DNA of 64,000 bases from an uncultured Bacteroidota bacterium (GTDB lineage Bacteria > Bacteroidota > Ignavibacteria > UBA10030 > UBA6906): positions 96,001 to 160,000 of the forward strand of contig CAVOYH010000004.1 in assembly GCA_963700635.1 (NCBI GenBank), read 5' to 3'. Shown here piece by piece: positions 1 through 64,000 of the stretch; within the stretch, counting starts at the first letter, position 1, and the number at the start of each line of letters is the position of its first letter. A program made the translations under genes and the position numbers. The notes under the pieces are model-generated. The model did no database searches and was not told the DNA's origin. It worked only from the letters and a program-made list of their open reading frames with translations.

Positions 1-1
1 G

Positions 2-130
2 GCAATATTTGCCCGGGACTACCCGCTGATTCTCGGTTGCACGCTTCTTGGAGGAATCGTCGTGGTAGCGGCGAATATCCTCTCCGACGTCCTCCGCGCC
101 TGGATTGATCCGCGCATCAGGATCACATAA
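2..130 (+). CDS. Oligopeptide/dipeptide ABC transporter permease (OppB/DppB family), 3' end only
   Basis: Frame 2 reads AIFARDYPLILGCTLLGGIVVVAANILSDVLRAWIDPRIRIT*, with the typical RDYP...DPRI C-terminus; an OppC-like gene follows. Confidence 0.85.
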   Translation, partial: AIFARDYPLILGCTLLGGIVVVAANILSDVLRAWIDPRIRIT

Positions 131-136
131 CTGCTC

Positions 137-1420
137 ATGAAAAGAATCCCCGTCATCCTTGCGAGTCTTTTCTTCGTGGCAGTCAGCGTGCTGCACTTTC
201 GGCTGATTTCCGCGAGTCTCACTTCCCTTGCGTCATGGTGCGTGCTGGTGGTAAGCCATCCCGGCGCGTTCGCGAGCTATTGGGTCCCACCACTCCTGGA
301 GTACTGGCTGGCCGGTGTGGCGTGGATAGGGGTGGGCTTCGGGGGCTTCCTGCATGTGATCCGGATTGGTAAACAACGGGATCACTCCAGGTCTGAAGCG
401 GACTCACACAGGTCGGCACGGGGACAGTGGTCGCGGCGCGTTATCGGGCTCGTCATATTTGTCGCCCTGACGTCACCCTTTCTCACCCCTATCGGTCCAA
501 ATGTACAGGGAAATCTCGTTACAACCCGGCTACAACCGCCCCTGTCAATGGGTTACGTGCGGGAGTATCTTGAGGAGGATGACACAAGCTCTGGATCCAC
601 TGATCGTCTACATCTGGTATTCAAACGAGCAGCCAACTATCTGCTTAATCGGACAACGCTGGTGGGCGGAAGCGCGGACAGGCTCCCGTCGGATTCCGGG
701 AGTGGAGGTGTTGTCGTCCGTGAATATCCCACCACGTTCCTGTTCGGGACCGATGATAATGCGAGGGATGTCTTTAGCAGGGTGATCGCAGGTTCGCGAG
801 TGTCGCTTGCCGTGGGCATGAGCGCTGCGCTCGGCGCATTGCTCATCGGTCTAGCGGTGGGACTCCCGGCGGGCCTGTCCCGCGGCACTGCCGGCATTGT
901 CCTTATGCGGATCACGGATGTGTTCCTTGCAATTCCGAGCCTGTTTCTTGTCATGGGAGGACTTGCCTTTGTTGGTGAGTCCATCACAACGATTATTCTG
1001 GTCCTTGCGGCGACGGGATGGATGGGAATTGCAAGAGTCGTGCGGGGAGAAGTTCTCTCTCTGCGCGACAGAGAATTTGTTCTGGCTGCAAAGATGTTGC
1101 GCGTGTCGAATTGGACGGTCATGGTACGGCATCTCTTGCCCAATCTCCGGCCTGTGATACTCACCGCCGCCGTACTGCAGTTTGCCAATGCGGTGCTGGG
1201 GGAAGCGGCGCTTGGTTTTCTCGGACTCGGTGTTCAACCACCTACGCCGACGTGGGGGAATATGATGGGGGAGGCGACGGGATATCTCGGCCTGGCATGG
1301 TGGGTGGGCGTGTTCCCCGGGGTTGTCCTGGCAACAGTCATCGTCTCTGCCCATTCGCTTGGTGAACGCACAACCATCACGGCGGATGTCGAAAGAACGG
1401 TCAAACACTCCCCACCATGA
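137..1420 (+). CDS. Oligopeptide/dipeptide ABC transporter permease (OppC/DppC family) with extended N-terminus
   Basis: Motifs FLFGTDDNARDVFSRVIAGSRVSL, EFVLAAK (EAA loop), HLLPN, EAALGFLGLGVQPPTPTWG. Confidence 0.9.
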   Translation: MKRIPVILASLFFVAVSVLHFRLISASLTSLASWCVLVVSHPGAFASYWVPPLLEYWLAGVAWIGVGFGGFLHVIRIGKQRDHSRSEADSHRSARGQWSRRVIGLVIFVALTSPFLTPIGPNVQGNLVTTRLQPPLSMGYVREYLEEDDTSSGSTDRLHLVFKRAANYLLNRTTLVGGSADRLPSDSGSGGVVVREYPTTFLFGTDDNARDVFSRVIAGSRVSLAVGMSAALGALLIGLAVGLPAGLSRGTAGIVLMRITDVFLAIPSLFLVMGGLAFVGESITTIILVLAATGWMGIARVVRGEVLSLRDREFVLAAKMLRVSNWTVMVRHLLPNLRPVILTAAVLQFANAVLGEAALGFLGLGVQPPTPTWGNMMGEATGYLGLAWWVGVFPGVVLATVIVSAHSLGERTTITADVERTVKHSPP

Positions 1421-4400
1421 TGATCAATCACCGATATCACATCGTGAACCCTCTGGGAGAGGGGGGGAATGCTCAGGTATTTCTGGTGGAAGATACGCTG
1501 GAGCGGGGCCAGCGATCCGCCATGAAAGTCTTCCACCGGCAGAGTCTGGATGCTCGTGCCGAGCTCGAGCACATCTGGAATGAAATCGCGATCCTCGCTA
1601 CGCTGCATCATCCCAATCTGGTGCACGTGTTTGATTTTGGGGTGGTACGGAGTTCTGAAGAAAAATCGCTGCTGGATCGTCGCTTTCTTACCATGGAATA
1701 TATTCAAGGCGTCAGCGCCGATGCATGGTGCCGTACCGTACCGTCCGGGCAGGACCGGGCCACACATCTCAAGCATGTTCTTCTACAGGTCCTGCAGGTG
1801 CTGGCGTATGTTCACAGGCGGGGGATTATTCACTTCGACATCAAGCCGGACAACCTCCTGGTGATCTCGGGCGGCGAATCGGGGAGCGGTCTCCCGCTTG
1901 TGAAACTGACGGACTTTGGTTTTAGCGTCCACATGGGAACGGCGCATGAACTGTCGCTGCGGGGTACTCTCGAATACACCGCCCCCGAATTGCTCCGGCG
2001 GGACCCATTTGATCATCGGGTCGATCTTTATTCGCTCGGTGTCACGCTGTATGAGCTGATGGAAGGTCGCTGTCCGTTTGAAGAGGGTAATCCTGTCGAA
2101 CTCATAAAGAAGGTCCTTACCACCAAACCTGAATTCCAGCAGTCCCTCGATCCGGCATATTCTCTCCTGCTCCCTCTTCTTAAAGGACTTCTTCACGAGG
2201 ATCCTTCCCATCGATTTGAATCCGCAGGCCAAGCCGCTCGCTTTCTTCTCCCGGAAGGAGGCGGTTTGTACACAGCGGGATTTGACATCATCTCAAAGCC
2301 GGTTTTTGTCGGACGTGAAACCGAAAAGAGCCGGATCGGCCGTGCTCTTTCAGCCCTGGGCACAGAGCATGCTGGAGAACCTGAGACCGCCATCCTCATG
2401 ACGGGACCGGAAGGAATCGGAAAAACCGCTCTTGTGTCGGAAGTGGTCCGCCAGGCGCGGACAGCAGATGTTCCGGTCGTGGAGGTGAAGCACGCTCAAC
2501 GCCATGTTCCATTCAGTGCGGCGCGTTCCCTGTTGTCGATTCTCAAAGCAGAGGTTCTCTCTCGTTCTGCACGCGGCCCAGAACTGACTGAACGATTCGC
2601 CGATGTGATTGATCCCCGTGCAGAACATGGTGACGGGGAGACGGGGGAGTTTCAAACCGGCTGGCTACTCGAACGGGAAAAGACGATTGAGTCGCAGGCG
2701 CGCTTCATCAATCAGGCCTCGCTGCTCTTTCCGGTTGTGATTGTTGTTGATGATGTGGATGTGCTGGACGGTGAATCCATGGAAGTGCTTCGAACGGTAC
2801 ACCGGGACGGCACTCCGGGGCGGCTCCTGCTTCTTTTGACGGCGCCAAGAGTAAGCGATCTCCCGTTCGCTGCAAGCGAAATCCCTCTGGGGGAACTCGA
2901 CGCCGAGACTGTTGTCGCCATGAGCACTTCGACGATATCTCCTCCCACTGTCGGGGAGGCGATAGGGCTCCGCTTGCACCTGCTGTACGGAGGAACACCC
3001 TCGATTCTCGTTGAAGCGCTCTACTCGGCTGGAAAGCTGTTGTACGGCGAATCCCTGGATGAAATTGCAGACAGGTCGGGCCTTGCAGAGAAGGTGACCC
3101 TCAAGCTTCCACGCGACCTTGACCAGTTTCTGCTCAAGCGTTACCAATCGCTCGATCGGGGACTCCAGTTGACTCTGGATGTTCTGTCATGCTTCAGTGG
3201 ATCAGCACGGCTTGAAGTGGTCGAGGCAGTCCTGCCTTTCCAGCGCCAACGGACCCAGGCATACCTCTCGTTGCTCGAAGCCCACGGGCTTATAACATCC
3301 CACGATGCTGGCAAACGGTTTGCCGTGCGTCACACAAAACTGAAAGCCCTGATCAACTCTGCCCTGCAAGATGCCAGGCCTGCCACCCATTTGTTCATTG
3401 CATCCACATTGGAGGGCATCGCCGGAGCCCGTTCGTTTGATGATCTGCAGGAACTTGCCTACCAGTACACGCAAGCCGGACAGAGTGTTGAGGCACTGCT
3501 CTGGCTTGAAGCCGCCGGGGATGAAGGAACACAGCTCTCGGCCCACCAACAGGCGGGGCAACTTTACCGGCGGGCGATGGACCTGAGTCGCCCTGCGGAT
3601 GGCGTGAGCGTTGAGCGGCTCACTGTGAAACTTGCGGAGTCGCTGTTCCGCGGTGGTGCATTTCGTGATGCGATTGAGCTTGCGACACACGTTCTCGGCA
3701 CGGAACTTCTTGATGCCACTCACACAACGGTCCTCCACAAAATTGCCGGTCTCGCACAGTCACGGTTGGGTGAGTACCGGGAGGGGAAAAAGCACATTGA
3801 GACTGCCCTTGAGACGTGCGGTGACGCTCGGGAGAACGTTGAGCTTACGCAGGAACTGGTGGGCATTGACATCGCCCTGGGCAGTTTTCTCGAAGCAGAA
3901 CAGGCCAGTATTGTTCAGCTGGATCGGGCAAAAAGCCTCGGCAATCAGCTGAGTCTGGCTGCCATCTATACGGACCTGGGAATAGCAACGTTTTTCCAGG
4001 AATTGTATGACCGTTCGATTGAGTATTTCCGTGAGTCGATGGAAATCTATATAAGCGCAAAACACCACATGCATGCCGTTGATGCACAAATGAATATCGG
4101 CAACGTGATGAGCGCAAAGGGGAGGATTGCTGACGCAATTGAATGCTGGAGTGAGGCTCTCAGACAAAGCCAGGAATACGGTACGTTGAATCAACAGGCG
4201 CAGATCCTTAACAATATCGGCATTGCGCACTTTAAACTGAAACGATTCCGGGAGGCCAGGAGTTTCTATAACAACGCAAAAACGTTGTTTCATCGTCTGG
4301 ACTCAAAACAGGGGAGCGCGTACATTCTCACGAATCTTGGTGAGGTAGGATTCGCCGAGGGGCAGTATGAGCCGGCCCTTCTGATGTGGAAAGATGCTCT

Positions 4401-5124
4401 GCAACACTATTATGAAATGCACGATAGTCTGGGGATAGTTGAGACGCTGCTCCAGCTCGCTCAGGTTCATCTTGTCCTGGGTGATGGTGTATCCGCAAGC
4501 GCGATTCTTGGAGAAGCAGAGGCTCTGGTGAAGAGCAAGAATCTAGAGAGCTTTCGGGCTCACATGCTCTTCGTGCGTGGGATGTCTCTGATGCTTCTGG
4601 GGAACCATGATGCAGCCCGGAGTGCGTTCATGGACGCAGAGGAGCGTATGCAGGAGAGCGGGGACATCGCGCAGAGGTTATTGCTCGCGGTGCGCATGGC
4701 CGAATGTGACCATCATAGGGGCGAAGTCGATTCAGCGGTGGCCCTGGCCCGTCATGCGCTCGAGTTAGGGGAAACGCACACTCAACCCAACATCATCGCT
4801 GAGGCGTGCTTGCTCCTGGGAACGATTGCGAAGGCCTCTCCATCACGCGTTCAGGAAAAGGCGCTCCTGTTGTTCCGCACGGGGTTTGAGGCAATTGCGG
4901 AAGAACCGGTAACTGAGGTGACGTGGAAACTTGCGATGGCCCTTGGAGGTGAATTTCATGCACGCGGACAAAGAGAGAAAGCGAAGGGATTCCTGTCACA
5001 AGCGAAACTGGTGCTGCAGTTTTTTCTTTCACATTTTGCATCTTCTGAGCTCAGGAATCAATATCTTGCAGCAGGAAGCAAGGATGCGGTGATGAAAAAT
5101 CTTGATTCATTTTTGACTACGTAG
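1417..5124 (+). CDS. Ser/Thr protein kinase fused to STAND-like P-loop ATPase and TPR repeats
   Basis: Kinase motifs LGEGGNAQV, AMKVF, HFDIKPDN, DFG, YTAPE, DLYSLG; FVGRE, Walker A GPEGIGKT, Walker B VIVVDDVD; C-terminal TPR-like helices (NIGNV, NNIGIAH, TNLGEV). ATGA overlap with oppC. Confidence 0.9.
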   Translation: MMINHRYHIVNPLGEGGNAQVFLVEDTLERGQRSAMKVFHRQSLDARAELEHIWNEIAILATLHHPNLVHVFDFGVVRSSEEKSLLDRRFLTMEYIQGVSADAWCRTVPSGQDRATHLKHVLLQVLQVLAYVHRRGIIHFDIKPDNLLVISGGESGSGLPLVKLTDFGFSVHMGTAHELSLRGTLEYTAPELLRRDPFDHRVDLYSLGVTLYELMEGRCPFEEGNPVELIKKVLTTKPEFQQSLDPAYSLLLPLLKGLLHEDPSHRFESAGQAARFLLPEGGGLYTAGFDIISKPVFVGRETEKSRIGRALSALGTEHAGEPETAILMTGPEGIGKTALVSEVVRQARTADVPVVEVKHAQRHVPFSAARSLLSILKAEVLSRSARGPELTERFADVIDPRAEHGDGETGEFQTGWLLEREKTIESQARFINQASLLFPVVIVVDDVDVLDGESMEVLRTVHRDGTPGRLLLLLTAPRVSDLPFAASEIPLGELDAETVVAMSTSTISPPTVGEAIGLRLHLLYGGTPSILVEALYSAGKLLYGESLDEIADRSGLAEKVTLKLPRDLDQFLLKRYQSLDRGLQLTLDVLSCFSGSARLEVVEAVLPFQRQRTQAYLSLLEAHGLITSHDAGKRFAVRHTKLKALINSALQDARPATHLFIASTLEGIAGARSFDDLQELAYQYTQAGQSVEALLWLEAAGDEGTQLSAHQQAGQLYRRAMDLSRPADGVSVERLTVKLAESLFRGGAFRDAIELATHVLGTELLDATHTTVLHKIAGLAQSRLGEYREGKKHIETALETCGDARENVELTQELVGIDIALGSFLEAEQASIVQLDRAKSLGNQLSLAAIYTDLGIATFFQELYDRSIEYFRESMEIYISAKHHMHAVDAQMNIGNVMSAKGRIADAIECWSEALRQSQEYGTLNQQAQILNNIGIAHFKLKRFREARSFYNNAKTLFHRLDSKQGSAYILTNLGEVGFAEGQYEPALLMWKDALQHYYEMHDSLGIVETLLQLAQVHLVLGDGVSASAILGEAEALVKSKNLESFRAHMLFVRGMSLMLLGNHDAARSAFMDAEERMQESGDIAQRLLLAVRMAECDHHRGEVDSAVALARHALELGETHTQPNIIAEACLLLGTIAKASPSRVQEKALLLFRTGFEAIAEEPVTEVTWKLAMALGGEFHARGQREKAKGFLSQAKLVLQFFLSHFASSELRNQYLAAGSKDAVMKNLDSFLTT

Positions 5125-5138
5125 GGGATTCGGCCACC

Positions 5139-6572
5139 GTGGCTTCACGAAAAGATCGATTCGTCATTCTGCTCTCGGGTAGAAAAGAAATCATGGAACG
5201 CGTGCGGCGGTATGTCCGTTTGACCGACGCGATGCATCTTCAGTTTGTGTCCTCGCCAAGCTATCTGTCCGGAAGGGCCATTTTCAAAACGCCGGATCTT
5301 GTGCTGCTTGACGTCACAAAAGATACGGTCATTCTCCGGTCGGCAATCAGTGAGTTTGCGTCCCAGTTCCCGGATGTACCCATTCTGGCCATGACGCGGG
5401 CGGCCGACCACTCCTTCGCGGTGGAACTTGTGAAGCTGGGTGTGTCTGCATATTTTGTCGTCCCGGATGAGCAGCGAAAAATCATGGAACAGATCACATT
5501 ATTCCACAATGAATGGATCGCCAGGAGGGCAAAAAAGAAATTTGTGGATCTGCAGAAGGAGACATACGACTTCAGACATATTATCGGGACCTCACCGCTC
5601 CTGAAAGTCACCATGGAACGGGCTCAAAAAGTCATCATAAACAGCACCATGACGGTCCTGATCACCGGCGAAACCGGAACGGGAAAGGAACTTTTTGCCC
5701 GGGCGATTCACTACAACGGGAAAAACAAGAACAGCCCGTTCGTTGATATAGCCTGTACGGCACTTCCGGAGACCCTCCTCGAGTCTGAGCTGTTTGGCTA
5801 TGAGAAAGGCGCGTTTACCGACGCGAAGGAGAGGAAAATCGGTCTATTCGAACTGGCCGGTGACGGATCTATCTTTCTTGATGAAATCGGCGATATTTCC
5901 ATTGCGACACAATCAAAACTCCTGAAGGTGATCGAAGACCGCTCGATGAGAAGAGTCGGTGGCGTTCGGGATGTCCCGGTGCGGGCACGTATTATTGCGG
6001 CAACGAGCGCTGACCTTGATGCGAAGATGCGGGCGGGGGAGTTTCGAAAAGACCTGTACCACCGGCTCAAAATACTTCCTCTTGAATTGCCGCCGTTGAG
6101 GGACAGGAAGGATGACATACCGCTGCTTGTGAAGGAATTCCTTCGGACGTTCAACCAGGCGTACAAAAAGGAGATTAAGGGGCTGACTCCCCTCGCATTG
6201 CAGGCCCTTATGGAACATGAATGGGAGGGGAATGTCCGGGAACTCAAACATTGTATGGAACGCGCCGTCCTTCTGGAAGAACGGAGCTGGATTACGGAGC
6301 AGGATTTTGACTTCGCAATCGCGAAAGCACGCCCCACGAAGCGCACACTGATTGCCAACAGTCCCGAAAGCCTGCCTCCGAAAGAAGTCGATACGCTCAT
6401 GCTCCTGATCCCCCTTGACCACGCTTCATTACAGGAAGTGCAGAGAACGTGTGTCCTGAAGGTGCTGGACCATGTGGGGGGAAACAAGATGAAGGCGTCA
6501 AAAATTCTCAAAATTTCAAGGCCACGCCTCGACCGTATCCTCAAGGACGCCGACGACGACCCTGAAGAATGA
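5139..6572 (+). CDS. Sigma54-dependent enhancer-binding regulator (atypical REC-AAA+-Fis HTH)
   Basis: GETGTGKE, ESELFGYEKGAFTDA, IFLDEIGD, FRKDLYHRL, GNVREL; C-terminal HTH GNKMKASKILKISR; N-terminal receiver-like DLVLLDVT. Confidence 0.92.
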   Translation: MASRKDRFVILLSGRKEIMERVRRYVRLTDAMHLQFVSSPSYLSGRAIFKTPDLVLLDVTKDTVILRSAISEFASQFPDVPILAMTRAADHSFAVELVKLGVSAYFVVPDEQRKIMEQITLFHNEWIARRAKKKFVDLQKETYDFRHIIGTSPLLKVTMERAQKVIINSTMTVLITGETGTGKELFARAIHYNGKNKNSPFVDIACTALPETLLESELFGYEKGAFTDAKERKIGLFELAGDGSIFLDEIGDISIATQSKLLKVIEDRSMRRVGGVRDVPVRARIIAATSADLDAKMRAGEFRKDLYHRLKILPLELPPLRDRKDDIPLLVKEFLRTFNQAYKKEIKGLTPLALQALMEHEWEGNVRELKHCMERAVLLEERSWITEQDFDFAIAKARPTKRTLIANSPESLPPKEVDTLMLLIPLDHASLQEVQRTCVLKVLDHVGGNKMKASKILKISRPRLDRILKDADDDPEE

Positions 6573-6608
6573 TGTAACGTCCTGGATGAGCGAGTGTAAC
6601 GTTTTAGA
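6573..6608 (+). promoter_or_regulatory. Putative tandem upstream activator sites (UAS) for the sigma54 activator
   Basis: TGTAACGTCCTGGA (6573-6586) and TGTAACGTTTTAGA (6595-6608), 22 bp apart, about 120-155 bp upstream of a -24/-12 element. Confidence 0.5.
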
Positions 6609-6727
6609 GCATCACTTGACCTGCGTCACCTCATTCCCTGCCTCCCCCGAAACCACGAATTTTCATCCCGATCGCCGATCTGGCCCGGCATGCTCCATTT
6701 TGTACAATTCTCCACGATGACCTTTTG

Positions 6728-6743
6728 TGGCACAAAGGTTGAT
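6728..6743 (+). promoter_or_regulatory. Putative sigma54 (-24/-12) promoter
   Basis: TGGCAC-AAAGG-TTGAT versus consensus TGGCAC-N5-TTGCW; correct spacing, GA instead of GC at -12; just downstream of a sigma54 activator gene. Confidence 0.6.
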
Positions 6744-6920
6744 CTCTTTACCAGCAGACGCAATCGTGAGACCATACGAAAGTCACTCTTGAGCGGAAAT
6801 CGGTATTCAGTCAAAGCGGAGGGCACAATGCAAGAAGAGGACCAACACATTATCATCAACAGATTCACGCGCTTCATCCAGGCTCTACACATCGATAGAA
6901 GTATCAGAAGGAGTAAAATC

Positions 6921-7520
6921 ATGAACTTTTCAACTGTGAAAGCGGGCTTGCTTATCGGCGCTCTGTTCGTCACCCTGTTGACGGGGTGCCGGAATGATGG
7001 TCCGGTGGGCGTGGAAAACGCCCCATCAGCCACCCAGGAGCCTGACTTCCTGAAGATGCCCAAAAACCTGTCACTCCAGAAAGTCCTTGAATCGTCGGCA
7101 CTGATAACTCCTGAGGATGGCGGACAACTCAAGCTGGAATTTAAGTATGACTACACCACCAGCACGGGAGAAGTAAAAGAGTTGGACGTCAAGATGAAGT
7201 TGAAGTTTCCCAAAGGCGCCGTCCAACATCCGCTTGTTGCCAGGTTACGCATTGACGATGAGGTCCTGAGATCGAATGTGGACATTACGTTCAACCCGCA
7301 CGGTTCCACCTTCCTCACGCCGGCCATTCTTGACGTGGACGTGAGCGGGATGGATGTGAACGGGATGAGTCCCGATTCTCAGGTGTGGCTGTATTATGAT
7401 GAGGATGGTACGTGGGTGAAGATGGTCGCCAAAAAGGTTGAATTCAAATTCAAAGGTGGCAAGATCAAGTGCGATCATGGCGAGCTGCCGCACTTTTCAC
7501 GGTATGCGTTCGGCCGGTAG
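6921..7520 (+). CDS. Lipoprotein with ZU5-like domain and C-terminal HFS motif
   Basis: AAGGAG SD before ATG 6921; signal peptide with lipobox LLTG-C23; ZU5-like segments GGQL, LKFPKGAV, FNPHGSTFLTPAIL; ends ELPHFSRYAFGR*. Confidence 0.75.
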   Translation: MNFSTVKAGLLIGALFVTLLTGCRNDGPVGVENAPSATQEPDFLKMPKNLSLQKVLESSALITPEDGGQLKLEFKYDYTTSTGEVKELDVKMKLKFPKGAVQHPLVARLRIDDEVLRSNVDITFNPHGSTFLTPAILDVDVSGMDVNGMSPDSQVWLYYDEDGTWVKMVAKKVEFKFKGGKIKCDHGELPHFSRYAFGR

Positions 7521-7570
7521 GACCAACACATCAACCAATCACGGTGATTCGGTCTCACAACAGCGAAACA

Positions 7571-8818
7571 ATGAAAACAGAAACCGTCACAAAACAGATC
7601 CTCGGCATAGTCAGCGCTTATTGCGAGCCGAATGTGGTGACGGGTCTCGTAAAAGACCTGCGACGATCGGACGCGCTTGAGCATAGAATGTTGGCGGGAA
7701 AGAGCGGCGGCCACATACGTCGGAAGGACCGGGACCTCGTACTGGAGGAGCAGGGAAAACTGGATCGTTTGATTACGCTCTGTCAAGAACGGCTAAGAAT
7801 GGAGGACGTGTGTCAGGTGTTGCTGGGCATCGGGGACGTCTTCAAGGTTCACGGCGAGACACACCGGGCTGAGGAGCTGTACTCGATGGTTGTTGCGCAG
7901 GACGATCCACATCGGAAGAATGGGGTTGTCGCGGAAGCGTACCTGCGCCGTGGAGAAATATACTCCCGCAGAGCCCAGTGGAAACAATCCGCCTCCGACC
8001 TTGCCCGCAGCCGCGCGATTGTCTCAGAGTTGAACGATTTTGAGGCCCTTGGCCGGGTTGACAACATTCTTGGCACGAACCATGCGGAACAGGGGAAGAT
8101 CAATAAGGCCATAGAATTCTTCGAACGTGCCTTCAAGCAGTTCGAACACACCCGGCAGACACAGATGGCTGGCGTTGCGCTGATGAATCTCGGCATTACG
8201 TACAACATGATCGGTGAATACGACTCCGCCGTGACCTACTATACGCGGGCAAAATCCTATTTTGAGAACGTCGGCGATGTGAATCGGCTTTCGGAGGTGC
8301 ATCACAACACGGGAATGACGCATCTTTCCAGACGGATGTTCAAGGACGCAATCGGGGAGTTTAATACGAGTTACATGCTGTCGGCGTCGCTGCAGAATCT
8401 GTCCCTCATGGGACTGGCAAATCTGGGGAAAGCCCATGCGTATTATCATCTTCGCGACTTCCCCATGGCAGTAAAGCTGGTAAGCCAGGCGGTCGACTAC
8501 GCTACGAAATCGGGCGATCGATTGAGTCTCGCAGACGCCTATAAGGTAAAAGGGATGATCCATCGGGAAATGCAGAGTTATGATTCCGCTGCATCATACC
8601 TCCGGACAAGCGTTCGGATAAATACCGAACTCCACAATCAGTTGAACCTGGCGGAGTCATATTTTGAGATCGGCGTGCTGGAAGTGAAACGTCAGAACAC
8701 CGACGAGGCGTTACAGGCGTTTCAGAAGGCCCGCGCCGCGTTTAAGAAACTTGGCGCCCACAAGGATGTGAAAAAGACCATGGACCAGATAGTGGCTCTC
8801 GGAGGGACCAACGGATGA
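7571..8818 (+). CDS. Tetratricopeptide repeat protein (cytoplasmic)
   Basis: Repeated TPR-like helices (NILGTNH, MNLGITY, HNTGMTH, KVKGMIH, FEIGVLE); no signal peptide; ATG 7571 preferred over ORF-track start 7469. Confidence 0.8.
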   Translation: MKTETVTKQILGIVSAYCEPNVVTGLVKDLRRSDALEHRMLAGKSGGHIRRKDRDLVLEEQGKLDRLITLCQERLRMEDVCQVLLGIGDVFKVHGETHRAEELYSMVVAQDDPHRKNGVVAEAYLRRGEIYSRRAQWKQSASDLARSRAIVSELNDFEALGRVDNILGTNHAEQGKINKAIEFFERAFKQFEHTRQTQMAGVALMNLGITYNMIGEYDSAVTYYTRAKSYFENVGDVNRLSEVHHNTGMTHLSRRMFKDAIGEFNTSYMLSASLQNLSLMGLANLGKAHAYYHLRDFPMAVKLVSQAVDYATKSGDRLSLADAYKVKGMIHREMQSYDSAASYLRTSVRINTELHNQLNLAESYFEIGVLEVKRQNTDEALQAFQKARAAFKKLGAHKDVKKTMDQIVALGGTNG

Positions 8819-10113
8819 ACCTTCAGGATCTGCTGGGGCAGGAATCGACGGGGCTGGGGGACATTGCGGAAGGAAGAACTTCACCATCGCGGATGCGGGA
8901 TCTTGAAATGATCCTGAATGTTGTCCGCAAGATCAACACTTCCCTTGTCCTTTCGGATGTTCTGGAGCTGGTTCTCGACGAGGCAATCCGGATCACACGT
9001 GCAGAGCGTGGTTTTCTAATGCTCGCCGGCAATGACCGGGTTTTACAGTTTGTTGTCGGCCGTAATGCCGCGGGCGAGTCTATCCAGGCTGAAAGCTTTC
9101 AGGTGAGTTCGAGTGTGCTGGAAGACGTCTTCGCGACGGGTGAGTCTCTGTGCATCGAGAATGCGTTACACGACGAACGTTTTGAGCGAAGACAGAGCAT
9201 CATGAGTCTCGAGCTGCAGACGATCATCTGCAGCCCACTCCGGACGCCGGAGGACACGATCGGCGTTATCTACGTTGACAGCAAGTACATACAGGCCGTC
9301 GACAAGGCGGACACGCTCCATCTGTTTGAGATTCTGGCCGGTCAGGCGGCCATTGCCATCAAAAACGCGCGCCTGTATGAAGATCTCAAATCGACGTATG
9401 AGGACCTCAAACACGCCAATGCGCAGGTGATCAAGTCCGAACGCATGGCAATGAAAGGACAGATCGCCGGCGAAGTGAGCCACGAGCTCAAGAATATGAT
9501 CGCGATAGTGCTCCTGCAACTTGAAGTTCTCCGCTTGAAGCTTGACAGTTCCACGGTGGACGAGATCAGGTCGATGGTCGAGAAGACGGCAGACGGGGCG
9601 CGCAAGATCCGGGGATTTTCGGAAAGCCTGTTGACCAGGAATCGTTCCACCGACGCGGTGCTTCCCGTGAATCCCAATGATTTGTCACGAGACTTTTTTG
9701 ACTTTATCAAGGTGCTTCCCAAATTCAAGCACAACCAGCTTTCCCTGGTCCTCGGCGAAAACGTCCCACGGGTGCGGATGGATTTGGACCAGATTCAGCA
9801 GGTGCTTTTGAATCTTGTGAATAATGCCGTCGAGGCTTTTGCAGATGCCGCGATTGTTATCCAAACCGAATTCGATGCCGATTCAAACGTTGTCAGAATG
9901 TCCGTGCAGGATGACGGACCCGGCATCGATGACGCCATCAGAGATAAGCTCCTCAAGGAGATGGTCACCACAAAGATTGACGGCCATGGCTACGGGCTGC
10001 CCATCTGCCGTCAAATTATTGAACATCACGGCGGCACTATCCGAATCGACTCCTCAACGAATCGCGGTGCGAAGTTTGTCATGACATTCCCGGTGGACAC
10101 AGCAACGGGATAA
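8815..10113 (+). CDS. GAF domain sensor histidine kinase (soluble)
   Basis: GAF (AERGFLML...IICSPL...GVIYVD...AAIAIKNARLY); H-box VSHELKN; N-box NLVNNA; DDGPGI; GHGYGLPIC. ATGA overlap with the TPR gene. Confidence 0.92.
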   Translation: MNLQDLLGQESTGLGDIAEGRTSPSRMRDLEMILNVVRKINTSLVLSDVLELVLDEAIRITRAERGFLMLAGNDRVLQFVVGRNAAGESIQAESFQVSSSVLEDVFATGESLCIENALHDERFERRQSIMSLELQTIICSPLRTPEDTIGVIYVDSKYIQAVDKADTLHLFEILAGQAAIAIKNARLYEDLKSTYEDLKHANAQVIKSERMAMKGQIAGEVSHELKNMIAIVLLQLEVLRLKLDSSTVDEIRSMVEKTADGARKIRGFSESLLTRNRSTDAVLPVNPNDLSRDFFDFIKVLPKFKHNQLSLVLGENVPRVRMDLDQIQQVLLNLVNNAVEAFADAAIVIQTEFDADSNVVRMSVQDDGPGIDDAIRDKLLKEMVTTKIDGHGYGLPICRQIIEHHGGTIRIDSSTNRGAKFVMTFPVDTATG

Positions 10114-10147
10114 CTATCCACGCACGGAAACGCGGCGAACAGGAAAA

Positions 10148-10981
10148 ATGACGACACCGATGAAGCAGACGCTACACGATCCGTTCTCTGATCAAAGCTC
10201 CGTCCAGATCGCGACACACACGGATATTGGAAACGTCCGGACCCTGAATGAAGACAGCATCGCCGTCGTGCCTTCCACCGATCCTGCACAGTCACGTATG
10301 GGGACAATGTTGATCGTGGCCGACGGTCTCGGTGGATACAATGCAGGAGACGTTGCGAGCAAGCTCGTCACGACGGCGTTGCCGGAACTGTATCGTTCTG
10401 GGACCGGCAAGGATTATGTATCCGACCTGATCAATGCCGTGCACGCGTGTAATGGGGTGGTGCGTAACGCCGCTGACATGTCAGAGCGTATGCGAGGAAT
10501 GGGAACAACGGTTGTGGCTGCGGTGCTTGTCGGACAGTACGTGATCTTTGCGCATGTGGGTGACAGCAGGGGATATTTGTTTCGGCGTGGAGAGCTGGTC
10601 CATCGAACCACGGACCATTCGTTACGAAACGTGGCTACGGGCCTGGTCGGAGGCGATGTGCCAGATCGTTTTTCGCATGTCCTCACCCGTGCGATCGGGC
10701 CGACGCCGGATCTTCTCGTTGACGTTACCGCCCATCGCCTCGAAAAAGACGACGTTGTCCTCTTGTGCTCCGACGGCTTGACAAATTGTGTGGGTGACGA
10801 CGTACTACGAACCATCGTGCTGGAGTATTCCCCTGCGGACGCGGCCCGGCTGCTGGTCAACATGGCGAATGATGAAGGCGGGGAGGACAACATCAGCGTG
10901 ATCGTCGCGCGAATCGAAAATCTCCCTGCACGCGACAGTGATGAAGCGTTGCTGGGAGTACAACCCTACCTCGTTCCCTAA
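10148..10981 (+). CDS. PP2C-family Ser/Thr protein phosphatase (PrpC/Stp type)
   Basis: RTLNED, VADGLGG, GMGTT, HVGDSRGY, LTRAIG, LLCSDGL, GGEDNISV. Confidence 0.93.
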   Translation: MTTPMKQTLHDPFSDQSSVQIATHTDIGNVRTLNEDSIAVVPSTDPAQSRMGTMLIVADGLGGYNAGDVASKLVTTALPELYRSGTGKDYVSDLINAVHACNGVVRNAADMSERMRGMGTTVVAAVLVGQYVIFAHVGDSRGYLFRRGELVHRTTDHSLRNVATGLVGGDVPDRFSHVLTRAIGPTPDLLVDVTAHRLEKDDVVLLCSDGLTNCVGDDVLRTIVLEYSPADAARLLVNMANDEGGEDNISVIVARIENLPARDSDEALLGVQPYLVP

Positions 10982-11077
10982 GAATCCCCTCAGGAAACAT
11001 ATCGATGCCGCGTGACGTTCTCCCTCGAGGATCCGGCCGTGGGATTCAGAGCAATGGTCCTGCCGAGAGAACGTGAG

Positions 11078-11153
11078 TGGTAGCCTTAACGGGAATCGAA
11101 CCCGTATTTCGGCCTTGAGAGGGCCGCGTCCTAAACCGTTAGACGATAAGGCC
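11078..11153 (-). tRNA. tRNA-Glu (anticodon CTC)
   Basis: Reverse complement GGCCTTATCGTCTAACGGTTTAGGACGCGGCCCTCTCAAGGCCGAAATACGGGTTCGATTCCCGTTAAGGCTACCA forms a cloverleaf with encoded CCA. Confidence 0.95.
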
Positions 11154-11157
11154 AGGG

Positions 11158-11228
11158 CTGCCCCGCAAGGATTCGAACCTCGATAAACAGATCCAGAGTC
11201 TGCTGTCTTGCCGTTAGACGACGGGGCA
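11158..11228 (-). tRNA. tRNA-Gln (anticodon CTG)
   Basis: Reverse complement TGCCCCGTCGTCTAACGGCAAGACAGCAGACTCTGGATCTGTTTATCGAGGTTCGAATCCTTGCGGGGCAG; CCA not encoded. Confidence 0.95.
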
Positions 11229-11244
11229 ATCTATTTCGACCCTC

Positions 11245-11273
11245 AATCTACTAAAAGGAGTTCAGAATGTCAA
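11245..11273 (-). promoter_or_regulatory. Sigma70-type promoter for the tRNA-Gln/tRNA-Glu operon
   Basis: Minus strand TTGACA-N17-TAGATT just upstream of tRNA-Gln. Confidence 0.7.
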
Positions 11274-11289
11274 CTTTTGCGCCGTATTC

Positions 11290-11318
11290 TTGACTTTCCT
11301 CTCTAAATCTCCTATGTT
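11290..11318 (+). promoter_or_regulatory. Sigma70-type promoter for the ompA-like gene
   Basis: TTGACT-N17-TATGTT, divergent from the tRNA promoter; GGAGG SD before ATG 11361. Confidence 0.6.
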
Positions 11319-11360
11319 GATGCGTGTTCTTTCTGCCCATGACCGCCTGGAGGCGCAACG

Positions 11361-12901
11361 ATGTTCAGGATTCTCTCAACTATATTCGGCCTAAGCCTCT
11401 GCCTTTTGTTACTTACCGGGGGAGTAAACGCTCAACAAACTGAAGGACGGTGGGCGATCGGACTCTCCGGAGGTACGAATCTCTGGTTTAACGATCTTAA
11501 TCAAATGAAGCTCGGATTCGGAGGAGCGGCAACGGTCCGCTACGGATTCACTCCCGTATTCTCTCTGGGCCTCTTCGCCGGCATGGAGGAACTGAAGTCT
11601 TCTCAGTCCCCCCTCTCCCCGATCTGGCCTATTCCTATCTGAAAATCAACGCGTATCCTGTCGCGCTTTCGGCGTGGTTTCACCTTGCCCCGGGCAGCGG
11701 CTTCGCGCCCTACATCCGCATCGGCGGCGGTCTGATGGCATACCATCGAAAGACTGCCGGAAACCTGTACGCCCCGGACGACAAGATGCGTGCGACAATC
11801 ATCATTCCGCTGGGCATTGGCTTTGATATTTTTGCCTCAAAGAAGTTCGCGATAAATGTTGATTTTGGCGTCGCGACCATGTCCAACAAAATCGATCTCC
11901 GTGACAACTCTTCACCCGATGGATATGTCACAGGCCGGGTGGGATTTTCGTGGTATCCGGGATCGGGTGATGCGGATGACCGCGACGAGGATGGACTTAC
12001 CGACGGACAGGAACGCCGGCTGGGGACCGATCCGGAAAACCCCGACAGCGATGGTGATGGGTTGAACGACGGAGACGAACTCCGCCGCTACCGTACAAAT
12101 CCGCTGCGGTCCGACAGTGACGGCGACGGACTGACCGATGGGGATGAGGTGACGAAATACAAAACCGATCCCTCCCGGTACGACACCGACGGTGACGGCC
12201 TCTCCGACGGCGATGAACTGCAAAAGTACAACACCGATCCGACACGTGTCGACACTGACGGCGATGGCCTCACCGACGGTGACGAAATCCTCCGCCTGAA
12301 AACAGATCCGCTGAAGGTGGATACCGACGGTGACGGACTTTCGGACTGGGACGAAGTAAAATCCTATCGGACGGATCCAGCGAACCCGGATACCGACGGG
12401 GACGGTATTATTGATGGCGAAGAGGTTGCCAAGTACCGCACGAATCCGCTCAAAGCGGACTCCGATGGCGGGGGATTGATTGACGGTGCGGAAGTTATCC
12501 GGGGAACGAACCCCCTTGATCCCAAAGACGATGCAGTGAAAGAAACGATCGTCCTGGAACGAGGGAAAAACTTAATGCTCCAGGGGATCAATTTTAACAC
12601 CGGGAGCGCGACCCTGACGAGTGATTCCGAGGAGATGCTGGAAAGGGTGTTCGCCGGACTGGTGTCGAATCCGAAAGTCCGTGTGGAAATCGCAGGATAT
12701 ACGGACAATGTCGGCTCGCGGGTAGCGAATGAACAACTTTCCCAACGGAGGGCCGAGGCCGTTCGTGCGTGGCTGATCGCAAAGGGCATTGCCGCAAGCC
12801 GCCTGACTGCGCGCGGTTACGGTATCCGGAATCCTATCGACACAAACACCACGGCGGAAGGTCGTGCACGCAACCGCCGGATTGAGTTCCACGTGCAGTA
12901 A
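11361..12901 (+). CDS. OmpA-family outer membrane protein (beta-barrel, Ca-binding DxDGDG repeats, OmpA C-terminal domain); one-base frameshift near 11608-11620
   Basis: Signal peptide and barrel strands in 11361-11642 continue in another frame (YSYLKINAYPV...APYIRIGGGL) into ORF 11735-12901, which has AGYTDNVG, NEQLSQRRA, GRARNRRIEF. Confidence 0.85.
11978..12533 (+). repeat. Eight tandem ~23-aa thrombospondin-type-3-like Ca-binding repeats
   Basis: D(T/S)DGDGL(T/S)DGDE...(Y)xT(D/N)P repeated eight times with about 69-nt period. Confidence 0.85.
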
Positions 12902-13051
12902 CAGCCCGCAGGGGGTGGATATTGAGAGTGAGAAATGTGGGCGGTTGGTGGTGGGCCACGCAATAAACTGAACATGCACGGTGCATGGTACCCATTGTTC
13001 GTGGTGCCGTGCACTTTGCGCTTTCGAACCCGGAGGCTTGCCGGCGTCGCT

Positions 13052-13080
13052 TTGACTTTCATCTCACCTTTTGGTACCTT
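13052..13080 (+). promoter_or_regulatory. Sigma70-type promoter for the psd operon
   Basis: TTGACT-N17-TACCTT. Confidence 0.55.
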
Positions 13081-13124
13081 GCCTTAATGAAACCCTGTTT
13101 TTCTCGCGAATTCGGACATCCGGC

Positions 13125-13784
13125 GTGATCACGCGCTACGGCTACGATGTGGTCGGGGTTGTTGGAATTGTGTGCCTGATCGGCATCAGTGCGGCCTGGT
13201 TTTTTATTGATGGGCGTGTGCTGAAAAGCGCCATTATTATTGTATCAATTGCCGTTCTGGTCTTCACGCTGTACTTTTTCCGCGATCCGGACCGGCAGCC
13301 TCCCGCCGGTGAACACCTTGTTCTTGCCCCTGCTGACGGCACCATTGTTCTGGTCCAGCACATACGCGAAGAAGCGTTCCTCCATGGTGAGGCAACCCAG
13401 GTAAGCATTTTTATGTCTCCCCTGAACGTGCACGTCAATCGCTGGCCGCTAAGCGGCGTGGTGGGGTACTACCAGCACATTCCGGGAGAGTACATTGTGG
13501 CGATGGATGAAAAGTCATCTCTGCGCAACGAGCGTACGCTAATCGGACTTGAACATGCGCAGGGGAAGATACTGTTTAAACAGATTGCGGGCTTTATCGC
13601 GCGCCGGATCGTTGCCCCGGTACAGGTGGGGGACAGGGCGGTGCGTGGAGAACGGTTCGGCATGATCAAATTCGGATCACGCGTAGATGTCCTGTTGCCG
13701 GCAGGGGCGGCGATCAAGGTCAAGGTCGGCGATCGAACCGTCGCCGGAGAAACGGTCGTGGCCCACATGCCACCCAACGGATAA
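13125..13784 (+). CDS. psd: Phosphatidylserine decarboxylase proenzyme
   Basis: FFRDPDR, APADG, SIFMSPLNVHVNR, QIAGFIARRI, FGSRVD self-cleavage site; GTG 13125 chosen because it lies downstream of the promoter. Confidence 0.93.
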   Translation: MITRYGYDVVGVVGIVCLIGISAAWFFIDGRVLKSAIIIVSIAVLVFTLYFFRDPDRQPPAGEHLVLAPADGTIVLVQHIREEAFLHGEATQVSIFMSPLNVHVNRWPLSGVVGYYQHIPGEYIVAMDEKSSLRNERTLIGLEHAQGKILFKQIAGFIARRIVAPVQVGDRAVRGERFGMIKFGSRVDVLLPAGAAIKVKVGDRTVAGETVVAHMPPNG

Positions 13785-13788
13785 ACAG

Positions 13789-14556
13789 ATGAAGATAACA
13801 CGCGCCGTTGTCCCCAGCCTCTTCACCGTCCTCAACATGTTTTCCGGCTTTATGTCGATTATTCATGCGAGCCGGGGAGAATTTCTACCGGCGGCCTGGT
13901 TCATCATCCTTGCCGCCGGATTTGATGCCCTCGACGGCATCATGGCGCGCCTGACCAATTCTTCGTCACAATTCGGAGTCGAAATCGACTCCCTGTCAGA
14001 CGTCATCTCGTTCGGGGCCGCTCCCGCATTTCTGGTCTACCAGTTTGCGCTCATCCGGCTGGATGGACTCGGGGTCTTTCTGAGCTCCCTGTTGATGATT
14101 TTTGCCGGACTTCGCCTGGCCCGGTTTAACACGCAGCTTGTCGGGTTTGAAAAGGACCATTTTCTCGGGCTCCCCGTCCCCGCAAGCGCCATCACAATTG
14201 CGGCGTTTATCCTGAACGTCGTGAATGGTGTTGCAGGGTTTGAAGATCTCCGGTTGGCGGTGCTGCCGTGGCTCACCGTGGTGCTTTCCCTTCTGATGGT
14301 GAGCAAGGTGCAGTACGACACGCTCCCGAAAGTGTCACGCAAGGCTATCCGCAAAGAACCCTGGAAATTTGTCTTTGCTGTTCTCGGCATCATCGTTATT
14401 GTCGTTACCGGCGGGAACGCGATCTTCCCGCTGCTTGTCGTCTTTATCGCCCTGGGCCTCATCCGATACTGTATCTCGTTTGCCAGACGGATTTTTCACA
14501 CCGGGCCCCGGTTCGAGGAGGATGAACAGGTCGGTCATTCACGTGTCGACTCCTGA
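13789..14556 (+). CDS. pssA: CDP-diacylglycerol--serine O-phosphatidyltransferase
   Basis: DALDGIMAR...FGVEIDSLSDVISFGAAP, LRLARFN, FLGLPVP; adjacent to psd. Confidence 0.92.
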   Translation: MKITRAVVPSLFTVLNMFSGFMSIIHASRGEFLPAAWFIILAAGFDALDGIMARLTNSSSQFGVEIDSLSDVISFGAAPAFLVYQFALIRLDGLGVFLSSLLMIFAGLRLARFNTQLVGFEKDHFLGLPVPASAITIAAFILNVVNGVAGFEDLRLAVLPWLTVVLSLLMVSKVQYDTLPKVSRKAIRKEPWKFVFAVLGIIVIVVTGGNAIFPLLVVFIALGLIRYCISFARRIFHTGPRFEEDEQVGHSRVDS

Positions 14557-14570
14557 ACAGGAGGTGTTCC

Positions 14571-14822
14571 GTGTTTCGTGCGACTATTCAGATTACACTG
14601 CGTCCATCTATTCTCGACCCGCAGGGGAAAGCGGTCGCGCACGCCGTGTCCACCCTGGGCGTAATCGGCGTGCATGATGTGCGTATGGGAAAACATGTGG
14701 AAGTGACGTTCGACGGGCTGACGGAGCCGGAAGCCCGCCAGGCAACGGAAGAGATCTGCAAGAAACTTCTGGCGAATCCGGTGATGGAAGACTACCGGTT
14801 TGACGTGGAGAAGGTGCCGTGA
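14571..14822 (+). CDS. purS: Phosphoribosylformylglycinamidine synthase subunit PurS
   Basis: [25 protein letters not shown]. Confidence 0.95.
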
Positions 14823-15586
14823 CACATACTCCGGTGCGTTTCGGGATTGTGGTCTTTCCGGGATCCAATTGCGATCATGATGCATACTATGTCTGCAAGA
14901 AGATCCTCGGACAGGACGCCGTGTTTCTGTGGCACAAGACGGCGGACCTGCAGGGCGTTGATGTTGTGATTCTTCCCGGAGGATTCTCCTACGGTGATTA
15001 CCTCCGGTGCGGCGCGATCGCGCGCTTCTCGCCCGTGATGCAAGAAGTAACCCGCTTTGCCGCGCAGGGCGGACTGGTTCTCGGCATCTGCAACGGATTT
15101 CAGATTCTGGTGGAAGCAGGACTCCTGCCCGGCGTGTTGCTGCGAAACACATCGCTGCGCTTTGTCTGCAAATATGTCAACATCCGTGTGGAGAATGTCT
15201 TCACACCGTTCACGGCACAATGCGCGACCAATGAGGTGCTTTCCATTCCGATTGCCCATGGTGACGGGAACTACTTCGCCGACGACAAGACCATCCGCCG
15301 GCTGGAAGAGAACGGGCAGGTGGTGTTCCGGTATTGTACACCGGAGGGAGAAATCACACCGGAAAGTAATCCCAACGGTTCGCTGGGAAACATCGCCGGG
15401 ATCATGAACGAGCAAGGGAATGTCCTGGGTATGATGCCACATCCAGAACGTGCGGCCGATCCGGTGCTGGGACATACCGACGGCCGCAAGCTGTTTGCGT
15501 CAATACTTGAACACATCTTCTCCCGGACAACACCCCAGTTCCGGGGCGAAGAATTTACGGCAGTTATCGAGGAAGGCAGGAGGTAG
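14819..15586 (+). CDS. purQ: Phosphoribosylformylglycinamidine synthase subunit PurQ
   Basis: [43 protein letters not shown]. Confidence 0.96.
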
Positions 15587-15590
15587 TACA

Positions 15591-15791
15591 ATGGGAAATC
15601 TCGGCACAACAGAAATTCTTCTTATTGTTCTCGTGATCGTCATCTTCTTTGGCGCGCGCAAAATTCCCGAACTGGCACAGGGCCTCGGCAAGGGAATCCG
15701 CGAATTCCGGAAAGCCGCGAAAGAAGTGCAGGAAGATATCGACCTCGATTCCAAGAAAATTGATAATAAGTCGACGGATCAGAAAGGATAA
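15591..15791 (+). CDS. tatA: Twin-arginine translocase TatA/E subunit
   Basis: [42 protein letters not shown]. Confidence 0.92.
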
Positions 15792-15796
15792 TCGCC

Positions 15797-15976
15797 GTGT
15801 TGTTTGACAACATCGGTGGTTCCGAGCTGGTGGTTGTTCTCCTGGTCCTCTTCCTGTTCTTCGGTCCGAAAAAACTTCCCGAAGTGGGAAAAAACCTCGG
15901 GAAGGCTGTTCGGGAAGTCAGGAACGCCATGCGCGGCGTTAAAGAGGACCTCCAGCGTTCCACCCGGATAGACTAG
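15797..15976 (+). CDS. Second TatA/TatB-family subunit (59 aa, absent from ORF track)
   Basis: GTG start; (M)LFDNIGGSELVVVLLVLFLFFGPKKLPEVGKNLGKAVREVRNAMRGVKEDLQRSTRID*. Confidence 0.85.
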   Translation: MLFDNIGGSELVVVLLVLFLFFGPKKLPEVGKNLGKAVREVRNAMRGVKEDLQRSTRID

Positions 15977-16033
15977 CCGGAACATTACTCCTCCCGCAGC
16001 GGGAGCACACGGTCTCTCCCCCATCCCGGATCT

Positions 16034-17479
16034 ATGGCAGCAGTGCACCCTGGGCTCACATACACCGACACACGCCAGGCGCTGGAACGCGGCGAAACGT
16101 CGTGTGAACGCGTGACAGAAGAATTCCTCCGTGCTATTCACGAAGGGAAAAGACTGAATGCGTTCCTGAACGTCTTCGGCGATTCAGCTCTCGAGCGTGC
16201 ACGGCACATCGACAGGAAGCGGGCCGGAGGGATTGCCGGAAGGCTCGCCGGCATGGTGGTGGCGGTCAAGGATGTGCTCTGTATACGCGACCAGCGTGTG
16301 ACCTGCGCATCGCGCATGCTGGAGGACTTTGTTGCGCCGTATGATGCTACGGTGGTCGAACGGCTTCAGGACGCCGATGCAATCCTGATCGGGAAGACTA
16401 ACCTGGACGAATTCGCCATGGGGTCTTCCACTGAGAACTCCGCGTTCGGTCCGGTGCGAAATCCGATCAATGAAGACCATGTGCCCGGTGGCTCAAGCGG
16501 GGGCTCATGTGTCGCCGTCGCGGCAGGAATGTCACACACTGCCCTGGGAACCGACACCGGAGGTTCCATTCGCCAGCCTGCTTCGTTCTGCGGAGTTGTG
16601 GGGCTCAAACCGACCTATGGACGGGTTTCGCGCTACGGCATGGTGGCCCTCTCTTCTTCGTTTGATCAGATCGGACCGTTTGCACATAGTGTGTCCGATG
16701 CAGCGCGGGTCTTGCAGGTGATTGCCGGCCATGACACGCGGGATTCGACTTCCGCCCGTATTCCGGTGCCGGATTTCGTCGCAACACTGAACGGAAACGT
16801 CCGGGGGCTGCGCATCGGACTCCCCCGCGAAGCCTTCGCGGAAGGCCTGGATGATGAAGTCCGGGTTGCCATCGAGGAAACGGTCGAGAAGCTGCGCCAC
16901 CAGGGCGCCGAAGTCCATGACGTCACCCTGCCACACGCGCGTTACCATATATCGACATACTACATTCTGATGACCGCGGAAGCATCTTCAAACCTGGCCC
17001 GTTATGACGGCGTCCGGTACGGAATGCAGAGCCAGAGCGCGCGTGACCTTACAGATCTGTATGTTCGCTCAAGGAGCGAAGGATTCGGGTCCGAAGTCAA
17101 ACGGCGTATCATGCTGGGCACCTATGTGCTCTCCGCGGGGTACTACGACGCGTACTACCGGAAAGCCCAGAAAGTACGACGATTGATACAGAACGATTTC
17201 TTTGAAGCGTTCCGGACCGTGGACTGTCTGTGTATGCCGACCGCCCCGACCACGGCGTTCCGGTTCGGCGAGAAGATACAGGACCCCATGTCCATGTATC
17301 TCTCGGATATTTATACCGTGTCGGCTAATCTGGCAGGCGTGCCGGCGATCAGCGTCCCGTGCGGGAACACCCGAAACGGGATGCCGATAGGAGTACAATT
17401 TGTAGGCAAACAATTCGACGAAACGACGATTCTCAATGCTGCCTCTGCCGTCGAACAACTTTTTCCCACTCACTCTTAA
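16034..17479 (+). CDS. gatA: Asp/Glu-tRNA amidotransferase subunit A
   Basis: [55 protein letters not shown]. Confidence 0.97.
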
Positions 17480-17491
17480 CTCCAGACACCT

Positions 17492-18505
17492 ATGAGCATC
17501 CTTGTCGACAAATCCACGCGCCTGGTTGTGCAGGGCATTACCGGTGGTGAAGGAACATTCCATACCAAACAAATGCTGGAATACGGCACAAGGGTCGTTG
17601 CAGGCGTCACTCCCGGCAAGGGAGGGATGGTGTACAAGGGAACGACAAAAGACCCGTTCCCCCGTGAGGTGCCGGTTTTTAATACGGTGGCCGACGCCGT
17701 GGCCGCAGCCAGAGCGAACACCTCCGTGATTTTCGTCCCGGCGATGTTTGCGTCCGATGCGATCATTGAAGCGGCGGATGCGGGAATAGGCCTCATCGTG
17801 TGTATCACGGAAGGTCTTCCGACCCGTGACATGCTGACGGCGTACGACTATGTGGTACAACGAGGCGTGCGGCTCATCGGCCCGAACTGTCCCGGCATCA
17901 TTTCTCCCGGACTCTGCAAGGTGGGGATCATGCCCGGATTCATCCATAAGCAGGGATCTGTCGGCGTGGTGTCACGGAGTGGTACACTCACGTATGAAGC
18001 CGTCTGGCAACTCACGGAGCGCGGCATCGGTCAATCAACATGCATCGGTATTGGCGGTGATCCGGTGATCGGAACACAGTTTATCGACGCGTTGAAACTG
18101 TTTCATGAAGATCCCGGTACGAAGGGTGTGATCATGATCGGCGAAATAGGGGGATCAGCCGAAGAGGAAGCTGCCGCCTATGTGAAGAAGTTCATGAAAA
18201 AACCGGTCGTCGGCTTTATTGCCGGGCGTACTGCACCCCCCGGCCGCCGGATGGGTCATGCCGGGGCGATCATCTCGGGGGGAAAAGGGACGGCACAGGA
18301 GAAGATGGATGCCATGCGAAAGGCCGGCATCCATGTCGTGGAAAGTCCGGCCCTTCTCGGCGAGACAATGGCCAGGGCCCTGGGAGTGGGCAAAACCGGG
18401 ACCACGGGGAAGGCCCGAAGGAAGACACAGCCCCGTACGAAGGTAGCAAAGAAAAAAACAGTGAAGAAGAAGGTCACCACGAAGGCCGTAAAACGGCGCA
18501 AATAA
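17492..18505 (+). CDS. sucD: Succinyl-CoA ligase alpha subunit with Lys-rich C-terminal tail
   Basis: [37 protein letters not shown]. Confidence 0.97.
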
Positions 18506-18543
18506 CAGTTCATTCATAACTTCAATTCCTTTTGGTTTCCACT

Positions 18544-18972
18544 ATGGCTCACGAACGTACTCTTGCAATTCTCAAACCGGACTGTGTCCGTAAGAACCTC
18601 CAGGGCGAAATCATCGCGCGTATTCAGAAAGCCGGTTTCCAGGTGCTCGGTTTCAGGATGCTCCGCCTCAGCCCCATTGCTGCCGCCGCCTTTTACGCCG
18701 TACACCGGGGAAAGCCCTTCTACGACGGGCTCGTTGAGTTCATGTCAAGCGGTCCGTGCGTGCCGATCGCCCTGGAAAAAGACAATGCCGTAGCTGATTT
18801 TCGAAAACTTATCGGTGCGACCGACCCCCGTGAAGCAACCCCGGGAACAATCCGGAAGGATTTCGCTGACAGTAAGGGAGAAAATATTGTCCATGGATCG
18901 GACTCTCCCGAAAACGGAACGATCGAGGTGGCATTCTTCTTTTCAGAAAAAGAGCTCTCGGAATGCCGCTGA
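18544..18972 (+). CDS. ndk: Nucleoside diphosphate kinase
   Basis: [33 protein letters not shown]. Confidence 0.97.
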
Positions 18973-19502
18973 TTCCATGGAGGGCCGTATCACGCACAGT
19001 CCGGTTTAAGAACCCGTGGTGGTCGTACGGTCTTGACACCGTGGTCCTGCCGAACGGCAAGGAAGGTGAATACCACTACGTCCATTCATTGGGATCGGCG
19101 TGTGTCATCCCTGTGCTGGATGAGGGGAGTATCCTCCTCGTAAACCAGTACCGCTATCTGGGAAATAAAGAAAGTCTGGAGTTCCCCTGCGGGGCTGTGA
19201 AGGATGGATCCTCACACGACCAAACTGCCTGGCATGAGCTTGCGGAGGAAACGGGGTACTCAGCTGTGACGTTGGTGCAGATTGGCGCATTCAATCCGTA
19301 CAATGGCGTGACAGACGAGATCTGTAACGTCTATGTGGCCCGTGAACTCCGGCACATCGGGGCGGCTCCCGATGAGACTGAACAATTTGAACTCGTCCGG
19401 TTGCCCGTGCAGGAAGTAGACAGAAGAATCCGCGAAGGACTCATCTGGGATGGCATGAGTATCGCCGCATGGCATCTGGCCCGCGCACGAGGTCTTCTCT
19501 AA
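18963..19502 (+). CDS. NUDIX hydrolase (ADP-ribose pyrophosphatase-like)
   Basis: QYRY...EFPCG...[10 protein letters not shown] Nudix box. Confidence 0.88.
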
Positions 19503-19516
19503 TCACCGGATCAAGC

Positions 19517-20764
19517 ATGGTCAATTCCCTGAGAGTCGTGGTCGAAAAGAGCATCCCCGCCGGAGTTATCTTAATCGTCATCGGCATACTGTCGGGTTGC
19601 GGTATCGCCTACGCGGGATCGGGTGTATCCACGGGTGCGGATCAGCTGGTCAGCTCACGGTGTTCGCTCCTCATCGGGAAGCGGGTAGGCGTGGTGACGA
19701 ACCACACCGGCCGTTTGTCCACCGGTGAATTTCTTGTCGATACGCTCATTGGTGCGGGAATCCAGGTCCGTGCGCTCTTCGGGCCGGAACACGGCATCCG
19801 CGGCGTGGATGGAGCGGGCGATGCGGTCGCTGACAGCGTCGATGCAAGGACGGGCATTCCCGTCTACTCGCTCTACGGAAGGACGAACAAGCCCACGGCA
19901 GAGATGTTGAAGGACATCAACGTCCTGGTGTACGATATTCAGGATGTCGGCGCCCGGTTCTATACCTACATCAGCACCATGAAACTGTGTATGGATGCGG
20001 CGCTGGAACACGGGATCCCGTTTGTCGTCCTGGACCGTCCCAATCCGCTCGGCGGGCTTGTTGATGGACCGATTGTGGAGGATTCGCTCAAATCATTTGT
20101 CGGGATCGTATCCATTCCGGTGGTGTATGGTTTGACGGCAGGAGAACTTGCCACCATGATCAACGAGCGTGGTTGGCTCGAGTCCGGCGGCAAAGTTGAT
20201 CTCACCGTTGTGTGGATGGAAGGATGGTCGAGGGCCCTCCGTAATACCACTCCATGGATTCCGCCATCACCAAATATCAGGCATCCGTCCACGGTTGATG
20301 TGTATCCGGCAACATGTTTTCTTGAGGCCACCAATGTGTCCGAAGGGCGGGGAACCCCCGATCCATTTTTTGTAATCGGAGCGCCCTGGATACGGAAAGA
20401 AGAACTGACATCGCGGCTGAATGCAGCCCGCCTGGCCGGCGTGACGTTTACACCGGCGGTGTTCACCCCTGCGTCCTCTAAGCACGCCGGCATTCTCTGC
20501 CAGGGGGTGTCACTCAGCGTCTCGGCGGCGGACTCCTTCAGACCGGTACTCACGGGAATGACAATACTCTCGGTGATCCGGGAACTGTATCCTGACAGCC
20601 TTGTTATCCGTTCACGTTCACTGGGCCGACTTCTGGGCGTGGCCGGCGTGGACGACCAGATATTGTCAGGCAAAGCCCCCGTGGATATCCAAAAAGCCTG
20701 GATTGACGAAACCCGCAGATACGAAGGATCACTCCAACCTTACAGGTACTACCCCCAGAAGTAA
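19517..20764 (+). CDS. Exo-beta-N-acetylmuramidase NamZ / DUF1343 family
   Basis: GVVTNHTG, LFGPEHGIRG, YDIQDVGARFYTY, LDRPNP, PPSPN, SEGRGT. Confidence 0.9.
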   Translation: MVNSLRVVVEKSIPAGVILIVIGILSGCGIAYAGSGVSTGADQLVSSRCSLLIGKRVGVVTNHTGRLSTGEFLVDTLIGAGIQVRALFGPEHGIRGVDGAGDAVADSVDARTGIPVYSLYGRTNKPTAEMLKDINVLVYDIQDVGARFYTYISTMKLCMDAALEHGIPFVVLDRPNPLGGLVDGPIVEDSLKSFVGIVSIPVVYGLTAGELATMINERGWLESGGKVDLTVVWMEGWSRALRNTTPWIPPSPNIRHPSTVDVYPATCFLEATNVSEGRGTPDPFFVIGAPWIRKEELTSRLNAARLAGVTFTPAVFTPASSKHAGILCQGVSLSVSAADSFRPVLTGMTILSVIRELYPDSLVIRSRSLGRLLGVAGVDDQILSGKAPVDIQKAWIDETRRYEGSLQPYRYYPQK

Positions 20765-20812
20765 GCAAACCCTTTAAGAGCGTCGTTTTGGACGATTCTC
20801 TTCCTGAATTAG

Positions 20813-20841
20813 TTGACTTTGCACGCGGATTTGATTAACTT
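20813..20841 (+). promoter_or_regulatory. Sigma70-type promoter
   Basis: TTGACT-N17-TAACTT upstream of the GAF-GGDEF gene. Confidence 0.55.
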
Positions 20842-20883
20842 TTTACGATCTTGTGTTATCATACCCCAACTAGAAGGTTTACA

Positions 20884-22794
20884 ATGGCGGGAAGGGCTTC
20901 CGCCGCTTCCACCGGAATGCGGCGGTGGATAGGGGTTCTTGTAGTATTGATGGGCGTTGCCGCGCTGTGTCTTGTTGCGAATGAGGGCCTGTTCCCGGTT
21001 GATGGCTTGGCGGGAGCGGGTTTTTTTGCCTTTGTGCGAAAGCGAATGAGCAACCAGAGCGTGACGGAAGAAGCCCAGGCAGAGGAGGACGATATGGACG
21101 AACGCGAGCGTACAGCCCGGCAGACCGATCTCCTCTTTGATGATTATCAGGCCGCGGCAGCCGGATATCGGATAAAGAATGCGGCTGAGGAGCATCACGT
21201 GGTCCCATCAACAAAAACGGGAAAACCGGTTGTGGGCGAGATGAATTCAGCTCCAATGCGGGAAGCCGAGGTTCTTGACTTTTTTGACGTCGAGACTGAG
21301 GTGCCGGCACATGAGGCGGAGCCCCGCAGAGAGTTTCATACGCTGCTGAACAGAGTCCTGCTGGTGCTTAAGAGTGTGCTTTTCTGCAATACGGCTACGT
21401 TCTTCTGGCTGAACCGCGAGAAGCAGGAACTGGTCCTGGAAGGAGTGGCCACGGATAGCCAGGCCTTCACCGGACTAAAACGTTTGCCACTGGCCGAGGA
21501 CCTCTTAAGCCAGGTCGCCTTAACCGGGAAGCCGAGAATTCTCTCTTCGGTAAACTCACAGGGCGAAACCGACGTGTTACGCTACTACGAAGCGCCTGCC
21601 GGTGTTCGCTCGGCAATTGCCGTCCCGGTGTTCTATCGCAACAAGTTGCAACAGGTGGAACCCGTCGGTGTGCTGGCTGCGGACAGCACAGCGGATGATG
21701 CATACGGACAGGAGACGGTGGATACTCTTGGCAAATTCACGAAGCTTCTGTCCGCGTTGATCAAGACCTATACGGACAAGTATGATTTGCTGACCGATGC
21801 CGACGTTCTCTCCGCCATACGGCGGCTGCAGGATGCGGTAAAATCAAATCCTGACGAACACTCCATTCTTTCAGCCCTGGTCGAAGAGTCCGGTCGCCTG
21901 GCCGGATGGGAATACCTGACCATTACCATGTATGCAGAAGACGCGCATAGCTGGGTAGTGCAACGTGTGGTGAACCACACCGGGGAACCGTATGTATTAC
22001 CATCCCAGGCGGTTGAGGTCGAAGGCAGCATCGTCGGGGAAGTGATTACCAGTAACCGGGTGGAGGTGGTTCCTGATCTCTCCAGTGACGAGCGGACACG
22101 GTTTTTTCAGGGTGAACAGTTCACCCGTGAAGGATCCTTTGTGGCCGTTCCTATCAGCTCGGTTAACCGGTGTTACGGAGCCCTTGCAGTCGAAACCAGA
22201 AAAGGCGGGGGATTTTCCGGAGGCGAGGTAGAGAGTCTCTACCGTCTTGTTGAAAACGCGGGAGCATCGCTCGAAGTGGGGTACATGAACGATTTGGTGA
22301 GGGAGTTCGCCTCGACGGAACACCTGACAGGGATGATGACAAAGAAGTTCTTCCTCCGCCGAATCGAAGAGGAAGTGAAGCGGGCCGATGATACTAGAGC
22401 GGAGCTCGCCTATGTTACCTTTGCGGTTGATGACCTTGAGGAGCAGGCGCGGCGGTATGGGCGCCATATCCAGGACGTGATCTACCGCGCGCTGGTGATA
22501 CTACTCAAGGAGTACCTCCGTCCGTATGACATCATCGGCAGGCAGGACGGGGCGATGATGGGTGTGTTGCTGGCAAACATGACGGCGAGCGATGCATACC
22601 TCTGGGCGGAAAAGTTGAGAAAGACCATTGCCAGTCATGTGATCAGGCACGGACAGCGGACATTTTCGGTGACGGTGAGTCTCGGTGTCTGCGGGCTCTC
22701 TGACCGGATGACAGCGCGTGAGCTCCTCACCGGCGCCACCCAGGTATACAATAAAGCTGTGGAAAGCGGGGGAAATGTTGTGCGGGTGTTTTAA
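20884..22794 (+). CDS. Membrane-anchored GAF-GAF-degenerate GGDEF protein
   Basis: N-terminal hydrophobic segment; two GAF-like regions (SAIAVPV...GVLAADS; FVAVPI...GALAVE); GGDEF-fold C-terminus (EHLTG, LRPYDIIGRQDGAMM, VTVSLGV). Confidence 0.8.
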   Translation: MAGRASAASTGMRRWIGVLVVLMGVAALCLVANEGLFPVDGLAGAGFFAFVRKRMSNQSVTEEAQAEEDDMDERERTARQTDLLFDDYQAAAAGYRIKNAAEEHHVVPSTKTGKPVVGEMNSAPMREAEVLDFFDVETEVPAHEAEPRREFHTLLNRVLLVLKSVLFCNTATFFWLNREKQELVLEGVATDSQAFTGLKRLPLAEDLLSQVALTGKPRILSSVNSQGETDVLRYYEAPAGVRSAIAVPVFYRNKLQQVEPVGVLAADSTADDAYGQETVDTLGKFTKLLSALIKTYTDKYDLLTDADVLSAIRRLQDAVKSNPDEHSILSALVEESGRLAGWEYLTITMYAEDAHSWVVQRVVNHTGEPYVLPSQAVEVEGSIVGEVITSNRVEVVPDLSSDERTRFFQGEQFTREGSFVAVPISSVNRCYGALAVETRKGGGFSGGEVESLYRLVENAGASLEVGYMNDLVREFASTEHLTGMMTKKFFLRRIEEEVKRADDTRAELAYVTFAVDDLEEQARRYGRHIQDVIYRALVILLKEYLRPYDIIGRQDGAMMGVLLANMTASDAYLWAEKLRKTIASHVIRHGQRTFSVTVSLGVCGLSDRMTARELLTGATQVYNKAVESGGNVVRVF

Positions 22795-22839
22795 CCAGAA
22801 TTCAATTCTTCTTCTACGATACTCACAGGGATATGCATA

Positions 22840-23037
22840 ATGGCCAAACAACAGAGTTTTGCGGACAAGGCAGCAAAAGCGGCGCTCATGCGGGGGACAA
22901 AGTGCCCCAAGTGCGGTGAGGTTTTCCAGCCGATCTTGATGGTGTCATCAGAAAAATCTCCTGCCAAGACAAGCTGGAAGTTTAACGAGCGCCGCGTGCA
23001 GGTCTGTAAATGTAATGAGAAGCAGGTCTACGCCTGA
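22840..23037 (+). CDS. Small basic Cys-containing protein, possible ribosomal protein bL38 (DUF4295-like)
   Basis: MAKQQSFADK...CPKCG...ILMVSSEKSPAKTSWKFNERRVQVCKC; 65 aa. Confidence 0.6.
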   Translation: MAKQQSFADKAAKAALMRGTKCPKCGEVFQPILMVSSEKSPAKTSWKFNERRVQVCKCNEKQVYA

Positions 23038-24212
23038 ATCACAACAAGGCAATTCTGCTTGTGCTGGATGGTGTGGGGATCGGCGAAATGCCGGACGCCG
23101 CGCGTTACGGAGACGAAGGGAGTCATACGCTGGCGAACACGGCAAGGGCGCTCGGCGGTCTACACCTCCCGCATCTTCAACAGTGGGGCCTGGGAAACAT
23201 CGCTGCAATTCAGGGTGTCCCTCCGGTCACCGAACCACTTGCCCATTATGGGAAAATGGCAGAAAAGTCGGGTGGGAAAGACAGTACGACGGGTCACTGG
23301 GAACTCGCTGGCCTGGTGGTAGAGAACGAGTTCCCAACATTTCCCTCCGGTTTTCCCAACAGTGTTATGCATGAGTTTCTCCGCGTCAGCGGGTGTACAG
23401 GATATCTCGGGAACAAGACCGCGTCCGGGACTGCTATTATCGACGAACTTGGCGATGAACACATGCGGACCGGCTTCCCGATTGTGTATACATCGGCCGA
23501 TTCGGTGTTTCAGATTGCCGCGCATGAAGAAGTTATACCGCTGGACCGTTTGTACGATATCTGTGAACGGACAAGAGGCGAAGTGTGTGTCGGTTCGGCC
23601 GCTGTTGGTCGTATCATCGCCCGTCCGTTTATCGGGTCTCCGGGGGCGTTCAAGCGGACGACGAACCGCAGAGATTTTTCTCTCGACCCTCCGGCGACGA
23701 CTCTTCTGGACCTCCTCCTGCAGGCAGGCATTCCTACTGCCGGCGTGGGAAAGGTTGATGAGCTGTTCGCCCATCGCGGATTCACATCCACTCTGCATAC
23801 CCGAACGAATGCCGAGGGAATCGATGAACTTGTCCGCCGGTCGAGGGCTCTGGACCGAGGCTTCATTATCGCAAATCTCGGCGATTTTGACACCCTGTAC
23901 GGGCACAGAAACGATGCTGAGGGCTTTGGCCGCGCGCTGGAGGCATTTGATGCTGCACTTCCGGCTATTGCTGAAACCGTTCGCGCCGGAGATATGTTCA
24001 TAATGACGGCGGACCACGGAAACGATCCCGTGACACCCAGTACGGATCACTCACGGGAATATGTGCCTCTGCTCTGTTATACTCCAGGCGGGAAGTCCGG
24101 CGCGAGCCTGGGAACCCGTGCCAGCTTTGCGGACGTTGCCAAGACCGTGGCAGACTATTTCGGGACCCCCAATACGTTCCCCGGCGCTAGCTTTTTGTCA
24201 CATATGGTGTAA
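23034..24212 (+). CDS. deoB: Phosphopentomutase (probable CTG start)
   Basis: KAILLVLDGVGIG, GKDSTTGHWE, YTSADSVFQIAAH, NRRDF, DTLYGHRND, TADHGNDP, DHSREYVP. Confidence 0.95.
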   Translation: MNHNKAILLVLDGVGIGEMPDAARYGDEGSHTLANTARALGGLHLPHLQQWGLGNIAAIQGVPPVTEPLAHYGKMAEKSGGKDSTTGHWELAGLVVENEFPTFPSGFPNSVMHEFLRVSGCTGYLGNKTASGTAIIDELGDEHMRTGFPIVYTSADSVFQIAAHEEVIPLDRLYDICERTRGEVCVGSAAVGRIIARPFIGSPGAFKRTTNRRDFSLDPPATTLLDLLLQAGIPTAGVGKVDELFAHRGFTSTLHTRTNAEGIDELVRRSRALDRGFIIANLGDFDTLYGHRNDAEGFGRALEAFDAALPAIAETVRAGDMFIMTADHGNDPVTPSTDHSREYVPLLCYTPGGKSGASLGTRASFADVAKTVADYFGTPNTFPGASFLSHMV

Positions 24213-24275
24213 CGAAGGTGCAACGGAAGGAAGAATTCTACGTAGCACCTTCTGTAATCAAAAAGAGGATGGTCA

Positions 24276-25133
24276 ATGGTAAAGATTACCAAGCAGTATA
24301 CAAATCGGGAGAGCCAGTCGCTCGACAAGTATCTGCAAGAGATCGGCAAGGTTGATTTATTAAAATCGGAGGAGGAGATTGATCTCGCCCGGCGTATTAA
24401 GAAGGGAGATCAACTGGCGCTCGAAAAACTCACCAAGGCGAATCTCCGCTTCGTGGTGAGTGTGGCCAAACAATATCAGAACCAGGGGCTCTCGCTGGGT
24501 GACTTGATTAATGAAGGCAACCTCGGTCTGATCAAGGCGGCGAAAAGATTCGACGAAACCCGCGGGTTCAAGTTTATCTCGTATGCGGTGTGGTGGATCC
24601 GTCAGTCGATTCTCCAGGCGCTCGCCGAGCAGTCGCGGATCGTGCGGCTTCCCCTTAATCGCGTCGGCGCGCTGAACAAGATCGGAAAGGCATTCAGCTC
24701 CCTGGAGCAGGAATTCGAGCGCGAGCCAAGTGCAAGTGAGCTGGCCGAAGAGCTTGATATGTCGTTGTTCGAAGTTTCCGACACGCTCAAGATCTCGGGT
24801 CGCCATCTTTCGATGGACGCACCGTTTGCCCAGGGTGAGGACAACAGACTCCTGGATGTGATCCAGGATGAGCGCCAGCCGGCCCCTGACAGCGAACTGA
24901 TGAAAGAATCCTTAAGCCGGGAAGTGGAGCGGGCATTGTCCACACTCAGCGCGCGGGAAGCAGAGGTCATCAGGTTGTATTTTGGTCTGGGCCGGGAACA
25001 TTCCCTGACACTTGAAGAAATTGGTGAGAAATTCAAACTCACCCGGGAACGGGTCCGGCAGATCAAGGAGAAAGCCATCAGGCGACTCCGCCATGCCTCC
25101 CGGAGCAAACAACTTCGTGCGTATCTTGGGTGA
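24276..25133 (+). CDS. rpoD: RNA polymerase primary sigma factor, short Bacteroidota type (no region 1.1)
   Basis: [61 protein letters not shown]. Confidence 0.9.
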
Positions 25134-25816
25134 CACGCGCGGCTTCTAAGTCCGGGACGGCCCTCACCGTGCGATACTGCGCCGTGATGGTTGTGCTGTG
25201 TGCCGTGGTTGCGGGCGCCGTGCTCTCCGGATGCACCGCCTCGTCACCTCGTTTTCGCACCGCCGGATCCGCCGATGATCACGATGATGAGAATGAACTT
25301 CGCTTCGCGACCCGGATCCGGGAGGAAGTACGGAGAGAAGACGATCGAACGGTCAGCATCGAAGAAGCGAAGACCCGTCTTAGCCGCCGGACTGTTCCCT
25401 CAGGGAAATACTCCAACAAAACGCCCGCGGGTATAGAACGGGACAGGGTGCTGCTGGACGTGGTGGGATATCTTGGCGTGCCGTATGTCTACGGAGGGAA
25501 CACCAGGGAGGGGATTGATTGTTCTGGTTTTACGGTCCAGGTGTACCAGAATGCCGTAGAGAAGAAGTTGCCGCGAACGGCCAGGGAACAATTTGGATCC
25601 GGTACGCCGGTGGATCTTTCACAATTGCAGTTCGGGGACCTGGTTTTCTTTAACACGACCGGCCGGGTTCCGTCTCACGTCGGGATTTACATCGAAGATG
25701 ACCTCTTTGCCCATGCGAGCGTAACACGCGGCGTGACGCTCTCATCGCTGGAGAGTACGTACTACAAAAGACGGTTTGTCGGCGCCCGGCGGGTTGTCCG
25801 ATCACATGTTGAATAA
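25130..25816 (+). CDS. NlpC/P60 (C40) peptidoglycan peptidase lipoprotein
   Basis: Lipobox LSGC; [33 protein letters not shown]. Confidence 0.9.
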
Positions 25817-25827
25817 CACAGAGGTGG

Positions 25828-26397
25828 GTGTTGGCGATTTTACCCATTTACACATTAGGTCACTCGGTACTGAGGAAAAAAGCCCGCCCGTTCAAAGGCG
25901 TTGACGAAGGAGTCCTCCGTCTTGCAGACAATATGCTCGAGACCATGCATAAAGCAAATGGGATCGGACTTGCTGCAAATCAGGTAGGGGTGCTTCAGCG
26001 CATCGTGGTGGTGGATATCACGGGTACGGAGGGGATAGATCAGTTTGATCCCCTCGTGATGATGAACCCTGAAGTGCTTGATCATGAGGGAATGTGGGCG
26101 CTGGAAGAAGGATGTCTGAGCCTGCCCGAGCTCAGGGACGAGGTGCAACGTCCCGAGCGGATCAGGGTGGGTTATCGGGATCTACATTTTGACCAGAGAA
26201 CACTCGAAGTCGGAGGATTGCTGGGCCGGGTGATTCTCCACGAACTGGACCATCTGAATGGCGTACTGTTTATTGATCATCTCGGAAGTGTGCGACGTAA
26301 ACTCCTGCGGGGCAGACTCAACAAGATCCAGAACGGGGAAGTGGAAGTCTCCTACGAGCTCGCGCCGCTCGAGACGCCTGTGGCTCACACGGCCTGA
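25828..26397 (+). CDS. def: Peptide deformylase
   Basis: GIGLAANQVG, EGCLSLP, HELDHLNG. Confidence 0.96.
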   Translation: MLAILPIYTLGHSVLRKKARPFKGVDEGVLRLADNMLETMHKANGIGLAANQVGVLQRIVVVDITGTEGIDQFDPLVMMNPEVLDHEGMWALEEGCLSLPELRDEVQRPERIRVGYRDLHFDQRTLEVGGLLGRVILHELDHLNGVLFIDHLGSVRRKLLRGRLNKIQNGEVEVSYELAPLETPVAHTA

Positions 26398-26407
26398 TTG
26401 CTGAACC

Positions 26408-27340
26408 ATGCCGGAGCCGCGCATCCTCTTCATGGGGACCCCCGAGTTTGCGGTCCCCAGCCTGTCCGGCCTCCTGAGCGCCGGGTATCATCTTGTCGGA
26501 GTTGTGACAGGGCCGGACAAACCCAGGGGTCGGGGTCAGAAACTTTCGCCGACACCCGTTAAAGAAGTCGCTCTCCGCCACAACCTCCCCATCCTCCAAC
26601 CGGCGACGGTGAAAGATCCCGCATTTGCCGAAGAGGTGCGCACCCTGGACGCGGATATCGCGGTCGTCGTTGCATTCCGCATTCTCCCGCGCACAGTGTT
26701 TTCCCTCCCGCGTCTGGGCACATTCAATCTTCATGCATCGCTGCTGCCAAAGTACCGCGGAGCGGCACCGATCAACTGGGCAATTATCAACGGGGAAACC
26801 GAGACCGGCGTGACGACGTTCTTTCTGGAAGATCGTGTTGATACGGGAGAATTGCTTCTTCAGGAGAAAGTACCAATTCATCCGGATGATGATGCGGGGA
26901 CGGTTCATGACCGGCTGGCGGCCCTCGGCGCTGAGGTGGTTGTCCGTACGGTTGAACACATTGCCCGTGGTGACATCCGGCCACGGCCGCAGGACCCCGG
27001 AAGTACGAGCCCGGCGCCGAAGATCTTCAAGGACCACTGCCGTATCCGATGGGATGTGCCGGCAGAAACCGTCCAGAATCTGATTCGTGGGCTTGCGCCG
27101 ACACCGGGATCCTGGTGCCTTCACGGCGGCCGCCTGCTGAAAGTTTTTAAAAGCCGGATTATTCCCGAAGGCGGAGCAGCCGCTCCCGGAACGGTTGTCG
27201 TGGAAGGGGACACACTTTCTGTCATGACCGCAGACGGACGTGTTGTGCTTTTGGAACTCCAGCAGGAAGGCCGGCGACGCATGACAGGCAGCGAATTTCT
27301 GCGAGGATATCCCATCAACACCGGTGATGTATTGTTGTAA
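26408..27340 (+). CDS. fmt: Methionyl-tRNA formyltransferase
   Basis: FMGTPEFA, PDKPRGRG, NLHASLLPKYRGAAPI; follows def. Confidence 0.96.
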   Translation: MPEPRILFMGTPEFAVPSLSGLLSAGYHLVGVVTGPDKPRGRGQKLSPTPVKEVALRHNLPILQPATVKDPAFAEEVRTLDADIAVVVAFRILPRTVFSLPRLGTFNLHASLLPKYRGAAPINWAIINGETETGVTTFFLEDRVDTGELLLQEKVPIHPDDDAGTVHDRLAALGAEVVVRTVEHIARGDIRPRPQDPGSTSPAPKIFKDHCRIRWDVPAETVQNLIRGLAPTPGSWCLHGGRLLKVFKSRIIPEGGAAAPGTVVVEGDTLSVMTADGRVVLLELQQEGRRRMTGSEFLRGYPINTGDVLL

Positions 27341-27430
27341 CGCTTCCTGCTCCGCACCACAATCGTATCACGTCTCTCGCGTATCGCCCGGTCTTCTGAT
27401 GATCCGTGCATCCGATCCGCATGTCCTTCG

Positions 27431-27459
27431 TTGCTTTGCTGACGGAAAAGCGTTATCTT
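27431..27459 (+). promoter_or_regulatory. Sigma70-type promoter for parAB
   Basis: TTGCTT-N17-TATCTT. Confidence 0.5.
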
Positions 27460-27494
27460 ACCGTACTTTTTGATGTCTCACCTGTTCGGATCCT

Positions 27495-28298
27495 GTGGGC
27501 AAAATTATCACGATAGCGAACCAGAAGGGGGGCGTGGGTAAAACCACGACTGCGGTTAATCTTGCTGCATGTCTCGCTGCGGCAGAGAAACCGACCCTCC
27601 TCGTTGATGCTGACCCGCAGGCGAATGCCACGAGCGGGATTGGACTCCAGGCCTCCGCCGAAGGGCAGAGTACCTACGAAATGTTGGTAGGCGAACAGCC
27701 GGCAGAAGCTGTCGTCCGGCAAACCCAGATGCCGTATCTCTCCATTCTTCCTTCGCATATCAATCTGGTCGGTGCCGAAGTGGAGCTGGTCGCGATGGAA
27801 CATCGTGAACAGCGGCTCAAGCGCGGACTTGAGCCCATCCGTGACCGGTATGAATTTATTCTGATCGATTGCCCGCCGTCGCTCGGCCTCCTCACATTAA
27901 ATGCGCTGACCGCCGCCGATTCCGTACTGATTCCCGTGCAGTGTGAATATTATGCCCTTGAGGGACTCGGGCAACTGCTGAATACGATCAACATGGTGAA
28001 AAAGCAGTTGAACGAGCGGCTGGACATCGAAGGCGTGCTGATGACCATGTACGATGGCAGGCTCCGCTTATCCAATCAGATCGTGGAAGAAGTTCGCAAG
28101 TATTTTGGCGAAAAGGTCTTTCGGTCGGTCATTGCGCGGAATGTTCGCTTGAGTGAAGCCCCCAGTTTTGGCAAACCGATCATACTCTATGATGCCGTGT
28201 CTTCGGGGACACGTCACTATATGGATCTCGCGGAGGAAGTGTTGACCCGGAACAGCCACAGGGATGTGACTGCGCCGCACAACGGTCAAAGCGTGTAG
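27495..28298 (+). CDS. parA: Chromosome partitioning ATPase ParA/Soj
   Basis: [42 protein letters not shown]. Confidence 0.96.
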
Positions 28299-28309
28299 GG
28301 AGTCCTTTC

Positions 28310-29215
28310 ATGGCAAAGAACAAACTTGCTCTTGGTCGGGGGTTGGCCTCCTTGATCCCCACCCAACCTGCTCCGTCGTCACGGGCCGCCTCCGGAGAGG
28401 ATGAATCCGGTGCAGAAGGTGCATTTGTCCGGATTGATCTGACAAAGATCGGGCGTAATCCCTTTCAGCCCCGTGCAGATTTTTCCCCCGCCGCCCTCGA
28501 TGAACTGAAACAATCCATCAAAGAAAAGGGTGTCATCCAGCCGATCACCGTGCGTCGTTTTTCCGGGGGGTATCAGCTGATCTCCGGAGAGCGCCGTGTC
28601 CGTGCTGCCCGTGAAGCCGGGCTCCGGACGATCCCCGCCTACGTCATCGAGGTCCGGTCGGAAGAAGAAATGCTGGAACTGGCGCTGGTTGAGAACCTCC
28701 AGCGGGAACAACTGAATCCCATAGAAATCGCCATCTCCTATCGCCGGCTCATGGAGGAATGCGGTTTGACACAGGAAGCGGTGTCGCAGGCGATCGGAAA
28801 AGACCGTTCGACCGTGACCAATTTCCTGCGGTTGCTGAAACTCCCCGAAGAGATTCAGACCGCGGTCCGGCACGGCGACGTGAGTAGCGGTCACGCCCGT
28901 GCACTCATCACACTTGATGACCGGAACAGACAGATGAGCCTCTTCCGCAAGATCATCAACAAAGGGATTTCTGTCCGGGAAGTGGAGCGGCTTGTTCGTG
29001 ATACGAGCCGGAAGGGACCCTCCCGGCGAAAAAGTACCGGCACCGGGGGAGCCACAGCGGTATCATCTCTCGAGGATCGGTTGCGCAGGCTTTTAGGGAC
29101 GCGCGTCCATATTCGCGCTGTCCGGGGGGGGAAAGGCGAGATCGTGATCGAGTACTACACCGACGAAGATCTTGACCGCCTTGTTGAACTGTTTGATTCT
29201 CTTAATAATCATTAG
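28310..29215 (+). CDS. parB: Chromosome partitioning protein ParB/Spo0J
   Basis: LGRGLASLI, NPFQPR, GERRVRA, ENLQRE, GHARAL. Confidence 0.96.
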   Translation: MAKNKLALGRGLASLIPTQPAPSSRAASGEDESGAEGAFVRIDLTKIGRNPFQPRADFSPAALDELKQSIKEKGVIQPITVRRFSGGYQLISGERRVRAAREAGLRTIPAYVIEVRSEEEMLELALVENLQREQLNPIEIAISYRRLMEECGLTQEAVSQAIGKDRSTVTNFLRLLKLPEEIQTAVRHGDVSSGHARALITLDDRNRQMSLFRKIINKGISVREVERLVRDTSRKGPSRRKSTGTGGATAVSSLEDRLRRLLGTRVHIRAVRGGKGEIVIEYYTDEDLDRLVELFDSLNNH

Positions 29216-29233
29216 ATCGAACGTGGAGGACGC

Positions 29234-29626
29234 ATGGAACGAACAATCGTCAGTACATCAGCGGCGCCGGGTGCAATCGGGCCCTACAGCCAGGCCGTGA
29301 TCGTCCAGGGCACACTCGTGTTTACTGCCGGGCAGATAGCGATACAGCCGGGTTCAGGCGAGCTGCTGGCCGGGGACGCCGCCCAGCAAACGAAGCAGGT
29401 CATGGAAAACCTCAAAGCGATTCTTGAAGCAGCGGGAACAACACTGGGTTCGGTGGTAAAGACCACAGTGTTCCTGAAGGATATGAATGACTTTGCCTCG
29501 ATGAACGCTGTGTACGCGAAGTATTTCAGCGATGCACCCCCTGCGCGTTCGACTGTCGAGGTGGCCCGGCTCCCCAAAGACGTCCGTGTGGAGATTGAAG
29601 CGGTGGCGGTTCGCCCGGCTCAATGA
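29234..29626 (+). CDS. ridA: RidA family 2-iminoacid deaminase
   Basis: [32 protein letters not shown]. Confidence 0.92.
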
Positions 29627-30189
29627 TCCGACCGATGGCGCAGGCCATGCTACGGGTGGTCACGCTGTTGATGCTCCTCCCGCCTGGTGCCGGAGTGGCG
29701 CAACACGTCCGGCCCGACAGCGTGATCCAGATTTCTGCCGATCGTGACAGTTCCTTGACGCGGCTGGCCGGCGATTCAACCCGGACTCTGCCTGCACCAG
29801 GGAAGTCGGTGGATCTTGCAATGCTCTTCTCTGCGGTTCTGCCCGGTGCCGGCCAGGCGTACAACGAGTCATACTGGAAGGTCCCCATCGTTCTCGGGCT
29901 TGGAGTGTATTTTGTCTCTGAATGGCTGGACAACAACCGGCGGGCTGAGGACTATCGTGAAAAATATGCTTTGAGCCTTCAAACATCCGTGGCCGATGTA
30001 CGATACCTCAGCCTGCGGGAATTCTATAAAGATCAGCGCGATTCATTCGCCTGGTATTTCGTCATCCTGTATGTGCTGAATATTGTGGACGCGTATGTGG
30101 ATGCAAGTCTGTATGGATTTGATGTCGGTCCAACCCTGACTTCTCGCGGTCTTCCTGCTACGGGGTTGACCCTGCGTTACACCTGGTAA
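29623..30189 (+). CDS. DUF5683-like membrane protein
   Basis: [33 protein letters not shown]. Confidence 0.7.
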
Positions 30190-30228
30190 GGCGTACATGC
30201 CTGCTCTCTTCACTACACCGGAGTCCCC

Positions 30229-31212
30229 ATGCTGAACTATGTCTGGATCGGTCTGATTATTCTGGGAATATTTGTTGCGGTCGGAAACGATATCGGGGAT
30301 GAAGTCCGGCAGACGTACGGCAACGGGAAGGTGCTGGAAGGAACATTGCAGATCACCAAGGACCCCGCCCAATCCCGCGGATCGTGGGAAGGGGAGCTGG
30401 TAATCCCGGAGGAAGTGTTTAATGCAGTGTATGCAGCCCGGCGGACAGAAACGGATGTGCGGCAGGCGGCGAAGATCTCCGTAGGGGTTGACGGCACGCA
30501 GGCGATCCTCCTGCCTGTGTCCGCTGCTACACCCCCGTGGTGGCGCGAGATGGCCCGGTCAGCCAGCAGTAAGGATCGTCTGACCGGAACGGTGGTCGCC
30601 ATGCATCTGGCTGAGGATCACACGACGGCGAGGGTCGGGTTTACTCTCGAGCCCATCCGGTTTGTAAAACTTAAGGCCGTCACCAATGCGGCCCTCGACT
30701 ATGCAGGCATTGCCGTGAGTATTGCCCTGGGCCTTATCGGGATTATGGCGCTCTGGCTCGGGGTGATGAAAGTCGCAGAGGAGGCCGGACTCCTGCTTAT
30801 TCTCACCCGCGCTCTTGCACCCATCACCAAACGTCTCTTTCCGGACGTTCCGCCCGATCATCCAGCCGTCGGTGCGATGATTATGAACATTGCAGCCAAC
30901 ATGCTCGGGCTAAGCAATGCGGCGACGCCCATGGGGCTGAAAGCGATGGAGGAGCTGAACAAGTTAAATCCCAAGGTAGGGACGGCCACAAACGCGATGG
31001 TTACATTTCTGGCGATTAATACCGGTGGCCTTATCCTGATTCCCGCCACTGCGATCGCGGTGCGCGCGGCCTCAGGGTCTGCAAACCCCGGTATTATCAT
31101 CGGAACATCGATCGTCGGCGCGGGGTGTGCCACCATTGCCGGCATTGTTGCATCAAAACTGCTCCAGCGACTTCCACGGTACAAGAAAGCACTGGAGGTG
31201 AGTCATGAGTGA
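30229..31212 (+). CDS. spmA: SpmA-like nucleoside-recognition (Gate) membrane protein with large N-proximal insertion
   Basis: MLNYVW, LWLGVMKVAE, ANMLGLSNAATPMGLKAMEEL, FLAINT. Confidence 0.85.
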   Translation: MLNYVWIGLIILGIFVAVGNDIGDEVRQTYGNGKVLEGTLQITKDPAQSRGSWEGELVIPEEVFNAVYAARRTETDVRQAAKISVGVDGTQAILLPVSAATPPWWREMARSASSKDRLTGTVVAMHLAEDHTTARVGFTLEPIRFVKLKAVTNAALDYAGIAVSIALGLIGIMALWLGVMKVAEEAGLLLILTRALAPITKRLFPDVPPDHPAVGAMIMNIAANMLGLSNAATPMGLKAMEELNKLNPKVGTATNAMVTFLAINTGGLILIPATAIAVRAASGSANPGIIIGTSIVGAGCATIAGIVASKLLQRLPRYKKALEVSHE

Positions 31213-31747
31213 TTTCTTCCGTGCCCTGATCACAGTCATTTCGGTCGTGGCAATCCCCCTGGTGTTGCTGGTGTTCCTGGGATGGGGGCTGTTTAAGAAA
31301 GTCAAAGTGTATGAGGTTTTTGTCGAGGGTGCCAAAGACGGCTTTAATGTTGCGATCCGTATTATCCCGTATCTTGTCGCGATGCTGGCTGCAATAGGCA
31401 TCTTTCGGGCCAGCGGCGCTCTGGATCTCCTGATCGCGGTTCTGACGCCGGTCACGACGTTAATCGGCATGCCTCCCGAGACCCTTCCGATGGCCCTGAT
31501 GCGGCCGTTGTCAGGGAGTGGCTCGCTGGGCATTATGACGGAACTGATGAGTGTTCACGGCCCGGATTCTCTGATTGGCATCATGGCCTCAACCATGTAC
31601 GGTTCATCCGAGACCACATTCTACGTCCTGGCGGTGTATTTTGGCGCCGTGGCGATAAAGAACACCCGCCATGCGGTCCCGACGGGACTTATTGCCGATG
31701 TGGCGGGCATGCTGGCGGCAGTCTGGATCGTAAACCTGTTATTCTGA
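31205..31747 (+). CDS. spmB: SpmB-like membrane protein
   Basis: VYEVFVEGAKDG, RPLSGSG, GSSETTFYVLAVYFG. Confidence 0.88.
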   Translation: MSDFFRALITVISVVAIPLVLLVFLGWGLFKKVKVYEVFVEGAKDGFNVAIRIIPYLVAMLAAIGIFRASGALDLLIAVLTPVTTLIGMPPETLPMALMRPLSGSGSLGIMTELMSVHGPDSLIGIMASTMYGSSETTFYVLAVYFGAVAIKNTRHAVPTGLIADVAGMLAAVWIVNLLF

Positions 31748-31780
31748 GCGATTTTCGCTCCCTGCGGGGCCGGGGATTCC

Positions 31781-31809
31781 TTGCATTTCTTGGCCCCCTT
31801 GGGTATATT
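31781..31809 (+). promoter_or_regulatory. Sigma70-type promoter for proline dehydrogenase-OPT-pepD
   Basis: TTGCAT-N17-TATATT. Confidence 0.55.
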
Positions 31810-31906
31810 TTGAAAATTCTTTCCGGCACTTTCCTGCATGCTCTCTCCGGATCCTCAAGATCAAACCCATGATGTCCTTGTCCCGATCATGTACTGAGAA
31901 CTCCAG

Positions 31907-32809
31907 ATGCATTTTCTGAATAAGATTGTTGTGGCGTCCGTGCCGTTGGTGCCGCGCCGGATAATTCGCTATTTTGCCGGGCGGTATATCGCGGGGGAGA
32001 CCCTCCCCATGGCCATCGAGTGTGTGCGGGAGCTGAACAACGAAGGTGTCTGTGCGACGATGGACGTGCTGGGGGAAGATGTAACCACCCGCGCCGAAGC
32101 CATCGCCTCCCGTGATCAATCCATTGCCGTCCTGCACGCAATCGCAAAAGAGAAGCTGGATTCGAATCTCTCCATAAAGCTGACGTCTCTCGGCCTGAAG
32201 ATAGACAGGACGTTTTGTGTTGACAATGTCCGTGAGATCGTGAAGGTGGCGGCAGGATACAACAACTTTGTCCGGATTGACATGGAGGATTCCTCGTGTA
32301 CCGGCGACACCATCGAGGTGTTCCGGACAGTGCATCGTGATTTCTCCAACACAGGAATTGTTGTTCAGGCCTATCTGTTCAGGACAGAGCAGGATGTCCG
32401 GCTGCTCGTGAAGGAACAGTCCAACTTTCGTCTCTGTAAAGGGATCTATAAGGAACCGGCCGACATTGCATTTCAGGGACGGGAGGAAGTACAGCACAAC
32501 TTTACCACTCTCCTGACGATCATGATCGATGGTCAATGTTACGTCGGGATTGCCACGCATGATTCGGTGCTTGTGGATGCCGCATACGATCTGATCGCAC
32601 GAAAAGGGTTGCGGAAAGACCAGTACGAGTTTCAGATGTTACTGGGCGTGCGCCCGGAGCTCCGCAGGAAGCTTGTCCGTGACGGACACAAGGTGCGATT
32701 GTATGTGCCGTTTGGTGAGCATTGGTACGGATATTCCACGCGGCGGTTCAAAGAAAATCCGGCGATAGCCGGGTATGTGTTCAAGGCATTGTTTACGCGG
32801 AACGCCTGA
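31907..32809 (+). CDS. Monofunctional proline dehydrogenase
   Basis: RYIAGE, DVLGE, SIKLTSLG, RIDMED, QAYL, RLCKGIY, IATHD, EFQMLLG, YVPFG, RRFKENP. Confidence 0.93.
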   Translation: MHFLNKIVVASVPLVPRRIIRYFAGRYIAGETLPMAIECVRELNNEGVCATMDVLGEDVTTRAEAIASRDQSIAVLHAIAKEKLDSNLSIKLTSLGLKIDRTFCVDNVREIVKVAAGYNNFVRIDMEDSSCTGDTIEVFRTVHRDFSNTGIVVQAYLFRTEQDVRLLVKEQSNFRLCKGIYKEPADIAFQGREEVQHNFTTLLTIMIDGQCYVGIATHDSVLVDAAYDLIARKGLRKDQYEFQMLLGVRPELRRKLVRDGHKVRLYVPFGEHWYGYSTRRFKENPAIAGYVFKALFTRNA

Positions 32810-32873
32810 TCCATTCGGGCGCGCACCGTCTATTATAGCTCTCACACATTCCATCAATCAGGAAGGATCTCTC

Positions 32874-34913
32874 ATGGCGGACACGCATCATAAGTCGTAC
32901 GTGCCCCCGGACACGAACATGAAGGAGTTCACCTTCAAGGCGCTGGTCATCGGGCTCATCATGACGGTCGTCCTCGGCGCCGCGAATGCGTACCTGGGAC
33001 TCAAAGCAGGCATGACGATCGCTGCGACATATCCGGCGGCTGTCATCGGGATGGCCCTGCTCAGGATCTGGCGGGGCAACATCCTGGAGGAAAACTTTGC
33101 GCGAACGGTGGGTTCGATCGGTGAATCCGTAGCTGCCGGCGCGATCTTCACGCTCCCCGCATTCCTTATAGCCGGAGTGTGGCAGGAGTTCTGGTCTCCG
33201 CAACACTATTTCGAAGCCACGGCAATCATGCTTGTCGGAGGAATCGTCGGAATTCTGTTTGTGACAATCCTCCGTCGTGTGATGGTGGACGATAAAGAGC
33301 TTCCGTTCCCCGAATCGGTGGCGGCGGCGGAGATTCATAAGGCCGGACAGGCTGGTGGCAGCGGCGCGAAATTCCTGTTCTATGCCATGGGACTGGGCGC
33401 CTTAATCCAGGTCATGAAGTCGGTCAAGGTGTTTGCGGCAAGCTGGGAACATTTTATCCCCTTTGTCGGGCGTAAAATGACGTTTGCCAATGGCGCCTCC
33501 GTGGGTTCCGGCGGCGGAGCCCTTGTCAGCACACCGGGTGTCAGCCCTGCCTACATGGGTGTCGGTTACATCATCGGGCCCCAACTGGCCTCGTTAAACT
33601 TTACGGGAGGCTTGCTTGCCTGGGGATTGTTTGTACCGCTGCTTCTGTACTTCCTCGGGCCCGAATTGGCGATTTCATTGCAGGCCGCCGGAGCGGACGT
33701 GGCCAGCGATGAAACCTGGATTGATATGGCGAACCAGATCTGGCGCTCGATCGTGCGCCCCATCGCGATCGGCGGGATGTTGATGAGTGCCGGATACACC
33801 CTGTTCAAAATGCGGACCAGTCTGGGTGCGGGCATCAAGCGTGCAATCGGCGACGTGAGGAAAGCTGCGGCGGGCAGTCATTCCGGAGAAATCAGGACCG
33901 ATCGCGACATCCCGTTCAAGTGGGTTCTTATCGGCATCATCGCTGCTACCATAGCCACCTTCATCATCTACAGCTATTTTGCCGGGGATACCGTTGCGGC
34001 TCTCGTCGCGACCCTCGTGATGGTTGTAGCCGGATTTTTCTTCGCGGCGGTGTCAGGCAATCTGGTCGGGCTTATCGGTTCCAGCAACAATCCCATCAGC
34101 GGGCTGACGATTTCGACGCTGATCATTGCTGCGCTTCTGATGGTTGCGCTCGGCGTCAGCGGAATGCCCGGTGTGGCGGCGGTGCTTGGTGTTGCCGCCG
34201 TGATCTGCGTGTCGGCTGCCGTGGCAGGTGAGATGCTGCAAGATTTGAAAGTCGGGCACATTCTCGGTGGAACACCCTGGAAGATGCAGACCGGCAATTT
34301 GTTCGGTGTTGTGCTTGCAGCAGGTGTGATGTTCTTCCCTCTCCTGATTCTGCACCAGGGAGACATCAATATGGGCGGGACCGGTCTGGGTGGAAAACAG
34401 TACCCCGCACCGCAGGCCAGTCTGATGGCGATCCTTGCCAAAGGTATCGTCGGGGGAGATATGGCATGGCCCCTTATCATCGTCGGGATGCTCATGGCCT
34501 TCGGTTTTATCCTTGTCCGCGTTAAAAGCCCCATGCTCGTCTGTGTCGGGATGTATCTTCCCCTTGAAACATCGTTCGCCATTTTTGTCGGCGGTCTGAT
34601 CAAAGGCATCCTTGACAAACTCGCTGCGAAGCGGAAGCTGAATAATGCACAGAAAGCCCGGTATGAGAACAACGGCGTGCTGCTGGCGTCTGGTTTGATC
34701 GCCGGTGAGGCGCTCATCGGTCTTGTCTTTGCGGCACTCGCGGTTCTCGAGATCAATTTTGAGGCCTGGTTGCCCGGACTGGTCACGGCGTTCCCGCTGC
34801 CGTTTGCTGTCAGTGCGCTGGTGTTCGTCGTGATCGCATGGGTGTTGATCCGGACACCACTGCGCAACGCAGGGCGCCCGGAGGAACCGGCACCGCCCAG
34901 TGCAATGGTCTAA
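32874..34913 (+). CDS. OPT-family oligopeptide transporter
   Basis: AANAYLGLKAG, LPFPES, GSSNNPISG, QDLKVGHILGGTP, APQASLM, SGLIAGE. Confidence 0.92.
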   Translation: MADTHHKSYVPPDTNMKEFTFKALVIGLIMTVVLGAANAYLGLKAGMTIAATYPAAVIGMALLRIWRGNILEENFARTVGSIGESVAAGAIFTLPAFLIAGVWQEFWSPQHYFEATAIMLVGGIVGILFVTILRRVMVDDKELPFPESVAAAEIHKAGQAGGSGAKFLFYAMGLGALIQVMKSVKVFAASWEHFIPFVGRKMTFANGASVGSGGGALVSTPGVSPAYMGVGYIIGPQLASLNFTGGLLAWGLFVPLLLYFLGPELAISLQAAGADVASDETWIDMANQIWRSIVRPIAIGGMLMSAGYTLFKMRTSLGAGIKRAIGDVRKAAAGSHSGEIRTDRDIPFKWVLIGIIAATIATFIIYSYFAGDTVAALVATLVMVVAGFFFAAVSGNLVGLIGSSNNPISGLTISTLIIAALLMVALGVSGMPGVAAVLGVAAVICVSAAVAGEMLQDLKVGHILGGTPWKMQTGNLFGVVLAAGVMFFPLLILHQGDINMGGTGLGGKQYPAPQASLMAILAKGIVGGDMAWPLIIVGMLMAFGFILVRVKSPMLVCVGMYLPLETSFAIFVGGLIKGILDKLAAKRKLNNAQKARYENNGVLLASGLIAGEALIGLVFAALAVLEINFEAWLPGLVTAFPLPFAVSALVFVVIAWVLIRTPLRNAGRPEEPAPPSAMV

Positions 34914-35035
34914 TCACTGAAACGCCATGTCTGCGTTTTCGGCACCATGGCGTTAGGGATTTTCCCTCCGCGTAATCGCGGAGAGTACTCATCTATCTCC
35001 CCCTCGTGGGGTTGGTTGACAAAGAGGAGAACGTT

Positions 35036-36490
35036 ATGTCATCTGCCATTGAAGGTTTGAGGCCAATGCTCGTGTGGAAATACTTCGCGGAGATCTCCAG
35101 GATCCCGCGCTGCTCAAAACACGAAGAAGCAATGGTAACGTATGTGCTGGAAACGGCGAAGCGACTTGGCCTGGAGGCACAATCGGACAAATTTGGCAAC
35201 GTCGTGGTTCGTAAGCCGGCGTCCGCAGGACGCGAACATGTCGGCAGTATCGTGCTCCAGGGGCACCTGGACATGGTCTGCGAGAAGAATAAAGGCACCG
35301 TACACGACTTTTCAAAAGATCCCATTGAACTCGTCCGGAATGGAAACGTGCTCATGGCCAACGGAACCACACTCGGTGCTGACAATGGCATCGCTGTGGC
35401 GACGAATCTGGCGATCATGGAAGATCGGTCGCTCCAGCACGGACCGCTGGAGTTCCTGTTCACGGTGGATGAGGAAACCGGATTGACCGGCGCGAGTAAT
35501 CTGGGATCGGACTTTCTGGTCAGCAAGACCCTGCTGAATCTGGATTCCGAAGAAGAAGGTGCTGTCTATGTGGGATGTTCCGGCGGAAAGAACACGCTTG
35601 CCTCATGGAAACTTTCATTTGAAACTCCTCCGGCAGGGACGATGGTGGCAGAGCTGAAGGTCGGAGGTCTCAAAGGAGGCCATTCCGGTCTGGAGATTGA
35701 CAAGAATCGCGGCAACTCCATCAAGATCATCACCAGGGTGCTTGTGGCCCTATCGGACCTGGGCGCCCGCCTGGCAAGCCTGGAGGGAGGGAACAAACAC
35801 AACGCCATACCCCGGGAAGCCGAGGCACTTGTGTCGATTCCCAAGAAGAAGTGGGATGAGGCTATCACACTGGTTGCTCACTTCCAGGACGTGATGCGGG
35901 GTGAGCTCGGAAAGGTTGATCCGGATATCGTCCTGACGCTGGAAATTAAAAAGGGCAAGAAAGTGAAGGTGCTGAAGAAGGCGATACAGAAGAAGCTTCT
36001 CCAGACGCTCACTTCGCTACCCCATGGCGTCATTAAAATGAGCTCCGATATCGCCGGACTGGTCGAAACATCGACAAACGTGGCCACCATCAAGACAACA
36101 AAGAAGAGCGTCACGATGGCGACCAGTCAGCGCAGTTCCGTGGCGTCAGAAATCAAGGATACCTGCGCGACTGTGGGAGCGATTTTTTCTCTCGGAGGCG
36201 CTGAAGTAACAGAGACAGACGGCTATCCGGGTTGGAAGCCGAATATGGACTCCGCAATCCTGAAAGTGGCGAAGGAAACCTACCGATCGTTGTACGGGAA
36301 GGAACCGGAAGTAAAAGCCATCCATGCCGGACTTGAATGTGGTATTATCGGTGAGCGGTATCCGGGTATGGACATGCTGAGCTTTGGTCCGACACTTGAA
36401 GGGGTACACTCGCCGGACGAGAAGATCTACATTGACACGGTCGAAAAATACTGGAACTTCCTCCTGGGGATACTCAAGAACGCCAGGTAG
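35036..36490 (+). CDS. pepD: Aminoacyl-histidine dipeptidase (M20)
   Basis: QGHLDMV, LGADNGI, DEETGL, NLDSEE, GGHSG, IHAGLECG, HSPDE. Confidence 0.94.
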   Translation: MSSAIEGLRPMLVWKYFAEISRIPRCSKHEEAMVTYVLETAKRLGLEAQSDKFGNVVVRKPASAGREHVGSIVLQGHLDMVCEKNKGTVHDFSKDPIELVRNGNVLMANGTTLGADNGIAVATNLAIMEDRSLQHGPLEFLFTVDEETGLTGASNLGSDFLVSKTLLNLDSEEEGAVYVGCSGGKNTLASWKLSFETPPAGTMVAELKVGGLKGGHSGLEIDKNRGNSIKIITRVLVALSDLGARLASLEGGNKHNAIPREAEALVSIPKKKWDEAITLVAHFQDVMRGELGKVDPDIVLTLEIKKGKKVKVLKKAIQKKLLQTLTSLPHGVIKMSSDIAGLVETSTNVATIKTTKKSVTMATSQRSSVASEIKDTCATVGAIFSLGGAEVTETDGYPGWKPNMDSAILKVAKETYRSLYGKEPEVKAIHAGLECGIIGERYPGMDMLSFGPTLEGVHSPDEKIYIDTVEKYWNFLLGILKNAR

Positions 36491-36503
36491 AAAAAGGTGC
36501 CGG

Positions 36504-36548
36504 AACACAGGGCGCCCGGGGGAAGACCCTCCGGGCGCTCGTGTTTTT
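36504..36548 (+). terminator. Intrinsic terminator between convergent pepD and pit
   Basis: AACAC-GGGCGCCCGG-GGG/AAGA/CCC-CCGGGCGCTC-GTGTT hairpin ending in a T run; A run upstream. Confidence 0.7.
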
Positions 36549-36578
36549 CCAAGCATCGCCGCGGGCCGGGTATCCGGT

Positions 36579-38054
36579 TCATTTCACCCGGAACATAGAA
36601 TAGAGCGTCGAGCGCAGGAACGCCCGATTCCGGACCTCTGTCTCGGGTCCGGGTGGATTGGGGACGCGCCAGGAAGTATCGGCCTGCGCCAGTGCGTGGT
36701 CCAGCTGCCAGCGATGGGAGAAAAAGCGGCCGTGCAGCGCGTACAGTGAACGCCGCTGGGGTCGAGTTATGAGCCCCGGATCGAGAGAGCGTTCCGCAAT
36801 GAGGGAATCCACACGAAGCGAATCCAGTTCGGCGGACGAAAAAATTACGAGTAACTGCTTCTCCGTCCAGGGATGCAACGTTATGAGGCTCTCCCGGAAT
36901 TGAGAAGATCCTGCAATTTTTGTCTCAAGGATCGGACCGAGCGCGACGGTATCCACGCCACGACGGTGAATCTCTTCCATAACGTCGTGATTCACCGAAT
37001 ACTCCGTGAGGCTTACCACCTGCCGCTCAAACACGTTTTGCACAAAAAACAGGAGTATGAATGCAATCAGTCCTGCGGCCACCGGCGCTATGAGCCAACC
37101 GGAGGCGATTTTGAGCAGGACGGTGTAGTTGATTCCGCGTCCGCCTTTTGCCAAACCCACGCCGATCACCGCGCCGATAACCACCTGAGTGCTGGAGAGA
37201 GGGACCAGGGGGATGGTCGGCATTTCGAGGCGGAGAAGAATTCCCTCCAGAAATTCTGATGTAAACAGGAACAGCACAATCGTTTCAGCGAGTACCACGA
37301 CGAGACCGGCAAGGGGTGTAATCTTGAACAGGTCTCTCCCCACGGTATCCATAACCCGGTCGCCGTATGTGTACATCCCGACGGCAATCGAGAGCCCACC
37401 GATAAGAAAGAGTTGTTCCGTTCCGGAGACGGTCAGGACATCCCAGAATGTCAGCCCCTCAAGAGGGAAGGCGGGCACAAACATGCCCATGACATTGGCG
37501 ATATTGTTTGCGCCGAGCACGTAGGCGGCCAGTGCGCCGACAATCATGAGTCCCAAACGTGTAAAGGCATCAAGATGCAGAACATGCAGCTTTGCCCGTC
37601 TGAGAGATACGGTCAGGACGCGGAAGAGCAGAAATGCAAATCCTGCGGCGAGCACCGGACCCAGGACCCACGTGGAAAGTATTTTCGACAACGCAGAAGT
37701 GTCAGTTGGAGATCCGGTAAACAGATTCCAGCCGATGATGCCTCCCACCACGGCCTGCGAAGTGGACACGGGGAGCTTGAGTTTGGTCATCCAGGTTACG
37801 GTGATCCCGACTGCGAGCGCGACGGTAAAGCACCCTGCCATGGCATTTACCGCCCCGAGCGTGCCAAGCGTGCGCGTGGTTCCTGCTCCGCTCAGGACCG
37901 CCCCGAGCACGACGAAGATGCCGGCCACCACAGCGGCCAGCCTGAAGCGCACCATGCGGGAAGCCACTGCAGTGCCGAAGACATTCACAGCATGGTTGGC
38001 ACCGAGCGACCATCCGAGGAAGAGACCTGTGCTGATGTAGAGCCAGTTTACCAT
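36579..38054 (-). CDS. PiT-family inorganic phosphate transporter with C-terminal extension
   Basis: GANHAVNVFG, LPVSTSQAVVG, GANNIAN, PLSSTQVVIG. Confidence 0.9.
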   Translation of the reverse strand: MVNWLYISTGLFLGWSLGANHAVNVFGTAVASRMVRFRLAAVVAGIFVVLGAVLSGAGTTRTLGTLGAVNAMAGCFTVALAVGITVTWMTKLKLPVSTSQAVVGGIIGWNLFTGSPTDTSALSKILSTWVLGPVLAAGFAFLLFRVLTVSLRRAKLHVLHLDAFTRLGLMIVGALAAYVLGANNIANVMGMFVPAFPLEGLTFWDVLTVSGTEQLFLIGGLSIAVGMYTYGDRVMDTVGRDLFKITPLAGLVVVLAETIVLFLFTSEFLEGILLRLEMPTIPLVPLSSTQVVIGAVIGVGLAKGGRGINYTVLLKIASGWLIAPVAAGLIAFILLFFVQNVFERQVVSLTEYSVNHDVMEEIHRRGVDTVALGPILETKIAGSSQFRESLITLHPWTEKQLLVIFSSAELDSLRVDSLIAERSLDPGLITRPQRRSLYALHGRFFSHRWQLDHALAQADTSWRVPNPPGPETEVRNRAFLRSTLYSMFRVK

Positions 38055-38062
38055 GACGGAGA

Positions 38063-38707
38063 TTAGAAGGTCCGCTTGATCGTGGCAATCGCCAGCCGGT
38101 CGCAGACGTCTTCCGCCTCATCGGCGATTGCTTCAATATGATAGGCGAAGTACCGCATGTGAATCTTTCTGCTCAGGTCGATGTCCATCTTGAAGACGGT
38201 CCTTTTGATCTGGTCGCCTACGGTGTCGGATTGTTTTTCGTAAAACATGGCCTTGGTGATGAAATCGCGCACCCGGTCGGGCTCGCGGAAGTACGCGCGC
38301 ACAGCAGAGACCATGGATTCCACGGTCAACATGGAAGCATCGGTAAGATCAAGATACAGCGGTCGTAACTCTTCGATCAGATCCGGCACTTCCACGTCAA
38401 ACTGCGCCAGTGTCTCTGTGATGCGGTTCAGCACGCGATCACTGCTCTCCAGTAATCCAAGGACATCACCTCTGGAATCAGGGATAAGTGTGTCCATATA
38501 CAGCCGGGTCTCGATGGATCTCCGGAGCGTGTCCGCATTACTTTCCGTTGATTCAAGGTCATGCATATGGAGTGCAAAATGTTCTGCCTGTCCCCTGAGA
38601 TAACACTTCATCCCTTCCTTGAAAACCAGCGCCCCACGAATCACCAGATCAAGGTATTCATCGATCTGTCTTTCCAGATTACGTGTCTTGCGCAAGAGAA
38701 CATCCAT
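38063..38707 (-). CDS. DUF47/TIGR00153 PhoU-like phosphate transport regulator
   Basis: ESNADTLRR, EKQSD, IADEAEDVCD; directly upstream of pit. Confidence 0.88.
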   Translation of the reverse strand: MDVLLRKTRNLERQIDEYLDLVIRGALVFKEGMKCYLRGQAEHFALHMHDLESTESNADTLRRSIETRLYMDTLIPDSRGDVLGLLESSDRVLNRITETLAQFDVEVPDLIEELRPLYLDLTDASMLTVESMVSAVRAYFREPDRVRDFITKAMFYEKQSDTVGDQIKRTVFKMDIDLSRKIHMRYFAYHIEAIADEAEDVCDRLAIATIKRTF

Positions 38708-38846
38708 TGCCCGTATCCTTCCGGCGTTGTGCTGACAAATTGCTGAGTGAGAAGATACTGATAGTGAAGGGTTTCTTCAAGTGCAAATCGGAGGAGCGGG
38801 AATCCGCCGGGAACATCGTTCGCCGGGTGATCACAAGCGGCATTCT

Positions 38847-39761
38847 CTACACCCCAAATCGATCAGCGAGCAGCCCATGGCGCAAACCACGGTCACTGAC
38901 GAGAAAGGCCTCCTTGCGGAGTTTCTCCAGAATCGTTCTGACAATACACAGACCTCCGAGTATCACCTCGGCCCGCTCCGGTTGGAGGCCCACAATACGC
39001 CTGCGCTTCGCGGCCGACAGGGTTCGGTAGAGTTCGATCTGGCGGGTGAGCTCGGCGTGGTCGATGGTGGATCCGTGCACGGTGTCCGGGTCATACTGTG
39101 CAAGGCGGTGGCGCACGCTGGCGATGGTGGTGACCGTCCCGCCGATGCCAACAAGTGTATCAGGTGCGGGCGTGCCGTCCAGTCTCTGAAGATCGTTCGC
39201 GATCGCCTGGAGTGCTTGCTGAAGCCGTGCCGGCGGCACGGCGTTACCGAGACCGTATGTTTCCGTGAAGCGGATCGCTCCGACCTCCAGGCTGCAATGA
39301 TCCACGACCGCGGCATCCTTGCCAAACACAAATTCCGTGCTACCACCCCCGCTGTCAAATATCACGATGGATCCTCCCGGGAGACCGATCCCTGATTTCA
39401 CGGCCAGATAGGACAACCGGCTTTCCTCTTCGCCTGAAATTGTTTCGATGTTGACACCGCATTGTTTGCTGACCCGGGCGATAAACAGGCCGCTATTACG
39501 GGCAGTACGAAGGGCCATAGTGCCAACGGCGACAATTGCCTCGACGTCCAGCCGGTTTGCTTCCCGGACCATTTTGGTAATGGAAGCTGCTGTACGGTCC
39601 GCCGCGTCCGGTTGGATTTCACCGGTCTTGTGCAGACCATCTCCAAGACGGGTGATAACCGCCCGGTCTGCGACAACGCCCCAGGTGCCGTCAGCCCGTT
39701 GTTCCCCGATGTGCATCTTTGTGGAAGTGGTGCCAACATCTATCGCTGCGTACCGTGGCAT
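38847..39761 (-). CDS. Ppx/GppA exopolyphosphatase family (single domain)
   Basis: AAIDVGT, TRLGDG, GTMALRTARN, SGEEE, DSGGGSTE, GIGGT, RAEVI, GLRHG. Confidence 0.92.
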   Translation of the reverse strand: MPRYAAIDVGTTSTKMHIGEQRADGTWGVVADRAVITRLGDGLHKTGEIQPDAADRTAASITKMVREANRLDVEAIVAVGTMALRTARNSGLFIARVSKQCGVNIETISGEEESRLSYLAVKSGIGLPGGSIVIFDSGGGSTEFVFGKDAAVVDHCSLEVGAIRFTETYGLGNAVPPARLQQALQAIANDLQRLDGTPAPDTLVGIGGTVTTIASVRHRLAQYDPDTVHGSTIDHAELTRQIELYRTLSAAKRRRIVGLQPERAEVILGGLCIVRTILEKLRKEAFLVSDRGLRHGLLADRFGV

Positions 39762-39915
39762 GTACAGTCTCCTGAATCCCGGCTGTAATATACACAATCC
39801 ATCTGACGCGCGGGAGCGCTCACCGGATGCAAAGAATCATCGCCCGTATTATTTGATTCCACATAACCATTTTGTACATTCAGTGGTTCGCAGTTTCTCA
39901 CGATAACGAGGATGC

Positions 39916-41211
39916 ATGACCGTCGTCCCTGACGCACCTATTTCCTCAAAGCCCCCGCCGCCCCGATGGTTCCGATGGATGGTCCTCGTCCTGATCAGCC
40001 TGGCGATGTTTGGCAACTACTACATCTACGACAGTATCAGCCCCCTGGCGGATGTTCTGAAAGCCCAGCTCGGCTTTACTGATGGCGATATCGGCTGGCT
40101 CAATGCAATTTATAGTATTCCCAATGTCTTCATGGTGCTGATCGGGGGGTTTGTCATTGACCGGATTGGCATTCGTCGTTCAACGGCGATTTTTGCGGTC
40201 CTTTGTCTTATGGGAGCCGTCATCACCGCCAGTTCCGGTGTTCTGGAAACCATGGCGGCGGGAAGGCTGGTATTCGGCCTTGGCGCAGAATCACTGATTG
40301 TTGCAGTGACGACAGGAATCGCCAAGTGGTTCCGCGGCAAGGAGCTGAGTTTCGCCTTCGGGTTGAATCTGACCATCGCCCGGCTTGGCTCGTTTGCTGC
40401 ACTCAATTCGCCAAGTTGGGGAGGGGCGCTGTATGATTCGTGGCGCCTTCCATTATTGCTGTCCGTGGCCGCCGGTGTGATTTGCGTAGCGGGTGCGCTG
40501 ATCTACTGGATCCTTGAACGGTCAGGTGAAAAGCAGTATGATCTGGGAGGAGAGGGGAAGACGGACAAGATCGTGTTTCGCGACCTCCTCCGGTTCGGCA
40601 CTTCCTACTGGCTTATTGTTGCCCTGTGTGTTGTCTTCTACTCTGCGGTATTTCCGTTTCAGACTTTTGCCGTGAAGTTCTTTATGGAGGCGCACGGGAC
40701 AACCCGGGAGGTTGGAGGATTTCTGTCCAGCATCCTGACGTTATTTGCGATGATCGCCACGCCCCTGTTTGGTTATGTGGCAGACCGTAAGGGACACCGA
40801 GCGACGTATATGGTGTACGGATCGATTCTCCTGATCCCCGCATACCTCCTGATGGCATACACGTCAATAACTCTGTATGTTCCGATGGCCATGATGGGAG
40901 TGGCTTTTTCCCTGATACCTGCCGTCATGTGGCCGTCGGTTGCGTACATCGTGGGTCAGGAACGGCTCGGAACAGCGTATGGACTCATGACAATGATTCA
41001 GAACATAGGGCTCGCCGGATTTAATCTGCTCGTCGGCTGGGCCAATGACTCCTGGGCTGCAAGTGCAACACATCCGGAAGGATATATTCCCGGCATGTGG
41101 ATTTTTTCCGGGCTGGCGCTTCTGGGTATTGTCTTTGCATTACTTCTTCTCCGGCGTGAACGGGGTCCTGACCGTCATGGACTGGAGACCATCACCATCA
41201 CAAGTCAATAA
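39916..41211 (+). CDS. MFS transporter, MFSD1-like
   Basis: About 12 TM segments; FGNYYIYD, YSIPN, GGFVIDRIG, GRLVFGLGAE, KWFRGKELSFAFG. Confidence 0.88.
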   Translation: MTVVPDAPISSKPPPPRWFRWMVLVLISLAMFGNYYIYDSISPLADVLKAQLGFTDGDIGWLNAIYSIPNVFMVLIGGFVIDRIGIRRSTAIFAVLCLMGAVITASSGVLETMAAGRLVFGLGAESLIVAVTTGIAKWFRGKELSFAFGLNLTIARLGSFAALNSPSWGGALYDSWRLPLLLSVAAGVICVAGALIYWILERSGEKQYDLGGEGKTDKIVFRDLLRFGTSYWLIVALCVVFYSAVFPFQTFAVKFFMEAHGTTREVGGFLSSILTLFAMIATPLFGYVADRKGHRATYMVYGSILLIPAYLLMAYTSITLYVPMAMMGVAFSLIPAVMWPSVAYIVGQERLGTAYGLMTMIQNIGLAGFNLLVGWANDSWAASATHPEGYIPGMWIFSGLALLGIVFALLLLRRERGPDRHGLETITITSQ

Positions 41212-41250
41212 CGATCCGGCGCCGCCAGAGGCCGGAAGGGGGAGGGTACT

Positions 41251-42918
41251 GTGTCACGTGAGTCTCGTGTCGTAGTGTTCGTGCATGATGCTACGGATGC
41301 AGAGATGATTGAGATGCAGATGCGGAAGGCACGCGTCCACTGTTCTATCCAGCGTATTACCGCCAAGGATCAATTGTTAAGAACTATACGGAGTGCTCCG
41401 CCGGATCTGGTGATTGCCGAAGGTGCATTTCCCAGGTTGGACGTGCAGAACATCATGGGAAAAGCGCTGGCGGCCGCGCCCGGCACACCCTGGATTATCC
41501 TGGCGGCGCCGCAGACAGAGGATGCCGTGGTGGGGTGGATGAAAGCCGGGGCCGAAGATGTGGTTACCCGCAAGAGCCTGTCACGGCTGGGGAGCGCCGC
41601 TTCAGCGTTGCTGGAGAAATCCACCGCCGCCATCCCGCCCGCTCCGAAGCCTTCCGTGACCGCTTCTTCCCAGCCGGTGCTTCCATCTTCTCCCGCTCCG
41701 TCGCATCCGTCTCCAGCGCCTTCGCCGGGTCCTCCGGATGCGGGGAATACTCTGCTCCGCGATCTCGTGAAGCACGCGCCGGATCTTATGACCGTGCTGG
41801 ATGACCAGGGTGTCCGCCTGTACAGCAATCCCGCGCACCGTGACGTGCTCGACAGTCCGGAGCGTCTCCAGGGTACGGTTGCGTTTGTGGATGTGCACCC
41901 GGACGACCGTCAACGGGTTGCGGAGACCCTCCGTGCCGGAATGGAGGAAGGTGAAGAAATCCGCCTGGAATACCGCCTCATGGACAACAAGGGCTCTGTA
42001 CGTGTGCTGGAATCTGTCGGTGCCACATTTATTTCCGCGGCATCCGGGAAGACCAACGCAGTGGTCGTATCCCGGGATATGACCGAAAGGGCACAGCGGG
42101 AGCATGACCTGCAGGCTCTGCTGAAAGCGCTGGGCCCGCTCTCCGGAGAACCGTTTTTTCATAATCTGGTGAGTGTTATCGGCGACACGCTCGCGGTCCG
42201 GTATGTACTCGTCTCCGAGTGTTTGTACCAGCCATGCGAGCGTGTACGATCTCTGGCATATCTGGCAAACGGAACATTTATGCCCCCCTTCGAGTATGAT
42301 ATCACCGATACCACATGCGAGGCGGTCTTTGCCACCGGGGCACCTGTCCACTACCCCGATAGCGTCCAGGAGCTCTTTCCCAAAGAGACTGCCCTTGTTG
42401 CGATGGACGCGCGCAGTTATCTGGGCGTTCCACTTATCGGCACCGGTTCTGCCATTGTCGGTCATCTTTTTCTGATCGATGACAAACGGCTGGCGGATTC
42501 CGCCAGAGCGCTGAGCATGCTCACGCAGGTGGCAAACCGGACTGCGATGGAGGTGGAGCGGTTTCGGAAAGACCGTAGCGGCCGTGCGGCAGAATTTCGC
42601 CTCCGCTTCATTCTCGAAAGTCTGGCCGACGGAGTACTGGTGACCGATTCACACGATATTGTCACGTATCTCAATGAACAGGTTGTATCCTTTATCGGCT
42701 TCAGCGGAGTGGATATGATCGGAAAACCGCTTATGCAGTTTCTTGCGCAGGATCAGGACCCTCCTCTCGAGACGCTGCCCGAAGATGGGGAAATCCGAGT
42801 CCGGCTCCGTTGCCGGGACGGTGATGTTCGGGGGGCTGTCCTTCAGGCGAAGCCGCTGAAGGATGGTGCAGGCAGGGGGCTGGGCACAGTGTTTCTCGTC
42901 CGCCCGGCCGCCGACTGA
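41251..42918 (+). CDS. Degenerate REC-PAS-GAF-PAS signalling protein without output domain
   Basis: REC-like N-terminus (PDLVIAE, GAEDVV); Pro/Ser-rich linker; PAS (VHPDDR, EYRL, RDMTER); GAF (SYLGVPL...VGHL); terminal PAS. Confidence 0.75.
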   Translation: MSRESRVVVFVHDATDAEMIEMQMRKARVHCSIQRITAKDQLLRTIRSAPPDLVIAEGAFPRLDVQNIMGKALAAAPGTPWIILAAPQTEDAVVGWMKAGAEDVVTRKSLSRLGSAASALLEKSTAAIPPAPKPSVTASSQPVLPSSPAPSHPSPAPSPGPPDAGNTLLRDLVKHAPDLMTVLDDQGVRLYSNPAHRDVLDSPERLQGTVAFVDVHPDDRQRVAETLRAGMEEGEEIRLEYRLMDNKGSVRVLESVGATFISAASGKTNAVVVSRDMTERAQREHDLQALLKALGPLSGEPFFHNLVSVIGDTLAVRYVLVSECLYQPCERVRSLAYLANGTFMPPFEYDITDTTCEAVFATGAPVHYPDSVQELFPKETALVAMDARSYLGVPLIGTGSAIVGHLFLIDDKRLADSARALSMLTQVANRTAMEVERFRKDRSGRAAEFRLRFILESLADGVLVTDSHDIVTYLNEQVVSFIGFSGVDMIGKPLMQFLAQDQDPPLETLPEDGEIRVRLRCRDGDVRGAVLQAKPLKDGAGRGLGTVFLVRPAAD

Positions 42919-42986
42919 GTGTTGTTCGGGTTTTCCATCCGGAACCCGGGTGAATGAGGTTCCGGACCATCGATGGGATCGTTAGC

Positions 42987-45017
42987 ATGGCCTATACACT
43001 CGTTTCTGATTTTTTGCCTGCCGGGGATCAGCCCGAGGCAATACGGCAATTGAGTGAGGGGGTCCTGCGGGGAGACCGGTACCAGACGTTGCTCGGCGTT
43101 ACCGGAAGCGGAAAAACCTTCACGATCTCAAACGTCATTGCCAAACTGGACAAACCGGTCCTGGTAATGTCGCATAACAAGACACTTGCAGCCCAGCTGT
43201 ACGGTGAATTTAAGACCTTCTTTCCCCGCAACCGCGTAGAGTTCTTCATCAGCTACTACGACTACTACCAGCCGGAGGCCTATGTGCCTTCGACGGACAC
43301 CTACATTGCCAAAGACGCTTCCATCAACGATGAAATTGACCGGCTGCGTCTGCGCACCACGAGTGCGTTACTCAGCGGCGACACGAATGTTATCGTTGTT
43401 GCCTCGGTGAGCTGCATTTATGGCATTGGAGCTCCCGAGGAATGGGCGAGCCAGATCGTTGTGGTGCGGAAAGGGGACCGACTTGACCGGAACGCCCTCC
43501 TGCGCAAACTGCTGAACATCTATTATGTGCGGAACGATTTTGAGTTTGTCAGGGGTACGATGCGGGTCCGGGGGGATGTCGTAGAGGTGATTCCAGCATC
43601 GGAGAGCGAGGAGGCGGTACGGATCGCATTCTTCGGCGATGAGATCGAGCGGATCTCGTATATCAACGCAATCGATGGTTCGGTGGTCGGAGAGACGGAC
43701 TTCGAGGTGATTTATCCAGCAAAGCAGTTTGTCACCTCGCGCGAGACCCTTGACCGCGCTGTGCGCGGAATTGAAGTCGAGCTGGAGGATCGTCTGTCCG
43801 AATTGCGCCTCCAGAACAAACTTCTGGAAGCGCAGAGGCTCGAGCAGCGCACGCGGTTCGATCTCGAGATGATGCGTGAAGTGGGGTATTGCTCCGGCAT
43901 CGAAAATTATTCGCGGCATATTGCCGGCCGGGCCCCCGGATCCCGGTCTGCCTGCCTGCTGGACTATTTCCCGAAGGACTACCTCGTGGTGCTGGACGAA
44001 TCCCACGTGACGGTCCCTCAGATCGGCGGCATGTACCACGGTGATCGGTCGCGTAAGGTCACCCTTGTGGAGCACGGATTCCGGCTTCCTTCAGCTCTGG
44101 ACAATCGCCCGCTGACGTTCAAGGAGTGGGAAGAAATGGCCCCGCAGGTGGTTTTTGTGAGTGCGACACCCGCAAACTACGAGCTTGAAAAATCCGGCGG
44201 AATTATTGTGGAACAGGTGATCCGCCCCACGGGCCTGGTGGATCCGGAAGTGGAAATCCGCCCCGTCAAAAATCAAATTGATGATCTTATCGCGGAGATC
44301 CGGAGCAGGGCCGAGCGCAAGGAACGGGTGCTCGTAACAACTCTGACAAAAAGGATGGCGGAGGATCTTACCGATTACCTGGTGGGTATAGGGATCAAGG
44401 TCCGGTACATACACTCTGAAGTCGGCGCCCTTGAACGGGTAGAGATTCTCAGGGATTTACGCCTGGGAGATTTTGACGTGCTGGTGGGGGTGAATCTGCT
44501 GCGCGAGGGGTTGGACCTGCCTGAGGTGTCACTGGTGGCGATTCTGGATGCGGACAAGGAAGGGTTCCTCCGGTCCGAAAGGTCCCTGATCCAGACTGCC
44601 GGCAGGACTGCACGGAACGTGTACGGCAGGGTGATCATGTACGCCGATACCGTCACCGGTTCGATGCAGCGTATGCTCGACGAGACCAACCGCAGGCGTG
44701 AAAAACAACGGCTCTACAACACGGAACATGGTATTACACCGGCCACGGTCTATAAGACCATAACGGAAGTGCTGGCTGCCACAGCGGTAGCCGACGTGAA
44801 GGCTCAGCGTGATGCCCGGCGTGAACGTGCGAAGATGCCCAAAGTTGCAGAACAGGTGATCAGGTACCTGACCTCGGACCAGCGTAACGATCTTCTTGAT
44901 GAACTCAAGACCGAGATGCAGAATGCTGCACGGGATCTGGAGTTTGAAAAGGCGGCCGATTTGCGTGACGAGATCGAGCGATTGGAGAAACTGGATCCTG
45001 CGCCGAAAAAGAAGTAA
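42987..45017 (+). CDS. uvrB: Excinuclease ABC subunit B
   Basis: [46 protein letters not shown]-terminal UVR domain. Confidence 0.97.
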
Positions 45018-45044
45018 GGGCGGGGAATCGGAAATCGGCCCGGG

Positions 45045-45797
45045 ATGCGTGTACTTCCGGTACACGACTCCGGAGGCATTGTGCCGGTCGGCTCCTTCTC
45101 GCTGAGGGATGCGATACTCAGCTTCCTGTTTCCACCCGTCTGTTTTTGCTGCGCGTCCCTCCTTTCTTCTTCAACCCGCCTCCTTTGTCCGCCGTGCCAG
45201 TCCAGAATCCTGCCCCTGTTGCCCGACGATCCTCTCTTCTGCAGCACCTATCACCGGCTCTGTGACGACGGCCTGTGCGCTGATCTGGTCAGTGCATATC
45301 ATTTTGAGAAAGAAGGGCCGGTGCAGGCACTTGTGCATGCCATGAAATACCGCGGAGGTGTGGCGGTTGGCAGCCATCTCGGCGTCTGTGTCGGGCAGCT
45401 CATCCTCCGGCGGGCATGGGCTGCCTCAATCGACCTGATCGTGCCTCTCCCTCTCCACAGGGCTCGATTTCGCGAACGCGGATACAATCAGGCCGAACTC
45501 TTTGCCCGTGGCATAGCCGGGGTACTCGACGTGCCGGTGGTGCGTTCAGGATTACGCCGGGCACGATGGACTGACTCGCAGACGAAGCTCGGGTATGCCG
45601 AACGACAGGCGAATGTAGCATTCGCGTTTGAACTGCTTCCAAAGAAAAAATCCCCCCTGCAGGGAAAGAATATTCTTCTGGTTGATGATGTCATCACGAC
45701 AGGGGCGACGATTCGGGCTTGTGCTGCGGCTCTCTCCAGCGGCACGGGAAGCACGGTGTATGTCGCATCCATTGCCCTTGCAGAGCAGAATCCTTGA
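45045..45797 (+). CDS. comF: ComF family phosphoribosyltransferase-like protein
   Basis: FPPVCFCC...LCPPC, RGYNQAE, LLVDDVITTGAT. Confidence 0.85.
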   Translation: MRVLPVHDSGGIVPVGSFSLRDAILSFLFPPVCFCCASLLSSSTRLLCPPCQSRILPLLPDDPLFCSTYHRLCDDGLCADLVSAYHFEKEGPVQALVHAMKYRGGVAVGSHLGVCVGQLILRRAWAASIDLIVPLPLHRARFRERGYNQAELFARGIAGVLDVPVVRSGLRRARWTDSQTKLGYAERQANVAFAFELLPKKKSPLQGKNILLVDDVITTGATIRACAAALSSGTGSTVYVASIALAEQNP

Positions 45798-45822
45798 CAA
45801 TGGCACGCGCGCTTGGTAAATT
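45794..45822 (+). promoter_or_regulatory. Sigma70-type promoter for gap
   Basis: TTGACA-N17-TAAATT; GGAGG SD before ATG 45897. Confidence 0.7.
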
Positions 45823-45896
45823 AATAAGAATATGTACAATTGAACCACCCTTAACCAAGCATACTCTCTTCATTTCTGGACTCACGGAGGATTATC

Positions 45897-46889
45897 ATGG
45901 CAATCAATATCGGCATTAACGGTTTTGGTCGTATCGGGCGGCTCGTGTTCCGACGGATGATGCAGACCGGCGGGTTTAATATCGTCGGGATCAATGATAT
46001 CACCGATGCAAAAACGCTTGCATACCTCTTGAAGTACGACTCAGTGCATGGCATATATCCCGGAACAATAACCGCGGAAGCGGATGGTTTTGTGGCGGAC
46101 GGGAAAAAGTACAAGGTGATGGCGGAAAAGGATCCCACCAAGCTTCCCTGGAAGAGCCTGGGAGCTGATATCGTGATTGAGGGAACGGGTGTGTTCACGA
46201 GCCGCGAAAAACTCCAGATGCACATCACCGCCGGCGCCAAGAAGGTCCTCCTGACCGCCCCGGCCAAAGACGAAATCGACGCCACAATTGTGGTCGGCGT
46301 GAATGACAACATTCTCACCGGCAAGGAAGTCCTTCTTTCGAATGCTTCCTGTACGACCAACTGTCTAGCGCCGATGGTAAAAGTGATTCACGAGACATTC
46401 GGTCTGGATCATGGTCTGATGACCACCATCCATTCGTACACCAATGACCAGCGCGTGCTTGATCTCCCGCACAAAGATCTGCGCCGTGCGCGTGCCGCCG
46501 CCCTGTCGATCATTCCGACGACCACGGGTGCCGCGCGGACGGTCGGCAAGGTGATTCCGGAGTTAAAGGGCAAGCTGGACGGTTTTTCGCTGCGCGTGCC
46601 GACGCCGGACGCTTCCATTACCGATCTTGTTGCCGTGCTCAAAAAGCCGGCGACAAAAGACGAAGTGAATGCCGCAATGAAGAAGGCCGCCGAGACCACC
46701 ATGAAGGGCATTATCCAGTACACGGAAGATGAACTCGTCTCCAGCGACATCATCGGCAACGAATATTCCTGCATCTTCGATTCGAAGCTCACGATGTCAC
46801 TCGGAAACACGATCAAGGTATTCGGCTGGTACGATAACGAATGGGGATTCTCCTGCCGGGTGATCGATCTGCTTAAAAAGATCGCGTAA
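45897..46889 (+). CDS. gap: Glyceraldehyde-3-phosphate dehydrogenase type I
   Basis: [34 protein letters not shown]. Confidence 0.98.
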
Positions 46890-46907
46890 TGATTGCAGTC
46901 CGGAAAC

Positions 46908-46954
46908 GCGGCTGCCGGTGTCCGGATACGGAAGCGGTGGCCGCAGTTTTTTTT
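46908..46954 (+). terminator. Intrinsic terminator between gap and pgk
   Basis: GCGGCTGCCG...TCCG-GATA-CGGA...CGGTGGCCGC followed by T8. Confidence 0.7.
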
Positions 46955-46973
46955 GAACGAGAGGAAACCTTCG

Positions 46974-48170
46974 ATGACAACAAAGACGATTGATGATGTG
47001 AATCTGGCCGGGAAAAAGGTGCTGGTCCGCGTGGACTTTAATGTGCCGATGACTCCGGACCTCAAGGTGTCTGATGACAAAAGGATGGTCGAATCGCTGC
47101 CGACGATCAAAAAGATTCTTGATGCCGGGGGCGCGGTAATTCTCATGAGCCATCTCGGACGCCCGAAGGGGAAACCGACGCCGGAGTTTTCACTGAAGCC
47201 CGTTGCGCAGCATCTTGGCACGTTATTGAAGACCAGTGTGAAGTTTGCGGAAGATTGTGCGGGCAAAGTGGCGCGCGCTGCGGTGGACACACTCAAACCC
47301 GGCGAGGTGCTGTTATTGGAAAACCTGCGCTTTCATGCTGAAGAGGAAAAGAACGACGAGACCTTTGCGAAGGAACTCGCGTCACTGGGTCAGGTCTATG
47401 TGAATGATGCGTTCGGGACCGCCCATCGCGCCCATGCTTCCACCGAGGGTATCACGCGGTTCGTGAAGCCCTGTGTGGCGGGTTATCTCATGCGCAAGGA
47501 AATTGAATACCTCGGCCGGGCTGTGGCAAACCCCGTTCGGCCGTATATTGCCATCCTGGGTGGCGCGAAGATCTCCGGAAAAATTGACGTGATCCAGAAC
47601 CTGATGCCAAAGGTTGATGCCCTTGTGATCGGCGGGGGGATGGCGTTTACGTTTTTTCAGGCGCAGGGTATGGAAGTCGGAGATTCACTTGTCGAACAGG
47701 AAAAACTCGTTCTCGCGAAACAGATCCTCGAAGACGTCAAGGCAAAACGTATGCGCCTGATCCTGCCCGTGGATTGTGTGGTGGCGGACAAGTTTGAAAA
47801 TGACGCCCAACGCAAAGTTGTGCCCGTGAACAAGATTCCATCCGGATGGCGCGGCCTGGATATCGGGCCGGAAACTGTCAAGGTGATCAATATGGAATTA
47901 CGCCGTGCAAAGACCATCGTGTGGAACGGACCGATGGGGGTGTTCGAGATGTCCAACTTCGCGAACGGCACCATGGAAGTCGCAAAACTCCTGGCCGAGG
48001 CAACACGTGCCGGGGCGACAACGATTGTGGGTGGAGGAGACTCTGCTGCTGCGATTGCCCAGGCCGGATACGAAACAGCTGTTTCGCATGTCTCTACCGG
48101 CGGCGGGGCTTCTCTCGAATATCTCGAAGGAAGGACTCTTCCCGGTCTCGCCGCGCTCGACGTAAAGTGA
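46974..48170 (+). CDS. pgk: Phosphoglycerate kinase
   Basis: [49 protein letters not shown]. Confidence 0.98.
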
Positions 48171-48222
48171 ACCAATCAGGCTCCGGCAGTGTTGAAGCCG
48201 TAAGGTAGGGAGGAATTAATCG

Positions 48223-49146
48223 ATGTCGTCATACGGATCCACCCGGTCCGGAATGTTCTACCGTCCCGGTTTTTTCGGGGGGTTCAGCATGTTCCCGCCG
48301 GTGATCAAAGCGCTGATAATCAGCAATGTTGTTGTCTGGTTTCTCCTGGACTTCCTTCTCGCTCCGTTTACGCTCAGCGGAATTCCGATATTCGGTATCC
48401 TTACAGAGTATCTTGCCCTGTGGCCGCTCGGGACAAATTTCTGGCCCTGGCAGCTTGTCACATACATGTTCCTGCATGGGGGGTTCCTCCATCTGTTTTT
48501 TAATATGCTCGCGCTCTGGATGTTCGGCATGGAGCTCGAGAACGCGTGGGGATCCCGGAAGTTCCTGATCTATTACCTGCTCTGCGGCGTGGGCGCCGGG
48601 GTGGCCAATGTTCTGATTGCACCGCTCATCGGTCAGGGAGCACCGACAGTGGGCGCTTCGGGCGCGGTGTTCGGGGTGCTGATCGGCTTTGCCATGCTGT
48701 TTCCGGACAGACCGATCTATCTCTATTTCCTTTTTCCCGTTCGCGCAAAGTACCTGATAGCCGTCTGGATCGGGCTGGAACTCTTCTTCGGCGTTACGGG
48801 AAGCTCCGATGGTGTCGCACATTTTGCGCATCTGGGAGGAGCTGCAGTGGGACTCGTGTACATGCTTGCGGAACTCGGCATTATCCCCGTGCGCGAGTGG
48901 TTGATCACGTTCAGGGGTGAAGAGGCGCACCCGTTCACCACCACGTCGCGCATCCGCAAGAGTGGAAACGAAGTACGCGATGCGCAGTTCTTTGACATCC
49001 GTACAGGAAAACCATCGGATCGAAAGCCGGAGGTCACTCAGGAAGATATTGACGCTATTCTTGATAAAATCAGCACCGGCGGGTATCAGAGCCTGACGGA
49101 AGAAGAAAAACGTATACTGAACGAAGCAAGCAAACGGATGCATTAG
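48223..49146 (+). CDS. Rhomboid intramembrane serine protease with small C-terminal domain
   Basis: WQLVTYMFLH, HLFFNM, GASGA, AHFAHLGG; C-terminal IDAILDKI...SLTEEEK. Confidence 0.92.
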   Translation: MSSYGSTRSGMFYRPGFFGGFSMFPPVIKALIISNVVVWFLLDFLLAPFTLSGIPIFGILTEYLALWPLGTNFWPWQLVTYMFLHGGFLHLFFNMLALWMFGMELENAWGSRKFLIYYLLCGVGAGVANVLIAPLIGQGAPTVGASGAVFGVLIGFAMLFPDRPIYLYFLFPVRAKYLIAVWIGLELFFGVTGSSDGVAHFAHLGGAAVGLVYMLAELGIIPVREWLITFRGEEAHPFTTTSRIRKSGNEVRDAQFFDIRTGKPSDRKPEVTQEDIDAILDKISTGGYQSLTEEEKRILNEASKRMH

Positions 49147-49156
49147 GCAGGAGCGT

Positions 49157-50281
49157 ATGGAGATTCCGATACTGAACATGGCGGACGGTGCACAGGAGCA
49201 GAAACCTGAGGTACAGCGAACGCTGCGGCGCGCGACACGACAGGTCATGATCGGCGGTATCCGTGTCGGTGGCGCCGCACCGATTTCGGTTCAGACCATG
49301 ACAAAGACAAAAACCTCGGATACTGCCGGCACCGTGGCGCAGATCATTGCAGCGGCAGATGCCGGCTGCGACATCGTCCGTGTGACGGTGAACGACAAAG
49401 AAGCTGCGGACGCGATGAAGACCATCGTCCTGCAGTCGCCGATTCCCGTGGTTGCTGATATCCACTTTAACCACGTCTTCGCCCTCAAAGCCATCGAAGC
49501 AAATGTCGCCAAGGTACGCATCAATCCCGGCAACATCGGCAGCCACGATCGTATCCAACAGGTGCTGGGTGCTGCACGCGACAAGGGGATTCCCATCAGG
49601 ATAGGCGTGAACTCGGGCTCTCTGGAGGAAGATATTCTCAACAAGCATGGATACCCGACTGCAGAAGCGCTGTTTGAAAGTGCGATGCGCCACGTGGGTA
49701 TCTGTGAAGACTTCGGATTCAAGGACATCGTGATATCGGTAAAGTCCACGGACGTGCGCCTCATGATCGAAGCATACCGTCTGGTGGCCCAACGAACGGA
49801 CATTCCCCTGCACCTTGGCGTCACCGAGGCCGGCACCACGCGCATTGGAACAATCAAATCTGCCGTGGGCATCGGCACGCTGCTGGCAGAAGGCATTGGA
49901 GACACGATCCGTGTGTCATTGACGGATGACCCCGTGAAGGAGGTGGAGGTCGGCAAAGAAATCCTCCGCTCTCTCGGTCTCGCCACACGCAACGTCGAGT
50001 TGATCGCATGCCCGACCTGCGGGCGCCTCGAGGTTGATCTGTTTGCGATCATGGCCGAACTGGAGAAACGGCTTGAAGGAGTTAAAAAGCCGGTGAAAAT
50101 CGCCGTTCTGGGCTGTGTGGTGAACGGACCCGGCGAAGCGAGCGAAGCAGACATCGGGATTGCAGCAGGCAAGGGAGTGGGGATCCTGTACCGCAAGGGG
50201 GAGGTGATACGAAAGGTGAAAGAATCCGAAATCGTGGATGTGATAGTGGAAGAAGTTCATAAATTCCAGCCGGAATCGTGA
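49157..50281 (+). CDS. ispG: 4-hydroxy-3-methylbut-2-en-1-yl diphosphate synthase
   Basis: VADIHF, RINPGN, RIGVNSGSL, HLGVTEAG, IACPTCGR, LGCVVNGPGE. Confidence 0.97.
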   Translation: MEIPILNMADGAQEQKPEVQRTLRRATRQVMIGGIRVGGAAPISVQTMTKTKTSDTAGTVAQIIAAADAGCDIVRVTVNDKEAADAMKTIVLQSPIPVVADIHFNHVFALKAIEANVAKVRINPGNIGSHDRIQQVLGAARDKGIPIRIGVNSGSLEEDILNKHGYPTAEALFESAMRHVGICEDFGFKDIVISVKSTDVRLMIEAYRLVAQRTDIPLHLGVTEAGTTRIGTIKSAVGIGTLLAEGIGDTIRVSLTDDPVKEVEVGKEILRSLGLATRNVELIACPTCGRLEVDLFAIMAELEKRLEGVKKPVKIAVLGCVVNGPGEASEADIGIAAGKGVGILYRKGEVIRKVKESEIVDVIVEEVHKFQPES

Positions 50282-50315
50282 CGACCCTCCCTCACAGCAC
50301 CGGCCGGGTGATCCT

Positions 50316-51101
50316 ATGAATATCCTCTTCGTGGGCGACATCGTCGGCACTCCGGGCCTTGACCTGGCGACGGCGCTCGTGCCCGGGCTGGTAAAGAAGC
50401 ATGATGTTGATCTCCTGATCGTTAACGGAGAAAATGCGACGGAAGGAAAGGGGATCTCCGAAGACCACGCCAAAAAGATCTTCGGCTTCGGCGCCCATGT
50501 TATCACGACAGGGAATCATGTCTGGGATCGCTGGGACAGCAGGAAAGTGCTGGGCGCAGATCGCCGCATCCTGAGACCGCTTAATTATCCGCGCGACAAC
50601 GGGGGCAACGGGTTCCTCGTGGTGGATCTCGGGGAGAAGGGGAAAGCCGGTGTGCTGAATGTTCAGGGACGGGTCTACATGCAGGCCATAGACGACCCGT
50701 TCCGGTCCGCCGAATGGGCTGTGGCGAAGATTCAGGAGGAGACCAGGATTATCTTTGTTGATTTTCATGCGGATGCCACGGCGGAAAAAATGGCCATGGG
50801 ATGGTTTCTCGATGGAAAGGTTACCGCACTGGCCGGAACGCACACGCACACGCCGACAGCGGACGGCCGGATTCTTCCCCGTGGTACGGCGTTTATTACC
50901 GACGTGGGTATGACCGGCCCGTATGATTCCGTGCTCGGTATGCGCAAGGAAGCGGCCCTCAAACGACTCGTGCTGGGAACTCCGCATAAGTACGAGGTGG
51001 CCAGCAATGACGTCCGGCTGTGCGGACTCTTTGTCAAAGCCGATCCTGCAACAGGGCATGCCCTTGCCATGGAACAGATTATCTTTCCCACGTTTTCCTA
51101 G
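50316..51101 (+). CDS. TIGR00282/YmdB-family metallophosphoesterase
   Basis: GDIVG, NGEN, TGNH, DFHADAT, GTHTH, TDVGMTGP. Confidence 0.92.
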   Translation: MNILFVGDIVGTPGLDLATALVPGLVKKHDVDLLIVNGENATEGKGISEDHAKKIFGFGAHVITTGNHVWDRWDSRKVLGADRRILRPLNYPRDNGGNGFLVVDLGEKGKAGVLNVQGRVYMQAIDDPFRSAEWAVAKIQEETRIIFVDFHADATAEKMAMGWFLDGKVTALAGTHTHTPTADGRILPRGTAFITDVGMTGPYDSVLGMRKEAALKRLVLGTPHKYEVASNDVRLCGLFVKADPATGHALAMEQIIFPTFS

Positions 51102-51105
51102 GACT

Positions 51106-51990
51106 ATGGCAGCTCGGCGAATTGACGGCAAACTGATCGCAGAACAGATCAAAGGCGAAGTCCGCGCCGGTGTGGAGCGCCTGATGAAGGAGCGCCAGAT
51201 CAGGCCGGGCCTGGGGTTCATTCTCGTCGGTGAGAACCCCGCTTCCCAGGTCTATGTGCGTTCGAAAGGAAAGGCGTGCGAAGAGCTGGGAGTGCGTTCG
51301 GAAACGTGCCGGCTGCCGGCTGACACGACCGAAGCAGATGTCCTGGCCCTGATTCGTTCATGGAATGCTGATCCCCTCATCCATGGGATTCTGGTACAAC
51401 TTCCCCTCCCGCGGCACATCAATGAACAATATGTGATTGAGGCCATCGATCCCCGGAAGGATGTGGACGGATTCCATCCGATGAACGTCGGACGTCTGGT
51501 GATCGGTATGGAATGTTTCAAACCATGTACCCCTGCAGGCATCCAGGAATTGCTTGTACGCAGCGGCCACGATCCGGCCGGAAAGCATGTCGTGGTCGTG
51601 GGGCGGAGCAATATTGTCGGCAAGCCCGTTGCAAATATCCTCCTTCAGAAGGCGAAAGGAGCAAACGCCATCGTCACCGTGGCCCATACCGCCGCACATG
51701 ACCTGGCGTCGCTGACCCGTGAAGCGGACATCCTGATTGCTGCCGTGGGAAAGCCTGAAGGGATTACCGGCGAGATGCTCAAACCGGGGAGTGTTGTCAT
51801 CGATGTCGGGATCAACAGGATACCGGATTCTGCCTCCCCCAAAGGATATCGACTTGTCGGCGACGTCGACTTTGTCTCGGCCGAGCAGGTTGCGGCTGCG
51901 ATCACACCTGTTCCGGGCGGAGTTGGACCGATGACCATTGCAATGCTCATGCACAACACCCTTCTGGCGGCGCAGCGGCTGACGGGCTGA
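51106..51990 (+). CDS. folD: Bifunctional methylenetetrahydrofolate dehydrogenase/cyclohydrolase
   Basis: YVRSK, VQLPLP, KDVDGFH, PCTP, GRSNIVGKP, TPVPGGVGPMT. Confidence 0.97.
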   Translation: MAARRIDGKLIAEQIKGEVRAGVERLMKERQIRPGLGFILVGENPASQVYVRSKGKACEELGVRSETCRLPADTTEADVLALIRSWNADPLIHGILVQLPLPRHINEQYVIEAIDPRKDVDGFHPMNVGRLVIGMECFKPCTPAGIQELLVRSGHDPAGKHVVVVGRSNIVGKPVANILLQKAKGANAIVTVAHTAAHDLASLTREADILIAAVGKPEGITGEMLKPGSVVIDVGINRIPDSASPKGYRLVGDVDFVSAEQVAAAITPVPGGVGPMTIAMLMHNTLLAAQRLTG

Positions 51991-52065
51991 GTACTTTCGG
52001 AGCCCCGCCGGCAGAACCCCCTTCCGCGCATTATCCCGTGGACACCCCCCGATAACCGCTGTTTC

Positions 52066-52094
52066 TTGCTAATCCGGTTCATTTTCCGTACCTT
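52066..52094 (+). promoter_or_regulatory. Sigma70-type promoter for the pruA operon
   Basis: TTGCTA-N17-TACCTT. Confidence 0.5.
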
Positions 52095-52163
52095 TTAGTA
52101 CTTACGTTCTTCCTCCCACTGCGGAACCTTCGATTATTCGTACAATCACTTCACGAGGCACGT

Positions 52164-53723
52164 ATGGCGCTCCCGAAATTTAAGAACGAAGTCACTCTCG
52201 ACTTCACAAAACCAGCGAATCGACAGAAGCAGGCGGCGGCTCTGGCTCGGGCCCGTGCAGATATGGGCAAAGAATACCCCATTCTCATCGGCAGCGAACG
52301 TATCATCGTTGATGAGAAATTTAAGTCCTACAACCCTTCCAGGTCCGCCGAAGTTGTGGGAGTGTTTCAAAAAGGGAATGCGGCATTGGCGAACAAGGCT
52401 GTGGAGGTTGCCCTGGCGACCTTCGAGGAGTGGAAGCTCGTGCCGGCCAGCAAGCGCGCACAGTATCTTTTTAAAGCCGCCGGGCTCATGCGGAAGAAAC
52501 GATTCGATCTGAATGCGGTAATGATTCTTGAGGTCGGCAAATCCTGGCCGGAAGCGGATGCCGACGTCGCAGAAGCCATTGACTTTCTGGAGTTTTACGG
52601 TCGTGAGATGCTGCGGTACGGGGCAGACCATCCGGTCGTCAAGAATCCGGGAGAAAAAGGAAAGCTGGTCTATGTCCCTCTCGGCGTGGGCGTGGTGATC
52701 CCGCCGTGGAATTTTCCTCTGGCAATTCTGGCAGGCATGACGTCGGCGGCGATTGTTGCCGGCAATACCGTCGTCTTGAAGCCATCGAGCGACTCTCCCC
52801 GTATCGGGTGGGCATTTGTCGAGCTTATGCAGGAGGCCGGCTTACCCGCCGGCGTGTTGAATTTTTTGTCGGGTCCGGGAGGCGCCGTGGGGGATACCCT
52901 GGTCCTGCATCCCAGGGTCCGGTTTGTGACGTTCACCGGCTCGAAAGAGGTGGGTATTCACATCAACGAGGCGGCGGCGAAGGTGCAGCCGGGACAGATA
53001 TGGTTAAAGCGGGTCGTGGCTGAAATGGGCGGGAAGGACAGCATTCTTGTGGACGAAAGCGCCGATTTCGACGCTGCAGTTTCCGGCGTGGTCGCGTCCG
53101 CGTTCGGCTTTCAGGGGCAAAAGTGTTCGGCCTGCTCCCGTGCCATCGTCGTGGAGAAGATCTATGACCGGTTTGTTGATGCAACCGCCAGGCAGGTGGA
53201 GGCGTTGACGGTGGGTGATGCGGAAAATCCGGACAATTACATGGGTCCGGTCATAAACGAACGTTCCCGCGAAAGTATACTTGAATACATCCGGAAGGCG
53301 GTGAGTGAGGGAGGGAAGATTGTTGCCGGCGGCACAATCGTGGGCGAAGGGGGATTCTTCCTCCGTCCCACGGTCATCGCGGACGTTGATCCCCAGGCAA
53401 CAATTGCCCAGGAAGAAATATTCGGGCCGGTGCTTGCGGTGATCAAAGCCAGGGATTTTGATCATGGAATGCAGATCGCGAACAATACTGAATTCGGTCT
53501 CACCGGCGCAGTGTACACAAAGAACAGGAAGCGGTTACGACGCGCGGAACAGGAGTTCTTCGTCGGGAATCTGTATCTGAACAGGAAATGCACCGGGGCA
53601 CTTGTGGGCGTGCATCCGTTTGGAGGATTTAACATGAGTGGTACGGACTCGAAGGCCGGCGGACGCGACTATCTGCTCCTGTTTCTTCAGGGCAAATCCA
53701 TCGCCGAGAAAAACATTCACTAA
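52164..53723 (+). CDS. pruA: L-glutamate gamma-semialdehyde (P5C) dehydrogenase
   Basis: EAIDFLEFY, PWNFP, FTGS, EMGGKD, GQKCSACSR, EEIFGP, TGALVG, PFGGFNMSG. Confidence 0.93.
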   Translation: MALPKFKNEVTLDFTKPANRQKQAAALARARADMGKEYPILIGSERIIVDEKFKSYNPSRSAEVVGVFQKGNAALANKAVEVALATFEEWKLVPASKRAQYLFKAAGLMRKKRFDLNAVMILEVGKSWPEADADVAEAIDFLEFYGREMLRYGADHPVVKNPGEKGKLVYVPLGVGVVIPPWNFPLAILAGMTSAAIVAGNTVVLKPSSDSPRIGWAFVELMQEAGLPAGVLNFLSGPGGAVGDTLVLHPRVRFVTFTGSKEVGIHINEAAAKVQPGQIWLKRVVAEMGGKDSILVDESADFDAAVSGVVASAFGFQGQKCSACSRAIVVEKIYDRFVDATARQVEALTVGDAENPDNYMGPVINERSRESILEYIRKAVSEGGKIVAGGTIVGEGGFFLRPTVIADVDPQATIAQEEIFGPVLAVIKARDFDHGMQIANNTEFGLTGAVYTKNRKRLRRAEQEFFVGNLYLNRKCTGALVGVHPFGGFNMSGTDSKAGGRDYLLLFLQGKSIAEKNIH

Positions 53724-53741
53724 ATGGAGAAGGCCTGAGCG

Positions 53742-54903
53742 ATGAAAGTCCACGAACACCAGGGGAAAGAAATTCTTAGACGATTTGATGTTGCGGTGCC
53801 CGCCGGACAGGTCGCGTACTCCGTCGAGGAGGCCGTCGGCGCCGCCCGGGCTCTGGGGGGAACGGTCTGGGTGGTAAAAGCTCAAATTCATGCAGGCGGC
53901 CGCGGGAAGGGTGGCGGTGTCAAGAGTTGCCAGGTCTCCGGAAGAGGTCCGGACCTTCGCCGGTCAAATGCTCGGCATGCGCCTGATCACGCATCAAACT
54001 GGTCCCGAGGGCAGAATCGTCAAGCGACTCCTGGTAGAGCAGGGTGTTTCGATCGCAAAAGAATTTTACGTCGGCATCACGCTCGATCGGGCCTCATCCC
54101 GGACGGTGGTGATGGCTTCGACGGAGGGGGGCGTGGAGATTGAGAAGGTAGCCGCGGAAACCCCCGAGAAGATACTCAAAGTGTTTGTGGACCGGAGTGC
54201 AGGGTTCCGCATGTACCAGGCGCGTGCTTTGGCATTCAGTCTCGGGCTTACGGGGGACGTTCTGAAAAACGCCCAGAAATTTTTTGTGGCCCTGTACCGC
54301 GCGTATGAAGAAATGGACTGTTCGCTCGCCGAAATTAACCCCCTTGTGGTCACCACGGAAGGGCGGGTGTTAGCCCTTGACGCCAAGATGAACTTTGATG
54401 ACAATGCGCTCGACCGCCACCCGGATGTCCTCGCCCTGCGGGATACCGATGAAGAAGATCCGCTTGAAGTGGTGGCGTCGCAGGCCAATCTCAACTACAT
54501 CAAACTCGACGGCAATGTTGGATGTATGGTAAACGGCGCCGGGCTGGCGATGGCCACCATGGATATCATCAAACTGGCGGGCGGTGAACCGGCGAATTTC
54601 CTCGATGTCGGAGGGGGAGCGAGCGCGGAAACGGTGGAAGCGGGGTTCAAGATCATCCTCGCCGATCCGCACGTGAAAGCGGTGCTGATCAACATCTTCG
54701 GGGGCATCGTGCGGTGTGATCGTGTCGCAACCGGAGTCGTGGAAGCTGCGCGGAAAGTCAAAGTCGAGATTCCGGTTGTGGTCCGGCTGGCAGGGACCAA
54801 CGCTGACCTTGCCGGGGACATCCTGGCAGAATCTGGAATGAATTTCCTTGTTGCCAAGAGTCTTAAAGATGCAGCACACCGGGTGACGGAAGCAATCGCC
54901 TGA
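53742..54903 (+). CDS. sucC: Succinyl-CoA ligase beta subunit; apparent +1 frameshift at about 53922-53925
   Basis: MKVHEHQGK...[16 protein letters not shown], then in the next frame VARSPEE...[39 protein letters not shown]. Confidence 0.92.
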
Positions 54904-56378
54904 CCGGTCACGCGACATATGAAGCAGTCATCGGGCTTGAGGTGCATGCCCAGTTGTTGACCGCAAGTAAGGCCTTCTGCGGATGTTCTGCGGCGTTCGG
55001 GAATGCGCCAAACTCAAACGTCTGCCCCGTGTGCCTTGGTATGCCGGGGACATTACCGGTGCTGAACCGGAATCTGGTCGAATACATCGTGCGGATGGGC
55101 CTGGCGACAAATTGCCGGATCGCGGCCCGCTCGATCCTTGCGCGGAAGAACTACTTCTACCCCGATCTTCCGAAGGGATATCAGATCTCGCAATACGAGG
55201 AGCCAATCTGCACCGGGGGAAATCTTGTCATTGATCTGGATGACGGATCACGGAAGCACATCGGGATCACGCGCATACACATGGAAGAGGACGCCGGAAA
55301 ACTCATCCATGATCAGGGTTCAACAACGCTGGTCGACCTTAACCGGTGCGGCGTCCCGCTGATCGAGATCGTCACGGAACCGGACCTGCGGTCCCCGCGT
55401 GAAGCATACCACGCACTTGTGCGGATCCGTCAACTCGTTACGTATCTGGGCATCTGCGACGGGAACATGGAAGAGGGCAGCCTGCGCTGTGATGCAAATG
55501 TGTCCGTGCGGAAAAGGGGGACCGACACTCTGGGGACAAAGACGGAAGTGAAAAACATGAACTCCTTCCGGAATGTGGAGCGCGCGCTGGAGTTTGAAAT
55601 CGGACGTCAGATCGCCCTCGTGGCCGACGGCGGCGCTGTGGTACAGGAGACGCTGCTCTGGGATGCCGATGCCGGTATCGCCCTGTCCATGCGCAGCAAA
55701 GAAGAAGCTCATGACTACCGGTATTTTCCCGACCCCGACCTTGTCCCGGTTCTTGTGGAGGAACCATGGCTCACCTCCCTTCGTACCTCGATGCCCGAGC
55801 TGCCTGTGGCCCGGCGTGACCGGTATTGTGAGACGCTGGGACTTCCGCGCTACGATGCAGAAGTGCTGACGGCCGAACGCGAGATCGCGGACTACTACGA
55901 ACAGACGTTGCAGGCCACGACTGGTCCTGCTGCGCCGGCGTCCGGCGACCTGGCCAAGACGGTGAGTAACTGGGTGATGACGGACATCCTGCGCGTGGTC
56001 GGTGAACAGAACGCCGCTCTACCCTCCTTTCCGATTTCTCCGGAACGCCTGGCAGGGATGATCCGTCTTATCCTGGACGGCACAATCAGCGGGAAACTGG
56101 CTAAAGAGGTCTTTGAAGAGATGCTTGTTTCGAAAGAAGAACCGGAAACGATCGTCCGCCGCAAGGGACTGGTGCAGGTCACGGACATCGCAACGATTGA
56201 GGAGAGCGTAGTCCGTGTTCTTGAGCTTAACCCCGGGCAGGTGAAAAAATATCTGGAAGGAAATGAGAAGATCTTCGGGTATTTTGTCGGTGAGACGATG
56301 AAGTTGATGCACGGGAAAGCAAGCCCCAGGGTCGTGAATGACCTGTTGCACCAAAAACTTCACCTGATGAAGGGGTAG
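54900..56378 (+). CDS. gatB: Asp/Glu-tRNA amidotransferase subunit B (probable CTG start)
   Basis: [13 protein letters not shown] upstream of ORF-track start; [50 protein letters not shown]. Confidence 0.96.
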
Positions 56379-56379
56379 C

Positions 56380-57294
56380 ATGTACGAATTCCACCGTATG
56401 CTGGTCCCGACAGACTTTTCCAAACATGCCGAAGAAGCGCTTGAGTACGCCGTGCTGCTTGGTGAACGTTATAAGCCGGACATCGTTCTGCTGCATGTTG
56501 ATGAGTTTATGGTCTCCCCGATCGGTGCCGGGGATGTGAAGGACGAGGTGGTGCAGGCATACCTGACGCGCAAGGAGAGATTTTTTGAGGAGCAGTTCGC
56601 GCGGATGCGTCGGGGCGTGGAGGGGAGATCCGTACACCTGATCCCGCAGGTGATTGCTGGCCGTGCATACAAAGTGATTGCAGAAGAGGGTGAAAAGAAA
56701 GACTTTGATCTTATCGTGATGGCGACACGGGGGCTCACGCATCTTTCTTCGGATCTTATCGGCAGCACCGTCGAGCGCGTCGTCCGGCTTTCCCGCCAGC
56801 CCGTCCTGACAATCCAGCAGGCTCCGAAACATGGAGGGAATCTGACATCAGTATTGTGTCCGACCGATCTCTCCCCCGCAGGCAATGCAGCGCTTTCCTA
56901 TGCGTTGTCCATCGCACGTCAGTACAAAGCGGTTCTCTACCTTCAGTATATTTCGGAACTCGAGAAGCCGGAAACTCTTGAGCAGGTCCTCGGCCGGCTG
57001 CCCGATCTGCACGAACATCATCCCCTGTTCAAAGACGTGAAATACGAACTGATCGTCGACCGTGATGTGGAACCCAGTAATTCCATCATCCGGTTCGCTG
57101 AAGACCGTGATGTCGGCATTATCGTGATGTCGACGCATGGCCGCAAGGGACTGAGACGCGTGCATATCGGCAACAACACGGCAGAAGTTGTGCGCCAGTC
57201 CGTCCGCCCGGTTCTTACCGTCACCCACCCATTCCATAAGCGGATATTCGCTCACCCCGTGACCGAGCAGCGACGATCTGGTGTTTCCACGTAG
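56380..57294 (+). CDS. Universal stress protein (tandem USP domains)
   Basis: LVPTDFS...DLIVMATRG...IGSTVERVVR; LCPTDLS...MSTHGRKG...IGNNTAEVVR. Confidence 0.9.
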   Translation: MYEFHRMLVPTDFSKHAEEALEYAVLLGERYKPDIVLLHVDEFMVSPIGAGDVKDEVVQAYLTRKERFFEEQFARMRRGVEGRSVHLIPQVIAGRAYKVIAEEGEKKDFDLIVMATRGLTHLSSDLIGSTVERVVRLSRQPVLTIQQAPKHGGNLTSVLCPTDLSPAGNAALSYALSIARQYKAVLYLQYISELEKPETLEQVLGRLPDLHEHHPLFKDVKYELIVDRDVEPSNSIIRFAEDRDVGIIVMSTHGRKGLRRVHIGNNTAEVVRQSVRPVLTVTHPFHKRIFAHPVTEQRRSGVST

Positions 57295-57353
57295 TTCAAA
57301 GGATGTATTCGTTATCCATAAAGAATCCGTTCACCATTCGTGAGGTGTAGCAG

Positions 57354-58115
57354 ATGCGTACGATGATCATTGCCGGTAATTGGAAGATGTACAAGGACAT
57401 TCATGAGACAAAAGAACTGATTATGGCGCTCACGTCAGCCGTTCCTTCACTCCCGGGGCATGTGCAGTCAGTTGTCTGCCCCCCGTATCCGTCACTCGCA
57501 CTGGCAGGAGATCTCTTGCAGGGATCTGCCTTCCACCTGGGTGCTCAGAATATGTCCCAGCACGAGGAGGGGGCGCATACGGGCGAGGTTTCGGCAAAGA
57601 TGCTCAAAGCGACGGGATGTACCTACGTGATTCTGGGTCACTCCGAGCGCCGGCAATTCTATGGCGAGACCAACGAACTCGTAAACGCAAAAGCAAAAAA
57701 AGCGCTGTCTGCGGCTCTGCGTCCGATTATCTGCGTAGGTGAGACTCTGGATGAGCGGGAAAAGGGAGTCATGGCACAGGTGATTACCACGCAGATAAAG
57801 GGGGTTCTTGCCGGCATTTCTCCTCAGGATATGGCCAGATGCGTGATCGCGTACGAGCCTGTGTGGGCCATCGGAACAGGGCGGACAGCCACTCCTCAAC
57901 AGGCACAGGAAGTCCATCAGCTTATTCGTAAGCTTATTGCTCACCAGTATGACTGGGCTCTGGCGGAGAAAATCACCATCCAGTATGGTGGGAGCGTGAA
58001 GCCTGACAATGCGGCAGAGATACTGTCGCAAAATGACGTAGACGGAGCCCTTGTTGGGGGCGCCTGTTTGAAGGCGGACTCATTTTCTGCGATAATCAAG
58101 GCTTCGGGAGGATAG
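57354..58115 (+). CDS. tpiA: Triosephosphate isomerase
   Basis: AGNWKM, GHSERR, AYEPVWAIGTG, YGGSV, LVGGA. Confidence 0.98.
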   Translation: MRTMIIAGNWKMYKDIHETKELIMALTSAVPSLPGHVQSVVCPPYPSLALAGDLLQGSAFHLGAQNMSQHEEGAHTGEVSAKMLKATGCTYVILGHSERRQFYGETNELVNAKAKKALSAALRPIICVGETLDEREKGVMAQVITTQIKGVLAGISPQDMARCVIAYEPVWAIGTGRTATPQQAQEVHQLIRKLIAHQYDWALAEKITIQYGGSVKPDNAAEILSQNDVDGALVGGACLKADSFSAIIKASGG

Positions 58116-58129
58116 TGCTGGATTTCTGG

Positions 58130-58158
58130 TTGCTTTCCGGCGGTTTTCATCGTATATT
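58130..58158 (+). promoter_or_regulatory. Sigma70-type promoter for GH2-smc
   Basis: TTGCTT-N17-TATATT. Confidence 0.5.
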
Positions 58159-58197
58159 AACAAGGATAGACTCGAAAAACCTACCGCACATCACACA

Positions 58198-60829
58198 GTG
58201 GGCTTGATTCCGGTTCACAGGTCGGCGTTCATAATACGTTGCGTATCCCTTCTCGGACTACTCGCCCTGCCGGTTAGTTACGCCGGAATTCCTAGATTTC
58301 TTGAGAATGGTACACCAGGCAATCCCGAGGTGAGAGGGTCATATCTCTCTCCCACCCCCACGCGAACAATTATTTGGCTTGGGGGGACGTGGAACTATGC
58401 CGTCGAAGCGGGGGAATCAGGAACAGTCACCGTTCCCGTTGCGGCCGATTTTGTAGGAAAAATCGATTTCCAGCGTGGATTTGAAGTGCCTGCTTTTGCT
58501 CTGGAAAAGTACCAGTGGCAACTTGTCATCTTCGGCTCAAACTACAACACCGACGTCTCCGTCAACAATGAGTTTATCGGTACGCATGCCGGCGGTTACA
58601 CGAGCTATATCCATCCGGTCCCGCGGGAGGTGCTTCAGCCGGGACGCGACAATGTACTCCGCCTTGTGGTGAACAACCAGCTCGATGGCCGGTCAACCAT
58701 ACCGCTGCGGCATCTTGTGTGGGGGTGGCACAACTATGGAGGAATCCACCGGGAAATCGCTCTCGTTGGAACCCCACTGCTCTTCATACGGGATGTCCAG
58801 ATCACCGCTGCGCCGGTCGGCCCGACCACCGGTGCGCTGCGGATTACTGTGGCTCCCCAGCTTGAAGGGGAGCTGGATAGTGTTGCGCGGCTCGTCCAGC
58901 AGGACCGGAAGTCAGTATTAGGATTTCAGGTTGAACTTGTCGAGACACTTTCCGGCGCGAGTGTGGGACGCAGCGTGTTGCAGCCTCTTCACTATGCCGA
59001 CAGAAAGTGGACGGGGGGGGGGAGCGGAGGTTGTTGTGCAGAATCCGCTTCTGTGGAGTCCGGATAAACCCGATCTCTACATGCTCCGTTGTCAATTGGT
59101 GTTTGTCACGGGTTCAGGCACTACGATCATTGACGAATATACCATGCCGTACGGGTATAAAACTCTTACGCTGGAGAAGGGCGATTTTGTCCTGAACGGA
59201 AAGCGTCTTGTACTCCGTGGTGTGACCTGGTACGAAGACCATCCGGTTTGGGGAAATGCTATGCCGTATGAGGAGCGCGAGCGAGACATTATCATGATGA
59301 AGATGCTCGGTGCAAATGTCGTCCGTTTTGCACATCATCCGCCGCATCCGGTAATGCTCGATTTGTGTGACCGGCATGGTCTGCTGGCGATGGTGGATCT
59401 CCCTGTTGTCGGAGCACCGGCCGCTGTCCTTACAAATGAATCATATCTGGACGGTGCTTCGATGATGCTGAGGGAGATGATTCAACGGGACCGGCACCAT
59501 CCTTCGGTGTTGGCCTGGGGACTCGGCGACGAGATTGAGGTATCCAGCGGCGGGGTAAGGCCTTTTGTAAAGTCGCTGGCACAGGTTGCGCGGTCTCTGG
59601 ATGCACGTCCGCTCTATCTCCCTCTCCGACTCGGAGTTCTGGATTCGGTGAGTGATCTGGTAGACATGGTCGCGTTAAGCATTTATGGGCACGATTTTAA
59701 GTTCCTCAAGGCTTCGATCGAACTGGTGCGAAGCAGTCATCCCGGCCGCCCGATAATCGTCGCCCGGATTGGCACAGAAGTGGATCCTGAAAATCTTCAC
59801 GGGTATAACGACCCCCTGTCGCAGCAGGCTCAGGCCCGGTTCTATCTCCAGCGTCTGAACCTGTTCCGATCACTTGATCTTGACGGTGCGATCCTCTGGT
59901 CTTTTAATGACTGGCGCGCCGACCGGCCGGCGCTTACGATACACACCGGGAATCCCTGGATACACCGCATGGGTCTGGTGAGCGACCGGCGGGAGAAGCG
60001 ACTGGCCTATGATGCTGTACGGTCGGTGTTTCGGGGGGAGAAGGCCGCACCCCTGCCGGCGGGATCACATGCGGTTGCGACGCCGATTGTCTATGTGCTT
60101 GCCGGATTCGTCATCCTTATTCTCCTCGCCTATGTGTACAACGCAAGCCGGAGATTCCGGGAGTCGGTGAATCGGTCCGTGATGAGCGCCTATAACTTCT
60201 TCACCGATGTTCGTGACCGGCGTTCAGTTTCAGTGATCCACACAACCTTTCTTGCGCTTATCGTGTCGGTGGCGACGGCCATTGTCAGCTCAAGCGTGCT
60301 TTTCCATTTCCGTGACAGCCTGTTTCTTGATAATCTTCTCTCGTACCTTCTCGTCTTTGATGATGTGAAAGCATTCGTGATCTTTCTGATCTGGGATCCG
60401 CTCCAGTTTATCCTGGCGGGATCGGCTTTCTTTATGGTTGTGTTGATTGTTCTCAGCGGACTGGTCCACGTAGTACGGGCCATGGTGAAGAGTCGGGTGT
60501 ATGCCTATCACGCCTACACTGCCACCATATGGTCCACGACGCCGCTTCTGGCGTTTATTCCGATTGGGATGATCCTGTTTCGTGTCATGGAAGGCAAGAT
60601 GTATGTGGTGCCTTCGCTCGTGATCATTGTCATGTTCGTGGTCTGGGTGGTGGCACGAATGTTTAAGGGAATATCCATTATCTATGATGTGTACCCGCCG
60701 AAGGTCTACGCTGTGGGGGGACTCGCGCTCCTGTCGGCCTTTGGCCTGCTCTATTTGTATTACGACATTGTACAATCGGCTCCGATGCATCTTTTATTCC
60801 TCTTCTCGATGGTAGGTAGCGGCCGGTAA
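58198..60829 (+). CDS. Glycoside hydrolase family 2-like protein with C-terminal multipass membrane domain; +1 frameshift in a G10 tract at 59013-59022
   Basis: HAGGYT, NYGGIHRE, LWSPDKPDLY, FVLNGK...LRGV, ANVVRFAHHP, CDRHG, RDRHHPSVLAWGLGDE; about 6 TM helices at C-terminus. A G9 tract would join the two ORFs. Confidence 0.8.
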
Positions 60830-63800
60830 TGTATCTCTCAAAACTCGAAATCCAGGGCTTTAAGTCTTTCGCCCAGCGTGTTACGCTGAATTTTGACAGC
60901 GGGATCTCCGCGATTGTCGGGCCCAACGGGTGTGGCAAAACCAATATTGTGGATGCCATCCGATGGGTTCTTGGCGAGCAACGCTACAGCGCTCTGCGCA
61001 GCGAGAAGATGGAGGATGTGATCTTTAATGGGACCAAATCGCGAAAGCCTCTTGGCATGGCGGAGGCGTCGCTGGTCATCGAGAACACAAAGGGCATCCT
61101 CCCGTCAGAATATACCCAGGTTACCATCGGACGCCGCATCTACCGTTCCGGCGACAGCGAATATCTGCTCAATAAGGTTCCGTGCCGTCTCAAGGACATT
61201 ATCGACCTATTTATGGACACCGGCATGGGAGCCGATGCCTATTCGGTGATCGAATTAAAAATGGTCGAGACCATCCTGAGCGACCGCACCGATGAGCGGC
61301 GGCGGCTGTTCGAAGAAGCGGCAGGAGTCACAAAGTACAAGCACCGCCGGAAAGCAGCCTACCGAAAACTGGAATCCGTTCAAACCGACCTTCTCAGGGT
61401 GAATGACCTCGTTGCTGAAGTCCAGAAGGCCGTGAACACCCTGGAGCGCCAGGCGCGGCGTGCCGAACAATTTAACGAGGTGAAAGACCGGTTGCGGATG
61501 CTCGAAATTGATCTCCTCGAGCGCGAGTACGCACAGGTGACAAGCCGGCTTGAACCTCTGCAAGCCCGGCAGCTCAGTCTCCGGACGCAGGGTAGTACCG
61601 CGGACGGCGATCTGGAAAGCGCGGAATCCTCGCTCGGGGTGCTGCGCTCCGCATTGCTGTCATCGGAAAAACAGCTGGCCGAAGCGCAACGTGACGCCAG
61701 CATGCACCGCGAAAAAGTCCATCGGGTCGAAGAAAAGAATCTCGTTGCAGGCGAGCGAACAAATGCCCTGCAGGAACTGATACAACGGCTGGATCAGGAA
61801 GAGAGTGATCGACAGCAGGAGCGCCTCCGGCAGGAGACCTTACGCGAGGCATCCCAGGTGCGCCTGCAGGATCTCCGCACACAGGAACAACAACTCCGGG
61901 CCGATCAGACGTTGCGTCAATCGGAATTTGAGGATACCGAACGCCGCCTTGCGGAGAAGAAGAGTGAAGTCAAATCCCTGAATGACTCCATGATCCTCCT
62001 CGTGCATCGCATCGCCGAGCGGCAGTCTGAACAGGACCTGGGTCAGGGGCGTATCGACACCATCCAGGCCAGCCTGGGCGAGGTCGAGGAGGAGAGCCGG
62101 TCCTACACCACCGAACTCCAGCGCCTTGCAGAGACGATTGCAGCCCTTACCGAGGAAGACCGCCAGCGCCGTCGGTCGTTCGCAGAAGCTGAAGTACGGT
62201 ACTACGACACAGAAAAACGCAAACAAGAACTCCGCGGCCACGCCGAGTCGCTCCTGCAAGAGCAGACAGGGATCCGGTCCGAGATCGAACGCGCGTCGGC
62301 CCGCATTGATTTCCTGAAAAGTTTGATGGAGAGCCGGGAAGGGTATGCCGAAGGCGTACGCTTCCTGTCCATGTCCGACCGCTGGCATCCCACGCGCAAA
62401 CTCACGGTTGCAGATGCATTACACGCCGATGAGCAGTACCGGATAGCCATTGAAGCGGCTCTTGGCGAGGCGGGTGGCCTGATGATCGTCGATCGCGCCG
62501 CCGATGCGGAGCTGGGTGTCATTCTGTTACAGGAGGAGCAGAAAGGAAAGGCAACCTTTGTGTGCCTCGACAGGCTCCCCCGGATTACGCGTGACTACCG
62601 GTTGCCCCCGTTGCCCGGCGTGCATGGGTGGGCTCTTGATCTTGCCCGTTTTGACCCGGAGTTTGCGCCACTGTTTGGCTTCCTGTTTGATCGTGTGCTG
62701 GTCGTGGATGATCATGCCACCGCCGAACAGGTGACTGCCATGGCAAGCGGGATCCGGTGCGTGACGTTGCAGGGCGAAATCAGCACCTCGGTGGGCGTGC
62801 TGCGCGGCGGGAGCCGCCGGCATGATGAAGGCGGTACAATCGGAAAACAACACCAGGTGGATGATCTCAAGAGCCAGATCGTGGTGTTATCAAGCAGGAT
62901 TGAGTCAGTGGAACACGATCGGACCGCACTGTTGGCCGAACATGACGGCATCGACCTGAAAGCTCTCTCCGAAGAGGTCAAGGCGATCGAAAAAGAGATG
63001 CACGGGGTGGAGATGCGTATCGCCCAGCTGGCCTTTGAACGGAAACGCGCAGAGGAAACGATCGAGGCAAATCATGAACACCGGAAACGTCTTACCGCCG
63101 AAATCGAAGGGCTGCGTGCAGAACGTGATTCGTTGCTCCCCGAACTTGAAGAATCCCGGAAAGAAAAACAGAGCGTCGATCAGCGTATCGAAGAGGCGAC
63201 AGGGGAGCTGGTACACCTGGAAGACGAGTGGACCCGCCGGTCACGAGTTGTCCAGGACCTTGGTCTTGCCCTCGTGCGCGTAAGCAATAACTACCAGACA
63301 GCCGAGAACGACCTCCAGCGCACCGGTGCGGCAATTGCCGGTATACTGGAATCCTCAGAGAAGCACAGGACGGACACAGAACATGCGCACGTAGCGCTTG
63401 TGAACGTTTCGGGAGGCGTGGAGGAAAATCGTCACGACCTCGAGCGTCTGTTTCAAGAGCTGGCCGTCCTTGAGTCCTCACGCGCTGATGCCGAAGCCCA
63501 AACAGACCGCATGCGTAATGAGATCCACGCAACCGAACTGCGCATACGGGACCAGAGACGTCTCCACGATGATGCGCTCCGGACACTTCACGACACGGAG
63601 CTGAAGATTGCTGATCTCCAGGCGCGCTCACACCATCTCGTGGACCGCGCCCGTGAAGAATTCGAACTCGCTCTTGAACTCAAGACCTATCCCGAGTCGG
63701 AGTTTGTGGATTTCGCAGTCCTGCGTGAGGAAATTCAGGGGCTCAAGGACCGTCTCCGGACCCTGGGAAACATCAATTTCGCCGCGTTTGAAGAATATAC

Positions 63801-64000
63801 CCAGGAAAAGCAGCGGTTTGATTTTATGACGACGCAGCGCAAGGATCTGCTGGAAGCGGAGAAAACATTACTGACGACGATCGAGGAAATTAATGCCACC
63901 GCCCAGAAGAAATTTCTTGATACGTTCGCGCTGATCCGCGCCAATTTTGTTGAGACCTTTAAGAGTCTTTTTGATCCCGGGGACGAATGTGACCTGAAGC
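60829..64000 (+). CDS. smc: Chromosome segregation protein SMC (runs off window end; absent from ORF track)
   Basis: MYLSKLEIQGFKSFA, IVGPNGCGKTNIVDAIRWVLGE, FEEAAG, coiled coils, hinge (AIEAALG, GKATF), LGNINFAA; TAATG overlap with the GH2 gene. Confidence 0.96.
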   Translation, partial: MYLSKLEIQGFKSFAQRVTLNFDSGISAIVGPNGCGKTNIVDAIRWVLGEQRYSALRSEKMEDVIFNGTKSRKPLGMAEASLVIENTKGILPSEYTQVTIGRRIYRSGDSEYLLNKVPCRLKDIIDLFMDTGMGADAYSVIELKMVETILSDRTDERRRLFEEAAGVTKYKHRRKAAYRKLESVQTDLLRVNDLVAEVQKAVNTLERQARRAEQFNEVKDRLRMLEIDLLEREYAQVTSRLEPLQARQLSLRTQGSTADGDLESAESSLGVLRSALLSSEKQLAEAQRDASMHREKVHRVEEKNLVAGERTNALQELIQRLDQEESDRQQERLRQETLREASQVRLQDLRTQEQQLRADQTLRQSEFEDTERRLAEKKSEVKSLNDSMILLVHRIAERQSEQDLGQGRIDTIQASLGEVEEESRSYTTELQRLAETIAALTEEDRQRRRSFAEAEVRYYDTEKRKQELRGHAESLLQEQTGIRSEIERASARIDFLKSLMESREGYAEGVRFLSMSDRWHPTRKLTVADALHADEQYRIAIEAALGEAGGLMIVDRAADAELGVILLQEEQKGKATFVCLDRLPRITRDYRLPPLPGVHGWALDLARFDPEFAPLFGFLFDRVLVVDDHATAEQVTAMASGIRCVTLQGEISTSVGVLRGGSRRHDEGGTIGKQHQVDDLKSQIVVLSSRIESVEHDRTALLAEHDGIDLKALSEEVKAIEKEMHGVEMRIAQLAFERKRAEETIEANHEHRKRLTAEIEGLRAERDSLLPELEESRKEKQSVDQRIEEATGELVHLEDEWTRRSRVVQDLGLALVRVSNNYQTAENDLQRTGAAIAGILESSEKHRTDTEHAHVALVNVSGGVEENRHDLERLFQELAVLESSRADAEAQTDRMRNEIHATELRIRDQRRLHDDALRTLHDTELKIADLQARSHHLVDRAREEFELALELKTYPESEFVDFAVLREEIQGLKDRLRTLGNINFAAFEEYTQEKQRFDFMTTQRKDLLEAEKTLLTTIEEINATAQKKFLDTFALIRANFVETFKSLFDPGDECDLK

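What the first reader, a model, noticed from the sequence alone, without database searches (positions are those of the whole stretch)
1417..10981. Candidate undescribed signalling system: kinase-STAND-TPR, sigma54 activator, autoproteolytic lipoprotein, TPR protein, GAF histidine kinase and PP2C
Seen: six co-oriented genes, five of them signalling or TPR proteins, with ATGA overlaps at oppC/kinase and TPR/HK. A -24/-12-like promoter with tandem UAS-like repeats sits in front of the lipoprotein-TPR-HK-PP2C half. Known: Hanks kinases pair with PP2C phosphatases, STAND-TPR proteins are ligand-activated switches, and enhancer-binding proteins act at sigma54 promoters. Inference: the kinase senses a ligand via its TPRs and activates the sigma54 regulator. 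That would induce an exported self-cleaving lipoprotein plus a second TPR sensor, a histidine kinase and the phosphatase that resets the circuit, making a feedback loop that combines Ser/Thr, His and sigma54 signalling. I know of no characterised system with this composition.
Basis: partly seen in the sequence, partly recalled or inferred. Interest (0 to 1): 0.85.

Follow-up and report, generated by a model that had tools for sequence, protein, structure and literature searches.

The report
Peptide-importer-linked signalling module with self-cleaving lipoprotein
A gene cluster conserved in Ignavibacteria links a peptide importer, a Ser/Thr kinase, a sigma-54 activator, a cytoplasmic TPR protein and a small lipoprotein ending in an invariant His-Phe-Ser motif, and it may be an undescribed peptide-signalling circuit.

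Summary
All six genes have the stated domains, and both ATGA overlaps are real. The -24/-12 element (6728-6742) and the tandem upstream repeats (6573, 6595) recur in 12 of 12 orthologous activator-to-lipoprotein intergenic regions. The background was 7 hits in about 454,000 strand-bases.

The cluster recurs, with shuffled gene order, in many Ignavibacteria-type genomes.

I add four points:
1. The Opp peptide importer belongs to the module. It is the only family-5 binding protein in this genome, and 35 of 36 lipoprotein-positive genomes in a 200-genome class sample carry one.
2. The conserved core is the lipoprotein followed by the TPR protein: 34 of 36 genomes have both, and they are adjacent in 31 of 34.
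3. The lipoprotein belongs to an unnamed family (428 clusters). Its lipobox Cys and its C-terminal H-F-S are invariant, and a 7-9-residue tail follows. This is the cleavage motif of ZU5/Nup98/GAIN-like (MAIN) domains, but fold and profile membership were not confirmed.
4. The activator carries a pseudo-receiver, so canonical His-Asp control by the histidine kinase is unlikely.

PP2C is accessory (5 of 9 loci).

My best reading is a peptide autoinduction loop that works like Rap-Phr/RRNPP. Cleavage, peptide import and binding to the TPR proteins are all inferred. The system appears undescribed and interesting.

The parts
137..1420 (+). oppC, a permease subunit of an Opp-type peptide ABC importer. 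oppA and oppB lie just upstream of the window, and oppD/F are divergent.
   Evidence: BPD_transp_1. Upstream SBP_bac_5, a second permease and two ABC ATPases with oligo_HPY. Adjacent to the kinase gene in most loci.
1417..5124 (+). Cytoplasmic Ser/Thr kinase-STAND(AAA_16)-TPR protein. It is a non-RD kinase (HFD), with DxKxxN, DFG and APE intact.
   Evidence: Pfam; residues read; ATGA overlap with oppC; full-length orthologues.
5139..6572 (+). Sigma-54 enhancer-binding protein: pseudo-receiver + AAA+ (GAFTDA loop) + HTH_8.
   Evidence: Pfam. The alignment of 13 orthologues shows the acidic pair and the Lys missing in all, and the Asp position not conserved.
6573..6602 (+). Two tandem upstream activator sites (TGTAACG, 22 bp apart; TGTAAC-N5-GTTACA in orthologues).
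   Evidence: Only one other exact tandem copy in the genome, inside a coding region.
6728..6742 (+). -24/-12 sigma-54 promoter element, TGGCAC-N5-TTGA.
   Evidence: present in 12 of 12 orthologous intergenic regions at a constant distance from the activator's stop.
6921..7520 (+). 199-aa lipoprotein (lipobox LTGC, Cys23). All-beta domain with invariant H191-F192-S193 and the 7-residue tail SRYAFGR.
7571..8818 (+). Cytoplasmic all-TPR protein (415 aa), with no signal peptide and no DNA-binding domain.
   Evidence: Immediately downstream of the lipoprotein gene in 31 of 34 genomes that have both.
8815..10113 (+). Soluble GAF-HisKA-HATPase_c histidine kinase with H, N and G boxes present. ATGA-coupled to the TPR gene.
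10148..10981 (+). PP2C Ser/Thr phosphatase (Stp1/IreP-like), an accessory member of the cluster.
   Evidence: Present in 5 of 9 window-type loci with sequence downstream of the HK.

Best explanation
This is a conserved Ignavibacteria signalling module built around a peptide importer.

Shown:
- oppABC, a cytoplasmic non-RD Ser/Thr kinase-STAND-TPR protein and a sigma-54 activator with a pseudo-receiver form the upstream unit.
- Two tandem palindromic sites lie directly after the activator's stop codon. A -24/-12 promoter lies about 135-155 bp further on.
- That promoter sits in front of the second unit: lipoprotein, TPR protein, GAF histidine kinase and (here) PP2C.

Inferred mechanism:
1. The exported lipoprotein cleaves itself between Phe192 and Ser193, as ZU5/Nup98/GAIN-like (MAIN) domains do at their H-F-S site.
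2. Its last strand then becomes a free 7-9-residue peptide (here SRYAFGR).
3. When the peptide leaves the domain, the Opp system takes it up.
4. The cytoplasmic TPR arrays read it. These are the stand-alone TPR protein, which would modulate the translationally coupled histidine kinase, and the TPR sensor of the STAND kinase.
5. The kinase then switches on the pseudo-receiver activator by Ser/Thr phosphorylation.
6. The activator raises sigma-54 transcription of the lipoprotein operon, giving positive feedback. PP2C, where present, resets the circuit.

In logic this works like Rap-Phr/RRNPP peptide signalling (exported precursor beside a cytoplasmic TPR receptor, Opp import). It differs in being in a diderm, in using a self-processing lipoprotein as precursor, and in having a sigma-54/Ser-Thr output.
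For: Gene content and couplings.

Synteny despite rearrangement:
- The order oppC-STK-EBP-lipoprotein-TPR-HK appears in 9 of the 21 loci and in L017.
- Shuffled orders appear in L023/L025 and in L042, L047 and L050.

Core pair, in a 200-genome class sample:
- 36 genomes have the lipoprotein and 36 have the TPR orthologue. 34 have both.
- In 31 of those 34 the lipoprotein gene lies directly upstream of the TPR gene (adjacency read by me from the coordinates).

Opp link:
- oppC abuts the kinase gene.
- In loci without kinase or activator, an SBP_bac_5 gene follows the TPR genes (L032, L035, L036, L038) or oppABC precedes the lipoprotein (L027).
- The cluster's SBP_bac_5 is the only one in this genome.
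- 35 of 36 lipoprotein-positive genomes have an SBP_bac_5. In families f21 (11 of 12), f22 (8 of 17) and f27 (7 of 7), exactly the same genomes carry both.

Lipoprotein:
- 428 representative clusters at E<=1e-3.
- Invariant columns in 71 sequences are the lipobox Cys and H-F-S only.
- H-F-S lies 7-20 residues from the C-terminus in 149 of 151 sequences, and the tail is 7-9 residues in 128 of those 149.
- The AlphaFold model (pLDDT 87.6 and 90.0) places H-F-S in the turn between the last two strands.
- ZU5 is the commonest weak Pfam hit: 8 of 71 members, best E 7.9e-4. One Atlas neighbour cluster carries ZU5 in 51% of its members.
- Tails fall into lineage-specific classes, and arrays of up to 7 paralogues sit with two TPR paralogues.
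- Cleavage between F and S of an HFS motif was shown experimentally for bacterial MAIN domains (preprint 10.64898/2026.05.12.724683; passages and sections 5 and 8 read).

Promoter and upstream sites are conserved in 12 of 12 loci. rpoN is present.

The pseudo-receiver is found in all 13 orthologues aligned. Kinase, HK and PP2C catalytic motifs are intact.

Rap phosphatases are among the best natural bacterial matches of the TPR profile (E 4e-17), though this is generic TPR similarity.
Against: Nothing here shows cleavage, peptide release, import or binding.

Membership in a known autoproteolytic fold is unconfirmed:
- The window protein has no Pfam or NCBIfam hit.
- The family profile finds nothing among PDB sequences even at E<=10.
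- Foldseek against the PDB gave no match at E<=1e-3 for either the full model or the domain model.
- The ZU5 HMM did not hit the lipoprotein genes in the 5 genomes searched.

The tail may be structural. Its start, S-R-Y-A-hydrophobic, is highly conserved across lineages and alternates like a buried beta-strand. In GAIN and MAIN domains the cleaved strand stays bound.

In a diderm, a periplasmic lipoprotein would give cell-autonomous signalling rather than quorum signalling.

Opp is not exclusive to the module: 109 of 164 lipoprotein-negative genomes also have SBP_bac_5. One genome (G080, 95% complete) has the lipoprotein and TPR but no SBP_bac_5 at E<=1e-20. In G102 the lipoprotein and TPR genes are 1.1 Mb apart.

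Some loci lack the activator (L042, L047, L050). The sigma-54 motif was not found in 13 of 21 other lipoprotein loci.

The histidine kinase's partner is unknown.
Confidence: 0.42

Rival explanations
1. Nutrient-peptide sensing with the lipoprotein as output only. Opp imports environmental oligopeptides. The STAND-TPR kinase and the TPR protein sense these peptides, or a metabolite derived from them, and the activator induces the lipoprotein as an envelope protein, for example for peptide capture or adhesion. The H-F-S cleavage, if it occurs, is only a maturation step and the cleaved strand stays in the fold.
For: Regulators co-transcribed with a transporter commonly sense its substrate, and oppC overlaps the kinase gene. 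In this genome Opp is the only family-5 system, so it must also serve nutrition if peptides are used at all. In GAIN and MAIN domains the cleavage products remain associated (preprint passages). The tail looks like a conserved structural strand. Longer family members carry propeller-like or discoidin-like ectodomains. One paralogue sits next to T9SS cargo genes rather than a TPR gene.
Against: It does not explain three things. First, the lipoprotein gene is glued to a cytoplasmic TPR gene in 31 of 34 genomes. Second, the post-cleavage tail is always only 7-9 residues with nothing attached. Third, lipoprotein paralogues expand into arrays next to paired TPR paralogues and an SBP gene.
Confidence: 0.3
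2. Envelope-integrity or mechanical sensor. The lipoprotein cleaves constitutively but keeps its last strand, like the Stachel of adhesion GPCRs. Only unfolding, shear or proteolysis of the lipoprotein frees the peptide, which Opp imports as a damage signal to the TPR sensors.
For: The evidence is the same as for the best explanation. In addition, H-F-S sits in a turn before a well-packed last strand, and GAIN and MAIN cleavage products stay associated until force or heat is applied (preprint passages).
Against: There is no direct evidence. Positive autoregulation of a damage reporter is unusual. The lineage-specific tail classes and the paralogue arrays fit signal diversification better than a generic damage signal.
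Confidence: 0.15
3. The conserved C-terminus is a recognition or sorting tag, not a self-cleavage site. A dedicated protease or sorting machinery would act on it, and the signalling genes merely regulate an envelope protein.
For: Conserved C-terminal signatures linked to a sigma-54 two-component system and a TPR protein exist in the PEP-CTERM system (listing and abstract start only of PMC1569441). The cluster's proteins give weak NCBIfam hits to the PEP-CTERM regulator models, far below their cut-offs.
Against: No transmembrane segment follows the motif, whereas sortase- and exosortase-type signals have one (recalled). The invariant residues are exactly His-Phe-Ser, the catalytic triplet of self-cleaving domains. 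No candidate processing enzyme is conserved in the loci.
Confidence: 0.08

Closest known systems
MAIN (microbial GAIN-like) autoproteolytic domains, and the wider ZU5 / Nup98 / GPS-GAIN superfamily
   Same: An extracytoplasmic all-beta domain with an invariant H-F-S triplet in the turn before the last strand. Cleavage between F and S was shown for B. subtilis YfkN (preprint 10.64898/2026.05.12.724683). The post-motif strand, S-x-aromatic-A-hydrophobic, resembles the Stachel pattern of GAIN domains; that pattern is recalled, not tested. Bacterial ZU5 autopeptidases are described in PMC3482391 (passages).
   Different: Here the protein is about 190 aa, whereas MAIN proteins average 158 kDa. The anchor is an N-terminal lipid, and nothing follows the domain except 7-9 residues. 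MAIN proteins have a signal peptide, then ectodomains, then the MAIN domain, then a C-terminal wall anchor. The preprint states that no signalling role is known for the C-terminal fragment. Fold and profile membership were not confirmed here.
Rap-Phr and other RRNPP peptide signalling systems of Firmicutes
   Same: An exported precursor gene lies next to a cytoplasmic TPR receptor gene. The C-terminal end of the precursor would be the signal. Import would be by an oligopeptide permease. The receptor is an all-helical TPR protein without a DNA-binding domain that would act on a two-component protein, as Rap does. RapF is among the best natural bacterial PDB matches of the TPR profile, E 4e-17. 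Opp's role in RRNPP signalling: abstract start of PMC10569065.
   Different: The precursor is a folded 199-aa lipoprotein, not a small propeptide. Processing would be autocatalytic rather than by secreted proteases. The organism is a diderm outside Firmicutes. The outputs are a STAND Ser/Thr kinase, a GAF histidine kinase and a sigma-54 activator. The TPR similarity is generic: eukaryotic LGN/Pins score higher. No RRNPP-specific domain was found.
NtrC-family two-component systems (histidine kinase plus receiver-AAA+-HTH activator at a sigma-54 promoter)
   Same: An AAA+ sigma-54 interaction domain, an HTH_8, tandem upstream sites about 135-155 bp from a -24/-12 promoter, and rpoN present.
   Different: The receiver lacks the acidic pair and the Lys in all 13 orthologues, and its Asp is not conserved. 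The adjacent regulator gene is a Ser/Thr kinase, not the histidine kinase. The loop reads GAFTDA.
PknK/AfsR-like kinase or regulator-STAND-TPR proteins, and Hanks kinase/PP2C pairs
   Same: Pkinase-AAA_16-TPR architecture, MalT-like and AfsR-like TPR matches, and an Stp1-type PP2C.
   Different: The protein is fused by operon to an Opp importer and a sigma-54 activator. It is a non-RD kinase. PP2C is not constant in the cluster. That PknK has this architecture is recalled, not tested here.

Membership tests
ZU5 / Nup98 / GAIN-MAIN autoproteolytic superfamily | Conserved H-[FL]-[ST] triplet in the tight turn between the last two beta-strands. | tested here: met
   H191, F192 and S193 are invariant in 71 and in 78 sequences. 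The motif is present near the C-terminus in 149 of 151 sequences. DSSP on the models gives strand 181-189, turn, strand 194-198.
ZU5 / Nup98 / GAIN-MAIN autoproteolytic superfamily | Fold similar to solved ZU5, GAIN_B or Nup98 C-terminal domains. | tested here: not met
   Foldseek against the PDB gave 0 matches at E<=1e-3 for the 199-residue model and for the 150-residue model. Top TM-scores were 0.2-0.34, to unrelated proteins. Foldseek can miss small beta-sandwiches, so this lowers the membership claim but does not exclude it.
ZU5 / Nup98 / GAIN-MAIN autoproteolytic superfamily | Significant match to a family profile such as Pfam ZU5 (PF00791). | tested here: not met
   The window protein matches no family. 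8 of 71 relatives match ZU5 weakly, best E 7.9e-4. The ZU5 HMM run against 5 genomes that carry the family gave no hit on these genes. One Atlas neighbour cluster has ZU5 in 51% of its members.
ZU5 / Nup98 / GAIN-MAIN autoproteolytic superfamily | Autoproteolysis actually occurs at the motif. | not testable with these tools
   This needs purified protein with mass spectrometry or Edman sequencing.
MAIN-domain surface proteins | Architecture: signal peptide, ectodomains, MAIN domain, C-terminal cell-surface anchor. | tested here: not met
   The anchor is an N-terminal lipobox. Only 7-9 residues follow the motif in 128 of 149 sequences. The MAIN architecture is taken from preprint section 8.
RRNPP peptide signalling | A cytoplasmic TPR receptor encoded next to the gene of an exported precursor. 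| tested here: met
   The TPR protein has no signal peptide. It lies directly downstream of the lipoprotein gene in 31 of 34 genomes.
RRNPP peptide signalling | The precursor is a small secreted propeptide that exported proteases process to a 5-10-residue peptide. | tested here: not met
   The precursor is a folded 199-aa lipoprotein. Only the predicted product length, 7-9 aa, agrees.
RRNPP peptide signalling | The peptide is imported by an oligopeptide permease. | tested here: inconclusive
   The genomic link is strong. Transport itself was not testable.
RRNPP peptide signalling | The receptor carries an HTH or a Rap-type N-terminal effector domain. | tested here: inconclusive
   There is no HTH. 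The N-terminal 150 residues look TPR-like. Rap proteins are matched only through generic TPR similarity.
NtrC-type response-regulator activators | A receiver with an acidic pair, a phospho-acceptor Asp, a Thr/Ser and a Lys. | tested here: not met
   The acidic pair is replaced by SG/CG. The Lys is replaced by V/I/L/F. The Asp is replaced by His or Glu in 3 of 13 orthologues. Pfam Response_reg scores 20.9 bits against a cut-off of 30.2.
NtrC-type response-regulator activators | An AAA+ sigma-54 interaction domain acting from upstream sites on a -24/-12 promoter, with rpoN present. | tested here: met
   Sigma54_activat E 2.5e-62. Conserved sites and promoter in 12 of 12 loci. rpoN found. The loop is GAFTDA rather than GAFTGA.
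Hanks Ser/Thr kinase with PP2C partner | Intact catalytic motifs in both proteins and conserved co-occurrence. | tested here: inconclusive
   The motifs are intact: K in AMK, D-IKPDN, DFG and APE in the kinase; the PP2C metal-binding Asp motifs in the phosphatase. PP2C is present in only 5 of 9 window-type loci with sequence downstream of the HK.

The most novel reading that the evidence does not exclude
Ignavibacteria may use a previously unknown way of making a signalling peptide. A lipid-anchored mini GAIN/ZU5-like domain would cut off its own last beta-strand, an untethered 'Stachel'. The resulting 7-9-residue peptide would be imported by a dedicated Opp system. It would then be read by cytoplasmic TPR receptors that feed a Ser/Thr kinase, a histidine kinase and a sigma-54 activator. 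That would be a diderm counterpart of RRNPP quorum sensing that needs no processing protease. Lineage-specific tail classes and paralogue arrays would provide signal diversity.
Probability: 0.3. Interest if true: 0.9.

Novelty: new variant of a known kind. Interest (0 to 1): 0.76.

Why it matters
Peptide signalling through Opp and cytoplasmic TPR receptors is regarded as a Firmicutes speciality. Autoproteolytic GAIN/ZU5-type domains in bacteria have so far been linked only to release of surface proteins, not to signalling.

If the peptide loop is real, it would join these two themes. It would give the first signalling role to the short post-cleavage fragment of such a domain, and it would show a protease-independent way to mature a peptide signal.

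It would also provide a case of a sigma-54 activator with a pseudo-receiver that a STAND Ser/Thr kinase probably controls.

The hypotheses can be tested directly with a small soluble protein, synthetic heptapeptides and a defined promoter.

Even on the conservative reading, this is a well-delimited, widely conserved regulatory module with an unnamed lipoprotein family of 428 clusters, and it deserves a family definition.

Tried and rejected
- Window-only promoter statistics. The strict sigma-54 consensus with one mismatch is not enriched in the window. I relied on comparative footprinting instead.
- The search for related loci with the single lipoprotein found nothing in genome contigs.
- Fold comparison. 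Two Foldseek runs against the PDB, with the full model and the domain model, gave no significant match. The profile against PDB sequences gave none. The ZU5 HMM against five genomes gave no hit on the gene.
- Complex prediction with the TPR protein (alignment A3) and lipoprotein residues 170-199 (alignment A1) returned 'no answer', score 0.29 against a mark of 0.32. This is neither for nor against binding.
- The look-up of sequencing runs listed no RNA holder, only two small-share DNA runs from one study. Read laying was not used. There is no evidence on expression.
- The terminator/promoter scan of 6500-11800 gave nothing useful. Rfam found only the two tRNAs.
- I looked for further genomic targets of the activator. 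The exact tandem TGTAACG-N15-TGTAACG occurs at one other place (contig C5), antisense inside a coding region and with no promoter nearby. I treat it as probably fortuitous.
- A sigma-54-like match at 19451 lies inside a coding region and was rejected.
- I considered an outer-membrane beta-signal and a PEP-CTERM-type sorting signal for the C-terminus. I rejected them as the main reading: many tails do not end in an aromatic residue, no transmembrane segment follows, and the invariant residues are His-Phe-Ser.
- Literature. 'HFSRY' anywhere in full text gave one unrelated paper. 'Ignavibacteria/sigma-54/tetratricopeptide/lipoprotein' gave nothing relevant. 'autoproteolysis/C-terminal peptide/oligopeptide permease/signaling peptide/lipoprotein' gave 0 papers. 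The RRNPP/Gram-negative search listed only Firmicutes-centred papers.

Full report
OBSERVATION

- a Pkinase-AAA_16-TPR protein (1417-5124);
- a sigma-54 activator (5139-6572);
- a lipoprotein with no Pfam or NCBIfam family;
- a TPR protein;
- a GAF-HisKA-HATPase_c kinase (8815-10113);
- a PP2C (10148-10981).

The ATGA overlaps at 1417-1420 (oppC/kinase) and 8815-8818 (TPR/HK) are real.

Two starts should be moved. The lipoprotein begins at 6921, where a signal peptide ends in the lipobox LTGC and GGAG lies upstream. The TPR protein begins at 7571. Two convergent tRNA genes at 11081-11228 close the unit.

PROMOTER

TGGCACAAAGGTTGA at 6728-6742 is a one-mismatch sigma-54 element. Judged within the window alone it is not above chance.

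I aligned the activator-to-lipoprotein intergenic regions of 12 loci by eye. Each has exactly one TGGCAY-N5-TYG, 156-221 nt after the activator's stop codon. The rest of those loci, 453,664 strand-bases, hold 7 such matches.

Directly after the stop codon each region carries two tandem sites 21-22 bp apart. In several loci these are clear palindromes, TGTAAC-N5-GTTACA. In the window they are the two TGTAACGT copies at 6573 and 6595.

In the rearranged loci L023 and L025 the promoter follows the lipoprotein gene, not the activator gene. rpoN is present.

The loci are related, so these are not independent trials. The surrounding intergenic sequence is otherwise diverged, however, so this is a phylogenetic footprint.

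Outside this clade the motif was found upstream of the first lipoprotein gene in 8 of 21 further loci. Sigma-54 control is therefore common but not universal.

CONSERVATION OF THE CLUSTER

The lipoprotein was found in 6 of 60 close relatives and in none of 5 same-genus genomes.

Around those hits, and around 21 loci from named Ignavibacteria-type MAGs, local tblastn shows the following:
- The order oppC-kinase-activator-lipoprotein(s)-TPR-HK in 9 of the 21 loci, plus L017.
- The same genes in another order in L023 and L025.
- oppC-lipoprotein-TPR in L027.
- Lipoprotein arrays plus TPR genes in L030, L032, L035, L036 and L038.
- The lipoprotein alone in L021, L031 (contig end) and L037.

Twelve further regions from other families of the class show more permutations. 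Examples are kinase-HK-lipoprotein-TPR-oppA-oppB-oppC (L042) and lipoprotein-TPR-kinase-HK beside opp genes (L047).

PP2C is present in 5 of the 9 window-type loci with sequence downstream of the HK: the window, L017, L024, L028 and L039.

In a sample of 200 genomes of the class:
- 36 have the lipoprotein family.
- 36 have a full-length TPR orthologue at E<=1e-74. The next best hits start at 6e-41.
- 34 have both.
- In 31 of those 34 a lipoprotein gene lies directly upstream of a TPR gene on the same strand (my reading of the coordinates).

The core of the system is therefore the lipoprotein-TPR pair.

OPP IS PART OF IT

Upstream of the window lie oppA (SBP_bac_5), oppB and, divergently, two ABC ATPases.

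In the minimal loci an SBP_bac_5 gene follows the two TPR genes.

The cluster's SBP_bac_5 is the only one in this genome.

In the class sample 35 of 36 lipoprotein-positive genomes have an SBP_bac_5. In families f21, f22 and f27 exactly the same genomes carry both. In the window's own order, 3 of the 4 genomes with an SBP_bac_5 are the 3 that have the lipoprotein.

Against exclusivity, 109 of 164 lipoprotein-negative genomes also have such genes, and one positive genome (G080) has none.

THE LIPOPROTEIN

An exhaustive search found 428 representative clusters at E<=1e-3.

In 71 aligned members the only invariant columns are the lipobox Cys and His-Phe-Ser.

In 149 of 151 sequences the triplet lies 7-20 residues from the end. 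In 128 of those 149 the tail from the Ser is 7-9 residues long, with consensus S-R-Y-A-[FILV]-[GA].

AlphaFold models (pLDDT 87.6 and 90.0) are all-beta and place the triplet in the turn between the last two strands.

This is the motif and position of the self-cleavage site of the ZU5, Nup98 and GAIN domains. It is also that of the recently described bacterial MAIN domains, for which cleavage between F and S was shown by Edman sequencing (preprint 10.64898/2026.05.12.724683; ZU5 in bacterial toxins, PMC3482391).

Membership in that superfamily is not established:
- ZU5 is only the commonest weak Pfam hit, 8 of 71 members.
- One Atlas neighbour cluster carries ZU5 in 51% of its members.
- Foldseek and profile searches against solved structures found nothing.
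- The ZU5 HMM did not hit the genes.

The architecture is the reverse of MAIN proteins. The lipid anchor is at the N-terminus, and nothing but a short tail follows the motif.

Some longer members carry propeller-like or discoidin-like ectodomains. Tails fall into lineage-specific classes, and arrays of up to seven paralogues sit with two TPR paralogues.

THE REGULATORS

- The kinase has all catalytic motifs but reads HFD for HRD, so it is a non-RD kinase.
- In all 13 orthologues the activator's receiver lacks the acidic pair and the Lys. In three it also lacks the Asp. It is a pseudo-receiver, and canonical phosphotransfer from the GAF kinase is unlikely.
- Its AAA+ loop reads GAFTDA, a variant found in 2 of the 12 such loops in this genome.
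- The GAF kinase and the PP2C have intact motifs.
- The TPR protein is TPR-like throughout and has no DNA-binding domain. Rap phosphatases are among its best natural bacterial matches in the PDB, but through generic TPR similarity.

HOW IT MOST LIKELY WORKS

Shown: the gene content; the conserved linkage of Opp, kinase, activator, lipoprotein, TPR protein and HK; the conserved activator sites and sigma-54 promoter in front of the lipoprotein operon; the invariant H-F-S with a short tail.

Inferred, in order:
1. The lipoprotein self-cleaves.
2. Its 7-9-residue tail is released.
3. Opp imports the peptide.
4. The TPR protein reads it and acts on the HK, and the kinase's TPR sensor reads it too.
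5. The kinase activates the pseudo-receiver activator.
6. The activator induces the lipoprotein operon, giving positive feedback.
7. PP2C, where present, resets the circuit.

I give this loop about 0.4. The main rival (about 0.3) keeps the module but makes the lipoprotein a mere output and environmental peptides the input. A mechanosensor or damage variant (about 0.15) and a sorting-tag reading (under 0.1) remain.

COMPARISON AND NOVELTY

The parts are known kinds. The combination, the unnamed lipoprotein family and the link between an H-F-S domain and a cytoplasmic TPR/Opp pair were not found in the literature searched.

It works like Rap-Phr/RRNPP but fails that family's precursor criterion. 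It looks like a MAIN/ZU5 domain but fails the fold, profile and architecture tests run here.

I rate it a new variant of known kinds, with a 0.3 chance of being a truly new way to make and read a peptide signal.

GENOMIC SETTING

Same-genus genomes share the DNA from the tRNA genes at about 11080 onwards (69-78% identity) and the DNA upstream of the opp genes. They do not share window positions 1-11076, apart from generic AAA+ similarity. The whole module therefore sits in a variable segment next to tRNA genes.

LIMITS

- No RNA data were found.
- The complex prediction gave no verdict.

Noticed in passing
window 11081-11228 (- strand): Two tRNA genes lie immediately after the PP2C gene and mark the right edge of a variable segment. 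Five same-genus genomes share the DNA from about 11080 onwards (69-78% identity) but not positions 1-11076. The upstream flank is again shared from about 9-10 kb before the window. The whole opp-signalling module may be a gained or lost island.
   Followed up: partly
L035 5060-12140 and L032 7170-10185: In low-GC Ignavibacteriaceae MAGs the lipoprotein is expanded to arrays of 5-7 paralogues of about 186 aa with two tail classes (SRYGFVN-like and SRY[AVS]F[IV][KR]K-like). The arrays are interleaved with or followed by two TPR paralogues and an SBP_bac_5 gene, with a divergent PAS histidine kinase upstream.
   Followed up: partly
G000 contig C5:103606-103634 (locus L052 about 9607-9635, - strand): This is the only other exact copy in the genome of the tandem TGTAACG-N15-TGTAACG pattern. 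It lies antisense inside a 465-aa ORF, with no sigma-54 element nearby. It is probably fortuitous, but about 0.03 exact matches are expected by chance.
   Followed up: partly
L039 9798-10560: The lipoprotein gene of this otherwise complete cluster appears disrupted: there are in-frame stops, and tblastn coverage is below 40%. The C-terminal IPHFSRYCFGR can still be read.
   Followed up: no
window 6743-6920: The leader between the -12 element and the lipoprotein start is about 177 nt here, against 45-88 nt in the seven other loci where the start could be placed. In the closest relatives it contains short GTCAC/GGTGAC inverted motifs. No Rfam family matches.
   Followed up: no
L011/L021 (G047 contig C4), lipoprotein at L011 9729-10319: A second, unlinked lipoprotein paralogue has its own sigma-54-like element (TGGCATAGTGGTTGCA). 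It is followed by three large proteins with T9SS C-terminal sorting domains instead of a TPR gene. A canonical receiver-type sigma-54 activator and an IS element lie upstream.
   Followed up: partly
window 5139-6572 and genome-wide: The activator's sigma-54 contact loop reads GAFTDA in all 13 orthologues. Of the 12 EBP-type loops found in the genome by pattern, 2 read GAFTDA and 1 reads GAFTNA.
   Followed up: no
window 11361-11642 and 11735-12901: Downstream of the tRNAs lie a small OMP-beta-barrel-like ORF and an OmpA-family protein with eight bacterial TSP3 calcium-binding repeats. The latter also gives a weak match to the Ca-binding domain model Binary_toxB (26.3 bits, cut-off 25), which reflects the calcium-binding repeats and is not a toxin. 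These genes are shared with same-genus genomes and are not part of the module.
   Followed up: no
L018 6199-8736 and 10460-11506 (upstream of the window): Upstream of the opp genes are a GDSL-lipase protein with HYDIN/ASH-type Ig domains, a Na+/H+ exchanger and a T9SS-sorted protein.
   Followed up: no

Follow-up and report, generated by a model that had tools for sequence, protein, structure and literature searches.

Short ZU5-type lipoproteins ending shortly after an HFS motif next to TPR regulators and an Opp-type importer: a possible source of a re-imported peptide

Results

The gene cluster

The window analysed here is a stretch of 64,000 nucleotides from an uncultured Bacteroidota bacterium of the class Ignavibacteria. 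Near its start a gene for a small lipoprotein is located among genes for regulatory proteins and the last gene of a peptide importer. The following genes could be identified.

137..1420, + strand: OppC-like ABC permease, last gene of an Opp/Dpp-type importer (Pfam BPD_transp_1, 5.2e-27)
1417..5124, + strand: Ser/Thr kinase - AAA_16 (STAND-like) - TPR protein, 1235 aa (Pfam Pkinase 4.9e-45, AAA_16 4e-16, TPR_12 6.3e-28)
5139..6572, + strand: sigma-54-dependent enhancer-binding protein, N-terminus weakly receiver-like, HTH of the Fis type (Pfam)
6921..7520, + strand: ZU5-type lipoprotein gene (P0001), 199 aa (read from the sequence)
7571..8818, + strand: cytoplasmic TPR-only protein of 415 aa, below called TPR415 (Pfam: TPR families only)
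8815..10113, + strand: GAF - histidine kinase (Pfam GAF_2 1.9e-13, HATPase_c 1.3e-23)
10148..10981, + strand: PP2C-type protein phosphatase (Pfam PP2C 4.6e-14)

The stop of the permease gene overlaps the ATG of the kinase-AAA_16-TPR gene at 1417-1420, and the start of the GAF-histidine kinase gene overlaps the stop of the TPR415 gene. No terminator-like site was found between the lipoprotein and TPR415 genes. The enhancer-binding protein matches Sigma54_activat (2.5e-62), HTH_8 (3e-4) and Response_reg (4.3e-4, below the curated cut-off). An earlier reading of this DNA, made from the sequence only, had mentioned TPR proteins beside the lipoprotein gene; these are the products of 1417-5124 (Pkinase-AAA_16-TPR) and 7571-8818 (TPR only).

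The remaining importer genes lie directly upstream of the window (L111, coordinates below), and a complete Opp-type set adjoins the cluster. The SBP_bac_5 gene is the only one in this genome.

L111 9211-11100: SBP_bac_5 gene (Pfam 8.2e-69)
L111 11360-12130: OppB-like permease (Pfam BPD_transp_1)
L111 7559-9237, - strand: two ATPases (Pfam ABC_tran plus oligo_HPY)

The lipoprotein gene and its start

The lipoprotein gene starts with the ATG at 6921, stops with the TAG at 7518-7520 and encodes a protein which ends in ...ELPHFSRYAFGR. It comprises the following features.

6906..6913, + strand: Shine-Dalgarno-like AGAAGGAG, 7 nt before ATG 6921 (read from the sequence)
6921..6989, + strand: signal peptide with lipobox L-T-G-C, Cys23 (sequence)
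7086..7517, + strand: predicted ZU5-superfamily beta-sandwich domain, residues ~56-199 (AF2 model; hhalign; family HMM)
7491..7499, + strand: His191-Phe192-Ser193, predicted scissile bond Phe192/Ser193 (invariant columns; alignment; model)
7497..7517, + strand: predicted heptapeptide SRYAFGR, last beta-strand of the domain (tail statistics; model)

In the public annotation the gene at this locus (P0002) encodes a protein of 276 aa and starts at ATG 6690. We favour 6921 as the probable true start because of the alignment of the homologues, the Shine-Dalgarno-like sequence and the position of the lipobox. The codon of Cys23 (TGC, 6987-6989) lies inside LLTGC, which matches the bacterial lipoprotein pattern [LVI][ASTVI][GAS]C. 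Cys23 is invariant in alignment A1 and at least 90% conserved in A2, the alignment of 139 family sequences, and by a regular-expression search a lipobox-like Cys was found in 123 of 159 relatives. The sequence-only reading, which had described a lipoprotein of 199 aa with Cys23 and the segments GGQL, LKFPKGAV and FNPHGSTFLTPAIL, proved accurate in each of these details. The closest homologues are 60-67% identical across 89-98% of the length, and the gene is single-copy in its own genome. Among sequencing runs a search gave no RNA run and one DNA run with a small share of the words, on which we base no conclusion.

The family, the HFS motif and the short tail

The protein belongs to a large and unnamed family with 428 representatives (clusters at 50% identity). 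HFS was found near the C-terminus in 158 of the 159 stored relatives; the sole exception, P0013, is a fragment of 155 aa which matches only residues 2-122 of the query. Alignment A2 has no invariant columns except H191, F192 and S193. A chance open reading frame or a chance HFS motif was considered as well and is ruled out by the size of the family and the invariance of the motif.

Only RYAFGR follows the motif before the stop, i.e. the protein ends 6 residues past Ser193. As the sequence-only reading had supposed, there is no passenger domain: none was found past HFS in any of the 158 relatives, neither a UPA or death-fold domain, as in ZU5-UPA/FIIND proteins, nor a toxin or an enzyme, as in toxin-type ZU5 proteins. 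A word-indexed search with A2 also gave no longer fused relatives, which is in itself weak evidence. The heptapeptide after the cleavage motif, whose conservation had been put forward as a check, is kept across the family as a short strand of the pattern S-R-Y-[AG]-hydrophobic, with S in 158/158 relatives, R in 139/158, Y in 154/158 and then A in 127/158 or G in 24/158. From Ser to the end there are 7-9 residues in 134 of the 158 relatives, at most 11 in 151 of them and never more than 24. Since S-R-Y is nearly invariant, only 3-5 variable positions would be available for specificity.

Ten sequences gave a first AF2 model of mediocre quality (pLDDT 69.7), whose Foldseek search was uninformative. 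The second model comprises 11 strands with a pLDDT of 85.7. HFS is located here in a turn between strands 181-191 and 194-198, which is the arrangement of the autoproteolytic type, a triad H/S-F-S at the turn ahead of the last strand. The last block has a pLDDT of 94. That the tail is modelled as an integral, confident beta-strand counts against a signal role. In Nup98 and FIIND proteins the cleaved parts stay bound. With the tail as an integral strand, release would therefore not be automatic.

Relation to ZU5, Nup98 and GAIN/GPS

A domain of the ZU5/Nup98 type had been suggested from the sequence. The ZU5 part of that suggestion holds at the level of profiles, whereas Foldseek yielded no ZU5, Nup98 or GAIN structure among the matches listed. 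Searches with the single protein were without success: Pfam and NCBIfam scans of the 199 aa gave no family even at E<=10, including ZU5, Nup98 and GPS, and the Pfam ZU5 scan of its own genome misses the lipoprotein and gives only a chance match of 12.8 bits elsewhere. Neither phmmer with the protein nor hmmsearch with A2 against the PDB sequences revealed a ZU5 domain, only chance or signal-peptide matches. For both AF2 models Foldseek, in a possibly insensitive search, returned no significant match and no ZU5 among the 50 matches listed.

The relation is seen when profiles are compared. In hhalign A2 aligns with A3, an alignment of bacterial Pfam-ZU5 domains, across 117 columns (98.5%, E 3e-15), and the two HFS motifs coincide. 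A3 consists of only 4 sequences, all of one phylum and all above the Pfam cut-off, three of which were re-confirmed as ZU5 at E<=2.2e-5. The A3 domains in turn match solved ZU5 structures (ZO-1 4.6e-7, ankyrin-1 2.9e-6). The A2 HMM also matches the Pfam-ZU5 regions of two open frames of 1328 aa and 1330 aa (G108, E 3.6e-15; G044, 3.7e-10). Pfam ZU5 (PF00791) itself matches 15 of the 139 family members at E<=1 (best 9e-5), and in the nearest named cluster of the ESM-Atlas (score 0.87) ZU5 is present in 51% of the members. Similarity to PF00791 and its relatives is thus present at the profile level, and we consider the domain with high confidence a member of the ZU5 superfamily. For the autoproteolytic family of Nup98 (Pfam Nucleoporin2 / peptidase S59) no match was obtained at E<=10; GAIN/GPS gave no match in Pfam, and no GAIN structure is among the Foldseek matches listed.

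The bacterial ZU5 frames L005 and L007 lack HFS and L003 reads KFS, therefore the ZU5 fold does not need HFS. In other proteins of the same phylum the motif is followed by a further domain: L004 and L009 comprise a lipoprotein-like leader, then ZU5, HFS and a Peptidase_C39_2-like domain, and L006 comprises FG-GAP, then ZU5, HFS and a T9SS sorting domain.

TPR partners

Of the 54 loci that could be evaluated, 42 encode a TPR415 homologue on the same strand and within 2.5 kb downstream of the ZU5 gene; as for all locus counts given here, the genomes are related to each other and do not count as independent samples. Such a gene also adjoins the ZU5 gene in 5 of 9 further loci. Of 68 loci with ZU5-lipoprotein genes, 14 have a homologue of the kinase-AAA_16-TPR protein nearby and 21 one of the GAF-histidine kinase; the former also recurs in several of the 9 further loci. 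The loci from Calditrichota and KSB1 have AAA_16-TPR and Pkinase-AAA_16-TPR proteins as partners.

The genes for ZU5 lipoproteins are often arranged in tandem arrays, and ZU5-TPR units are duplicated as cassettes. The TPR clades follow the tail class of the upstream ZU5 gene, with 10 label changes versus a mean of 22.3 after shuffling. Within the arrays ZU5 genes often outnumber TPR genes, up to 7 versus 2, therefore the pairing is not one to one.

No hydrophobic segment, signal peptide or transmembrane segment was detected in 13 TPR415 homologues, and Pfam recognised no output domain in TPR415, neither an HTH nor a phosphatase. The TPR415 profile matches generic TPR proteins of the PDB. RapF is among them (E 2.9e-16), and designed TPRs, LGN/Pins and kinesin light chains rank higher than the Rap matches. 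An Asn is conserved in every TPR repeat, which we considered as a possible 'Asn ladder' for binding peptides; the idea was dropped as this Asn belongs to the generic TPR_12-type consensus.

Co-occurrence with Opp-type importers

Opp homologues are encoded near family genes in 6 of 9 loci of 20 kb and in 21 of 68 loci of at most 12.5 kb. In the order to which the window belongs (23 genomes) the ZU5 family is present in 4 genomes and SBP_bac_5 in 5, and these 5 include all 4. Across the phylum SBP_bac_5 is found in 128 of 201 genomes versus 18 of 201 for the ZU5 family. Opp-type systems, which have nutritional roles as well, are thus frequent where the family is absent, and this weighs against a dedicated import of the peptide.

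Sigma-54 promoter

Upstream of the lipoprotein gene a candidate promoter could be identified.

6728..6743, + strand: candidate sigma-54 -24/-12 promoter TGGCACAAAGGTTGAT, 193 nt upstream of ATG 6921

Its -12 element reads TTGA versus TTGC (GA for GC) in the consensus TGGCAC-N5-TTGCW. In the whole window 6 sigma-54-like matches were found versus 5.57 expected, which is not above chance. The argument for a promoter is therefore based on its position and on the count across the family, not on the window-wide count: a match of at least 9/11 lies within 300 nt upstream of 32 of 67 first-in-array genes, with 0.026 expected per region. The genome contains rpoN, and the activator gene (5139..6572) is close by.

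Discussion

Comparison with known systems

Most of what is known of autoproteolysis by ZU5, Nup98 and GAIN domains comes from animals, namely from cell death, inflammasomes, the nuclear pore and adhesion receptors. For bacteria ZU5-type autoproteolysis has, to our knowledge, so far only been predicted, namely for toxin release. Autocleavage that depends on HFS has been demonstrated by experiment for PIDD, Nup98 and CARD8/NLRP1 (PMC3210808). In PIDD1, UNC5CL and the FIIND of NLRP1/CARD8 (HFS or SFS) the triad is described there, as in the lipoprotein, at the C-terminal edge of the domain before the last beta-strand (PMC3210808), and the homology to these proteins is found at the profile level via the bacterial ZU5 intermediates. 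Their cleavage parts large pieces (UPA-CARD, death domain), whereas in the lipoprotein six residues follow Ser; unlike them the lipoprotein is prokaryotic, exported and lipid-anchored. The autoproteolytic domain of Nup98 (HF/S) has the same tripeptide, and for the lipoprotein the acyl-shift chemistry is a prediction. Nup98 is cytoplasmic or nuclear, and we know of no signal function of its tail. HFS cleavage of a fission-yeast Nup98 isoform removes a tail of only 33 aa (PMC4483485), and Zhang et al. combine Nup98, GPS and ZU5 into one superfamily (PMC3482391).

The direct bacterial relatives are found in polymorphic toxins and large surface proteins, as ZU5 'releasing peptidase' domains (Zhang et al. 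2012). There ZU5 precedes a released passenger, whereas the lipoprotein family is passenger-less, comprises about 200 aa and is found in tandem arrays. Unlike the toxin-type ZU5 it has candidate sigma-54-type promoters and is coupled to TPR and Opp genes. The likeness to GAIN/GPS of adhesion GPCRs is one of concept, as a cleaved terminal beta-strand stays buried there and acts as a ligand once a trigger has exposed it; that strand stays on the receptor, whereas the one of the lipoprotein would be a free heptapeptide.

Phage AimR-AimP and the RNPP/RRNPP systems of Firmicutes follow a comparable logic of peptide signalling. Rap-Phr, NprR-NprX and PlcR-PapR, the last with a heptapeptide, share with the loop proposed for our cluster an exported precursor, a C-terminal peptide, a permease, an adjoining gene for a TPR receptor and duplicated cassettes (PMC3601965, PMC2441798, PMC10569065). 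In our case the gene for a cytoplasmic TPR protein adjoins that of the precursor, a likeness of adjacency, and by gene content an oligopeptide permease is available, for which the heptapeptide is a putative substrate. A receptor akin to Rap, NprR, PlcR or PrgX with HTH or phosphatase output was not found: unlike the RNPP receptors TPR415 has neither an HTH nor a recognised phosphatase domain, and the likeness is a generic TPR similarity. The precursors differ too, since RNPP propeptides of about 40 aa are cut by external proteases, whereas the lipoprotein is folded, with 177 residues and a putative self-cleaving domain. The hosts of the lipoprotein family are Gram-negative bacteria of the FCB group. 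In a literature search no description of a ZU5-lipoprotein peptide system appeared among the top matches; supplements were outside this search, including Additional File 1 of PMC3482391, which possibly lists stand-alone forms.

A possible mechanism

From the family membership, the invariant motif, the short tail, the lipobox, the conserved gene cluster, the enrichment of sigma-54 sites and the co-occurrence with Opp genes we infer a chain of cleavage, release, import and TPR binding. The exported and lipid-anchored protein, whose mature part is probably a single ZU5-superfamily beta-sandwich ending after a catalytic-type HFS turn, would be cleaved as PIDD1, UNC5CL, Nup98 and the NLRP1/CARD8 FIIND are: Ser193 would attack the carbonyl of Phe192 in an N-to-O acyl shift, and hydrolysis of the ester would yield the lipoprotein body ending in ...PHF-COOH and the free heptapeptide SRYAFGR, which would at first remain docked as the last beta-strand. 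The sequence-only reading had put the peptide forward as a signal for the neighbouring TPR proteins, an idea which gains indirect support from the conserved order of ZU5-lipoprotein and TPR genes and from the Opp-type importer in the cluster. As the TPR partners are cytoplasmic, a periplasmic peptide would need import, a step absent from that reading. Released, for example, by unfolding or turnover of the lipoprotein, SRYAFGR could be taken up by the adjacent Opp-type ABC transporter and be read by TPR415, perhaps also by the upstream kinase-AAA_16-TPR protein. These readers may act through the GAF-histidine kinase, the PP2C phosphatase and the sigma-54 activator on the candidate promoter of the lipoprotein gene. 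The overall logic would be that of an RNPP/Phr-like loop of a re-imported peptide in which a self-cleaving domain replaces the external processing protease.

That autocleavage takes place is a prediction which we regard as rather probable. The role of the tail as a re-imported cue is putative and more doubtful than not by a clear distance, and the chain as a whole, from HF/S autoproteolysis over re-import by Opp to reading by TPR/STAND regulators, is given a chance slightly short of even.

Alternative explanations

The lipoprotein could also be a sigma-54-induced envelope protein with ZU5 as a binding or structural module, nicked or not, in which the heptapeptide stays docked and does not signal, and Opp, kinases and TPR proteins would form a regulon of peptide nutrition or stress with the lipoproteins as outputs. 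The confident integral strand of the model is consistent with that, as are the conservation of S-R-Y-A, which resembles that of a structural element, and the abundance of lipoprotein genes relative to TPR genes in the arrays. Importers of the Opp type are nutritional systems of wide occurrence (128/201 genomes), the candidate sigma-54 promoters would mark the lipoproteins as regulated outputs, and the solved structures which were matched are non-cleaving eukaryotic ZU5 domains (ankyrin, ZO-1, UNC5B), i.e. binding modules. However, H, F and S as the sole invariants of the mature domain in 139 sequences are hard to explain without chemistry, the tight linkage on one strand with the gene of a cytoplasmic TPR protein and the duplication of ZU5-TPR cassettes suggest a specific relationship, and in the order of the window Opp-type genes occur almost exclusively in genomes which contain the family. 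We regard this explanation as somewhat unlikely.

Clearly less probable is that there is no autoproteolysis at all and HFS is kept for folding, with a buried Phe and a turn, in a protein which simply ends at its domain boundary. Many eukaryotic ZU5 domains do not cleave, and we know of no bacterial ZU5 domain with experimentally demonstrated cleavage. In PMC3210808 Phe is described as a structural anchor, and a change of His to Ala or Gln in Nup98 affects cleavage only slightly, so that His is not strictly catalytic; ZU5 cleavage in Zhang et al. 2012 is a prediction (PMC3482391). Against this stand the possibility of a ZU5 fold without HFS (L005 and L007 without, L003 with KFS) and the invariance of Ser193 in 158/158 relatives; moreover, non-cleaving ZU5 domains are typically without the triad, as with Leu in UNC5b versus the essential Phe of CARD8 (PMC3210808). 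The ester at Phe192 might finally be resolved by another nucleophile in a Hedgehog-like transfer onto an envelope component, with the heptapeptide as leaving group. The grounds for this are purely chemical: in autoprocessing domains other nucleophiles can capture the acyl-shift intermediate, a leaving group without passenger domain suits such a role, and Hedgehog is grouped with Nup98 and PIDD as acyl-shift proteins (PMC3210808). Since it has no known precedent in the ZU5 superfamily, leaves the conserved linkage to TPR and Opp unexplained and lacks a candidate acceptor-related gene in the cluster, we give this transfer very little credence.

Significance

The gene context of the family, with peptide importer, TPR/STAND proteins, kinases and sigma-54 activator, appears to be new. 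Even the conservative reading annotates a widespread family of 'hypothetical proteins' and points to a conserved sigma-54 regulon in lineages which have been little studied and are mostly uncultured. In its widest form, which we consider unlikely, our proposal is that Ignavibacteria-type bacteria, Calditrichota and KSB1 possess an undescribed system in which a folded outer-envelope lipoprotein acts as pro-peptide and cuts off its own strand of 7-9 residues. The strand, cut off by ZU5-type HF/S autoproteolysis, would stay docked in the manner of the tethered agonist of adhesion GPCRs until unfolding or degradation and then be imported by a dedicated Opp system; TPR and STAND readers (AAA_16-TPR, kinase-AAA_16-TPR) would control the sigma-54 activator. 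In this way the circuit would signal damage to the envelope, or the density of the cells, and switch on the genes of its own precursors. If this is true, the purpose of a minimal self-cleaving ZU5 domain would be revealed, with a first function for the passenger-less form, and a simple bacterial model for the release of a tethered strand would be at hand. Signalling by re-imported peptides would then extend beyond the Firmicutes and their phages, with a Gram-negative counterpart of RNPP quorum sensing.

The lipoprotein gene and its neighbourhood

The gene of the 199-aa lipoprotein (P0001) belongs to a run of seven genes, co-directional in the window, which extends from an OppC-like permease to a PP2C phosphatase.

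Features of the lipoprotein locus (window coordinates; gene products other than the lipoprotein assigned by Pfam, the remaining features read from the sequence)
137-1420, +, OppC-like permease; stop overlaps the start of the next gene
1417-5124, +, Ser/Thr kinase-AAA_16-TPR protein
5139-6572, +, sigma-54 activator
6728-6743, +, best sigma-54 site of the window, TGGCACAAAGGTTGAT; GA for GC at -12, 193 nt upstream of the lipoprotein gene
7 nt 5' of ATG 6921, +, ribosome-binding-type AGAAGGAG
6921-7520, +, ZU5-type lipoprotein gene, 199 codons (open reading frame)
N-terminus of the 199-aa product, +, signal peptide and lipobox LLTGC (Cys23)
7491-7499, +, His191-Phe192-Ser193; the protein ends in ...GELPHFSRYAFGR
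7571-8818, +, TPR-only protein of 415 aa (TPR415), 50 nt after the lipoprotein gene
8815-10113, +, GAF-histidine kinase; start overlaps the TPR415 gene
10148-10981, +, PP2C phosphatase

Every segment that the sequence-only reading had quoted from the lipoprotein is found in this open frame, and the TPR proteins it had named as neighbours are the kinase-AAA_16-TPR protein and TPR415. The publicly annotated gene P0002 (276 aa, window 6690-7520, +) starts at ATG 6690 and masks the signal peptide, because it adds 77 residues; the start is placed at 6921 since homologues, ribosome-binding site and lipobox position agree. The extension overlaps the candidate sigma-54 promoter. No terminator-like site was found in the 50-nt gap between the lipoprotein and TPR415 genes. 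The source assembly has an estimated contamination of 6.73%.

The rest of an Opp/Dpp-type importer, namely an SBP_bac_5 binding protein and an OppB-like permease, is encoded just upstream of the window, as are two divergently oriented Opp/Dpp ATPases, one of them with an oligo_HPY domain. The genome contains rpoN and a single SBP_bac_5 (OppA-type) gene, L111:9211-11100 in this upstream region. The product of the latter is unusually long (629 aa), and about 140 residues precede the Pfam domain.

Beyond the phosphatase gene, a 93-aa frame (11361-11642, +), which has a signal peptide and is beta-barrel-like in sequence, is followed after 92 nt, in another frame, by one of 388 aa (11735-12901, +) that carries an OmpA domain besides eight bacterial TSP3 repeats. 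By their sequences the two look like parts of a single OmpA-family gene that a frameshift or an error of assembly has broken. Genes further downstream (19469-22794 and 24276-25816, +) include those of a NamZ-type exo-N-acetylmuramidase, a GAF-GGDEF diguanylate cyclase, a sigma-70-family factor and an NlpC/P60 peptidase.

Conservation of the HFS motif and the tail

A word-indexed search returned nine close relatives (33-67% identity), all unnamed or annotated as hypothetical protein, in whose alignment HFSRYA is invariant. An exhaustive phmmer search of 1.84 billion representatives revealed 428 proteins at E<=1e-3, of which 179 reach E<=1e-10. HFS and the tail behind it are kept in homologues, a check that the sequence-only reading had named: HFS lies close to the C-terminus in 158 of 159 relatives examined, the exception being a fragment that covers the N-terminal part only, and the S-R-Y-type tail is retained (S 158/158, R 139/158, Y 154/158, then A 127/158 or G 24/158, a hydrophobic residue, and G, A or S). 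Counted from the serine to the end, the tail comprises 7 residues in 45 proteins, 8 in 49, 9 in 40, 10-11 in 17 and 13-24 in 7. In the alignment of 139 family sequences H191, F192 and S193 are the sole invariant columns, and C23 is conserved at >=90%.

Family members of greater length (314-653 aa) have additional domains, N-terminal or inserted, and end in the usual ZU5-like module and tail. P0036, a relative of 348 aa, has two ZU5-like repeats, the internal one with NFT and the C-terminal one with HFS and the usual 8-residue tail.

An AlphaFold2 model built from the 139 sequences (pLDDT 85.7) predicts with confidence an all-beta domain of 11 strands, in which HFS lies in the turn between strand 181-191 and the final strand 194-198. 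The same position before the last strand is described for HFS/SFS in Nup98, PIDD and CARD8 (PMC3210808).

Relationship to ZU5 domains

That the domain is of ZU5 type, as had been proposed, holds at the profile level; direct Pfam and Foldseek searches gave no such match. The lipoprotein itself has zero matches in Pfam and NCBIfam, the Pfam ZU5 model scanned over its own genome did not recover it, and sequence and profile searches found no solved relatives. A Foldseek search of the PDB with the above model had no significant match, and the 50 matches listed include no chain of ZU5, Nup98 or GAIN type; nor do those listed for a weaker earlier model. Across the family, PF00791 is matched by 15 of 139 members at E<=1 (best 9e-5) and is by far the commonest family. 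The nearest named ESM Atlas cluster, in which 51% of the members carry ZU5 (score 0.87), is a lead only.

As a bacterial reference set, 201 genomes of the window organism's phylum were scanned with PF00791, which yielded seven places in six genomes above the curated cut-off. HFS follows the Pfam match by about 45-60 residues in four of them, KFS is found in one, and the triad is absent from two. When the family alignment was compared by hhalign with an alignment of the four HFS-bearing domains, which are only four sequences from a single phylum, the probability was 98.5% (E 3e-15, 117 columns), and the GG-x-L, P-x-GA, GP-x-G-x-x-F-x-x-P and HFS motifs coincided. The family HMM independently matches the PF00791-found ZU5 regions of a 1328-aa (E 3.6e-15) and a 1330-aa frame (3.7e-10). 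The four-sequence alignment in turn matches solved ZU5 domains of ZO-1 (4.6e-7) and ankyrin-1 (2.9e-6), and also of ankyrin-2 and -3. These indirect comparisons all point the same way, and as judged from them the lipoprotein is a ZU5-superfamily member without a passenger.

In three of the four reference proteins (L004, L006 and L009) hmmscan re-confirmed ZU5, each with a passenger after HFS. L004 and L009 have a Peptidase_C39_2-like domain there, and L006 has a T9SS sorting domain.

Passenger-bearing ZU5 frames of genome G131, from the same phylum sample
L004:1-1854, -, ZU5, HFS and Peptidase_C39_2-like domain, 618-aa open frame
L009:1-1920, -, ZU5, HFS and Peptidase_C39_2-like domain, 640-aa open frame

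By its predicted domains this layout is the canonical architecture of a ZU5 that releases a passenger, and it occurs in the phylum that also has the passenger-less family. The two are paralogues with lipoprotein-like leaders (..FFSCEKD and ..LLSCDKE), and the C39_2-like domain lies directly past HFS. The 1328-aa protein (L006:1-2169, +, genome G108) and the 1330-aa one (L003, genome G044) have FG-GAP repeats, ZU5 and then a T9SS Por_Secre_tail; HFS lies about 35 residues ahead of the sorting domain in the G108 copy, and KFS at the equivalent site in the G044 orthologue.

Bacterial ZU5 domains were predicted by Zhang et al. (2012; PMC3482391) to be releasing autopeptidases, N-terminal in RHS-type toxins and also present in large surface proteins, whereas members of the present family are lipoproteins of about 200 aa which end directly after HFS. 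The literature searched, supplements not covered, describes neither such HFS-terminated lipoproteins nor a ZU5-TPR-Opp-sigma-54 cluster.

Conservation of the neighbouring genes

The 68 loci of named relatives come from MAGs of Ignavibacteriales, Ignavibacteriaceae, Melioribacteraceae, Calditrichota and KSB1, some labelled Bacteroidetes, and from one of Eisenbacteria. Eight had no room for the analysis and in six tblastn missed the family gene; in 42 of the remaining 54, which have enough flank, a TPR415 homologue lies <=2.5 kb downstream on the same strand. The adjacency recurs in five of nine further 20-kb loci. In an HMM scan, one or two TPR genes come after tandem arrays of 1-7 lipoprotein genes, and in four loci (L059, L077, L090, L099) the ZU5-TPR cassette itself is repeated. 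The downstream genes of Calditrichota and KSB1 loci encode AAA_16-TPR (~810 aa) and Pkinase-AAA_16-TPR (~1110 aa) proteins. The largest array seen, L050:1-6552 (+) on a Calditrichales MAG chromosome, has seven tandem family genes (frames of 184-412 aa) with tails alternating between ..SRYAMAYGW and ..SRYAIGTEY; AAA_16-TPR and kinase-AAA_16-TPR genes come next.

No hydrophobic segments were found in the TPR partner proteins, which are therefore predicted to be cytoplasmic. A tree of 46 TPR proteins has clades that track the tail class of the lipoprotein encoded upstream, with 10 label changes where shuffling gives 22.3 on average; the three NWAK-associated TPRs all fall into a single clade (support 100/99). 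This agreement shows inheritance as cassettes, not binding.

Opp components occur in six of the nine 20-kb loci and in 21 of the 68 shorter ones, usually in the order ZU5(n), TPR, OppA. Among the 201 genomes the family is present in 18, TPR415 (E<=1e-40) in 12 and SBP_bac_5 in 128. In the order of the window's organism (23 genomes) the family is found in four and SBP_bac_5 in five, including all four; in family f7 (13 genomes) the numbers are eight and seven, all seven within the eight. These counts overstate independence, since the genomes are related.

We also looked for sigma-54 -24/-12 elements (>=9 of 11 specified positions, <=300 nt upstream, gene starts set heuristically). They precede 32 of the 67 genes that stand first in an array and 5 of the 43 internal ones, with a background of 0.026 per region. 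Because of its GA at -12 and its distance of 193 nt, the site in the window is no more than a candidate.

Possible function of the C-terminal peptide

In all experimentally studied proteins with a triad so placed that are described in two sources (PMC3210808, PMC4483485), an N-to-O acyl shift cleaves the bond between Phe and Ser. H, F and S are absolutely conserved in the lipoproteins while the ZU5 fold tolerates their loss (L003, L005, L007), which argues that the cleavage chemistry is in use in this family. As had been noted for the single protein, no passenger lies beyond the motif (Ser-to-end never >24, n=158), so that the sole predicted product besides the lipoprotein body would be a peptide of 7-9 residues. 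The prediction of the tail as an integrated beta-strand suggests that release may be conditional, as the sequence-only reading had argued from the analogy of GAIN domains.

In the main competing explanation the lipoproteins are regulated proteins of the envelope and their tail, nicked or intact, stays in place; the adjacency of Opp genes would then reflect peptide nutrition. Since genes for a cytoplasmic TPR protein and a peptide importer consistently accompany that of the lipoprotein, we favour the peptide as the functional output, which would be imported by the Opp-type transporter and then read in the cytoplasm. AimR-AimP follows the same logic of import and reading. Rap-Phr, NprR-NprX and PlcR-PapR, as far as described in the sources consulted, are alike in that an imported peptide is read in the cytoplasm, and the PapR signal is a C-terminal heptapeptide. 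Should the peptide loop exist, the system would be mechanistically new.
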